Positions 1 through 52,406 of a stretch of 52,406 nucleotides of DNA are shown here, one piece after another; positions within the stretch are counted from its first letter, which is position 1, and every line of letters begins with the position of its first letter. Below the pieces are notes generated by a model. It saw nothing but the letters and a program-made list of their open reading frames with translations, did not search any database and had not been told where the DNA came from. The DNA comes from Acidobacteriota bacterium (GTDB taxonomy: Bacteria; Acidobacteriota; Polarisedimenticolia; SMYD01), in NCBI GenBank assembly GCA_046757965.1, contig JBHHZI010000005.1, positions 1 through 52,406 on the forward strand, given 5' to 3'. A program made the translations under genes and the position numbers.

Positions 1-2
1 TC

Positions 3-1019
3 GAGGAGCAGGAGGCGCTGAGGGCCCAGGCGAGGAAGATCGCCGCGCATGGTGAGACCCTCGGGCGGCAGGAGGCCGACCTGCAGCGGCAGGACGTGAC
101 CCTGAGACAACAGGCGATCGCCATGGGGGAGGCGCAAGGGCGTGTCGCGGCCCAGCAGGAGGCACTGCATGAACAGGCCGCACAGTTGCAGACGTTGCGC
201 GTCCTGGTCGAACGGCTCCAGGACGCGGCGAGGGCCGGGGAGAAAACCTGGCAACAGGCCAGCCAGGACCTGGCGGCCCGGCAGCAGGCGGCCATCGAGG
301 CCACGCAGGCGGCCCTGGAGCAGATCCGGCAACGGCTCGGCGTTCCCGGGGTCCAGCCCTCCGGTCTCGACCGGTTCTACCGCGACCTGGAAGAACGCTT
401 CCGGGGACCGTTCGATCTCATCAAGGAGAGGCAGAAGCGGTACCTGCCGGTGGTGGCGCGTGCCCGGGCCGGGAGCACCTCTCGCCCGGTTCTCGATCTC
501 GGCTGCGGCCGGGGAGAATGGCTCCAGATCCTGGCCGAAAACGGGCTGGTGGCACGCGGCATCGACCGCAACAAAGCGGTCCTCGCCAGCTGCCGGCAAC
601 TCGGCCTGGCGGTGGAGGCGGTCGATCTGTTCGATTATCTGGAGAAGCTGCCCGATGCGAGCGTCGGAGCCGTGACCGCCTTCCACGTGCTGGAACATCT
701 CCCCTTCGAGCAGATCATGCAGCTCCTTCACGAGACCGCCCGGGTCCTGGCGGCCGGCGGCGTCGGGATCTTCGAGACGCCAAATCCGGCCAACCTCGGC
801 GTGGCGAGCTACAGTTTTCACTTCGACCCGAGCCACCTCACCGTTCTTCCGGGTCCGTTGCTGCAGTTCATGGCCGAGCACCAGGGTCTTTCGCACATCG
901 AGGTCGAGGAGATCCATCCGGTGGCACGACCCGACTCCGGCGGCCCCGTCCACCGGCTCGTCAGTGGTCCACAGGACCAGGTCGTCATCGGCTGGAGCGA
1001 GCGACCGGAACCGCGATGA
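3..1019 (+). CDS. Class I SAM-dependent methyltransferase with N-terminal coiled coil (glycan/O-antigen chain-end methyltransferase-like); 5' end lies outside the window
   Basis: Frame is open from position 3. SAM motif VLDLGCGRGE, plus FHVLEH, ETPNP and F.FDP.H motifs typical of polysaccharide-locus methyltransferases. Q/E/A-rich heptad N-terminus. Confidence 0.8.
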   Translation, partial: EEQEALRAQARKIAAHGETLGRQEADLQRQDVTLRQQAIAMGEAQGRVAAQQEALHEQAAQLQTLRVLVERLQDAARAGEKTWQQASQDLAARQQAAIEATQAALEQIRQRLGVPGVQPSGLDRFYRDLEERFRGPFDLIKERQKRYLPVVARARAGSTSRPVLDLGCGRGEWLQILAENGLVARGIDRNKAVLASCRQLGLAVEAVDLFDYLEKLPDASVGAVTAFHVLEHLPFEQIMQLLHETARVLAAGGVGIFETPNPANLGVASYSFHFDPSHLTVLPGPLLQFMAEHQGLSHIEVEEIHPVARPDSGGPVHRLVSGPQDQVVIGWSERPEPR

Positions 1020-1051
1020 GGAACGCGACCAGGCGCCGAACGGCCACGCCG

Positions 1052-1070
1052 GCCGGCACCTCGTGCCGGC
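1052..1070. terminator. GC hairpin between convergent genes (possible terminator)
   Basis: GCCGGCAC-CTC-GTGCCGGC, 8-bp stem in the 76-bp convergent spacer. No U-tract, so function is uncertain. Confidence 0.3.
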
Positions 1071-1095
1071 GCGGCCTCGCCCGAGCCCGGGGTCG

Positions 1096-2190
1096 TCACC
1101 AGAGGTCTTCACCCAGGTGGGTGGCAACCGCCTCGGCGAGATGCCCGGCGATGACCGTCTCGGTGAATCGACGCGTGTAGTTCCGCTTGCCCGCAGCACC
1201 GAGGTACTCCCGGTAGGACGGATTGAGCCACAGGACGCGCAGAGCCGCGGAGTAGTCGGCCGGATCGTCACCGAGCAGGAGCTGTTCTGCGGCGAGTGTC
1301 TCCGCCACGGCGCCGCAATCCCGGGCCATGACGGGCAACCCGAGACTCTGGGCCTCCACCACCGGGACGCAGAACCCCTCGTGCTCGCTGCAGCTCACAT
1401 ACATATCACAGCCGGTGAAGTAGGCCAGCAACTGCGCATCGCTCAGACTGTCGACCCAGTGGACGCTGTCCTGCAGTCCCCGTTCGACGACCAGTCGATC
1501 CATCTCGCTGTTGTAGGATTCCAGGCGGACATCCCGCCGGCCGGTGACATGGAGCGTGACGGGCTCGTCATAGTGACGGCGGTAGTCGCTGACCACGTCG
1601 AGAAGGAAGCGGTGCCCCTTGTTGGGTGCCATCCGCCCGACGAACAGCAGATGAACCCCACCGCGCGCGGCGAGAGACTGCAACACCTCGGCGTCCGGCG
1701 CGATACTGCGCCAGGCATCGGCGTTGTTGAACGGCGGGACGACCTCCACGTGCGACAACCCCGCCAGCCCGCCCTCCTCGATGTTGAACGTGGAGTCCGC
1801 CAGCCAGAGCGCCTCGGGATGACGGTGCATGAGACGTCGTGTCTGGTCGCGTCCTTCCTGACAGCACCGGGTGTAGTCCACGTCGTGGGGAGCAAAGAAC
1901 CTCGGGGGAGTGATGTTGTGGAACCGGAACACGACGCGGGCGCGGGCTGCGTCGATCAGCGCCTCCCCATCCGGCCAGTGGATGCTATGATGATAAATCG
2001 CGATGGTGGATGGATCGGCGAGCAGCAGTTCGACCTGAGGTCGGTCCACACGACGCAGCGCATCAAACTCGACCAGATCGCCGTAGAGCACCGGCTCGTG
2101 CGGTCCGTCGAGCAGCGAATACAGCCTGGTGACATCGTGGCCGATGGCATCCCGGGGGATGATGACCGTGGACATGATGACGATCTTCAC
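1096..2190 (-). CDS. Glycosyltransferase family 4 (GT-B)
   Basis: DAIGHD N-terminus, FHNITPP, LLFVGRMAPNKG and SEHEGFCVPVVEA (E-x7-E) motifs. RBS GAGGAG upstream. Confidence 0.85.
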   Translation of the reverse strand: MKIVIMSTVIIPRDAIGHDVTRLYSLLDGPHEPVLYGDLVEFDALRRVDRPQVELLLADPSTIAIYHHSIHWPDGEALIDAARARVVFRFHNITPPRFFAPHDVDYTRCCQEGRDQTRRLMHRHPEALWLADSTFNIEEGGLAGLSHVEVVPPFNNADAWRSIAPDAEVLQSLAARGGVHLLFVGRMAPNKGHRFLLDVVSDYRRHYDEPVTLHVTGRRDVRLESYNSEMDRLVVERGLQDSVHWVDSLSDAQLLAYFTGCDMYVSCSEHEGFCVPVVEAQSLGLPVMARDCGAVAETLAAEQLLLGDDPADYSAALRVLWLNPSYREYLGAAGKRNYTRRFTETVIAGHLAEAVATHLGEDLW

Positions 2191-2203
2191 GCGGTCGCTC
2201 TCC

Positions 2204-4198
2204 TCAAGACTCCGGCGGCGGCGCGGCGGAGTCGCTCATCCGAGGTCGCCCCACCGCCACTCCCAGCCACCGGTGATCATCGCTTCCCCACAACCGGGCC
2301 GGCGAGAACCCGCGCTCCGGCTCGATGTCGAGCCAGACGCGCCGACCGCGCCACCGGGACAGGTCCATGTTTACCACGCGCCAGTCCGGGCCATCCATCG
2401 TCACGTCCCGGGTGACCGGAGGTCCCCCGCCGAGACCCGCCCGGGCGCTCAGATGCACCGTGACCGGATGAGCCGCCAGGTCCGGCCGGAACAGCGCCAG
2501 GGGAAGGTGCAGAAAAGACCGGTCCACCACCAGGGGCAACCGTGCCGTTCCCCGACTCCAGCGAAAATCATGCCCCCGGCCGTCACGTTCCCATGCATGC
2601 CATCCGGGCCGGGTGGGTGGAGCCAGCACGATCCGTGTGCCGATGAAGAGGGCGAGTCCCAGGGCCAGACCGATCCGTATCAGACGTCGTCTTGGTACGG
2701 TCACGGCCCGGCGGAGTCGGAAGACCGGTCTCGACACCCCGCGCGCCAGAGCGACCGATGACGCGGCCGCAGCAGTGGTGCGTGAGGGTCGCGGCGCGAT
2801 CACCGCGGCGGCCACCCCGACCCACATCCACCAGAGCAACTCGATGACCCGCACGTACGGGATGTGCTGAAAGACGGCCAGCACCATGGCCCCCCCCAGG
2901 GCAGCGGCACTCGCGGCGCGCACGGGCCGGCGACGGATCGACGATCCGGCCCGGGAGCGGTGCAGGAGAAGGAACACCCCCGCCGCGCTGAACAGGAGAA
3001 CCAGCAGCAGTCCAGGCCATCCCGATGTCGTCAGTGTCTCGAACCACAGCGAGTGAGCTGTGCCGTTCAGAGGGCGGTAGGCCGGCGACCAGGAAGGCAC
3101 CTCGCCGGTGTAGAACCGGTGGAACCCCCCGGCGCCGCCTCCGAAGATCGGCGCCTGCCGGGCACCTCGCAGTGCCTCGACCCACAGGTCGAGGCGCTCG
3201 CCCCAGCCGTCGGGCCCGGTGAGTCGTATCCAGGTCAGATCCCGGGCGAACGGCTGGCCGAACGCCAGGAAGATCCCCGCCAGCGCCAGGGCACTCGCGG
3301 CGGGCCCGGCCAGCACGCGCCACCCACTGCGGGTCCGCGCCGCAGCCGGCCGCAGGATCCAGATGAACAACCCCGCGCCCACGCCCGCCGCCAGCCACGC
3401 CGCCCGGGACCAGGTCAGGAGCAGGACCGTCCCCTGCAGGCAGAGACCGGCGCCGGCCCAGCGACGTCCTCGAGGTGGACAGATCTGCCGCGCGAGCAGC
3501 AAGATGGGCAGCGTGAGCACGATGTACTGCGCGTACCATCCCGGGTTGCCGAAGGTGGAGGACAGGCGAGGGGAGAAGATCACCGAATTGAGGGTGACAT
3601 GCGCGCCGCCGAGATGAATCGGTCCGAACACCGGCCAGTCGAGAGGGCGGCCCTGCGCCAGGGCGAGAAGGTACACGCCGAGGCCATACGCCGCGACCAG
3701 CCCGGCCCCGGCGGCAACGAACCGGGCGGCCCCTGCAAGGCTCGTCAGCCGCCGGCAGGCGAGACGGTAGACCCCGACAGCCAGCAGCAGACCGGTGAGC
3801 GCGTCGAGGGCGCGGCGCAGCGCATACATGTCATCCGGTGTGGCGGCGCTCGCGAATCCTTCGAGTTGAGTCCAGAAACTCGACGGTCCGAGACCGTCCA
3901 CCAGCCAGCGAACATGCGGGGCCGTGCAGATCAGGGTCCACGCCACCCACGCCGCGCCCAGGCGCAGCAGGAGCGACGGACCCGCAGCCGGCAGACGCAG
4001 GAGCGCCCAGACGGCGACGACCACCACGATCTCGATCAGCCACACACCGCCCGTTCCCGGCTGATCGCCGCAGAAGGGCAACACCGCCGCGAGCGCGGTG
4101 AACGCGAGAACCGCAAGCGGGCGCCGGAAGCCTCCCACACTGCCGGTCGTCACGATCCACCGGGTCTCACCGGAGTCGCCCGCGTCTCTCCCCGTCAC
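2204..4198 (-). CDS. O-antigen ligase / Wzy_C family polytopic membrane protein with C-terminal extracytoplasmic domain
   Basis: Many TM segments. R.SSTFGNP, LTWSRAAW, RLDLW..A, PIFGGG.G.F and AHSLW.E.L...G motifs. Start placed at the GTG (4198) that overlaps the upstream TGA (GTGA coupling); the ORF track extends to 4405. Confidence 0.8.
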   Translation of the reverse strand: MTGRDAGDSGETRWIVTTGSVGGFRRPLAVLAFTALAAVLPFCGDQPGTGGVWLIEIVVVVAVWALLRLPAAGPSLLLRLGAAWVAWTLICTAPHVRWLVDGLGPSSFWTQLEGFASAATPDDMYALRRALDALTGLLLAVGVYRLACRRLTSLAGAARFVAAGAGLVAAYGLGVYLLALAQGRPLDWPVFGPIHLGGAHVTLNSVIFSPRLSSTFGNPGWYAQYIVLTLPILLLARQICPPRGRRWAGAGLCLQGTVLLLTWSRAAWLAAGVGAGLFIWILRPAAARTRSGWRVLAGPAASALALAGIFLAFGQPFARDLTWIRLTGPDGWGERLDLWVEALRGARQAPIFGGGAGGFHRFYTGEVPSWSPAYRPLNGTAHSLWFETLTTSGWPGLLLVLLFSAAGVFLLLHRSRAGSSIRRRPVRAASAAALGGAMVLAVFQHIPYVRVIELLWWMWVGVAAAVIAPRPSRTTAAAASSVALARGVSRPVFRLRRAVTVPRRRLIRIGLALGLALFIGTRIVLAPPTRPGWHAWERDGRGHDFRWSRGTARLPLVVDRSFLHLPLALFRPDLAAHPVTVHLSARAGLGGGPPVTRDVTMDGPDWRVVNMDLSRWRGRRVWLDIEPERGFSPARLWGSDDHRWLGVAVGRPRMSDSAAPPPES

Positions 4199-5496
4199 AG
4201 GCGAAGAAGACTCGTCAGGGAATCGAGAAACGCCTCCGGCGTGTATGTTTTCCTCACCCATTCCTGGGCCTCGGAGGCGACCTGCAGGCGAACATCCGGC
4301 GCGGAGATGGCATCGATGGCGCGGGCGAGGGATACCGGATCGTAGATGGAAAAACCGAGCATCGTGCCGCCGGAGCGTTCCGCAAGTTCCAGGAATGCGG
4401 GACAATCCGTGTTCATGAGCACCGGTGTGCCCACGAACGCCGCCTCCAGGTTCACGAGACCCATGCTGTCCAGGAGCGATGGGTTGACCAGCGCCATGCG
4501 CCGGGACACCATCTCATCGCGACAGGACGTGGACATGTTGCCATGCTGGGTGATCCATGGCCTCGATTCCACGCTCTCCCGAAGACGCGAATCGACCGTC
4601 CCGACCAGGTGAAGACCGATCCGCTGTCCTTTCAGCGGCCCCTCGAGATGTTCGGGAACGTGGTCCATGGCCTCGATGAGCCGATCTACACACTTCTCCG
4701 GCGACGCACGCCCGACGAAGGCCAGGGCCGGGTGATGGTCCCGCTTCGGTGGCATGACACGGGACACCAGGGGGTGTGGGACGACGATCCCCACGCCGCG
4801 TTCAGGGGGACCACCCACCGCACTCGCAAACAGGTCCCCCTCGGATGCATAGAAAACGCCCCACCGGTAACGTCGGTACTCGCGAAAGACCGGAAAGTGG
4901 ATGAAGATCTCGTTGTGGGCGGCGAGCATGATGACCACCTTGTCCGCCGGGATCATCCGGGAACCGACCAGCGTGGTCGGGTGAAGGTAAGGGACGAACA
5001 GAACCCGGTCCCACTGTGATGCACGGTCGCGCAGATAGGCAAACATGCTCTTGCTGAACGGGCCCTGTTCCTCGATGAACGCGACCGAGCGATGGAGCGG
5101 CAGATTCTTCAGCGTCTCGAGCGCGTCTTCCTGTCCGTGCCGGATGATGTCGGCCACGAACAACGATGGGCTGGGCAGGCCGTACGCCGTCAATGGATGA
5201 ATCCCGTTTCCACTCACCCAGCGCGGACGATCGTTGTTGAACCGGGTCACCGTGATGCCGGGACTGTACGCGCTGGGTCCCACGGGATAGTGCGGTGTCC
5301 AGGTGGCGTCGTCCGTGGCCGTGCTGGAGATGACGTCGACGACATGGCCCGCCGTGACCAGGGCCCGGGCCGCATGCAGGGCGAAGCGCTCCGACCCACC
5401 CACAACCTCATCACCGAAACGAGGCACGACGATGGCTATCCGGGCGGAGGTTCTTCCGGACCCGGACCGGGAGGGGATCTCCTGTGTGCTCGTCAC
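4195..5496 (-). CDS. Glycosyltransferase family 4 (divergent)
   Basis: RIAIVVPRFGDEVVGGSE, FVGRASPEKC and NPS..DSMGLVNLEA motifs. Start set at GTG 5496 because a promoter-like element lies at 5558-5586; the ORF is open to 5616. Confidence 0.75.
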   Translation of the reverse strand: MTSTQEIPSRSGSGRTSARIAIVVPRFGDEVVGGSERFALHAARALVTAGHVVDVISSTATDDATWTPHYPVGPSAYSPGITVTRFNNDRPRWVSGNGIHPLTAYGLPSPSLFVADIIRHGQEDALETLKNLPLHRSVAFIEEQGPFSKSMFAYLRDRASQWDRVLFVPYLHPTTLVGSRMIPADKVVIMLAAHNEIFIHFPVFREYRRYRWGVFYASEGDLFASAVGGPPERGVGIVVPHPLVSRVMPPKRDHHPALAFVGRASPEKCVDRLIEAMDHVPEHLEGPLKGQRIGLHLVGTVDSRLRESVESRPWITQHGNMSTSCRDEMVSRRMALVNPSLLDSMGLVNLEAAFVGTPVLMNTDCPAFLELAERSGGTMLGFSIYDPVSLARAIDAISAPDVRLQVASEAQEWVRKTYTPEAFLDSLTSLLRL

Positions 5497-5557
5497 CTGG
5501 ATCCACGCCGTCGTGCGCGGCCCCGCGCACCGCGGGACATGCACGCAACCAGCCCAC

Positions 5558-5586
5558 AGCTTACAGGGCCGACTTCCACGCCGCAA
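5558..5586 (-). promoter_or_regulatory. Putative sigma70-type promoter for the GT4/ligase/GT4 operon
   Basis: TTGCGG-N17-TAAGCT on the minus strand in the spacer downstream of mfd. Confidence 0.5.
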
Positions 5587-5617
5587 ATAGCCCGTCTTCC
5601 CTCCGGTGGGATCCACT

Positions 5618-8600
5618 TCACGAGACGGACGACTCCCGGTCGGAGAAGACGACCCGCTCGGCCAGTTCGGCGAGTGTGTCGCGCGTGCGCATCAGGCGGT
5701 GTTCCGGGTCGGCCGGGACCGGCAGACTAAGCACGCGGCCGGGAGAGAAACGCACGCCGTCGTTGAACGAGATCCAGTCCATGAGACGGCCGGCGTCGAT
5801 GGGCGCTCCCTCGATGAGCTGACAGGCGATATGCGTCCCGCGGGCCTCCACCTGCACCATCCCCAGGCGCTCGGCGTGACGTCTCAGATCGGCAAGGGCC
5901 AGGAGGTTCTCCGCCGCCTGGGGAAGATGGCCGTAGCGATCCTCGATCTCCTCCCGCACACGGTCCAGCTCATCCGCCTCGGCGGCCGCGGCCACTCTCT
6001 TGTACAGGACGAGGCGCTGGTGCGGCTCGGCGACGTAGCTTTCCGGGAGGCGGTAGTCGACTCCCATCTCCACACTCACCTGCGCCTGGCGCAGGACGGG
6101 CGCCTCGCCTCTCTTCTCCTGGATGGCCTGCTCGAGCATCCGGCAGTACAGATCGAACCCGAGGGCGGCGATCTGTCCATGCTGCCGCGCGCCGAGGAGG
6201 TCGCCCGCCCCCCGGATCTCCAGGTCCCGGGCGGCCACACGAAAGCCCGCCCCCAGCTCGGAGAACTCCTGCAAGGCCTTCAGCCGGCGGCGCGCCACAT
6301 CCGTCAGCTTCTGGTGCGACGGGATGAGCAGGTAGGCATAGGCGCGCACGTCGGACCTCCCCACCCGGCCTCGGAGCTGGTACAGCTCCGCCAGTCCGAA
6401 GCGGTCGGCACGATCGATGATGATCGTGTTGGCCCGGGGAACGTCGAGACCGTTCTCGATGATGGAGGTGGTCAGCAGCACCTGGAACTCGCCGGCCATG
6501 AAGCGCAGCATGATTCTTTCCAGGTCCTTCTCGGGCAGCCGGCCATGCACGACCTCCAGCGTCACCTCCGGCACCTCGCGGCGAATCACATGGGCCACGG
6601 CGGCGATGGAACTGATGCGATTGTGCACGAAGAACACCTGGCCGCCCCGGCGGATCTCCCGGCGGATGGCCTGGGCGACGATGCCGGGCCGGAACGGCAG
6701 CACGAGCGTCTGGATGGAGAGCCGGTTCTCCGGCGGTGTCTCGATCACCGACATGTCCCGGACACCGGCCAGCGACATCTGGAGCGTGCGCGGGATCGGC
6801 GTGGCGGTGAGGGTCAGCTCATCGACATGGGGCCAGCGTGTCTTCAGGCGTTCCTTGTGCGCCACGCCGAAGCGTTGTTCCTCGTCCACGACCAGGAGTC
6901 CGAGTTCCGAGAAAGTGATGTCCTTCGACAGCAGCCGGTGCGTGCCGATGACGATGTCCACCGCCCCGTCGCGCACACCGCGAACAATCGCGGTCTGCTC
7001 GGCCCGGGTCTGGAAGCGAGACAGGAGCTCGATGCGCACCGGGAACGGCGCGAAGCGGTCGCGGAAGGTGTTGCAGTGCTGGAACGCGAGGACCGTGGTC
7101 GGCGCCAGCACGGCCACCTGGAAGCCGTCCATCACCGCCTTGAATGCCGCACGCATGGCCACCTCGGTCTTGCCGAAGCCGACATCTCCGCACACGAGAC
7201 GGTCCATCGGTAGCGCCTTCTGCATGCTGGCCTTGACGTCCCGGATCGCCTGAAGCTGGTCCGGCGTCTCGCTGAACGGGAATGCCGCCTCGAACTCGGA
7301 CTGCCACGGCGTGTCGTCGGAGAACGCGTGGCCCTCCTGGGCGCGGCGGGTGGCGTAGAGGTCGAGCAGATCATCGGCCAGGACCTGCATCTGCTTGCGG
7401 ATCTTCTTGCGCACCTTTTCCCAGCCGGGGGTTCCGAGGCGGTCGATGCGCGGCGACTTGCCCCCGACGCCGGTGTAGCGCTGCACCAGGTCCAGGCGGT
7501 CGACCGGCACGTAGAGAACCGCCTGCTCCTGGTAGACGAGGACCATGAATTCGTTGCCGCCGCCGTCGCCGAGGCGCCGGATGCCCTGGTAGCGCCCGAT
7601 ACCATGATCGACATGCACGACGAGATCGCCGACGGACAGATCCCGGAAATCGGAGCGGAAGGGCGCGGCGCGGCGGCCGCCCCGCGGTCGCTGACGCCGG
7701 CGCTCCCCGAAGATCTCCCGCTCGGTCAGCACGGTGACCCCGATCTCGGGCCGCGTGAACCCGCGACGCAGCCGGCCTCGGCCCAGCGCCAGGTGCGGCA
7801 GGCGGCCAGCCGCCGGGATGGTGGCCGGCAACACCACCGGGTCGAGGCCAGCCTCCCGGAGCAGGTCGCCGCAGCGCGCCAGCGCGCCGTCGGATTCGAG
7901 CAGCAGCAGACAATCTCCCATGGTCGGCCGCTGATCGACGAGGTCTGCCGCCAGGTCCGCCAGGCGACCGAAGTAGGTCCGCGGGGCGCGGCCGCCCACG
8001 TCCACCGACCGCGACACCTCGAAGGGGTCGTCGGGCGTGTCGGCCAGAGCCAGGTCGTGCGTCTCGAGCCGCGGCCCCGCGAGGCGCCCGGTCAGGCGCG
8101 ATGCCGGCAAGAGCAGGCGGGAGGGTCCGGGCAGCACGCCATCCGTCGCGGCATGGGCGGTGTTCAGCTCGCTCATCGCGGCGTCCAACTCCGTGGCCAC
8201 ACGGAAGGGCTCGTCCACTGCCAGGACCGCGTCGTCGGCATAGTCGAGAAGATCCGTCTCCCGACCTGCCCACAGGCCGGTGCAGGCCTCCACGCCCGGG
8301 AAGGTGCCCTCCACCGCCAGGGTCTCCAGAGGATCGACGGTGATCGAGCGGCCGCCGGTACGCGGCATCTTCTCCAGGCGACGGATCAGGCGCCGGAGCG
8401 CCGGCGGATTCAGCGGCGCCTCCCGCGCCGGGGGCACGTGGGCGGCCACACGCTTCTCGAGCGACCGCTGGGTCAACGGGTCGAAGAGCCTCAGCGAGGC
8501 GATGCGGTCCTCCTCCAGCTCGATCCTGAGCGGGGCGGTGCTGCCGGGGGGATAGACGTCGAAGATGCCACCGCGACGGGCCCAGTCCCCGGGAGAGTTC

Positions 8601-9130
8601 GCCATGTCCACCCGGCCGTAACCGGCGGCCTCCAGTCGCCCGGCCAGGTCGTCGAACTCGCACTCTCCTCCCTCCTCGAGCCCGATGGCGAGGGCCTCGA
8701 ACTCTTCCACAGGCATCAGCGGCGCCCAGAGAGCCGCCGCGGGCGCGACCACCACCCAGCGCACTTCCCGCCGCATGCGCCACAGCGTCGCCGCCCTCTC
8801 CGCCAGGGTCTGCGGGTGAGGGCCGATCCCCTGGTATGGGTCGGCCTCCAGCGGCGGGAAGAGCAGCTGAGCCGGTGACACGGTATCGGCGGCCATGGCC
8901 AGTTCCGGGAGCAGTGTCGCCAGATCGTCGCGGAGCCGTGCGCTGGAGGCCTCGTCCGGCATGACGATGAGCAGACGGCCCCCCTCCACGGCGGCGCGAG
9001 CCAGCAGCACGGCACCGAGCGACCCGGAGAGGCCGGACAGGCGCAGCACCCCCTCCCGGGCGATGGCCGCCTGATCTGCGGCGCCTGCGCAGACACGCGT
9101 CAGGAGCGACCCGGGGGTGAGGACCTTCAT
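5618..9130 (-). CDS. mfd: Transcription-repair coupling factor
   Basis: UvrB-like N-terminus (RGGIFDVYP), CarD-like VVHVDHGIGRY, CGDVGFGKTEVA, DEEQRFGV, QLRGRVGRS and TRCF C-terminal domain. Confidence 0.97.
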   Translation of the reverse strand: MKVLTPGSLLTRVCAGAADQAAIAREGVLRLSGLSGSLGAVLLARAAVEGGRLLIVMPDEASSARLRDDLATLLPELAMAADTVSPAQLLFPPLEADPYQGIGPHPQTLAERAATLWRMRREVRWVVVAPAAALWAPLMPVEEFEALAIGLEEGGECEFDDLAGRLEAAGYGRVDMANSPGDWARRGGIFDVYPPGSTAPLRIELEEDRIASLRLFDPLTQRSLEKRVAAHVPPAREAPLNPPALRRLIRRLEKMPRTGGRSITVDPLETLAVEGTFPGVEACTGLWAGRETDLLDYADDAVLAVDEPFRVATELDAAMSELNTAHAATDGVLPGPSRLLLPASRLTGRLAGPRLETHDLALADTPDDPFEVSRSVDVGGRAPRTYFGRLADLAADLVDQRPTMGDCLLLLESDGALARCGDLLREAGLDPVVLPATIPAAGRLPHLALGRGRLRRGFTRPEIGVTVLTEREIFGERRRQRPRGGRRAAPFRSDFRDLSVGDLVVHVDHGIGRYQGIRRLGDGGGNEFMVLVYQEQAVLYVPVDRLDLVQRYTGVGGKSPRIDRLGTPGWEKVRKKIRKQMQVLADDLLDLYATRRAQEGHAFSDDTPWQSEFEAAFPFSETPDQLQAIRDVKASMQKALPMDRLVCGDVGFGKTEVAMRAAFKAVMDGFQVAVLAPTTVLAFQHCNTFRDRFAPFPVRIELLSRFQTRAEQTAIVRGVRDGAVDIVIGTHRLLSKDITFSELGLLVVDEEQRFGVAHKERLKTRWPHVDELTLTATPIPRTLQMSLAGVRDMSVIETPPENRLSIQTLVLPFRPGIVAQAIRREIRRGGQVFFVHNRISSIAAVAHVIRREVPEVTLEVVHGRLPEKDLERIMLRFMAGEFQVLLTTSIIENGLDVPRANTIIIDRADRFGLAELYQLRGRVGRSDVRAYAYLLIPSHQKLTDVARRRLKALQEFSELGAGFRVAARDLEIRGAGDLLGARQHGQIAALGFDLYCRMLEQAIQEKRGEAPVLRQAQVSVEMGVDYRLPESYVAEPHQRLVLYKRVAAAAEADELDRVREEIEDRYGHLPQAAENLLALADLRRHAERLGMVQVEARGTHIACQLIEGAPIDAGRLMDWISFNDGVRFSPGRVLSLPVPADPEHRLMRTRDTLAELAERVVFSDRESSVS

Positions 9131-9858
9131 GGCCCTCTGAGGCGCAGGCGCAGCAGGTCATACAGCATGTGAAGCGAGTCCTTCACGATGGCCACCTTCG
9201 AGCCGCCGGCGTTGTTCCACTCCACCGGCACCTCGGTGATGGTCAGCCCGGCCCGGCGGGCCGTCATGAGCAGTTCCACGTCCCAGGCGAAGCCGTCGAT
9301 GGTCAGCCGTGCGAGGACCGGCCGCAAAGGCGCGGTCCGCCAGAGCTTGAAGCCGCACTGGGTGTCCTTCAAGCGCAGCCCGGTCAGACCCCGCACGATG
9401 TGGTTGAAGCTGCGCCCCATGTTGCGGCGCAGCCAGCCCTGTGGAATGCCGATGGTCGATGCCGGCAGTCCCCGGCTGCCGGCCACGATGTCGGCGCCCG
9501 TCTCCGCCGCGGCGGCAAACAGCTTCTCCACCTCCGCCACCGGTGTGGACAGATCGGCGTCGGTGATCAACGTCCAGGAATGTCGGGCAGCAACAGCCCC
9601 CTCGCGGACGGAATATCCCTTGCCCCGATTGGGGCGGCCGGTGAGGATGCGATGCTCCATGCCGGCCCCGGCCAGGCGGCCACGCGCCAGGCCGACCGTG
9701 TCGTCGGTGCTGCCGTCATCCACCACCACGATCTCCGCCGCCGCACGGCGCGCGGACAGATAATTGACCAGGGTGTCGAGGGTGTGCCCGAGGCGCCCCG
9801 CCTCGTTGAAGGCAGGAATGATGACCGACAGGTCGCCTGTCTCGTCGGGTTCGGACAT
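9127..9858 (-). CDS. Glycosyltransferase family 2, dolichyl/polyprenyl-phosphate beta-glucosyltransferase-like
   Basis: LSVIIPAFNE, VVDDGSTD, NRGKG, DADLSTP, DTQCGFKL and FAWDVELL motifs. Stop overlaps the mfd ATG. Confidence 0.85.
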   Translation of the reverse strand: MSEPDETGDLSVIIPAFNEAGRLGHTLDTLVNYLSARRAAAEIVVVDDGSTDDTVGLARGRLAGAGMEHRILTGRPNRGKGYSVREGAVAARHSWTLITDADLSTPVAEVEKLFAAAAETGADIVAGSRGLPASTIGIPQGWLRRNMGRSFNHIVRGLTGLRLKDTQCGFKLWRTAPLRPVLARLTIDGFAWDVELLMTARRAGLTITEVPVEWNNAGGSKVAIVKDSLHMLYDLLRLRLRGP

Positions 9859-9875
9859 CCGGCTACGCGGCACCG

Positions 9876-11042
9876 TCAGGCGCCGGCTCCAGGCGGCGTG
9901 CCGCCCTCTTCAAGATACCTCGCATACGGCACCGCCGCGCCGCTCCGGATGATATAGATGGTCGGCACCGCCACCACGTCCCCGCCCGCGTTGCCGAAGA
10001 CGATGTTCCCGGTGACACCGGTGTACTCGGTGGCCGGGCTGCGCAGAGCCAGCAGCATGTCCCGGGAGTCCAGGTGGCCCTGCCGCATCACCTGAGTCAG
10101 CAGGCGGACCGCGTCATATCCATAGGCCGCATAGTTGCCCGGCGCGCGCCCGTAACGGGCCATGAACGTGGTCGTGAAGCGCCGGGCCTCGTCGAGGTTG
10201 CCGGTGGCGCGAAAATCAGGTCGGCTGAAGACGACTCCCTCGGCGGCCACACCAGCCCGGGCCGGAAACTCATCAGTGATGGAACCCGAGCAGAAGATCG
10301 GAACCGCAACACCTGCCTTGCGAAGGGCACGGGTCACGTCTGCGACCATCTGGTCGTAACCGATCAGATAGATGGCATCCGGCGTCAGCCCGGCGGTATC
10401 GTCGACCATGTCCGAGAAATCACTCTGCGCCACACCGACGTTGAACACCTTCAGCACCTCCCGGTTCTTCTTGCGGCGGAACCGGTCGAGCAAGGCCTTC
10501 TTGTAGCCCGCTCCGTACTCGTCATGCACGGCAAAGACCACCAGCGTGTGCAGATGGAGCTCGCTGGTCATCAGTTCCGCCATCCGGCCACCCTCCACCA
10601 CGTCGGATGGATGAACGCGAAAGAAGTAGACGGATCGGCCGGTGAGGGCGGGCGAACTGGCGGCCGGGGAGAGCAGGATCACCCGGGCCGGATCGGTCAC
10701 CTCGGCGAGAATCTTCCTGGTGACGCTGCTCGACACCGCGCCGATGATCGAGGCAACATGATCGTCGTCGACCAGCTGGTGGGCCGCCGCCACCCCGGTG
10801 GCCGGGTCCGTGGCGCTGTCCTTGTAGATCAGGCGCAGAGGCTGGCCGCCCACGCCCCCCTCGTCGTTGATCTGCTGCAGGGCCAGATCCATCCCCTCGC
10901 GGATCATCTTTCCGTAGCTGGCCCCCCGACCGGTGGCCGGCAGGATGACGCCCGTCACCGGTTCGACAGGGCCGCCACACGATCCGAGGGCCAGGGCCAG
11001 GGCGACGCCGGCCGGCAGCAGGACGAGATGGCGGCGTGTCAT
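9876..11042 (-). CDS. Type 1 periplasmic-binding (LivJ/branched-chain amino acid-like) lipoprotein
   Basis: Signal peptide ending LALGSC (lipobox). GVILPATG, IN..GGV.G, AAYGYDAV and GVTG.I.F motifs. RBS GGGAGG before ATG 11042. Confidence 0.85.
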   Translation of the reverse strand: MTRRHLVLLPAGVALALALGSCGGPVEPVTGVILPATGRGASYGKMIREGMDLALQQINDEGGVGGQPLRLIYKDSATDPATGVAAAHQLVDDDHVASIIGAVSSSVTRKILAEVTDPARVILLSPAASSPALTGRSVYFFRVHPSDVVEGGRMAELMTSELHLHTLVVFAVHDEYGAGYKKALLDRFRRKKNREVLKVFNVGVAQSDFSDMVDDTAGLTPDAIYLIGYDQMVADVTRALRKAGVAVPIFCSGSITDEFPARAGVAAEGVVFSRPDFRATGNLDEARRFTTTFMARYGRAPGNYAAYGYDAVRLLTQVMRQGHLDSRDMLLALRSPATEYTGVTGNIVFGNAGGDVVAVPTIYIIRSGAAVPYARYLEEGGTPPGAGA

Positions 11043-11097
11043 CGGGGCCTCCCGTGGGCCTCGCCGGAGCCGGACCGCCCCCAACATATCCCGTGGT

Positions 11098-11508
11098 TCA
11101 GCGCGACCCCGACGTCTCGAGGCGGGCGCGGGCCCGCTCCAGTGCCGCCCGGGCTCGCTCCAGATCGATGGTCGCATCGTCAAGCGCTGCCAGCCGCTTC
11201 TCGGCGCGGCTCATCGACGCCCTGGCCCTCTCCACGTCGATCTCGTGCGCTGCCTCGGCGGTCTCCGCCAGCACCGAGACCCGGTCAGGCAGAATCTCCG
11301 CGAACCCAGAGGAGACGGCGGCCTGGTGTGCGTGCCCGCCCTTGTGCCACCGCAGGACGCCCACGCCCAGACCGGTCATCAGCGGCGTGTGCCCGGGGCG
11401 CACCCCCAGACTGCCCAGCGATCCGGGCAGGACAACCTCGTCCACATCCTCCGCCAGCACCCGGCGGTTCGCAGTCACCACATCCAGCGCGATCTTGTCG
11501 GCTCGCAT
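11098..11508 (-). CDS. atpC: F1 ATP synthase epsilon subunit
   Basis: LPGSLGSLGVRPGHTP, VSSGFAEI and IDVERA motifs; follows atpD. Confidence 0.95.
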   Translation of the reverse strand: MRADKIALDVVTANRRVLAEDVDEVVLPGSLGSLGVRPGHTPLMTGLGVGVLRWHKGGHAHQAAVSSGFAEILPDRVSVLAETAEAAHEIDVERARASMSRAEKRLAALDDATIDLERARAALERARARLETSGSR

Positions 11509-11529
11509 CACGACTCCGTGTCAGGCCGG

Positions 11530-13918
<2,389 letters not shown>

Positions 13919-15454
13919 TCAGCTCACCTTGCGCAGGCTCAGAAACGAGTCCTTGGCCACCTGGATGGCCTGGAGGATCTTCTCGCGCAGCTCGTCAGAG
14001 AGCTTGCCCTTCGTTCCCTCCTCCACGATGGCGGCCAGCAGATCGGAGTAGGAGTTGTCGAACACCTCGTAGAGCTTGGTCTCGAACGGCCCGATCTGCT
14101 CGATATCGAGGTCATCCAGACAGCCTGCCGTCGCCGCCGTGATGATGAGGATCTGCTTCTCGACCGACAGTGGCGAGTACTGATTCTGCTTCAGGATCTC
14201 CACCAGGCGCTTTCCGCGGGCCAGCTGAGCCTGGGTCGTCTTGTCGAGATCGGATCCGAACTGGGCGAACGCGGCGAGCTCGCGGTACTGGGCCAGTTCC
14301 AGACGCAGCGTGCCGGCGACCGCCTTCATCGCCTTGATCTGGGCGTTGCCGCCGACCCGTGACACCGACAGGCCGGCGTTGACGGCCGGCTTGACGCCGG
14401 AGTGAAAAAGGTCCGTCTCGAGAAAGATCTGACCATCGGTGATCGACACGACGTTGGTGGGAATGTAGGTCGAGATATCGCCCGCCTGGGTCTCGATCAC
14501 CGGCAGTGCGGTCAACGAACCCCCGCCCTTCTCGTCACTGAGCATCGCGGCGCGCTCCAGCAGCCGGCTGTGGAGGTAGAACACATCGCCGGGAAACGCC
14601 TCGCGCCCGGGCGGGCGCCGGAGGAGCAGGGAGATCTCACGGTACGCAGCGGCGTGCTTGCTGAGATCGTCATAGATGCACAGGGCGTGACGCCCGTGGT
14701 CGCGGAAGTACTCGCCCATGGCGCAGCCGGCGAACGGCGCCAGGTACTGCAGCGGGGCCGGCTCGGAGGCCGCGGCCGAGACCACGATGGCGCTGTCCAT
14801 GGCGCCGTACTCCTCCAGCGTCTGCACCACGTTGGCCACGGTCGAGGCCTTCTGACCGATGGCGACATAGATACTGATGACGCCGGTCGCCCGCTGGTTG
14901 ATGATGGTGTCCAGCGCCAGCGCCGTCTTGCCGGTCTGGCGGTCGCCGATGATCAGCTCTCGCTGCCCGCGGCCGATGGGAATCATGCCATCGACCGGCT
15001 TCAGACCGGTCTGCAGCGGGATCTTGACCGGCTGGCGATCGACCACGCCGGGAGCGATGCGCTCCACCGGCGCGAATTCATCGGTCTCCACCGGTCCCTT
15101 GCCGTCGATGGGAGTGCCGAGAGGATCCACCACACGGCCGATGAGTGCCTCGCCCACCGGCACCTGCATGATGCGACCCGTTCGCCTGACCTTGTCTCCC
15201 TCGCGGACCCGGAAGAACTCGCCGAGCAGGACGACTCCGACGCTGTCCTCCTCCAGGTTGAGTGCCATGCCGCGCACGCCATCCGGCAGGTCGAGCAGCT
15301 CGCCGTACATGACCTTTTCCAGCCCGTGAACCTGGGCGATGCCGTCACCCACCGAGTCGACGATGCCTTCCTCGGCGATGTCGACCTCGGGCGTGTAACC
15401 CTCGATCTCCTGCCGGAGAATGCGGGTGATCTCTCCTGACTTGATATCCACCAT
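13919..15454 (-). CDS. atpA: F1 ATP synthase alpha subunit
   Basis: [16 protein letters not shown] and [20 protein letters not shown] motifs. ATG 15454 with RBS AGGGGAG. Confidence 0.98.
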
Positions 15455-15462
15455 GGACGCCG

Positions 15463-16002
15463 TCACTCCCCTTTGAGCCGCCGATGCAGCCGTTCGAATT
15501 GCCCGCGGACACTCCCGTCGAACACCTGTGCCCCCATGCGTGTCACGGCGCCGCCGAGGATGGCGGCATCGACACGGGTGGTCAGCCGGACCGAGTGGCC
15601 GGTGGTCTTCTCCAGCGATTTCCGGTAGGACTCTCTCATCTCGTCGGTCAGCTCCACGGCGGTGGTCATCTCCGCCGCGACGATGTCACGACGCTGATCA
15701 CAGATCTCACCGACCGCCTGGGTCACATCTTCAAGCAGCCCGAGATGATTCGACTCGGCCAGGAGCGCGATGAGCCGCTTCACCACCGGCGTGAAGCCGA
15801 TGGCCGCAAACACCCGCTCGGTGAGTTCCCGCCGGCGGCTGCCCGGCAGGACCGCCGAGCCGATGGTCTGTCGCGCCTCCGGAGTGGCCAGCACATCGCC
15901 GGCAGCACCCAGCTCGGCGTGTGCCGCCACCAGGTCGTCCGCACGGCGCAGGGTCTCAGCCAGGGCGCGCGCGTAGCGCACAGCCAGTGTCCGGTTGGCC
16001 AT
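15463..16002 (-). CDS. atpH: ATP synthase delta subunit
   Basis: RYARAL N-terminus and VD..ILGG....G..VFDGSV C-terminus; first gene of the operon. Confidence 0.93.
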
Positions 16003-16120
16003 CTCGAATCCTCTGCCTGTCTAGTGCATGACGCGCAAGACGTCGCGGCGCGAAGGCGCCGGCCGGATGCCGGATCCGCAGCGGACCGGTCGGACCTCTT
16101 CCCTCCCGATGAGACCGTGC

Positions 16121-16149
16121 AAGCTATCACCACAGGCCGCACCGGTCAA
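16121..16149 (-). promoter_or_regulatory. Putative sigma70 promoter of atpHAGDC
   Basis: TTGACC-N17-TAGCTT with a TG extension (TGa-TAGCTT), in the bactofilin-atpH spacer. Confidence 0.65.
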
Positions 16150-16165
16150 GGTAAGTGGCCGTCTC

Positions 16166-16609
16166 TTAAGGGTCTTGCCGGCCTGTCTCGAGGCCGGGGG
16201 CGCGGCCGGAGGGGTCGCCGTCGGCTCGCGTGGCCGGTCCATCGTCGTCGCCCGGCGCGGGGATCATGAACAGTTCTCCGTCGAACACCCCCCCCTTGGA
16301 GATCTGCACCGCCGGTGCCGAGGCATAGAGTTCACCCTCGACCCGGGCGCCGGGCAGGATCTCGACGCGATGATCCACCGAGATCTTGCCGGAGACCTTG
16401 CCGTGTACCTCGAGGGAGCCGACGATCACCTCGGCCTCCACCCGACCGGTCTCCCCCACGACCAGATGCTCGTACGACTCCACCCGGCCCTCCAGGTATC
16501 CGTCCACCCGGAGCAGGTCCTTGAAGCGGACCGTGCCGTGAACCTCCATGCCCGGTCCGATGAAGCCGTTCATCTCGATGGGCGCTGGCGCCCTCTTCTT
16601 CACCGCCAT
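16166..16609 (-). CDS. Bactofilin (polymer-forming cytoskeletal protein)
   Basis: FIGPGMEVHG.V.F...LRVDG.LEG, LVVGETGRVEAEV, V.GKV.G.I and I.KGGVFDG beta-helix repeats. ATG 16609 with RBS GAAAGG. Confidence 0.88.
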   Translation of the reverse strand: MAVKKRAPAPIEMNGFIGPGMEVHGTVRFKDLLRVDGYLEGRVESYEHLVVGETGRVEAEVIVGSLEVHGKVSGKISVDHRVEILPGARVEGELYASAPAVQISKGGVFDGELFMIPAPGDDDGPATRADGDPSGRAPGLETGRQDP

Positions 16610-16622
16610 CAATCTGCCTTTC

Positions 16623-17573
16623 TCAGCCGGTGCTCTTGGCCGTCTCGACGCTCCCGCCTGGCAGCGGGACATGATGCACGCGCGCTGCCGGCGGCGGCGT
16701 GGCCGCGCGCGCCGCTGATTCGAGGACCTCGAACAGGCGCTGCAGCTCCTCGGCGCCGGAAAACGCGATCTCGATCCGCCCGCGCGAGGGCCGGCCGCGG
16801 ATCGCCACAGGGGTCCCCAGGGCCGCCTTGAGCCGCTCCTGGGCATCCTTGACGTTCGGATCGTCCTGCCAGCGGCGGCGGCCTGACCGGTGGGCCGCCG
16901 GGGACGACCCGCGCCCGCCGGTCCGGGCCACCCACGCTTCCGTCTGGCGCACCGTGAGCGAGCGCTCGACGACCTGCCGCGCCATCTTCGCCTGCTCCCC
17001 ACGGTCGGCGACGCCGGCCAGCGCCTTGGCGTGACCGGCGCTGAGCCGTCCCTCTCCCACCAGCTCGCGAACGTCCTTACATAACTCCATTATTCGCAAC
17101 AGGTTGGATATATATGGCCGACTCTTACCCAGGCGCTTCGCCAGGGCGTCATGGGAGAGCGCGAACCGTTCGACCAGCAGCTGGCAGGCCCGCGCCTCCT
17201 CGAGAGGATTCAGATCCTCGCGCTGCACGTTCTCGATGAGCGCCACCTCCACGCGCTGCCGATCGTCCATCTCCCGCACCACCACCGGAATCTCGTCGAG
17301 CCCGGCCGCCACCGCCGCCCGCCACCGCCGTTCGCCCACCACCAGCTCGTAGCGTGCCCCGCTGCGGCGCACGATCACGGGCTGCAAGACACCGTGCAGC
17401 TTGACGGAGCGCTCCAGTTCGACCGCCGCCTCATCGACGAAGCGCTTGCGCGGCTGCTCTGGATTGGGGTCGATCAGCCCGGGATCGAGACGCTGGACGC
17501 CGACACTCGAGCCGGCAGGGGGCTCGGGAATCAGGGATGCGAGTCCCCTACCGAGCGCTTTTCGTCTGGTCAT
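16623..17573 (-). CDS. parB: Chromosome partitioning protein ParB
   Basis: ALGRGLASLI ParA-interacting peptide, GVLQP, GERRWRA arginine patch, ENVQREDL and HTH GKSRPYISNLLR. Confidence 0.96.
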   Translation of the reverse strand: MTRRKALGRGLASLIPEPPAGSSVGVQRLDPGLIDPNPEQPRKRFVDEAAVELERSVKLHGVLQPVIVRRSGARYELVVGERRWRAAVAAGLDEIPVVVREMDDRQRVEVALIENVQREDLNPLEEARACQLLVERFALSHDALAKRLGKSRPYISNLLRIMELCKDVRELVGEGRLSAGHAKALAGVADRGEQAKMARQVVERSLTVRQTEAWVARTGGRGSSPAAHRSGRRRWQDDPNVKDAQERLKAALGTPVAIRGRPSRGRIEIAFSGAEELQRLFEVLESAARAATPPPAARVHHVPLPGGSVETAKSTG

Positions 17574-18357
17574 GGCCTAGCACCTCCGCCGCCAGGGCCA
17601 GATACGCTTCGGCCCCGCGGGATCGGATGTCATACAGCATGATCGGCTTGCCGAAGCTGGGCGCCTCGCCGAGCCGCACGTTGCGGGGAATCACCGTCTT
17701 GAAGACCTGGGTGGTGAAATGGGTCCGGATCTCCTCGGCCACCTGGCGCGACAGGCCGGTCCGGTCGTCATACATGGTCAGCAGGACACCTTCCAGCCGC
17801 AGCCGCGGGTTGAGACTGGCCCGCACCCGCTCGACCGTGCCGATCATCTCCGAGATGCCCTCCAGGGCCAGATACTCGCACTGCACCGGGATCAGCACCG
17901 AGTCGGCGGCGGTCAGACTGTTGACCGTCAGCAACCCCAGTGACGGGGGACAATCGAGCACCACGTAGTCGTACCGGTCACGGACCGGCGACAACCGGGC
18001 CTCCAGGGTGAACTCCCAGCGTGGCTGGCGCGCCAGCTCGATCTCGATGCCCACCAGGTTCCGGGTCGACGGCACCACCGACAGCGGGCCGATGCAGGTC
18101 GACTCCGCCGGCAAGGGACCGGCCGGCGACGCGCTGAGCCAGTCGTAGGTTCCGGCCGAGACCGATCCCTTCTCCACGCCCACACCCTGGGTCGCGTTGG
18201 CCTGGGGATCCATGTCAATGAGCAGGACCTGTCGTTCCGCCAGCGCCAGGGCCGCGCCCAGATTGACCGCGGTCGCGGTCTTGCCGACGCCCCCCTTCTG
18301 ATTGGCAATGGCGATGACCCGGCTCAACTGTCTCCCGGCCGTGTCCGGCCGCGCCAT
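17548..18357 (-). CDS. parA: ParA/Soj chromosome partitioning ATPase
   Basis: NQKGGVGKT deviant Walker A, DMDPQANAT, DCPPSLG, PVQCEYLALEG and RLGEAPSFG. Alternative TTG start at 18327. Confidence 0.96.
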   Translation of the reverse strand: MARPDTAGRQLSRVIAIANQKGGVGKTATAVNLGAALALAERQVLLIDMDPQANATQGVGVEKGSVSAGTYDWLSASPAGPLPAESTCIGPLSVVPSTRNLVGIEIELARQPRWEFTLEARLSPVRDRYDYVVLDCPPSLGLLTVNSLTAADSVLIPVQCEYLALEGISEMIGTVERVRASLNPRLRLEGVLLTMYDDRTGLSRQVAEEIRTHFTTQVFKTVIPRNVRLGEAPSFGKPIMLYDIRSRGAEAYLALAAEVLGHDQTKSAR

Positions 18358-18372
18358 CCCGACCCCGTCGGA

Positions 18373-18388
18373 TGTTCCACGTGGAACA
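18373..18388. promoter_or_regulatory. parS site 1
   Basis: Perfect 16-bp palindrome TGTTCCACGTGGAACA matching the bacterial parS consensus, 15 bp upstream of the parA ATG. Confidence 0.92.
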
Positions 18389-18406
18389 TTTTCCGGCGGT
18401 CAGACA

Positions 18407-18422
18407 TGTTCCACGTGGAACA
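18407..18422. promoter_or_regulatory. parS site 2
   Basis: Second identical TGTTCCACGTGGAACA, directly abutting the rsmG stop codon. Confidence 0.92.
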
Positions 18423-19073
18423 CTACACCATTCGATCGGTCGATTTCCTGCGGCCGGCGTCGAGAACCCGAAGCGATCCCGCCATGGCTCCGGTCCCGAG
18501 CGGCACGCTCGCCACCAGGTGGGCGGCGCCCAGCGGTGTTTCCCGGCTCCCGTCATAGAGGATGGCCCGGCGGACCGCTCCCCGGCCCAGCGCCTCGACG
18601 AGCAGCGGTCCGAGGCCGGTCGCCCGGGTGGTCACCAGGTCCGCCCCGAGCCCGCTCAACTCACCGGCCGAGGCGATCCGCTCGGCATGAACGCCCACCG
18701 CCGTCAATCCCATCTCGAAGGCGGCCTGGCGAAGAAAGGCCGCCTTGCGCCGGGCGGATTCGACCAGCGTCACCGGCAGATCCGGCCAGAAGGCGGCCCA
18801 GACCAGGCCGGGAAAGCCGCCCCCGCTGCCGAGGTCGACGATGGCCCGGGCCGCTCCGAGGAAGTCCAGCGCCGCCACCGACTCCAGGTAATGGCGTGCC
18901 AGGGCCGGCGGGGCCACGTCGGCGTCGGAGACCAGCCCGGCGCGCCGATTCCACCGGCGCAGGAGGGCCGCATGCCGGACCATCCGGTCCAGGATGGCCG
19001 GATCAGGCGACCGGCCGCGAGTCCGGAACTGGCGTTCGATGGCGTGTCGGATGGGCACCAGACGGCTTTCCAC
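18423..19073 (-). CDS. rsmG: 16S rRNA m7G527 methyltransferase RsmG (GidB), divergent
   Basis: RWN, RHYLES, DLGSGGGFPG and ES..RKAAFL motifs; canonical position between mnmG and parA. Start uncertain (GTG 19073 or ATG 18983). Confidence 0.85.
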   Translation of the reverse strand: MESRLVPIRHAIERQFRTRGRSPDPAILDRMVRHAALLRRWNRRAGLVSDADVAPPALARHYLESVAALDFLGAARAIVDLGSGGGFPGLVWAAFWPDLPVTLVESARRKAAFLRQAAFEMGLTAVGVHAERIASAGELSGLGADLVTTRATGLGPLLVEALGRGAVRRAILYDGSRETPLGAAHLVASVPLGTGAMAGSLRVLDAGRRKSTDRMV

Positions 19074-20949
19074 GGCGGAGCGCCACGCGCACCGCCGCCA
19101 GGGCTGCCGGAGTCACCCCGGAGATCCGGCCAGCCTGGCCAAGATTCTCCGGACCGACCCGGGTCAGCTTTTCCACCACCTCGCGGGAGAGACCCCCGAT
19201 GCGCGCATAGTCGATCTCCGCAGGGATGCGTCGTCGCTCGTCCCGGGCCAGGTGGCGCACCTCCCGGATCTGTCGGCGGACATAGCCGGCGTACTTGACA
19301 CGGGCCTCGAGCTGGCGTCTCGCCGACCGGTCCAGGGGCGCCGCCGGATCGAAGCGGCCCGCCGCCTTCTCCTGCCGGCTCAGCGTGGCCAGCACGGCAT
19401 CCACCGCCACACCGGGCCGCTTCAGCAGATCCAGCAGGGTCGTTCCCCGGGCCTTCTCCTGCGCCGCATCCGCGGCGGAGATTCCCTCCGGCGGCCAGTC
19501 GGTCGAGACCCGGGTGGCGCGCAGCGCCGCCAGGGTCGCGGCCATCGCCCGTTTCAGCCGCCTGACGAGAGCGGCCTCTGCGGCCGGCACCAGTCCCAGC
19601 CGCCGGCCATGGCCGGCCAGCCGGAACCGTGCCGAATCGCATCCCAGCAGGAGTCGGTACTCGGCGCGGGAGGTGAACATGCGGTACGGCTCGACGGTCC
19701 CCCGCGTCACCAGGTCGTCGACCAGCACACCGATGTAGGCCTGGTGCCTGCGCAGCCGGAAGGGCGGGCGAGAGGTGACGGCCAGCGCCGCATTGATGCC
19801 GGCCACCAGGCCGAGCGACGCCGCCTCCTCGTAGCCGGTGGTGCCATTGATCTGTCCTGCCAGCCACAGCCGGGGGAGCGCGCGGGTCTGCAGCGTCGTG
19901 TCCAGCTCGGTGGGATCCACGAAGTCGTACTCGATGGCATACCCCGGTCGCGCCACCTCCACCTCCTCGAGTCCCGGGATGACGCGCAGAAAACCGCTCT
20001 GGGTCTCCTCGGGGAGGGACGTGGACAGGCCGTTCGGATAGATCAGGTCGGTGTCGATGCCTTCCGGCTCGAGGAAGATCTGATGCCGCTTTCGGGAGGC
20101 GAAGCGCACCACCTTGTCCTCGATCGACGGACAGTACCGCGGCCCCACCGAGGTGATGGCGCCGCTGAAGAGCGGCGACAGATGTAGCGCCGAGCGGATG
20201 ATGTCGTGGACGCGCGGGTTCGTGTGGGCGATGTGACAGGCCTGCTGGGGGAGGCGGGGAGCGGTGGTGTGGGCATGGAAGAAGATCGGCTCGTCATCGC
20301 CCGGCTGTTCCCGGAAGGCGGACCAGTCGATGGTCTTCCCGTCGAGGCGGGGCGGTGTGCCGGTCTTCAGACGCCCCATGCGCAGCCCCATGGCCTCCAG
20401 GCGACCGGCCAGCGCCACCGTGGGCGCCTCGCCATGCCGGCCGGCGTCCACCTGGACCGAGCCGATGTGGATCCGCCCGCGCAGGAAGGTGCCGGTGGTC
20501 AGGACGACAGCTCTGGCGGAGAGGTGCCGCCCGTCCGCCAGGATCACACCCGCCGCGGCGCTGTTCTCGATGAGGAGGTCCTCGACCCGACCCTCCACGA
20601 CCGTCAGGCCCTGCCGGTCGGCCAGCTCGATCCCCATCTCGCGCTCGTAGATGCGGCGATCCGCCTGGGCGCGAGGGGCGCGCACGGCCGGGCCCTTGGC
20701 GCGGTTCAGCACCCGGAACTGGATCCCCGCCCGGTCGGCCACGCGGCCCATGATGCCGCCCAAAGCATCGATCTCCTTGACGAGGTGCCCCTTCGCCAGG
20801 CCTCCGATGGCCGGGTTGCACGACATCCGGCCCAGGCCGGCGGCGTCGAGCGTGACCAGCGCCGTGCAACAACCCAGGCCGGCCGCCGCCGCGGCTGCCT
20901 CGCAGCCGGCATGGCCGCCGCCCACCACCACGATGTCGAAGTCGTGCAC
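19003..20949 (-). CDS. mnmG: tRNA uridine-5-carboxymethylaminomethyl modification enzyme MnmG (GidA)
   Basis: VVGGGHAGCEAA, MSCNPAIGG, RLKTGTPPR, GPRYCPSIEDK and GQINGTTGYEEAA. GTG 20949 with RBS AGGAG. Confidence 0.97.
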   Translation of the reverse strand: MHDFDIVVVGGGHAGCEAAAAAAGLGCCTALVTLDAAGLGRMSCNPAIGGLAKGHLVKEIDALGGIMGRVADRAGIQFRVLNRAKGPAVRAPRAQADRRIYEREMGIELADRQGLTVVEGRVEDLLIENSAAAGVILADGRHLSARAVVLTTGTFLRGRIHIGSVQVDAGRHGEAPTVALAGRLEAMGLRMGRLKTGTPPRLDGKTIDWSAFREQPGDDEPIFFHAHTTAPRLPQQACHIAHTNPRVHDIIRSALHLSPLFSGAITSVGPRYCPSIEDKVVRFASRKRHQIFLEPEGIDTDLIYPNGLSTSLPEETQSGFLRVIPGLEEVEVARPGYAIEYDFVDPTELDTTLQTRALPRLWLAGQINGTTGYEEAASLGLVAGINAALAVTSRPPFRLRRHQAYIGVLVDDLVTRGTVEPYRMFTSRAEYRLLLGCDSARFRLAGHGRRLGLVPAAEAALVRRLKRAMAATLAALRATRVSTDWPPEGISAADAAQEKARGTTLLDLLKRPGVAVDAVLATLSRQEKAAGRFDPAAPLDRSARRQLEARVKYAGYVRRQIREVRHLARDERRRIPAEIDYARIGGLSREVVEKLTRVGPENLGQAGRISGVTPAALAAVRVALRRGKPSGAHPTRHRTPVPDSRPVA

Positions 20950-21084
20950 CCGCCGTCTCCTGCGCTCCGCCCGCCGCCGCGGGAGACTCATGCTATGCCG
21001 GTGCCGCCCCCGGTGCCAGGGCCCGACCGGCAGCCGAGCCGCCACCGGCGTCGAGCGCGAGGACCCTCGTTCGCGGGCCGCCTC

Positions 21085-22602
21085 CTACTTGCCGATGCAG
21101 AAGGTGGAGAAGATCCGCTCGTACATCTCGTCGAGGCCGCCACGCCCGGTCAGTTCCGCCAGACAGACCAGCGCCTCACCGATCGGCACCGCCAGCATCT
21201 CCTCGCCGGCTCTCCGCTGCGTCGCGGCAGCCGCCTCCGCCACGGCGCGGCGCGCCGCCTCCAGCCGTTCCTTCTGGCGCAGGCGTGTCACCAGGGGCAG
21301 GTCGCCGATCTCCTGGCGCGGAGCAAGACGGTCGAGGATGGCGGCGCGCAACGGCGCCATGCCCTCGCCGGTGCGGGCAGACACGGCCAGGCGTGTCCGG
21401 GTGTCGGGAGACACCGACATCGCGGTGGCCCGCCCGCCGGCGGGCGGGACCAGATCGATCTTGTTGAGGACCGGCAACGGACGGCTCCCGCCGGGGAACT
21501 CCGGTGGCAACAGGGGAGTGGTCTCGTCCACCGCGTTCACCCAGACCACCAGGTCGGAGGCGAGCCGCTCGCTTGCCCCACGTCGCTGTCCCTCCTTCTC
21601 GATCGAATCCGCTGCGCCGGGAACCGCTGCCGACCGGGCGATGCCGGGCGCCGGGGCCCGCTCTCCGGCCGTGTCGACCAGTGTGATCGGCAGGCCGTCC
21701 CAGTCGACGTCTGCCTCCACCACGTCGCGCGTGGTTCCCGGAATGGAGCTGACGATGGCTCGATCGATACCTAATAACTTATTGAAAATACTGGATTTAC
21801 CAGTATTCACCGGGCCCGAGAAGACGACCCGGGCGCCGCTCCTCAGGCGCAGACCGCGCGCTGCATCCGACACCAGACGGTCCAGCGCCGCCTGCTGGAC
21901 CGCCAGGCCCGCCGACAGCGCGTGCCAGTCGAGAAAATCCTCCGTCTCGGTGGCGGAGAACTCGAGACTGCCCTCGATGCGTGCCAGCCAGTCGACCAGC
22001 GCCCGGCGGATCGGTTCCACCGCGGCGGACAGCGCGCCCCGTTGCTGGCGGTGAGCCACGCGCGCCTGCTGCTCGGTGCGCGCCTGGATCAGATCATCGA
22101 TGGCCTCGGCCTGCACGGCGTCGAGACGACCATGGAGGAACGCCCGGTAGCTGAACTCACCCGGACCGGCAGGCCGGGCCCCGAAGCGGACGGCCGCCGC
22201 CAGCATGCGGCGCAGGACCACCGGACTGCCGTGCAGCGTCAGTTCGATCAGGTCCTCGCCCGTCGGGCTGTCGGCAGCAGGGAAATAGATCAGGACGCCG
22301 GTGTCGATCTCTTCCATCGCCACGCTGGCGACAGCCTGGTGCCGGCCGGCGAGGGACGCCGGCGACCGCTCGGGCGCTGCGCTCGTGTCTCCGGGCAACG
22401 CCGGACCGGCCGCCACACGGGCGCTGCCGGTCACCGCCTGGCGCGCCACGGGAAACGGGCCGCCGGCGCGCCAGGGGCGGAAGAGCTGACGGGCGAGGGA
22501 AACCGCATCGGACCCGGAGAAGCGCACCAGCCCGAGAGCTCCCCGCCCGGGTGGTGTGGCGATGGCCGCGATGGTGTCGGCAGCATCCGGGTGGGGAGTC
22601 AT
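21085..22602 (-). CDS. mnmE: tRNA modification GTPase MnmE (TrmE)
   Basis: DTIAAIATPPG, GEFSYRAFLHG, G1 GPVNTGKSS, G2 PGTTRD, G3 DTAG, G4 NKID and C-terminal FCIGK. Confidence 0.95.
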   Translation of the reverse strand: MTPHPDAADTIAAIATPPGRGALGLVRFSGSDAVSLARQLFRPWRAGGPFPVARQAVTGSARVAAGPALPGDTSAAPERSPASLAGRHQAVASVAMEEIDTGVLIYFPAADSPTGEDLIELTLHGSPVVLRRMLAAAVRFGARPAGPGEFSYRAFLHGRLDAVQAEAIDDLIQARTEQQARVAHRQQRGALSAAVEPIRRALVDWLARIEGSLEFSATETEDFLDWHALSAGLAVQQAALDRLVSDAARGLRLRSGARVVFSGPVNTGKSSIFNKLLGIDRAIVSSIPGTTRDVVEADVDWDGLPITLVDTAGERAPAPGIARSAAVPGAADSIEKEGQRRGASERLASDLVVWVNAVDETTPLLPPEFPGGSRPLPVLNKIDLVPPAGGRATAMSVSPDTRTRLAVSARTGEGMAPLRAAILDRLAPRQEIGDLPLVTRLRQKERLEAARRAVAEAAAATQRRAGEEMLAVPIGEALVCLAELTGRGGLDEMYERIFSTFCIGK

Positions 22603-22627
22603 GTCAGGCACACCCCGGAGGACGGGG

Positions 22628-24433
22628 TCAGGCCTTGCGGCCCGCCGTGGCCCGTCGCCCCGCGCCGCCGGCTGGAATGGCCTCGCGGGCGTGACGCTTG
22701 TTGATCATCGCCCGCTGGATGAGGCCGAGCAGGTTGTTGACCAGCCAGTAGACGACCAGGCCGGCCGGCATCTTCAGGAAGAAGAAGGTGAACAGCAGCG
22801 GCGACAGGTACATCATGCGCCGCTGCATCGGATCGGGCATGGCAGCACCGCTGAGGACCTGCTGGGCGATCATCGAGCCGCCCATCACGATGGGCAGGAC
22901 GTAGTACGGGTCCATCGAGGCCAGATCGTGAATCCACAGGATGAAGGGCGCCTGGCGCAGCTCGATGGCGGCCTCCAGAAGATTGTAGAAGGCGAGCAGG
23001 ACCGGCATCTGCAGGAGCAGGGGCAGGCACCCGGTGATGTTGCTGGCCGGGTTGATGCCTTCCTTCTTGTACAGGTCCATCACCTCCTGGTTCATCTTCT
23101 GTCGCGACTCGATGTCCTTCTTGCCGGCTTTCCGGTGCCGGTCGCGGATCCGCTGGACCAGCGGATGGACGCGTTTCATCTTCTCCTGATTGCGCTTCAT
23201 GGAGAGCATGGAGCGGTGCCGGATCGGCCACATCACGCCGTTGATGACGAAGGTCAGCAGGACGATGGCCCAGCCCCAGTTCGAGACGACGCGCGCCTGG
23301 ATGTAGATCAGCGCGTGGAACAGACCCCGGGTCAGCGGCGTGACCAGCGGCACGCGACTCTGGAAGTAGACCACCTCCTCGAGATGGCGCCCCATGGACC
23401 GCAGCAACTGGTAGTTCTTCGGTCCGACATAGATCCCGACCGGCGTGCCGTCGCCGGGCGTCATCAACGACACCGCGATCCCCGGCGTCGGCTTCCCACC
23501 GTCGGCGGCCGGCACCTCGGCATAGGCCGCGTCGAACCTCCCGGTGGTCGCGGGGAGCAGCAGGGCAGCGAAGTAGGTGTCTTCCAGACCGCCCCAGGCG
23601 GCGTTCTCCCCCAGGAGGATCCGTTCCCCGGGGTCGAGCGAGCCGGCACTCTTGCGGACCGGCTTGGGCAGCGCATCGACCAGCGCCTGGCCGCGGTAAC
23701 TGAACCGGCTCGCCGACCCGTTCTTGAAGGTTTCGCCAAAACCCGCACCCCAGGCCAAGGCGGCCGGCACCGGTCCACCGCTGTCGCGGACGGACAGCTT
23801 CACCGTGGCCAGGAATCCCGGGCCGACGTGCACCGTCTTGACGACCTCGTCACCGGTGCCATCTGCCCAGGTCATCACCACCTCGGGGGCGGCGGCGGTT
23901 CCCTGGCGTTCGATCCGGTAGAGAGCCGCGTTTGCGGCCTTCTCCAGGGCGGCCGCCGCACGACCTGCGTCGGTCTGTTCCGTGGCCCGGGGAAACTGCA
24001 CTGCCAGGGGCAGCCAGCCCGACAGGGCCGCGGTGTCACTGGCCAGGTCCGCCTCGTTCCAGGTCCGGACTCGATCCTGCAGCGCGGGACCGGGCACCAG
24101 TTCCAGATTGTCGCCGCTGGAGTCCTTGTAGGTCTTGAGCTTCCAGCTCAGGATCCGGGCGCCCTTGTTGGTGAACACCACCAGCGCATCGTCGGTCTCG
24201 ACCCGGACGATCTCGGGGGTCGCCGCGCCGATGGCGGCCTCGGCGCCCGGCACATCCGGAGCGACAGGACGTGGTTCGGCGCCCGGTTCCGCTGCCGGTG
24301 GGCCGCCGTCAGCGACCTCCGCGACGGCGGCAGGTGCCGGGGGTTGCGGCGACTCGGGCTGCGGAAACAGCATCTGCCAGGCGAACAGGACGGCCAGTGA
24401 CAGACCGACGGCGAGAAGGGCTCGGCGTTCCAT
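22628..24433 (-). CDS. yidC: Membrane protein insertase YidC
   Basis: N-terminal TM and periplasmic domain; NWGWAIVLLT, GCLPLLLQMP, DPYYVLPI and PAGLVVYW motifs. Confidence 0.96.
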   Translation of the reverse strand: MERRALLAVGLSLAVLFAWQMLFPQPESPQPPAPAAVAEVADGGPPAAEPGAEPRPVAPDVPGAEAAIGAATPEIVRVETDDALVVFTNKGARILSWKLKTYKDSSGDNLELVPGPALQDRVRTWNEADLASDTAALSGWLPLAVQFPRATEQTDAGRAAAALEKAANAALYRIERQGTAAAPEVVMTWADGTGDEVVKTVHVGPGFLATVKLSVRDSGGPVPAALAWGAGFGETFKNGSASRFSYRGQALVDALPKPVRKSAGSLDPGERILLGENAAWGGLEDTYFAALLLPATTGRFDAAYAEVPAADGGKPTPGIAVSLMTPGDGTPVGIYVGPKNYQLLRSMGRHLEEVVYFQSRVPLVTPLTRGLFHALIYIQARVVSNWGWAIVLLTFVINGVMWPIRHRSMLSMKRNQEKMKRVHPLVQRIRDRHRKAGKKDIESRQKMNQEVMDLYKKEGINPASNITGCLPLLLQMPVLLAFYNLLEAAIELRQAPFILWIHDLASMDPYYVLPIVMGGSMIAQQVLSGAAMPDPMQRRMMYLSPLLFTFFFLKMPAGLVVYWLVNNLLGLIQRAMINKRHAREAIPAGGAGRRATAGRKA

Positions 24434-24475
24434 AGGGGGGGTTTCGTCCGACTCCGTGAGAAGGGAAGCGCGCGG

Positions 24476-24697
24476 CTAGACCAGCGGGTCGAAGCCACCC
24501 CGCGCGAAGGGGTGGCACCGGCAGATCCGGCAAATCGCCCGCCACCCGCCGCGCACCACCCCGTAGCGCTCGATGGCGGCGGCGCCGTACTCCGAACAGG
24601 TGGGGTGATAGCGACAGGCTGGAGGCAGCAGAGGAGAGACGAGCAGCTTGTAGGCACGCAGGAGGAGGAGCGCCGCACGCCGGGCGAGGCGTCTCAT
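24476..24697 (-). CDS. yidD: Membrane protein insertion efficiency factor YidD
   Basis: SPLLPPACRYHPTCSEY and RCHPF..GGFDP motifs. Confidence 0.95.
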   Translation of the reverse strand: MRRLARRAALLLLRAYKLLVSPLLPPACRYHPTCSEYGAAAIERYGVVRGGWRAICRICRCHPFARGGFDPLV

Positions 24698-25101
24698 CGT
24701 CCGGGTCCCTGGCGAGCCGGAACGCGACCGGTATCGCGCCTCGCCCGCTGCACCGCCGTCAGCAAGCTCGACGCGAGCCGTTCGAAGGGCATCATGGCCA
24801 TCTCGCGCCGCCCGTTCACCACGATATCCAGCGAGCCATCCAGCTTCTCCCGATGGAGACGGAACACCTCACGCAGGCGCCTCTTGATCCGGTTGCGCCG
24901 CACCGCTCCACCGACACGCCGTGACACCGACAGGCCCAGCCGGTGACCTGCGGTGGCTCCCGGAGCGACCACCACGGACATTCCCGGCGCAAATCCGCGA
25001 CCGCCGGTGGCGTACACCCGGTCGAACTCCCGTCTGGTTCGGATGCGATTGTCCCGCGTGAAGCGCCGATCCACGGCGCTTGAAGGCGCCGAACCGTGCA
25101 T
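24694..25101 (-). CDS. rnpA: Ribonuclease P protein component
   Basis: RLGLSVSRRVGGAVRRNRIKRRLRE (RNR motif); position between rpmH and yidD. Confidence 0.93.
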   Translation of the reverse strand: MHGSAPSSAVDRRFTRDNRIRTRREFDRVYATGGRGFAPGMSVVVAPGATAGHRLGLSVSRRVGGAVRRNRIKRRLREVFRLHREKLDGSLDIVVNGRREMAMMPFERLASSLLTAVQRARRDTGRVPARQGPGR

Positions 25102-25109
25102 GGTACGGC

Positions 25110-25244
25110 TCAGACCCCGAGCCGGCGCCGGCCCTTGCGCCGGCGCCGTGCGATCACCGCGCGGCCGCCCCTCGTCCGCATGCGGACGAGGAACCCGTGG
25201 GTCCGCTTTCTCTTGCGATTGTTCGGCTGAAACGTCCGTTTCAT
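25110..25244 (-). CDS. rpmH: 50S ribosomal protein L34 (44 aa, absent from the ORF track)
   Basis: Manual translation gives [44 protein letters not shown]. Confidence 0.97.
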
Positions 25245-25326
25245 GTCCAGATCTTTCGCTCGACGGCCGGTTCACGGGCATGGCGCACAATGGCTCCGAC
25301 CGCCTGATTCTTCGTGCGAAGCCCTG

Positions 25327-25355
25327 ATTCTAGGAACAGTTCTGCAGGGTGTCAA
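25327..25355 (-). promoter_or_regulatory. sigma70 promoter of the rpmH-rnpA-yidD-yidC operon
   Basis: TTGACA-N17-TAGAAT on the minus strand, near consensus. Confidence 0.8.
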
Positions 25356-25412
25356 GCACTGCCGGGGAGACGCCACACACCACGATCTTATCTTTCAATC
25401 ACTTGCGCAATC

Positions 25413-25421
25413 TGTGGAAAA
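25413..25421 (-). promoter_or_regulatory. DnaA box
   Basis: TGTGGAAAA (reverse complement TTTTCCACA, fits TTWTNCACA), just upstream of the putative dnaA -35. Confidence 0.7.
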
Positions 25422-25426
25422 ATGGC

Positions 25427-25456
25427 TGGACATCCCGATTGGCGCCGTGTTAGGAT
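25427..25456 (+). promoter_or_regulatory. Putative dnaA promoter
   Basis: TGGACA-N18-TAGGAT with extended TG (TGt-TAGGAT). Confidence 0.5.
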
Positions 25457-25672
25457 GCACCCGTTCCACACGTCGAGGGTGGAACGACCCGGTTCAGCAT
25501 CAAAACACGGTCGTCAAGGTCGTACCCCAACAGACTGGATCTCTGTCTGAGGCTGAGAAAATGACTCTGCCGCACGGGAGAATTTCGTCTGCGCGTCCTG
25601 TTCGCTCCAGCGAACCGATTGTCTCGTGTCATCCATAACATGGTAGAAAAAATGGACTTATCATTTTTTATC

Positions 25673-25703
25673 TTTTCCACAGTTGTTAAAAACTTGTGGA
25701 AAA
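25673..25703. promoter_or_regulatory. Inverted pair of DnaA boxes in an AT-rich dnaA leader
   Basis: TTTTCCACA (25673-25681), 13-nt spacer, TGTGGAAAA (25695-25703), within the AT-rich stretch ~25635-25705. Confidence 0.75.
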
Positions 25704-25715
25704 AGGGCGGTGGGG

Positions 25716-27050
25716 ATGAACAGATGGGAATGTGTCCTCCAGGGCGTCGAGAAACGGATCAACAAGCATTCCTTCCGGACCTGGTTCCGCCCGACCAGAC
25801 TCATCCGGGCACTTGACGGACACCTCACGGTTCGTGTTCCCAATCAGCTCTTTCTCGAGTGGATCCAGAGCAACTACCGGACCATTGTCGATGAGGTGAT
25901 CGCCGGCATGGAATCGGACATCCGGTCCGTCTCCTTCACCTGTGCCGGAACAGATCCAGACACTACCGTCCCGGATGGCGGCGCCGGGATGGACACAGAG
26001 GCCAGGGGGCCCGCGGCCACGCCGTGCCGGCCGTCCAGGCGCACCATCACACCCCGGTACACCTTCCAGAATTTCGTCGTCTCCTCCTGCAACCAGTTCG
26101 CCCACGCCGCCGCCAGGGCGGTTGCGGAGAAACCGAGCCACGCCTACAACCCTCTCTACATCTACGGCGGTGTCGGACTCGGCAAGACGCATCTGTTGCA
26201 TGCCATCGGCAACGTCATCAAGAACGAGGATCCGTCGTCCGTGATCCTCTACATCTCCAGCGAGAACTTCATGAACGAGCTGATCAATGCGATCCGCTTC
26301 GAGAAGACGTTCGAGTTCAAGGAGAAGTACCGGAATGTGGATGTCCTGCTCATGGATGACATCCAGTTCCTCGAGGGTAAGGAACGCACCCAGGAGGAGT
26401 TCTTTCACACCTTCAACCAGCTCTATGAACTCCAGAAACAGATCGTGATCAGTTCCGACTGTCGTCCCAGGGAGATCTCCACACTCGAGGAGCGCCTGCG
26501 CTCCCGCTTCGAGTGGGGACTGATCGCCGACATCCAGCCACCCGATCTGGAAACCAAGGTGGCGATTCTGAACAAGAAGGCGGCCGATGAAGGGGTCACA
26601 CTTCCCCAGGATGTCTCTCTCTATGTCGCGTCCAAGGTGAAGTCCAATATTCGTGAACTCGAGGGGTGTCTGGTCCGCACGATCGCTTACGCGTCACTCA
26701 CCGGAAGGCCCATCGATCTCGAGCTCACGACGGAGACGTTGCATGACATCGTGAGCGAGGCCGCTCACGCGATCACCGTCGAGACCATCCAGAAGCTCGT
26801 GGCCGGCTTCTACCGGCTCAAGACATCCGACCTGAGGTCGCGGAACAACTCGAAGAACGTCGCGCTCCCACGGCATGTCGCCATGTATCTGTCCAAGTCG
26901 ATGACCCACTGCTCACTTCCCGAGATCGGCCGTCGCTTCGGAAAAAAGCATCACTCGACGGTCCTGCATGCCATCCGCAAGGTGGAGCGTCTCCGTGCTG
27001 AACCAGAATTCGACAGACAGATGCAGTCATTCATCGAAGCTCTCCAGTGA
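25716..27050 (+). CDS. dnaA: Chromosomal replication initiator DnaA
   Basis: YTFQNFV, YNPLYIYGGVGLGKTHL, DDIQF, QEEFFHTFN, RLRSRFEWG, NIRELEG and HSTVLHA motifs. Confidence 0.98.
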   Translation: MNRWECVLQGVEKRINKHSFRTWFRPTRLIRALDGHLTVRVPNQLFLEWIQSNYRTIVDEVIAGMESDIRSVSFTCAGTDPDTTVPDGGAGMDTEARGPAATPCRPSRRTITPRYTFQNFVVSSCNQFAHAAARAVAEKPSHAYNPLYIYGGVGLGKTHLLHAIGNVIKNEDPSSVILYISSENFMNELINAIRFEKTFEFKEKYRNVDVLLMDDIQFLEGKERTQEEFFHTFNQLYELQKQIVISSDCRPREISTLEERLRSRFEWGLIADIQPPDLETKVAILNKKAADEGVTLPQDVSLYVASKVKSNIRELEGCLVRTIAYASLTGRPIDLELTTETLHDIVSEAAHAITVETIQKLVAGFYRLKTSDLRSRNNSKNVALPRHVAMYLSKSMTHCSLPEIGRRFGKKHHSTVLHAIRKVERLRAEPEFDRQMQSFIEALQ

Positions 27051-27296
27051 CTTGCACGATCCATACACACCCTTGCATGGTGACCAACCTGTGGAATCCG
27101 TCATCGCACTCCACAGTTTCCAGCCTGACATCTTTCCCACACGATGTCGACAGCCTTCTCCAGCCTGCCTCGACCCGATGAACGGCCTGCTCCACCGGCA
27201 GTTCGACCATCCATTGATCTTTTCCACAGACACTACAACTGGTACTAGTATGTACTTGCTCTTCATATCATTGACTTGTCGTTGATGGAGGTCGTG
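27051..27296. other. Probable oriC unwinding region (dnaA-dnaN spacer)
   Basis: DnaA box TTTTCCACA at 27220-27228 and weaker boxes at 27090-27098 and 27133-27141, followed by NAN trinucleotide (DnaA-trio-like) repeats and an AT-richer tract. Confidence 0.7.
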
Positions 27297-28428
27297 GTGG
27301 AATTCATCGTGAACAAGGAAGACCTGCTCCCCGAGTTGACTCTGATCCAGGGGGTCATCGAGCGCAAGACCACGATGCCGATCCTGTCGAACCTGCTACT
27401 GAAGGCAACCGCAGAAGGCGTGGAACTGCTGGCCACGGATCTCGATGTCGGCCTGAAGACGCGCTGCGAGGCCCAGGTGACGGGTCAGGGTGAGGTCACC
27501 GTCCAGGCTCGCAAGCTCTTCGATGTGGTCAAGAGTCTGCCTGGTGGTGAGATCCGCTTCAAGGTGGCCGGCAGTGCTGATCTCGGCATCACCTGCGGCA
27601 AGTCGCGGTTCAAGCTGCGTGGCCTGCCCGCAGCCGATTTTCCCGCGCTCCCGGATGCCACCGTCGAGCAGCCGGTCCACCTGACCGGCATTGACCTGCG
27701 AGATCTGGTGGCGAAGGTCCTGTTCGCCGTGACCGTGGATGATCCTGTCTATTCGCTCAACGGGGCGCTGCTGCGCATCGACGGCAAGACGCTGACTCTG
27801 GTGGCCACCGATGGACATCGGCTCGCCTATGTGTCCCGCGAGCTCAATATCGATCCGGTGAAGACGCCCCTGGAGAGGGTCGTGCACCGCAAGACGCTAT
27901 CCGAGCTGTCGAAGATGTTGGCCGAATCGGGTAATGACACCGTCTCCTGCGGGGAGGTGGCCAACCATCTTCTGTTCCGCTCGGCTCGCTCGACGCTGTT
28001 CTCCCGTTTTCTCGACAAGTCGTTCCCGGCCTTCGAGAAGGTGCTTCCGGAGGGCAATGATCAGCATCTGATGGCGGACCGTGGGGCGCTGACTGGCGCC
28101 TTGAAGCGTGTCTCCCTGCTGTCGAGTGAGCGGTCCCGGGCTGTGCGTCTCTCCGTGGAGGCGGGCAGCCTGGAGATCTCGTCGAATTCACCGGAACTGG
28201 GTGAGGCGATGGAGACCCTGCCGGTGGACTACACCGGGAAGCCGATGGCCATCGGCTTCAATGCTCGCTATCTGGTGGATTTTCTGGATGTGGTGAGTGA
28301 CGAGAAGGTTCGTCTGTCGCTGAAGGATGCTGACACCCAGGGGTTGCTGACCCCCGGCGAGGAGCATCCCGAGGACTACCGCTACGTGGTGATGCCGATG
28401 CAGCTGCGCGGGGAAGAAGGGGCGAAAG

Positions 28429-28439
<11 letters not shown>
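27297..28439 (+). CDS. dnaN: DNA polymerase III beta sliding clamp
   Basis: PILSNLL, LATDLD, LVATDGHRL, GFNARYLVD and YVVMPM motifs. GTG 27297 with RBS GGAGG. Confidence 0.97.
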
Positions 28440-34503
<6,064 letters not shown>

Positions 34504-34510
34504 CGCGGTC

Positions 34511-36055
34511 TTGACCGACCGTCTCGACGATCTGCGCCGTCGCAACGAGGCGGCCCGGCAGGGAGGCGGGCCGGAGCGCATCCGGCGGCAGCATGACGCC
34601 GGCAAGCTCACGGCCCGGGAGCGCCTCGAGGTTCTCCTGGACCCCGGTTCCTTCGTCGAGTTCGATCGCTTCGTCATCCACCGGGCGACCGATTTCGGCA
34701 TGGACCGCCGGCGGATCCCCGGCGACGGCGTGGTGACCGGTCATGGCCGCATCGAGGGGCGGGACGTGATGGTCTTCGCCCAGGACTTCACCGTCTTCGG
34801 TGGCTCGCTGTCGGAGACCTACGCGGAGAAGATCTGCAAGGTGATGGATCACGCCGTGCGCAACGGCCTGCCGATCATCGGGCTGAACGATTCCGGTGGC
34901 GCCCGCATCCAGGAAGGCGTGGTCTCCCTGGGCGGCTATGCCGACATCTTCCTGCGCAATACCCTGGCCTCGGGCGTCGTGCCACAGCTCACCGCCATCA
35001 TGGGCCCCTGCGCCGGCGGGGCCGTGTACTCGCCGGCCATCACGGACTTCGTGGCGATGGTCCGGGATACGTCCTACATGTTCATCACCGGTCCCGACGT
35101 CATCCGCACCGTCACCCACGAGGAGGTCACCAAGGAGGATCTGGGCGGGGCGCGCACCCATGCCTCGGTGTCGGGTGTGGCGCACTTCGCCGTGGAGGAT
35201 GATCGCGCCTGCCTGCTGCTGTTGAGAACCTTGCTGGGATACTTGCCGAGCAACAACATGGAAGAACCGCCCTATCTCGCCACCGACGACCCGTCGGATC
35301 GCGAGGATGCCGTCCTGGACACCTTGATCCCGGAGCAGCCGAATCAACCGTACGACATGAAGCAGCTCATCGGCAGGGTGGTCGATGACGGCTGTTTTCT
35401 CGAGGTGCATGCGGAGTTCGCTCCGAACCTGGTCATCGGCTTCGCCCGTCTGGGCGGGGTCTCGGTCGGCATCGTGGCGAATCAGCCGGCCCATCTGGCC
35501 GGTGTGCTCGACATCGACTCGTCGCGCAAGGGCGCGCGGTTCGTCCGCTGCTGCGATGCGTTCAACGTCCCGCTGATCATCTTCGAGGACGTTCCCGGCT
35601 TCCTGCCCGGCACGGACCAGGAGTTTCGCGCCATCATCAATCATGGCGCCAAGCTGCTCTATGCCTTTGCCGAGGCCACGGTGCCCAAGATCACCGTCAT
35701 CACGCGCAAGGCCTATGGCGGGGCGTACTGCGTGATGGCCTCGAAGCATATCCGGGCCGACCTCAACCTGGCCTATCCCACCGCGGAGATCGCCGTCATG
35801 GGGCCCGAAGGCGCCGTGAACATCCTGTACCGGAAGGAGATTGCCGAGGCCGACGATCCGGAAGCGGTGCGGGCCGAGCAGGCTGCCCACTTCCGGGAGC
35901 GTTTCGCCAACCCGTACGGGGCGGCCGAGCGCGGCTTCATCGACGAGGTGATCGCGCCGCGTCGCACCCGGCCGCTTCTCATCCGCGGGCTGGAACTGCT
36001 ACGCAACAAGCGCGACAAGAATCCCCCCAAGAAGCACGGCAATATCCCTCTCTGA
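34511..36055 (+). CDS. pccB: Acyl-CoA (propionyl-CoA-like) carboxylase carboxyltransferase beta subunit
   Basis: [56 protein letters not shown] and [11 protein letters not shown] start. Confidence 0.93.
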
Positions 36056-36067
36056 GACCGGAATCAC

Positions 36068-37621
36068 GTGGTGAGAACCCCGCCGCCGTTCGACAAGATC
36101 CTGGTCGCCAACCGGGGTGAGATCGCCGTCCGGGTGATCCGTTGTTGCCGGGAGATGGGCGTTCGCTCGGTCGCGATATTTTCCGATGTGGATCGAAAAT
36201 CGCGCCATGTTCTCGAGGCTGACGAAGCACACGGACTCCAGGGCGATTCGCCTCGACAGGTGTATCTCGATGCAGAACAGATAGTTGAAATTGCCAAGGA
36301 GGTCGGAGCCGGAGCGATTCATCCTGGATACGGCTTTTTATCCGAAAATTTCGAATTTGCTGAATTATGTAAGATATCGAACATCGTCTTCATCGGACCC
36401 GGTCCGGAAGCCATCCGGCTCATGGGCAACAAGGTCTCGGCCCGCGAGCTGATGCGCCAGGCAGGGGTGGCGGTCACCCCCGGCTCGGATGGGCCGGTGG
36501 CGACGGCGGCCGACGTGAAGAAGGTCGCCGATGAGGTGGGCTACCCGATTCTCCTGAAGGCGGCCGCCGGGGGCGGTGGCAAGGGGATGCGCATCGTGCG
36601 AGACGCGAAGACGATCTCCTCGGCGCTGCGGGCCGTCCGATCCGAGGCAGCCGCCTCCTTCGGTGATGACGCCGTCTTTGTCGAGCGCTATGTCGACCGG
36701 CCGCGCCACATCGAGGTGCAGGTGCTGGCCGGTGCCGACGGCACGACGCTGCACCTGGGTGAGCGCGAATGTTCCATCCAGCGTCGCCACCAGAAGCTGG
36801 TGGAGGAGTCGCCGTCGCCGGCGGTGGACGAGACCCTGCGCGCGCGCCTCGGGGAGATGGCCACCCGCGCCGCGCAGGCGGTGGGGTATCGCAACGCCGG
36901 CACCGTCGAGTTCATCATGGACGAGCAGCAGAACGTCTACTTCATGGAGATGAACACGCGCCTGCAGGTGGAGCATCCGGTCACGGAGATGGTCACCGGT
37001 ATCGATCTGGTGCGCGCCCAGGTCCTGATCGCCGCCGGCCTCGACCCGGGCTTCACCCAGGACGACATCCGTCTGCACGGGTCGGCCATCGAGTGTCGCA
37101 TCTTCGCCGAGGATCCCGACAACCATTTCCTGCCCAGCCCCGGGCGCATCACGTCCTACACCCCGGCCTCCGGGCCGGGTGTCCGAGAAGATTCGGGCGT
37201 CTATGCGGGCTACACCGTGCCGCTGGACTACGACCCGACGATCGGCAAGCTGATCGTCTGGGGACGAACCCGCCAGACCGCGCTGGACCGCATGCGGCGT
37301 GCGCTGGGCGAGTTGCACATCGGCGGCGTCAAGACGACCCTGCCGTTTCACCGTGCTCTCATCGATCATCCGGCCTTCCGGGCCGGAGACATCGACACCC
37401 ACTTCATCGACACGCACTCGCTGGCGCCGTCAGCGGCCGGCGGTCCTGCCATCGAGAAGGCGGCCCTGGCCGTCGCCCTGGCGGCCGCGCACCAGGCGGC
37501 GCAACGTCTGGGTCGTGACGGCCGCCGGGTGGATCCGTCCCGCCGGCCGATGAGTGGCTGGAAACGGGCCGCGCTCAGTGACGGGATGCGTTCCCGCCTC
37601 CCCGGTGCTTATCGACCATGA
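36068..37621 (+). CDS. accC: Biotin carboxylase subunit of acetyl/propionyl-CoA carboxylase
   Basis: LVANRGEIA, HPGYGFLSEN, GGGGKGMR, ERECSIQRRHQK and EMNTRLQVEHPVTE motifs. Confidence 0.93.
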   Translation: MVRTPPPFDKILVANRGEIAVRVIRCCREMGVRSVAIFSDVDRKSRHVLEADEAHGLQGDSPRQVYLDAEQIVEIAKEVGAGAIHPGYGFLSENFEFAELCKISNIVFIGPGPEAIRLMGNKVSARELMRQAGVAVTPGSDGPVATAADVKKVADEVGYPILLKAAAGGGGKGMRIVRDAKTISSALRAVRSEAAASFGDDAVFVERYVDRPRHIEVQVLAGADGTTLHLGERECSIQRRHQKLVEESPSPAVDETLRARLGEMATRAAQAVGYRNAGTVEFIMDEQQNVYFMEMNTRLQVEHPVTEMVTGIDLVRAQVLIAAGLDPGFTQDDIRLHGSAIECRIFAEDPDNHFLPSPGRITSYTPASGPGVREDSGVYAGYTVPLDYDPTIGKLIVWGRTRQTALDRMRRALGELHIGGVKTTLPFHRALIDHPAFRAGDIDTHFIDTHSLAPSAAGGPAIEKAALAVALAAAHQAAQRLGRDGRRVDPSRRPMSGWKRAALSDGMRSRLPGAYRP

Positions 37622-38142
37622 TCCTGACGCTGGCACAGGACGGCGTGCGGCGCCCGGTCGAGGTGCGCGCCGACCGGGGGCGCTACACCATCGTGGATGG
37701 GGGCGAGAGCTTCGAGGTCGACGCTCACGCCGTGGCGGAGAACTGGTGGTCGGTGTTGCTCGACTCCGATTCGTTCGATGCCCATGTCGAGCGGGACGGC
37801 ACGGTCTTCCGGGTCGCCATCGCCGGTCGCCAGTTCGCCTTCGACCTGTCAGATCCCGCCCGGGCCCTGCTGCGCGGCGAGGCCGCTCCCGGCGCCGGCA
37901 CCGGTCGCGTGGTGGCCCCCATGCCCGGCCGGGTGATGCGCGTCCTGGCGGCGGTCGATGAGGAGGTGACGCGCGGGCAACCGGTGGTTGTCGTCGAGGC
38001 CATGAAGATGGAGAACGAGCTGGCCGCCCCGTGCGATGGCCTCATCACCGAGATCGCCGTCACCGAGGGCCAGACGGTGGACGGCGGCGCCCTGCTGCTC
38101 GTCGTCGGACCGCCGGCGCCTTCCGGTGCAGGCGATCCCTGA
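37618..38142 (+). CDS. Biotin carboxyl carrier protein (with N-terminal extension)
   Basis: APMPG and EAMKM biotinylation motifs. ATGA overlap with the biotin carboxylase gene. Confidence 0.92.
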   Translation: MILTLAQDGVRRPVEVRADRGRYTIVDGGESFEVDAHAVAENWWSVLLDSDSFDAHVERDGTVFRVAIAGRQFAFDLSDPARALLRGEAAPGAGTGRVVAPMPGRVMRVLAAVDEEVTRGQPVVVVEAMKMENELAAPCDGLITEIAVTEGQTVDGGALLLVVGPPAPSGAGDP

Positions 38143-38184
38143 GTCCGAGATGGCGACGGCACCTGACGCCAGGGCCGGCTCCCC

Positions 38185-41100
38185 TCACGGGATGGCGTCG
38201 CCCCCGGTGTTGGCGGCGATGACCCGGTAGAAGACGATGGCCCCGGCGTCCACCGGCTCGGCCACCGGGAACTGAAGCGCCGCGGTCGAGGCCACCGGAG
38301 TGAACGGACCCTCCGGCCGGGAGGCCGCCTCCAGCCGGTAGGCGCGGGCGGCGTCGTGGGTCGGGTCGACAGCAGGTGGCATCCAGCGTGCCTGGGTCGC
38401 GTCGTTCGCCCTCGTCAGGCGCAGGGAGGAGACGGCGTGGGGTGGTTTCTCCAGCGTGGTGATGGCGAACGTCTCATCGCTGGTGTCGCTGCCCACCGCA
38501 CCGCCCGGCGTCGAGCCGATGACCCGGATACGCGCGGCGCGGCTGTCCGGCCCGCTCACCGGCCACGCATGGCTCGTCTTCGTGAGGCCGGCGGCGAGAA
38601 CGCTCCAGGTGGCGCCGTCGTCGACGCTCAGCAGCACGTCATAGGTCAACGAACCGGACATCGGCAGCGGTTCCCAGGCGACGTCATAGACCCCGCCGGC
38701 CAGCACCAGCTCGCCACCGCGGGGTCGCAGCAGCTTCGGCCGCAGGGCCCGCACCGAGCCGCTGCCGATGAACCAGGTCTGATCCCGGACCTCGCCGGTG
38801 ATGGTGACCTGCGGCTGCTCGCCGTCGGGAAGCAGGTCGATGAAGGCCTGGCGGTCGAACTTGAGGCCGATCTCCTCGCGTCCGTCTCCGTCGGCGTCGG
38901 TGAACTCCACCGGCGCGGGATTGGCGAACAGCTTGCCATCGATGGAGACGCTGTCGATGACGATGTCATGGGGGTTGAACGGTGCCGGCAGTTGCAGCGA
39001 GGCGCGCACCGTCTGCCCCATGGAGCCCAGATTGAGGGAGCCGGGTTCGATGGCGAACTGATCCAGGTCCACCTGGCGGGAGTGGAGCGTCACCGGGATC
39101 GAGGTCACCGGATGCGCCGGGTCGTTGGTGGTGAGGTCCAGGCGGGCGAAGACATCGGCGTCGTCCAGATCCCGGGTGGTCAACGTCAGCGTCAGGGTCT
39201 GTTCTGTCCCGGGGGAGACGACGCCCGACGTGGGGTCGGCCTCGAGCCACTCCGGCCGGGGCCGGAACTCGACGGCGAGCGCGTCGTGCAGGTACGGTTC
39301 GTTGTACGCCACCAGCAGCCCGGAGGTCTTCTCGCCGTTCTGGATGCCGACCGTGGCGCTGTCCAGGATGCCGGAGAGGGTCAGGTACTGGAACAGGATG
39401 CGCCCGTCCGGGTAGAGGATGACCTGAAAGGTCAGGTCGCCGCCGGAGGTGTGGCGGGCGACGGCGTTGAACTGGATGACGAAGCGGTCCCCGTCGGCGA
39501 ACGCCTCGATGCTCTGCTTGCCGCCCAGGTCGAGGTCGTCGAAGAACGGCGCGAGGAGATTCTCGGGAACGGAGAACCCGGTATTGGGCAGCCTGTCCGG
39601 GTTGCTGAACGAGGATCGCGTGCTAGTGAAGCTCAGCCAGCCGTTGCTGCTGACGTTGACGGTGTCGAACACCTCCCCGTAGAACGGGAAGCCAAAACCG
39701 ATGGCGACGGGGCCGCTGTTGGTGTCGTCGCCGCTGATGAGCAGCGGGGAGGCGGCCGCGCTCACGTCCACCCAGGAGAAGGCCGGCCCACCCGGCTCGT
39801 CGCTGTCCGTGGCGGTGTAGCCGAACGGGTCCGGCCCCCTGAATCGCGTGGCCGTCAGGGCGCCGGTGCCGTTGGCCGATTCGTCGTCCTTGGCCAGGTC
39901 GAGCCAGTCGCCGGGCGCCGGTCCGCCCGCGGCAGCGATCGTGGCGAGCGTGTCGAGCTGCCAGACCAGGTCGGAGAGGCCGTCGTTGCGGAGCACCGCG
40001 GTCCGGGTGCGCGGCAGGGAACTGCGGGGCGGCAGGGCGGTCTCCACCGCCACCGGCTCGACGGTGATCCGGGGCGGCAGGATCGCCTCGCCTCGAAGCG
40101 CCACGGGGATCACCGGCTGGTCCGGGTCGTCGGAGGTGATGGTGAGCGTCGCCGCGAGAACGCCCGCGGCGGTCGGTGTGAAGGTGGTCGGCAGGAGGAA
40201 ACGCCCTCCAGGTGGAATGACCACCGGCGCCGAGGGCACCTGCAGGCCATCCGCGGAGGCGGACAGCGACAGCAGGTGGAGGTTTGCGTGACCCTGGTTG
40301 AGCAGGGTGACGGAGCGGGTGGTGGGGAACCCCACCGAGGCGGTGCCGAAGTCGAGCTGTTCCACGGCGCGGCCGTAGAGCAGCGTCACCGCATGCTCGT
40401 TGCGTGGGCAGAACGAGGACACACGGTCGCTGTTGGTGACGGTGAGGTCGAGGAATCCCCCTGCCAGGGCACCGCCGGCAAGATCATCGGGGGAGACCAC
40501 GAAGGCGCTGGCAGACGGCCGGCAGTCGCGGAGGCCCCTCGCCGACGGACCCAGGTCGAGGCTTCCGGCGCTCACCGTGGCGACCTCTCCGGGGTCGCCG
40601 AAATCCCCATCCACCGCCAGCCGGACGGTGAGGTCGCCGACCGGCGGGCTGGCCACCGGCAATCGGTGCGTCGTGGACGCGCCGGGCCCGTCGAAGCTGG
40701 CCACCGACTGCACGGTGACCGTCTCCGGAGCGATGGCGATGTCCGGCACCCCCTGCACGGTCAGGGAGGCGCTCACCGGCAAGGCCGGGGTGACGGGATC
40801 GTTGGAGCGCAGCGTCAGCGTCGCGTTGTAGGCGGCCGGCCGGAGACGGCGGGCGTCAAGGATGACGCTGACGTCGACGGCATTCCCGGGTGCGACGGAC
40901 CCTGACGCCGGTTCCACACGTATGAAGGCCGGCCCCGACAGCATCCTGGCGAAGCCGGGCCCGTCTCTGCCCTGGGCGACCACCACGCCGGGAACCGGCG
41001 CGCCCAGCCAGGCGACGCCGCCGTGGGTGACCGCAAAGAATGGCAGATCGGTCACCGACCAGACCGCCTCGTCCAGCGAGTAGCGCATGAGGTGGTCCTG

Positions 41101-44100
41101 ATCGGTGACCACGAACTCACGGGTGATGGGGTCGACCACCGCACCCAGATCTCCCGGGAAGGGCGGCGGATCGAGCTTTGTCCAGGTATCGGTGGCGATG
41201 TCGTAGCGGAGAAAGACCGGCGGTCTGTTGAGGTTGAATCCATCGGTGCCTCCCACAACGTAGAGCGATCCGTCGTGGAGGGCCATGCCGGCCTCCTGAA
41301 GGATGAATCGACCCGACGACAACGGCAGTCCCGCGAGAAATACGGTCCCCCCGGAGGTCGAATCGAAACGCAACAGCGACCGCCCGATGGCGATGTAGAG
41401 GAAGCGGACCCCATCACCGGCCATCGCTCCCGGCGCCAGAGCGGCGACCAGCACCGCCGGCGCCGGGTGGGTTCGCACCGCCCACGCATCATTCGCGATG
41501 TCATACACCAGGAGGACGTCGCGGGTTCCCACGTACGCCAGGTAGATCTTGCCGTCGAGAACCGACGCGGCCGCGCCGCGCCGTGCCGGCAGTGGGGCAC
41601 TCGCCAGCGGTTCCCAGACCCGAACCGACGGATCGTACCGGAAGAACGCCACCCCGTCGAAGGCCTGGCCGTAGAGGATGCCGGATGCCGGGTCGACCAC
41701 CAGGCCGGTCATCGGCACCGGCGTCGGAGCGAGAGGCTGGAGCGCGACCGGCCGTGCCGCGGCGGAGGGGGAGCCGCCCGGGCCGGACAACGTCTGCGAG
41801 GTGGCGGTGACGGCATCGGGTGGCAGCAGATCCACGTCCACGTCGAAGACGAGGTCGCTGCCCCCGGTGTTGCTCACGGTGAGGGTCTCGCTCACGATCT
41901 GTCCCTCATCCACCGTGGCGGCAAGCTGGCCGGGATCGACGTTGGCCGCCGGAGGCGCCAGTCCGGCGCCGAGCAGGGACAGATCCACCCGAGGCGATAC
42001 CGGGTCGTCACTGACCACGCGCAGCGCGGGTGGCAGCGGTCCGGCGGCTGATGGCGCGAAACGCACCATCACCTCCCCGGTGGCGCCGGGCGGCACCGTC
42101 AGTGTCTGCGGGGTGAGGGTGAGATCGGAGGCAACGTCGGCGAAGGAGAGCACGTTCAGCTCCGCGTTTCCGGCGTTGAAGAGACCGAAGGTGGCCTCGA
42201 CGGTGTTGCCGACCAGCACCTCCCCGAGGTCGAGCGACGAGGCCGGAACATGGCCCTCCACGCGCACCCGGTGTTCGTCCAGGCCGGAGCAGGAGGGAGC
42301 CACGGAGGAGGTATTGCTCACCGTGACCTCGAGCAGACCATCCGCGGCGGCGGTCGCGACCAGAGCCGGATCGAGCTGGAAGACCGTGGAGAACGGCACG
42401 CAGTCGGCGGCATTCGTCCCGATGGTGCCCAGCACCGTTCCCTCCAGCTCGACGCGGGCGGTCTCGTTGAACGCGCCGAAATCGCCGATGGCGGTGACCA
42501 CCAGGCGTGTGCCGGGCAGCAGATCGGGAGGAACCGCGAGCGAGTGGGAGGTCATGGCACCGAAGCTGAACGGGAACGAGACTCGGGATTCAACGCTGAG
42601 GGGACCGCTTGCCAGGAGGAGACGGGGTCCCGAAGTGATGACGACCCGCACCGGGACACGGATCATCGCGGCCCGCGGGTCGTTGGTGGCGATCTGGACC
42701 TCGGCCTGGAACGTCCCCGTGGCGGCCAGCCGGCCGGTGTCGATGTCGACTCCGATGAGGGTGCTGCCGCCGGGTGGGATCGTCCCGCTCCCCGATGACG
42801 TGACCAGGCTGTCCTCGGGCTGGATCCCGACGGTGTAGGTGAGCGCCGCCGTCCCGTCGTTGGACAGGACCAGCGAGCGGGAAACCTGCTGTGCCGCGAA
42901 CAGGGTCTCGTCGAGGGCGGCGGGTGTGACGCGGGCCACCGGCGGCTCCACCACCACCGCGGTCACCGGCAGCGACAGGTGCGGATTGATGAGGTCGTTG
43001 CTGTTGACCACCACCGTGCGGGAGACCGGTCCGGGGGAATTTTCCGTCAGGGTGAGCGTCACGGGGAACAACTTGTTGCGCCCCACGTTGAAGACCGGGG
43101 GCGCCGCGGTTATGCCCGGCGGCGTGGCGATGGCCACGTTCAGGACCCTGGAGCCGAGGTTCTCGATGTTGACCGTGGCCGTCCCGCTCTCGTTCTCGAA
43201 CAGATCTCCCAGGTCGATGGAGCGGACCGGTGGACGCGCGGTAAATGACACGGTATGGCGATTCACCGGGCAGGACGGCAAGATGGCGGGGGAATTGACG
43301 ATGTCGACGTGAAGGTCGCCGTCGCGCGCCAGGGACACCAGTTCACGGGTCGAGAGCGTGATCGTCCGCTTATGTGGCGTGCACGATGCCCCGGAACCCC
43401 CGACGACACCCCGGAAGACACTATTGATGAAGATGGAGGCCCGTTCGGAGACACTGCGGAAGTTGCCATCCACGACAACCTGGACAGTGGCCAGGCCGGC
43501 GGGCAGATCGTCCAGCGCGAAAGCGTGTGACGTGGTGGCGCCGGCCGTGGTGAAATCCACTGTGGAGACATCCGCCGCGCCCTCACCGCTCACCAGGATG
43601 TGCGGGACGGCGACCGAGGTCACCTGCAGGGGCACATTCAGCCTGGGCCGGACGGGATCGTTGCTGGCCACCAGGATGACGAAATCCGTTCTCCCCAGGG
43701 CCAGTCCCCGGCTGTTCACCGTAACCGTCACGGGGAGTGAGCCGTGCGGCGGGACGATGCCGGCGGATCCGCTCAGCACGACCTGCTCCTGGCCGCCCGG
43801 CATCAGCACGAGCTGGAAGGTGAGCGGACCGTCCCCGTCGTTGATCAGGGTGAGGGTTCGGGATGTCTGCTCGATCTCCGCGAGGGACACGGAGAGGAGC
43901 GCCGGTTCGACGGCGAGGCTGGCCGCAAGCTGCCCGACCGCGTGAAGCGACACCGCCGGCGCCATCTCGTCGGGATCGTTGGTCTGCAGGACGAGCTGCT
44001 CATCGACGGTGCCGAGCTGGTCCAGCGTGAAGGTGACCTCCATCGGCGCGGTGGCGCCGGCGGCAACGGTGAGCGTCTCCGGAGACACGGTGAAGGATCC

Positions 44101-47100
44101 CGCCGAGGGGATGGCCCCGAGGACCTGGAGAGGCTGAGACCCCTGGTTGGAGATGTGAACGGTGCGGGTGGCGGAATCCCCGACCGTCACCAGCGTGCCG
44201 AAATCAAGAGGCGTCAGCGAACCGGTGTATTCCAGCTCGACCTGGTGCAGGTTCTGGAAGCAGCTCGGGAATACGAGGGGAGAGTTGACGACACTCACGT
44301 CGATGAGGTGATCGGCGGCGATGGCCTGCAGCACCTCCTCATCGATGGAAAACGTCTTCCGCACGGTCGAACAGAAAGACCTCTGACCGATGATGCCGCC
44401 CAGGCTCACCCCATCAGCGAAGAGCTGCACGAAATCGCCGGGCCGAAACAGTCCGACCAGGGTCAGCGTGAGCTGCCCATCGCCGCCGATCGGTTCGATC
44501 ACCGGAAAGAGATGGTGAGTCGTGGACCCGGCGGTGAACACCCGAGTCGAGCGGGGAAATTGAACAGGTGCGGCGGACAGCTCCACGTCCGGGGCGGCCT
44601 GGATGGTGAGGGTGATCGGCACCTCCAGATGAGGCGCCCGGGGGTCATTGCTGGTCACGATGAGGTTGCCCGCGAAGCTCCCGGCGTTCAGCCCCCGCGC
44701 GTCGAGATCCACCTCGAGGTCGACGGTCTGATCTGGGGCGAGCGTGTGGAGTGTCGAGTCGACGGCGACAAACGGCGCGTTCTGGGCCGCCAGGGCGAAC
44801 TCCAGGGTGTTGTTCCCGGGATTGGACACGGTGACGGTCGTCGTGGTGTGTCCTCCCTCGGCGACGGTCGCATCGATGGTCGCCGGTGTCACCACCAGCG
44901 CCGGCGCGGGGACCGCGGTGCCACGGAGTGAAATGTCCACCTGCGGCGTGTCCGGGTCATTGGTCGTCAAGCTCAGCACGCCGTTGGCGGCGCCCGGTAT
45001 GGCCGGCGCGAACGAGATGTCGAGCATCGCGGATCCACCGGGAGCCACCGCCAGCGACGAGGCCGAGCCGACGAACTCCGGCGACGAGAACCCCACCGGG
45101 TCCACTCGCAGCAGGTCATCGCCGAGATTCTTCACCTCAAGACGTTTCTCGACGCTGTCTCCCACGACGACCACACCGAAGTCAAGGGCGGTCACGGGGC
45201 GCAGGACCGTCAGGGATACCTGGTGAGTATTCGCCAGGCAGGCGGTGAGACCCACCGAACCGGAGTTGGTCACATCCACCTCGATGACGCCATCCGATGC
45301 CAGGCTCGCGACTGTTTCCGCGTCGAGATGAAAGGTTCGGCCGGATGGGATGCACCCGAGGTCGCCAACCGTGCCGATGACGGCGGACTCCAGATGGACC
45401 GTGGCGAACTCGTCGGAGCGGTCGAAATCACCGGTCACCGTCACCGCCAGGTCGACCGGGCCGGCGAGGGAGGCGGGCAAGGGGAGGGCATGGTGCGTCG
45501 AACCTCCGGTCAGTGAGAAGCTGCTCTGGCTGGACACGGTGAGAGGATCGCCGATCAGAAGATCCGGGGTGCCGGTGATGGTGACGGCGATCGGCACATT
45601 CATGACCGGGTGCGCCGGGTCGTTGGTCGTGATCCGGATCGTCCCCTTCACCAGGCCGACCGGGTCGGAAGCGGTGCGCACGGTGAGCTGGATCGGGATG
45701 GACGCGCCGGCGTCCACCGCGCCGCGATCGGGTTGGATGTCGATCTGTGGGAGGCTCGAGGTCGGGACGATCTGGAAGCGCAGCGGACTTCCTCCGTCAT
45801 TGCGGAGAAGGAGGGCAGCGGCGGCATCCTCACCGACCGGCACGCTCGTGTTGATGGCGGCCGGCTCGACGGCCAGCTCTGGCGGCACCAGACCGCGGGC
45901 ATGGAGCGGCAGGCGGATCTCGGGCTGATCGGGGTCGTTGGTCGAGAGAAGTAGGACGGCCTCGTGCGCTCCCGTGGTGGGTGGAGTGAAGACCACCGAT
46001 ACCGGGGTCTGGTCTCCGGGCAGGAGGTCGAGTGTCTCGACGCCGGTCGCGAAGGCCGGGTCGTCCGTCTCGACCTGAACGCTCAGCAGCGCCGTGCCCG
46101 GGTTCATGACGGTGACGGACCGGGTCTTGCCGGTGCCGGTGAAGACGTCGCCGAAGTCGAGTTCATCGGTTCGACCCAGATAGGTCAGGGTGATGAAGTG
46201 GTCCTTGCGTCTGCTGCAGCTGTTCTGGGTGGAGATGGTCTCGGTGAGTTCGACCGTCACCCGTCCATCGGCGAAGAGGCGGGCCGCCTCCTCCAGCGGC
46301 AGGGTGAAATCTCGCGTGACGAGCCCACAGGTTCCGGTGTCGGAGACGGACCCGAGCACCCTTCCGTCGGCGCTCAACCGCGTGGAGGTGTCCGATGCCG
46401 GGTTCCCTGTCGAGAGCATCTCGAAGACCGGTGCGGTGCCGGGTGGCACGGGAACGTCGAAATCCTTCTCCGACTGAACGCCGTTGCTCGACCGGAAGAA
46501 GAACGACAGGAGTCGAACACTCTGGCCGGCCAGACGGATGTCTGGGATGCCGACCACGGTGATCTCGATCGGCACGACGATGGTCGCTGCCAGGGGATCG
46601 TTGGTGGCCAGGCGCAGCTCGCCCGGGAAGCGACCCGGCGCGGCGGCGGTCGTCGAGACCTGGTAGACGAGGGACATTGATGAGCCCGCCGGCACGTTCC
46701 CGGACGACGGCGTGACACTGCCCAGCGGCACCGGCCCGTCCAGGGAAAAGTCGAGATCTCCCGGTCCCCCGTTGGTCAGCGTGAGGATCCGCGAGGCCGA
46801 TTCGCCGAGCAGCAGTGTGACATCGATGGCGACGGGAGAGAGACTGGCCGACGGGGCGGCAACGCCCTGTCCGGTGAGGGCGATCATCACGGACGGGGTG
46901 TCGGGGTCGTTGGACAGCAGCGTCAGTTCGCCGGAGACCGTCGAGATGGCATCGGGAAAGATGGCGATCTCCAGGTCGGTGGTCGCGCCTGGCGCAAGGT
47001 CGAGCGTCGCGGCTTCAGGCACGAAGCGGGGCTCGCTGCTTGCGATCGAGGAGATGGTGAGTGTATCGGTGCCGAGGTTCTCCAGATGCAGCGTCCGGCT

Positions 47101-50100
47101 GTGGTGGCCACCGACCGAGACGGGACCGAAATCCAGAGCGGTGACCTCGGGTCGAAAACGGGCGCTCACATCGTGGCGGTTGATCGGGCAGGTCGGCTCG
47201 CTGTCCGCGCCGTTGGTGACGGCGATCTCGACGAGGCCGTCCGCCGCGACCGCGGCCGTCTCCGCCGGGGAGAGCAGGAAGGTGCGCTGGTGGGGCCCGC
47301 ACCCGCTGAGGCCGGATCCGACCGTTCCCAGAGTGAGCCCTTCCACCTCGACCTGCGGTCTTATGGTCACGATGTCGGCGAACGCGGTGACGACGATTGC
47401 CATCTGCGACGCCGGGGTGGCCGGGAGGGAAAGGGTCTGGACGGTCCGGGCGCCGGCCTCGGTGAACGGGGCGCTCGCATCGATCTGGATCTCGTCACCG
47501 CCCACGGCCAGGTCGGGGGAGCCGATCAGGGTCAGGTCCACCGGCACGAGGACGGACGGTTCATCGGGGTCATTGCTGTGGACGACAACATCGACATGTC
47601 GAGCGCCGGCCATCTGCCCCGTGGCGTCGAAGACCACCGGAATGACGAGCGATCCACCCGGCTCCACCGAGCCGCTGGTGAGCCCGACGCGGACCACGTT
47701 CGTGTTCGCAGGCTCCAGGGCGAGGTCGAACTCCAGGAGGCCGGTGCCCAGGTTGGCCACCGTCAGCGTGCTCTCCTGGGTGGTGCCGACCGGCAAGCTG
47801 GCCGTCAGAAAAGCCGGCGCCACGCTGACGACAGGCGGCAAGATCCCCTGGCCGGAGACCGGCAAGGTCACCACCGGCGAATCCGGGTCGTTGTTGTGCA
47901 ACGTGACGGCGCCGGAGAGGGTCTTCTCCGCTGTGGGCGTGAGGGTGAAGACGATCTGCTGGGAGCCACCTGGCGGCACCGAGAAGGTGGTCGGCGAGAT
48001 GACCAGGTCGGCGTCCGGAAAGACGATGTCGCTGACGTCCAGGGGCCGGACACCGGTGTTGCTCACGATGAGCCGCCTCTGCATCGAGCGCCCGACAAAG
48101 ATGTCCCCGAAGTCCAGCCGATCGCCGCTCACCTCCAGATCCGGGCCGCCGCTCACCTCCAGACTGACCGGCACGCGGATGAGTGGCCGGGAGGGGACGT
48201 TGGTGTCGAGTCGCAGGCTACCGGAGAAGGTCGTGTCATCGGCCATGCCGGCATCGAAGGTGACGTCGACGGTGCGGGTCTCACCGGGCGGAATGACCAG
48301 GTCAAGGGTCGAGAGATGGGCCCATTCGGGCAACTGGGCGGCCTCCAGGCGGAAATCGTCGAACTCGGCGAGTGCCAGCGGGTGAATGACGAACGGCGTG
48401 TCGCTGACATCTGGCGCGGTGATGCGCATCTCGACGCGAACCGTCTGTTCCGCGAACGGCACCAGGTCCACCGTCCGGAGTTGCCAGCCCAGATCGGTAA
48501 GGTTCAAGCTCGGGAACGGACCGGAACCGGGTGCGCCCTCCAGCACCTCGCGGGCCACCTCCGCCAGGACATTCCCCGCCAGGTCCGTGATGGTTGCCTC
48601 GTAGATGCGGGGCAGGCCGGACTGGTCGAAGAAGAACTGGAGACGATCGGAGAAGCTCAGATCCGCCTGCACCGTGCCCAGCGGCACGTGGATCTCCTGG
48701 GAGAGAACATAGGTGAGTGCGCCGTTCTGGCCGGAGAGGGGGTTGAACGCGTCGAAGAAGCCCTCCAGAGGAGCGTTGCGCGGACGCGCCGCGCCGAAGC
48801 GGCCCACTGCCCACGGGCTGGCGGGCGTCTGCGGGCCGTCCACCGTCGTGGTCCAGCCATCGAAGTCTCCCGTCTCAAAGCCCGGGTTGGTGAGGGTCAG
48901 AGGCGGCAGGATGGTCACCGCGAGCCCGTCGGTCAGATAGGTCGTGTTCGACGCGATGGTCAGACCGCTCTCCCGCGTCCCACTCTGGATGCCGACCGTG
49001 GCGCTGTCCGTGATGCCGCCGGTGTCGAGGTACTGGAAGACGATGCGTCCCCCCCGGTACAGGATGATCTCGAAGGTCAGGTCGGCCCCGCCGCCCACCC
49101 GGTTCACGTCGCTGTATTGAATGATGCAGCGGGTTCCGTCGTGCAGCACCGACACGCGGCTTCCCCGGTCGAAGTCAAGGTCGTCGAAGAAGGGAGCGAT
49201 CAGGTTCTCCGGGACCTCAGGACCCTGGTTGGGAAGCTCGTCTGGATTGCTGAAGGAGGACAGCGAGCTGGTGAAGCTCACCCAGCCGTTGGTGCTCACC
49301 TGCAGCGCATCGAAGGCGGACCCGTAGAACGGGAAGTCGAACCCGATCTCCACCGGCGCGCTGGTGACGTCATCTCCCGACAGGTCCACGGCCGTGCCGG
49401 TGTCGCGGATGTCAATCCAGGAAAACGCGGGCCCCCCTGCCATGGTGCTGTCGAGGTACGTGTAGCCGAAGAAGTCCGGGGCCGGAACAGGGGCTGTCGG
49501 GTTGGTCTCGTCACCCTTGGCCCGGGCAGTCCAGGACGCCACCGTCGCCGTGCTGGGCAGGGCGCGCTCGAAGTCCAGATCGACCACCAGATCGCTGGCG
49601 CCGGTGTTGGTGATCTGCACCGGGCGAGTCACCGTCTGACCGGTGAACAGCGTCTCGGACAGGGCGGCCGGGGCGATGGCGATGGCCGGGGCGGGCACGC
49701 CCTCGCCGGTGACAGGAATGGTCAACGACGCGCCGTTGGGCGCGTTGCTCGCCGGCGAGACGAACGCGTCCAGCGGTCCGGCGGCGGAGGGGGCGAACGT
49801 GATCTCCACGGACCGGGCCTCCCCGGCCGGGATGATGAGCTGCATGGTCTGGAGCGACAGGTCGGCCGTCGTGGAAGGAATATCCGAGATCACCAGCGCC
49901 TCCGAGCCGATGTTGTCGATGCGAAGTGTGCGGCTCTGCGTGTTGCCGACCAGCACCGGACCGAAGTCGAGTGAGGCGGGAGACACGGCGATGGCGGCGC
50001 CGGAGGCCACCCCGACCTGGAGCGGATGGCGCAGCAGCGGCGTGGCGGGATCGTTGGAGAAGACGTCGACCAGGCCGGTATAGGAGCCCGGGGCCAGCCC

Positions 50101-52083
50101 GGCCGCGTCGAGGGTGAGGGTCACCGACGCGCTCTCCCCGGCCAGGAGCCGACCGGCGGTGGGACCGGCGGTGAGGACACCCGGGACCATCTCGCCGGTG
50201 GCATCGGCCAGGAATGGTTCGGGAAGGCTCCAGTCGAGGGTGCCGAGTCCGACATTCTCCACGGTGAGGGTGGCGCGAGCGGTCTCGCCGGTGAACAGGG
50301 ACAGGGAGAGCGCATCGGGAGCGGTCGCCACGGTCGGGGCAGGCAGCGTGGTCGCCAGCGCCACGTTGCCGAACGGACCGCTGTTGGCCCAGTCATCCTT
50401 GCCCTTCACCGCGACCTGATAGGTCGTGCCGGCCGCCAGCCCGGTGAGTTCGACCGTCTGGGTCTGGCCTGCCGGCACCGGCACGGGTGATGCCGTGGCG
50501 CGCGACGCGGCATTGAAGGTGGTGGCGTCGAGAGTCTTCGTGGAGAAACGGATGTCGTAGGAGCGCACGATGCCGTCGGCCCCGTCATCGCCGGGTGCGG
50601 TCCAGGTCAGCAGGAGTGAATTGCTGGAGGCGGCCGCCGCGGCGAGATCGGTGACCGGAGACGGGGGAATGGCATCGGGCGTTGCCAGCGCATTGAACAC
50701 ATTCAGGCGGCCGCCGGAGACGGTGATGTTCTCCAGGGCTGGCAGCGGGTCGGTCCCGCCGAGAATCAGGTCCTTGATCTCCAGCGCTGTCAGTTCGGGC
50801 TGCACCGACAGGATCAGCGCGGCGGCGCCGCTGACATGGGGCGCCGCCATGGAGGTCCCGGAGGCGACGCCAAAGGCGCCGAATGGCAAGGTGCTGAGGA
50901 CATCCACACCGGGCGCTCCCAGGTCGACGGTCAGCGGGCCGAAGTTCGACGGAAACACGAAGTGGTCGTTCCTGTCGGTGGCCGCCACGGCGATGATGTT
51001 GTCGAGATCGAAGGCCGCCGGGTAGGACGGGCTGTTATCGATGTTGCGACCGGAGTTGCCGGCCGAGGCCACGAACAGCACTCCCGCTGCCCCGGCCCGG
51101 TCGATGGCGTCGAACAGGGCCTGGGAGAAATTGTCGCCTCCCCAGGAGGCATTGATGATCTGGGCTCCGATGTCGACGGCATAGTCGATGGCGCCGATGG
51201 CGCCGGCCGTGGTCCCGCCGCCGTTGGAGGCGAGAAACTTCAGAGGGAGCAGACGGACCTTCCAGCTCACCCCGGCGATGCCCACGCCGTTATCTCCCAC
51301 CGCGCCGAGGATGCCGGACACATGTGTGCCGTGGCCGTTGTCGTCGGAGGGATCATTGGAGCCGTGAACGAAGCTCCAGCCGTGGATGTCGTCGACGAAG
51401 CCGTTCATGTCATCGTCGATTCTGTTGCCGGCGATCTCGCCGGGATTGACGAAGATATTGGCGGCGAGATCGGGATGGGTGAAGTCGATGCCGGTGTCGG
51501 TCACGGCCACGAGAACGTCATGGCTCCCGGTGGTCACGTCCCAGGCCATCTCGGTGCCGATGTCCGCGCCGGGGACACCACCGTCCTGTCCGGTGTTCTT
51601 CAGCGCGTACTGGCTGACGAACTGGAGGTCATCCGGCAGTGTCTCCGCCTGGATCAGATAATTGGGCTCCACGAACTCCACGAGGGGATGCTTCCGGTAG
51701 CGCTCGACGATCTTCTCCGTGGTCTGTCCCGGAGGCAGATGCCACTGCTCGGCTCCGGAGTGAAACCTCTTGACCTTGGTGGCGTTCATCCCGCTCCGGA
51801 ACTTCTCCCGGTCGGCGACGGTGGCCCGTTTCTTGAAGTTGATGAGAATCTCACCGTCGACATGCGGCCCCAAGAGATGCGCCTGACCCTGTGAGAGCGC
51901 AATGGGCGCCGGCAGCGCGCGGCCTCTCGGGAGCGGGGTGCCGATGTGGGCGGTGGGAGTGCTTGCCGATGATGCGGTGGACTGGGCCGAGGGGTTGCTG
52001 CCGGCGGAGAGCATGCCCGCCGCACCGAGAACGACCATGAGCGAGAGAGGCCTGCCGAAAGAGACGGAATTCAACGGGCGCAT
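38185..52083 (-). CDS. Giant (4632 aa) secreted S8 subtilisin-family serine protease with FN3, repeated Ig-like (choice-of-anchor-D/ASH-like and BACON-like) stalk domains, nidogen-like, Kelch-like and unknown inserted domains
   Basis: Signal peptide and prodomain (VEFVEPNY). Catalytic motifs VAVTDTGID, HGTHVSG, ASAGN and GTSMAAPHVSG. Recurrent LDFG..VG, N.G...L and SNDP motifs. RBS GAGGGGG. Uninterrupted 13.9-kb frame. Confidence 0.93.
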   Translation of the reverse strand: MRPLNSVSFGRPLSLMVVLGAAGMLSAGSNPSAQSTASSASTPTAHIGTPLPRGRALPAPIALSQGQAHLLGPHVDGEILINFKKRATVADREKFRSGMNATKVKRFHSGAEQWHLPPGQTTEKIVERYRKHPLVEFVEPNYLIQAETLPDDLQFVSQYALKNTGQDGGVPGADIGTEMAWDVTTGSHDVLVAVTDTGIDFTHPDLAANIFVNPGEIAGNRIDDDMNGFVDDIHGWSFVHGSNDPSDDNGHGTHVSGILGAVGDNGVGIAGVSWKVRLLPLKFLASNGGGTTAGAIGAIDYAVDIGAQIINASWGGDNFSQALFDAIDRAGAAGVLFVASAGNSGRNIDNSPSYPAAFDLDNIIAVAATDRNDHFVFPSNFGPLTVDLGAPGVDVLSTLPFGAFGVASGTSMAAPHVSGAAALILSVQPELTALEIKDLILGGTDPLPALENITVSGGRLNVFNALATPDAIPPSPVTDLAAAAASSNSLLLTWTAPGDDGADGIVRSYDIRFSTKTLDATTFNAASRATASPVPVPAGQTQTVELTGLAAGTTYQVAVKGKDDWANSGPFGNVALATTLPAPTVATAPDALSLSLFTGETARATLTVENVGLGTLDWSLPEPFLADATGEMVPGVLTAGPTAGRLLAGESASVTLTLDAAGLAPGSYTGLVDVFSNDPATPLLRHPLQVGVASGAAIAVSPASLDFGPVLVGNTQSRTLRIDNIGSEALVISDIPSTTADLSLQTMQLIIPAGEARSVEITFAPSAAGPLDAFVSPASNAPNGASLTIPVTGEGVPAPAIAIAPAALSETLFTGQTVTRPVQITNTGASDLVVDLDFERALPSTATVASWTARAKGDETNPTAPVPAPDFFGYTYLDSTMAGGPAFSWIDIRDTGTAVDLSGDDVTSAPVEIGFDFPFYGSAFDALQVSTNGWVSFTSSLSSFSNPDELPNQGPEVPENLIAPFFDDLDFDRGSRVSVLHDGTRCIIQYSDVNRVGGGADLTFEIILYRGGRIVFQYLDTGGITDSATVGIQSGTRESGLTIASNTTYLTDGLAVTILPPLTLTNPGFETGDFDGWTTTVDGPQTPASPWAVGRFGAARPRNAPLEGFFDAFNPLSGQNGALTYVLSQEIHVPLGTVQADLSFSDRLQFFFDQSGLPRIYEATITDLAGNVLAEVAREVLEGAPGSGPFPSLNLTDLGWQLRTVDLVPFAEQTVRVEMRITAPDVSDTPFVIHPLALAEFDDFRLEAAQLPEWAHLSTLDLVIPPGETRTVDVTFDAGMADDTTFSGSLRLDTNVPSRPLIRVPVSLEVSGGPDLEVSGDRLDFGDIFVGRSMQRRLIVSNTGVRPLDVSDIVFPDADLVISPTTFSVPPGGSQQIVFTLTPTAEKTLSGAVTLHNNDPDSPVVTLPVSGQGILPPVVSVAPAFLTASLPVGTTQESTLTVANLGTGLLEFDLALEPANTNVVRVGLTSGSVEPGGSLVIPVVFDATGQMAGARHVDVVVHSNDPDEPSVLVPVDLTLIGSPDLAVGGDEIQIDASAPFTEAGARTVQTLSLPATPASQMAIVVTAFADIVTIRPQVEVEGLTLGTVGSGLSGCGPHQRTFLLSPAETAAVAADGLVEIAVTNGADSEPTCPINRHDVSARFRPEVTALDFGPVSVGGHHSRTLHLENLGTDTLTISSIASSEPRFVPEAATLDLAPGATTDLEIAIFPDAISTVSGELTLLSNDPDTPSVMIALTGQGVAAPSASLSPVAIDVTLLLGESASRILTLTNGGPGDLDFSLDGPVPLGSVTPSSGNVPAGSSMSLVYQVSTTAAAPGRFPGELRLATNDPLAATIVVPIEITVVGIPDIRLAGQSVRLLSFFFRSSNGVQSEKDFDVPVPPGTAPVFEMLSTGNPASDTSTRLSADGRVLGSVSDTGTCGLVTRDFTLPLEEAARLFADGRVTVELTETISTQNSCSRRKDHFITLTYLGRTDELDFGDVFTGTGKTRSVTVMNPGTALLSVQVETDDPAFATGVETLDLLPGDQTPVSVVFTPPTTGAHEAVLLLSTNDPDQPEIRLPLHARGLVPPELAVEPAAINTSVPVGEDAAAALLLRNDGGSPLRFQIVPTSSLPQIDIQPDRGAVDAGASIPIQLTVRTASDPVGLVKGTIRITTNDPAHPVMNVPIAVTITGTPDLLIGDPLTVSSQSSFSLTGGSTHHALPLPASLAGPVDLAVTVTGDFDRSDEFATVHLESAVIGTVGDLGCIPSGRTFHLDAETVASLASDGVIEVDVTNSGSVGLTACLANTHQVSLTVLRPVTALDFGVVVVGDSVEKRLEVKNLGDDLLRVDPVGFSSPEFVGSASSLAVAPGGSAMLDISFAPAIPGAANGVLSLTTNDPDTPQVDISLRGTAVPAPALVVTPATIDATVAEGGHTTTTVTVSNPGNNTLEFALAAQNAPFVAVDSTLHTLAPDQTVDLEVDLDARGLNAGSFAGNLIVTSNDPRAPHLEVPITLTIQAAPDVELSAAPVQFPRSTRVFTAGSTTHHLFPVIEPIGGDGQLTLTLVGLFRPGDFVQLFADGVSLGGIIGQRSFCSTVRKTFSIDEEVLQAIAADHLIDVSVVNSPLVFPSCFQNLHQVELEYTGSLTPLDFGTLVTVGDSATRTVHISNQGSQPLQVLGAIPSAGSFTVSPETLTVAAGATAPMEVTFTLDQLGTVDEQLVLQTNDPDEMAPAVSLHAVGQLAASLAVEPALLSVSLAEIEQTSRTLTLINDGDGPLTFQLVLMPGGQEQVVLSGSAGIVPPHGSLPVTVTVNSRGLALGRTDFVILVASNDPVRPRLNVPLQVTSVAVPHILVSGEGAADVSTVDFTTAGATTSHAFALDDLPAGLATVQVVVDGNFRSVSERASIFINSVFRGVVGGSGASCTPHKRTITLSTRELVSLARDGDLHVDIVNSPAILPSCPVNRHTVSFTARPPVRSIDLGDLFENESGTATVNIENLGSRVLNVAIATPPGITAAPPVFNVGRNKLFPVTLTLTENSPGPVSRTVVVNSNDLINPHLSLPVTAVVVEPPVARVTPAALDETLFAAQQVSRSLVLSNDGTAALTYTVGIQPEDSLVTSSGSGTIPPGGSTLIGVDIDTGRLAATGTFQAEVQIATNDPRAAMIRVPVRVVITSGPRLLLASGPLSVESRVSFPFSFGAMTSHSLAVPPDLLPGTRLVVTAIGDFGAFNETARVELEGTVLGTIGTNAADCVPFSTVFQLDPALVATAAADGLLEVTVSNTSSVAPSCSGLDEHRVRVEGHVPASSLDLGEVLVGNTVEATFGLFNAGNAELNVLSFADVASDLTLTPQTLTVPPGATGEVMVRFAPSAAGPLPPALRVVSDDPVSPRVDLSLLGAGLAPPAANVDPGQLAATVDEGQIVSETLTVSNTGGSDLVFDVDVDLLPPDAVTATSQTLSGPGGSPSAAARPVALQPLAPTPVPMTGLVVDPASGILYGQAFDGVAFFRYDPSVRVWEPLASAPLPARRGAAASVLDGKIYLAYVGTRDVLLVYDIANDAWAVRTHPAPAVLVAALAPGAMAGDGVRFLYIAIGRSLLRFDSTSGGTVFLAGLPLSSGRFILQEAGMALHDGSLYVVGGTDGFNLNRPPVFLRYDIATDTWTKLDPPPFPGDLGAVVDPITREFVVTDQDHLMRYSLDEAVWSVTDLPFFAVTHGGVAWLGAPVPGVVVAQGRDGPGFARMLSGPAFIRVEPASGSVAPGNAVDVSVILDARRLRPAAYNATLTLRSNDPVTPALPVSASLTVQGVPDIAIAPETVTVQSVASFDGPGASTTHRLPVASPPVGDLTVRLAVDGDFGDPGEVATVSAGSLDLGPSARGLRDCRPSASAFVVSPDDLAGGALAGGFLDLTVTNSDRVSSFCPRNEHAVTLLYGRAVEQLDFGTASVGFPTTRSVTLLNQGHANLHLLSLSASADGLQVPSAPVVIPPGGRFLLPTTFTPTAAGVLAATLTITSDDPDQPVIPVALRGEAILPPRITVEPVAVETALPPRSSLPRTRTAVLRNDGLSDLVWQLDTLATIAAAGGPAPGDWLDLAKDDESANGTGALTATRFRGPDPFGYTATDSDEPGGPAFSWVDVSAAASPLLISGDDTNSGPVAIGFGFPFYGEVFDTVNVSSNGWLSFTSTRSSFSNPDRLPNTGFSVPENLLAPFFDDLDLGGKQSIEAFADGDRFVIQFNAVARHTSGGDLTFQVILYPDGRILFQYLTLSGILDSATVGIQNGEKTSGLLVAYNEPYLHDALAVEFRPRPEWLEADPTSGVVSPGTEQTLTLTLTTRDLDDADVFARLDLTTNDPAHPVTSIPVTLHSRQVDLDQFAIEPGSLNLGSMGQTVRASLQLPAPFNPHDIVIDSVSIDGKLFANPAPVEFTDADGDGREEIGLKFDRQAFIDLLPDGEQPQVTITGEVRDQTWFIGSGSVRALRPKLLRPRGGELVLAGGVYDVAWEPLPMSGSLTYDVLLSVDDGATWSVLAAGLTKTSHAWPVSGPDSRAARIRVIGSTPGGAVGSDTSDETFAITTLEKPPHAVSSLRLTRANDATQARWMPPAVDPTHDAARAYRLEAASRPEGPFTPVASTAALQFPVAEPVDAGAIVFYRVIAANTGGDAIP
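40345..47523 (-). repeat. Protein-level tandem repeat, ~975-bp (~325-aa) period, seven units
   Basis: P-D-I/L-type anchors recur at ~47523, 46551, 45573, 44598, 43611, 42633 and, after an extra ~900-bp propeller insert, 40752. Each is followed by a two-Cys domain and LDFG/LDLG/IDLG. Highly diverged at DNA level. Confidence 0.85.
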
Positions 52084-52133
52084 GGTGATCCCCCTCGCTG
52101 TCTGAAACTGTTTCGCGCTGCTGGGCTCCTCAC

Positions 52134-52162
52134 ACTATACGGAAAGATTCATGAAACTTCAA
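52134..52162 (-). promoter_or_regulatory. Putative sigma70 promoter of the giant protease gene
   Basis: TTGAAG-N17-TATAGT on the minus strand with an upstream T-tract (UP-element-like), ~50 bp before the ATG. Confidence 0.6.
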
Positions 52163-52406
52163 CAAAAAACAGCGAGCTGTCCGCAAATCCCACAAATCAT
52201 CCCTCGATGTTCCCGGAACGCATCTCCAGCCGGCCGGACGAGATGTCTCCAGATGTTCCCATGGCCAGCCTGAAGTCGTGGCGGCACGACGGTCGAGGTC
52301 AAGTATCTGTCTGTCGGCTCGAGCCTGCCACGAAACACCCTGGTGTCGACAGCCCGTCGTGACCTGAAGAACACCAAGTTCCCGTTGTTGAAAGCCCGCC
52401 ACCACC

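Follow-up and report, generated by a model that had tools for sequence, protein, structure and literature searches.

The window analyzed here, the whole 52,406-nucleotide stretch of a contig from an uncultured Acidobacteriota bacterium, encodes on its minus strand (38185..52083; 4632 codons plus a stop) what the sequence indicates is a real, secreted subtilisin-type protease of 4632 residues. Behind the protease head lies a row of alternating Ig-like domains, one type of which, IgB, is predicted by modeling to be a socket whose two halves close into one Ig fold around a guest. We put at roughly 60% the reading that the protein is a Sec-exported, extracellular, rod-like multidomain protease that captures its substrates, with a deseasin-like head on a socketed rod.

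A protease head precedes a rod of alternating Ig-like domains

From the N terminus, the protein comprises a signal peptide, a propeptide, an S8 domain, an FN3 domain, alternating IgA and IgB domains, and a three-domain tail, all on the minus strand. The signal-peptide-like N terminus (51979..52083, aa 1-35) has a hydrophobic core, LSLMVVLGAAGMLSA, from aa 13, and Pfam places a Fervidolysin_NPro-like propeptide at 51661..51867 (aa 73-141). The S8 catalytic domain (50665..51633, aa 151-473) was delimited by Pfam, by alignment with deseasin MCP-01, and by its motifs; Peptidase_S8 (PF00082) matches aa 188-441 with 183.7 bits against a cut-off of 21.8. An earlier reading of this DNA, made from its letters alone (the sequence-only reading), had described the D/H/S triad and the oxyanion Asn as intact, and our results agree: D196 in DTGID, H251 in HGTHV, N343 in AGNSG, and S411 in GTSMA sit in family motifs, those of subtilisin BPN', each motif occurs once, and all four residues align with MCP-01. 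This enzyme is also the solved chain nearest to the catalytic domain (3vv3_A; E 1.8e-94, 320.6 bits, aa 151-473), the runner-up being at E 9.1e-50, and passages of a published account describe it as an abundant extracellular collagenolytic protease (PMC5691207). Together, these results predict a protease, with an S8 head that comes with a propeptide and has all of its catalytic residues.

The FN3 domain (50359..50661, aa 475-575; from Pfam fn3 at aa 475-561 and our own profiles) is followed by a row of about 30 beta-sandwich domains, with inter-domain linkers of a few residues each. Since a BLAST search of the whole protein against itself returned the identity match alone, we turned to profiles derived from its internal repeats, which mapped 10 IgB and 9 IgA copies. 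IgA is of the choice-of-anchor-D type and IgB is weakly BACON-like. Over the whole protein, the HYDIN/VesB Ig family of Pfam (PF22544) scored 453.3 bits in 13 stretches, and choice_anch_D of NCBIfam (NF012200) 410.6 bits, against a cut-off of 45, in 12 stretches. When single copies were tested for choice-of-anchor-D/HYDIN-VesB, one IgA alone scored 49.4 bits and one IgB alone 28.8 bits, against 25.5. BACON_2 reached 42.8 bits over the whole protein, without any single passing stretch, and was absent at E<=1 for one IgB copy. Pfam, NCBIfam, and our own profiles recover the order that the sequence-only reading had proposed, S8 and FN3 followed by two alternating Ig types.

Along the rod, our profiles place a first, whole IgB at 50014..50349 (aa 579-690), IgA copy 1 at 49705..49995 (aa 697-793), the N- and C-terminal halves of IgB copy 2 at 49567..49701 (aa 795-839) and 48163..48297 (aa 1263-1307), and IgA copy 2 at 47851..48141 (aa 1315-1411). 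Six supermodules, each consisting of a whole IgB, a two-Cys module, and an IgA, occupy 41968..47850 (aa 1412-3372; profiles and alignment). Beyond them lie IgB copy 9, with its N-terminal half at 41791..41964 (aa 3374-3431; profiles, alignment, and model) and its C-terminal half at 40774..40929 (aa 3719-3770; profiles and alignment), IgA copy 9 at 40090..40389 (aa 3899-3998; own profiles), and the two halves of IgB copy 10 at 39949..40086 (aa 4000-4045) and 39088..39285 (aa 4267-4332), both placed by profiles and model.

IgB opens at one loop and closes around its guest

Seven of the 10 IgB copies are whole and three are split, in keeping with the earlier proposal that the BACON-like type has an insertion slot that is near-empty in most copies; the split copies and their guests lie within about 50 nt of the coordinates given there. 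All split copies open at one loop, at profile position 48|49 of 106. In the alignment of the window's IgB copies, whole domains carry a few residues at this slot, while loaded ones carry about 290-350. The median break is the same over the 352 split IgB copies found in database proteins, with 48 of 106 as the last profile position of the N-terminal halves and 49 as the first of the C-terminal halves.

AlphaFold2 models were obtained for the IgB/Kelch unit (pLDDT 89.2) and the IgB/second-NIDO unit (pLDDT 87.0). The modeled IgB halves flanking the NIDO-like domain align as one ASH/PapD-like domain over model residues 5..339 (Z 11.5-13.0), examples being 7n6g_4C (Z 13.0, rmsd 1.8, 101 aligned), 6fvi_A (Z 12.7), 1row_B (Z 11.9), and 2ys4 (Z 11.5); the best 50 matches of this model were all Ig or FN3. 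Since single ASH/PapD chains align across both halves, the IgB halves are predicted to make up a single domain that surrounds the insert. The socket loop runs between modeled strands 38-45 and 354-357 and, according to the alignment and the models, holds either a few residues or a whole folded domain. By profiles, alignment, and predicted model, then, an Ig-like domain is interrupted by a complete guest and subsequently closed. The sequence-only reading had spoken of a "Russian doll," and one level of nesting is borne out; the image overstates the arrangement because one level is all that is seen, the NIDO-like and jelly-roll domains standing in tandem in one slot and not one within the other.

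The guests are NIDO-like, jelly-roll, and Kelch domains

IgB copy 2 encloses both the first NIDO-like domain (48859..49446, aa 880-1075; Pfam and own profiles) and a jelly-roll-type domain (48370..48858, aa 1076-1238; own profiles and Atlas). NIDO (PF06119) matches the first copy at aa 926-982 with 27.5 and 31.2 bits against a cut-off of 25, over profile positions 2-54 of 186 only; NIDO-like domains of relatives reach 60.5 bits, likewise over positions 2-55. The second NIDO-like domain (39259..39792, aa 4098-4275; own profiles and a RemA match), carried by IgB copy 10, scores 19.4 bits against PF06119, under the cut-off. At E 7.2e-14, the NIDO profile matches residues 51-189 of 8gl6_D, a chain deposited as "RemA"; this structure resolves the CTD only and hence says nothing of how the NIDO-like part folds. 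No Pfam family matches the jelly roll, and its PDB sequence matches were at chance level (E 0.16 or higher). Its nearest Atlas clusters were CBM_4_9 or Cleaved_Adhesin (0.92 and 0.88), a lead suggesting that the domain may resemble one of these.

IgB copy 9 holds a Kelch-type beta-propeller (40984..41751, aa 3445-3700; profiles, Pfam, and model). Kelch_1 matches aa 3598-3640 with 49.9 bits against 20.1, and the modeled insert (residues 71..323) superimposes on the Kelch domain of KLHL17 (6hrl_B; Z 24.8, rmsd 2.2, 235 aligned). The best 50 matches of the IgB/Kelch model among about 48,000 chains were propellers only.

Two-Cys modules and a family-specific tail complete the rod

In front of seven of the IgA copies stands a two-Cys module of 123 residues, the seventh such module lying at 40384..40761 (aa 3775-3900; own profiles). 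Fourteen of the protein's 15 Cys fall in these seven modules, as pairs 37-38 residues apart. The module matched no Pfam family and, by profile, no solved chain at E<=1, and its Atlas scores were 0.87 or lower. The sequence-only reading had postulated two independent cargo positions: the IgB loop stands as one of them, and for the other, a Cys module nested in IgA, the evidence consists of sequence motifs, so that we retain it as a candidate position.

The protein ends in a family-specific tail, CT1-CT2-CT3 (38188..39084, aa 4334-4632; profiles and model), of which CT2-CT3 is modeled by AlphaFold2 as an FN3 tandem. No Pfam family matched these last 299 residues at E<=1, and a search for an anchor found neither GGxGxD (RTX) motifs (0 copies) nor a C-terminal LPXTG. 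Because no anchor was found, surface retention and a distal position of the protease head are guesses. Searching the bacterium's own genome for Por_Secre_tail (PF18962) gave no match, its control being likewise without one; this genome has two secretin genes, which fit T2SS or pili alike. Three relatives from the profile search (P0076, P0066, and P0094) do end in a T9SS sorting domain, which, like the paired Cys residues, supports an extracellular setting.

Relatives keep the frame and vary the guests

To follow the socket beyond this protein, we compared its paralogue and relatives. The paralogue P0002, encoded in the same 3.5-Mb genome, has all six of its IgB domains loaded, with NIDO, NIDO plus jelly roll, three Kelch, and NIDO. 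Across 158 database proteins, 352 IgB domains are split and 86 intact, and at least one split IgB occurs in 130 of the 158. Thirty database proteins of 1604-5280 aa have the same frame with differing number and kind of cargo; the first slot is occupied by NIDO in 21 of them and by other cargo in 3, and has no guest in 6. Cargo in relatives also includes SGL/NHL propellers, unassigned domains, and S8 protease, and the guests fall into 28 groups unlinked by BLAST; for 23 guest groups our own profiles supplied no name. According to record labels, the relatives come from Acidobacteriota, Calditrichia, Cloacimonetes, Zixibacteria, and Eisenbacteria MAGs. These comparisons, which the sequence-only reading had suggested as a check for cargo swapping, show the frame kept and the cargo changed. 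On a socket tree (about 100 columns, FastTree topology), cargo changes numbered 49, compared with 96 when shuffled; one sister pair, with support 92, joins a first socket that is loaded to one that is empty, and most mixed-cargo sister pairs have support <90. No conserved neighboring genes were found across eight relative loci, and since the neighbors differ at all eight, gene context is uninformative on function.

Taken together, the sequence comparisons indicate a family of proteins, 1600 to 5300 residues long and alike in head and tail, within which socket and guests are shuffled, and a plug-in layout that is widespread in uncultured bacteria. It is possible, though we hold this only tentatively, that IgB is a natural, general-purpose display socket spread over many phyla, with one constant loop as its point of opening and with lectin-like domains, propellers, unassigned folds, and even proteases with propeptides as guests, and that the giant Acidobacteriota proteins are programmable capture-and-digest rods produced by shuffling loaded and empty sockets.

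Split domains of RTX adhesins are reportedly treated by Graham et al. 2024 (Proteins 92:933) and in PMC10865825. The resemblance to these adhesins (AhLap of Aeromonas hydrophila and FrhA of Vibrio cholerae), whose split Ig-like domains let ligand-binding domains stand out from the fiber and whose guests include lectin-like and other binding modules, as passages of one report state (PMC12077191), lies in a giant tandem-Ig-like fiber and a putative binding guest that buds from an Ig domain completed afterwards. Unlike them, the window protein lacks RTX repeats and a type I secretion signal, and has an N-terminal Sec-type signal-like sequence and a protease head. Its split fold is ASH/PapD-like, kin to choice-of-anchor D, whereas theirs is BIg; its sockets occur along the whole rod and theirs near one end; and the guests of its family are NIDO-like, Kelch, SGL/NHL, and others. 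The nesting principle is already known from RTX adhesins, here with a different fold and export route. Nesting had been singled out as the unusual part of this protein, a view we do not share, given that published principle and the prevalence of split IgB among the database proteins. Among the papers listed on choice-of-anchor D (judged by title and abstract) and on NIDO in bacteria and nested Ig-like adhesins (judged by title), none describes this protease family, nor does any of the NIDO titles concern a bacterial NIDO.

Closer comparisons differ mainly in what accompanies the shared parts. Deseasin MCP-01 (Pseudoalteromonas sp. SM9913, PDB 3vv3), with its close catalytic domain, is not known to carry more beside it than one small C-terminal PKD domain, which binds collagen; the window protein instead adds about 4100 residues, and no PKD is among the 25 of its 32 Pfam families that are listed. 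S8 relatives of about 2500 aa with four NIDO domains (L011, L012, L013, L014, P0015, and P0017) have the same head, tail, and NIDO-loaded IgB sockets alternating with IgA; compared with them, the window protein has almost double the length, and it adds seven sockets without a guest, a Kelch propeller as guest, a NIDO-like domain paired with a jelly roll, and seven two-Cys modules, which are absent from the short forms. The gliding adhesins RemA/RemZ of Flavobacterium johnsoniae, which are surface proteins, have in common with it large size, Sec export, and, in the RemA chain, a NIDO-like region. RemA differs in having no protease and in being, in the passages of PMC10994853 that concern it, a T9SS substrate with a CTD.

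A proposed substrate-capturing rod and its alternatives

In the reading we favor, the NIDO-like, CBM-like jelly-roll, and Kelch guests would be putative ligand-binding modules projecting sideways, by analogy with RTX adhesins. Their task would be to keep the protein, and perhaps the cell with it, attached to substrates of a polymeric or particulate kind, and the deseasin-like head would then digest what has been captured. The two-Cys modules probably form one disulfide each and may stiffen or lengthen the rod beside IgA. An adhesin-protease role had been proposed from the letters alone; it is plausible, with a head nearest to MCP-01 and a NIDO-like guest related to the N-terminal region of RemA, and the function itself is what we infer from these relationships.

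The S8 head might instead mainly cut its own chain, making the protein a polyprotein precursor of separate adhesin and enzyme fragments or of a gingipain-like, non-covalent surface complex. One profile-search relative, P0066, carries Cleaved_Adhesin domains along with its T9SS tail, which speaks for such processing, as does the second S8 found inside a socket in P0013, P0072, P0106, and L022, which would suit multi-step cleavage. However, the short linkers leave a protease little room, and the head-rod-tail frame is retained over the full size range of the family; we therefore regard the precursor reading as unlikely.

Slightly less probable still is a structural surface fiber or sheath, in which the rod itself would be the function (spacing, or cell or biofilm cohesion), the protease would only mature it, and the cargo would self-associate. 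There is precedent in Vpr, an S8 protease that, in passages of PMC10657474, forms extracellular fibrils; the Ig-like domain of Vpr (8jmw_A) is among the structural neighbors of IgB (Z 11.8), and the presence of two paralogues of the giant protease within one genome would fit as well. The Vpr match, however, goes no further than a common Ig fold, the nearest match of the catalytic domain is a digestive extracellular protease, and the many unlinked guest groups suit varied targets better than self-association.

If the substrate-capturing rod is correct, very large tethered proteases could be a means to attack particulate protein in vent sediments. The split-domain rule for finding ligand-binding modules would extend beyond RTX adhesins of Gram-negative pathogens to mostly uncultured lineages, with the 48|49 break as a simple sequence test for sockets; this test flags hundreds of guests, many without a known family, which are probably binding or catalytic modules. 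The NIDO-like guests also place a bacterial relative of the animal NIDO domain in an adhesin-like context, and the display-socket proposal, if true, would open a way to learn what this animal matrix domain does and what its past in bacteria was. Should guests truly swap at homologous sockets, and not just be co-duplicated, IgB would give domain-insertion engineering a scaffold ready for use.

The reading frame is intact and tiled by contigs from two samples

The open reading frame is uninterrupted, and a Shine-Dalgarno-like GAGGGGG (52090..52096, minus strand) lies 6 nt upstream of the ATG. No RNA is on record among the runs listed for this gene. The gene begins 323 nt from the contig end in a metagenome bin that comprises 303 contigs, and the Logan contigs that cover it show two joints with 21-letter sides, features that would fit an assembly chimera or dead gene, with the 13.9-kb frame an artifact of joined paralogous repeats. 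Such an artifact is highly improbable, as the protein repeats are only 26-37% identical, the gene has no long DNA repeat (the longest being 107 nt at 80%), other genomes carry full-length relatives with the same frame, and Logan contigs concur. The sequence-only reading had named a paralogue chimera in advance as what would undo it, and the tiling speaks against one: Logan contigs from two samples of one study, one of which may be the source, cover the gene and agree with 0-2 differences across kilobases. Pieces of 6091 nt and 3594 nt span its repeats, and the single abutting junction, at 46720/46723, is bridged by a piece from the second sample.

The Giant Protease Gene

The reading frame at 38185..52083 on the minus strand is open for 4632 codons, bearing out the giant subtilase proposed from the sequence alone. 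Its ATG start lies six bases 3' of GAGGGGG, and in the encoded N-terminus a run of 15 hydrophobic residues comes after basic ones. The public gene call on the same contig (P0003, 4562 aa) begins at a TTG located 70 codons downstream of this ATG (window 51871-52083), and the signal-like N-terminus is thereby lost from the public call.

We compared read-derived contigs with the 13.9-kb ORF for signs of a chimeric assembly. The repeat modules are old, sharing 26-37% protein identity, and the longest direct DNA repeat in the gene is 107 nt at 80% identity. Logan contigs of one sequencing run (X1), a possible source of the assembly, tiled the gene with 0-1 differences, including a 6091-nt piece over 40630-46720, while a second sample from the same study (run X2) yielded a 3594-nt piece over 41695-45288 and another piece bridging 46720/46723, the support thus coming from one study only. 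Contigs of both runs also contained joints at 42737/45954 and 45130/49255, skipping 3216 and 4124 nt; on one side of each, the match was just 21 letters long, and both are probably short words common to repeats or to other organisms. No sign of a chimera was seen, and the giant gene is sound.

The window is one complete contig of 52.4 kb. It belongs to a bin of 303 contigs (3.52 Mb, 94% complete), and the two runs holding its DNA are labeled as hydrothermal vent metagenome. The gene converges on a carboxylase operon and adjoins replication-origin genes, which lie within window 19003-34503 (minus-strand mnmG, mnmE, yidC, and rnpA, then plus-strand dnaA, dnaN, a recF-like gene, gyrB, and gyrA); upstream, only 323 nt remain to the contig end. 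In the origin region, G+C falls to 0.59 at 26-28 kb of the window. No conserved gene neighbors of the family were found among the relatives' loci compared.

An Ig Domain Split around Its Guests

Searches against Pfam and NCBIfam placed a propeptide at aa 73-141, an S8 protease at aa 188-441, and an fn3 domain at aa 475-561, together with numerous Ig stretches of the HYDIN/VesB or choice-of-anchor-D kind, one Kelch motif, and one match to NIDO. Using profiles made from the protein's own repeats, we resolved two related Ig types, IgA and IgB, which alternate after the S8 and FN3 domains as the sequence-only reading had described. A single IgA copy matched PF22544 (choice-of-anchor D) strongly, at 49.4 bits; a single IgB copy gave a weaker Ig match of 28.8 bits, and BACON_2 reached 42.8 bits over the entire protein, its best stretch lying within an IgB. 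Behind the protease head, the order is IgB and IgA; an IgB split by NIDO plus jelly roll, followed by IgA; six supermodules of IgB, a two-Cys module, and IgA; an IgB split by Kelch, a Cys module, and IgA; an IgB split by NIDO; and a three-domain tail, CT1-CT2-CT3. The guest positions read from the DNA were correct within about 50 nt, and the B-type consensus proposed with them is that of our alignment of IgB copies.

Every loaded IgB is found as an N-terminal and a C-terminal piece, which correspond to the two successive halves of the IgB profile; across 352 split IgB from 158 database proteins, the N-half ended at a median profile position of 48 and the C-half started at 49, of 106. In the alignment, whole and loaded IgB matched on both flanks, with a few residues between the flanks in whole copies versus about 290-350 in loaded ones. 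We also predicted the structure of aa 3999-4632 with AlphaFold2 (32-row alignment, mean pLDDT 87.0). In a comparison against about 48,000 solved chains, ASH/PapD-like domains of ~100 residues superposed singly on model residues 5..339, i.e., on both IgB halves together: 7n6g_4C (Z 13.0, rmsd 1.8, 101 aligned), 6fvi_A (CEP192 ASH; Z 12.7), 1row_B (MSP family; Z 11.9), and 2ys4 (HYDIN; Z 11.5). A model of aa 3374-3998 (mean pLDDT 89.2) placed a six-bladed-type propeller between the IgB halves, matching the KLHL17 Kelch domain over residues 71..323 (Z 24.8). Since profile halves, alignment, and predicted superposition agree, IgB is split around its guests, both halves making up one predicted Ig fold, and the insertion slot suspected in the B-type domain is upheld. 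NIDO and jelly roll sit in tandem within one socket, and the nesting seen anywhere is one level deep, so the earlier "Russian doll" label was too strong.

The Two-Cys Module and IgA

Another, independent cargo slot had been proposed in IgA. A 123-residue module precedes seven of the nine IgA copies and has two Cys and one His, all invariant; pairs of these Cys, spaced 37-38 residues apart, account for 14 of the 15 Cys in the protein. Sequence searches gave neither a Pfam family nor a solved relative for it. Where the module is missing, the motif GxPDxxV runs directly into xxLDFG; where it is present, a GxP-type sequence precedes it and an LDFG-type sequence follows in 22/22 junctions (window protein, paralogue, and loci). 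In the database set, IgA directly followed the module in 104/104 cases and IgB directly preceded it in 101/104. This arrangement would be explained if the module were inserted in IgA between strands one and two, as first supposed, and also if it were an obligate tandem partner. Of the two slots, the B-type socket stands, while the junction motifs at IgA are compatible with insertion and tandem arrangement alike.

Putative Function

The catalytic domain is nearest by far to deseasin MCP-01 (3vv3_A, E 1.8e-94; next chain 9.1e-50), and the D/H/S triad and oxyanion residues noted earlier are in place. The NIDO-like profile matched residues 51-189 of 8gl6_D, deposited as RemA (E 7.2e-14), and for the jelly roll the Atlas led only to CBM_4_9 and Cleaved_Adhesin clusters. 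In the tail, CT2 and CT3 were modeled as an FN3 tandem (3lpw_B, Z 11.3; predicted model), and no Pfam family, RTX motif, or terminal sorting motif was found. A T9SS sorting domain ends three of the profile-search relatives, and the protein's own genome encodes two secretins. From these data, we infer that the window protein may be an exported rod that bears a digestive protease together with several binding modules pointing sideways.

Relatives and Guest Variety

A paralogue on another contig of the same genome (P0002, 4068 aa; contig C65, L001:3168-15374, plus strand) has the same head and tail, and each of its six IgB carries cargo: NIDO, NIDO plus jelly roll, Kelch in three, and NIDO. Its gene is flanked by genes for a DUF2207 membrane protein and an M24 peptidase. 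Searching 41 genomes with the tail (one of them, G016, is unpublished and was left out of all further use) revealed, across several families of this class, long reading frames that terminate in that tail, and ten regions were cut out. Proteins with four NIDO guests (2462-2524 aa) came from L012, L013, and L014 and from one gene of L011 (731-17427, minus strand; genome G025, contig C172), where two tandem family genes encode 2938 and 2524 aa with every socket NIDO-loaded; L011 also supplied a protein with five NIDO guests. The longer proteins have Cys modules and Kelch, and one socket in L010 holds an SGL/NHL-type propeller (PF08450, 67.9 bits).

A word-based search added 11 other large proteins. 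With an E cutoff of 0.001, an exhaustive profile search returned 59,034 representatives, and with 1e-30 it returned 7115, totals that count FN3-only matches too; in 120 of the best 150 matches, a single stretch covered the complete socket-plus-NIDO unit. Smaller proteins from MAGs labeled in their records as Calditrichia, Cloacimonetes, Zixibacteria, Eisenbacteria, and Caldithrix contain such units as well. Weaker NIDO-like matches (28-29% identity) were seen in cultured Actinomycetota (Isoptericola; L032, L034, and L035); our own-repeat profiles did not recognize these proteins, and socket halves were not detected in them.

At least one split IgB was present in 130 of the 158 mapped database proteins. 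In RTX adhesins, ligand-binding domains are described as projecting from companion split domains, which have been used for finding such domains (PMC12077191, citing Graham et al. 2024). The family of the window protein shares this principle but has neither RTX repeats nor type I signals, uses another Ig fold, carries a protease head, and distributes its sockets along the rod. Database names of members read only "choice-of-anchor D domain-containing protein" or "S8 family serine peptidase," and our literature search found no paper on these proteins. The nesting, earlier singled out as the unusual feature, is real and one level deep; it is common in the family and exemplifies, in a new setting, a principle already in print. 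The part worth following is the variety of guests, proteases included, at one fixed loop.

Guests of at least 100 residues (n = 349) fell into 28 groups without BLAST links, between which distant kinship is possible; by profile label, NIDO/jelly-roll, Kelch, SGL, and S8 accounted for one group each, and 24 were unnamed. An S8 protease was the guest in three sockets (P0013, P0072, and P0106), and a Cloacimonetes MAG record (NBMB01000033.1; L022:3224-13516, plus strand) has propeptide and S8 between IgB halves. The S8 head and CT1 tail were common to 30 proteins of 1604-5280 aa. By our count, their first socket held NIDO in 21, was empty in 6 (including the window protein), and held another guest in 3; the last was NIDO-loaded in 20, empty in 6, and otherwise in 4. 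Guests differ between relatives within one head/tail frame.

We built a FastTree of 191 socket scaffolds stripped of their guests. Guest state changed 49 times on this tree, whereas 200 shuffles averaged 96 changes and never fell below 86. An empty first socket and a NIDO-loaded one were sisters (support 92), and a few other mixed pairs had 81-87. This pattern would be compatible with guest exchange and with duplication and loss of loaded units; it is suggestive only, because the tree rests on about 100 columns.

One relative without the S8 head (P0014, 4458 aa, NCBI) has six sockets with guests of 202-283 aa and Cys modules between them; these guests matched no Pfam family. ThuA-like and DUF4350 Pfam matches fell in unnamed-guest regions of P0035 (aa 1116-1157) and P0070 (aa 956-1114 and 2134-2223), hinting that these guests may be enzyme-like.
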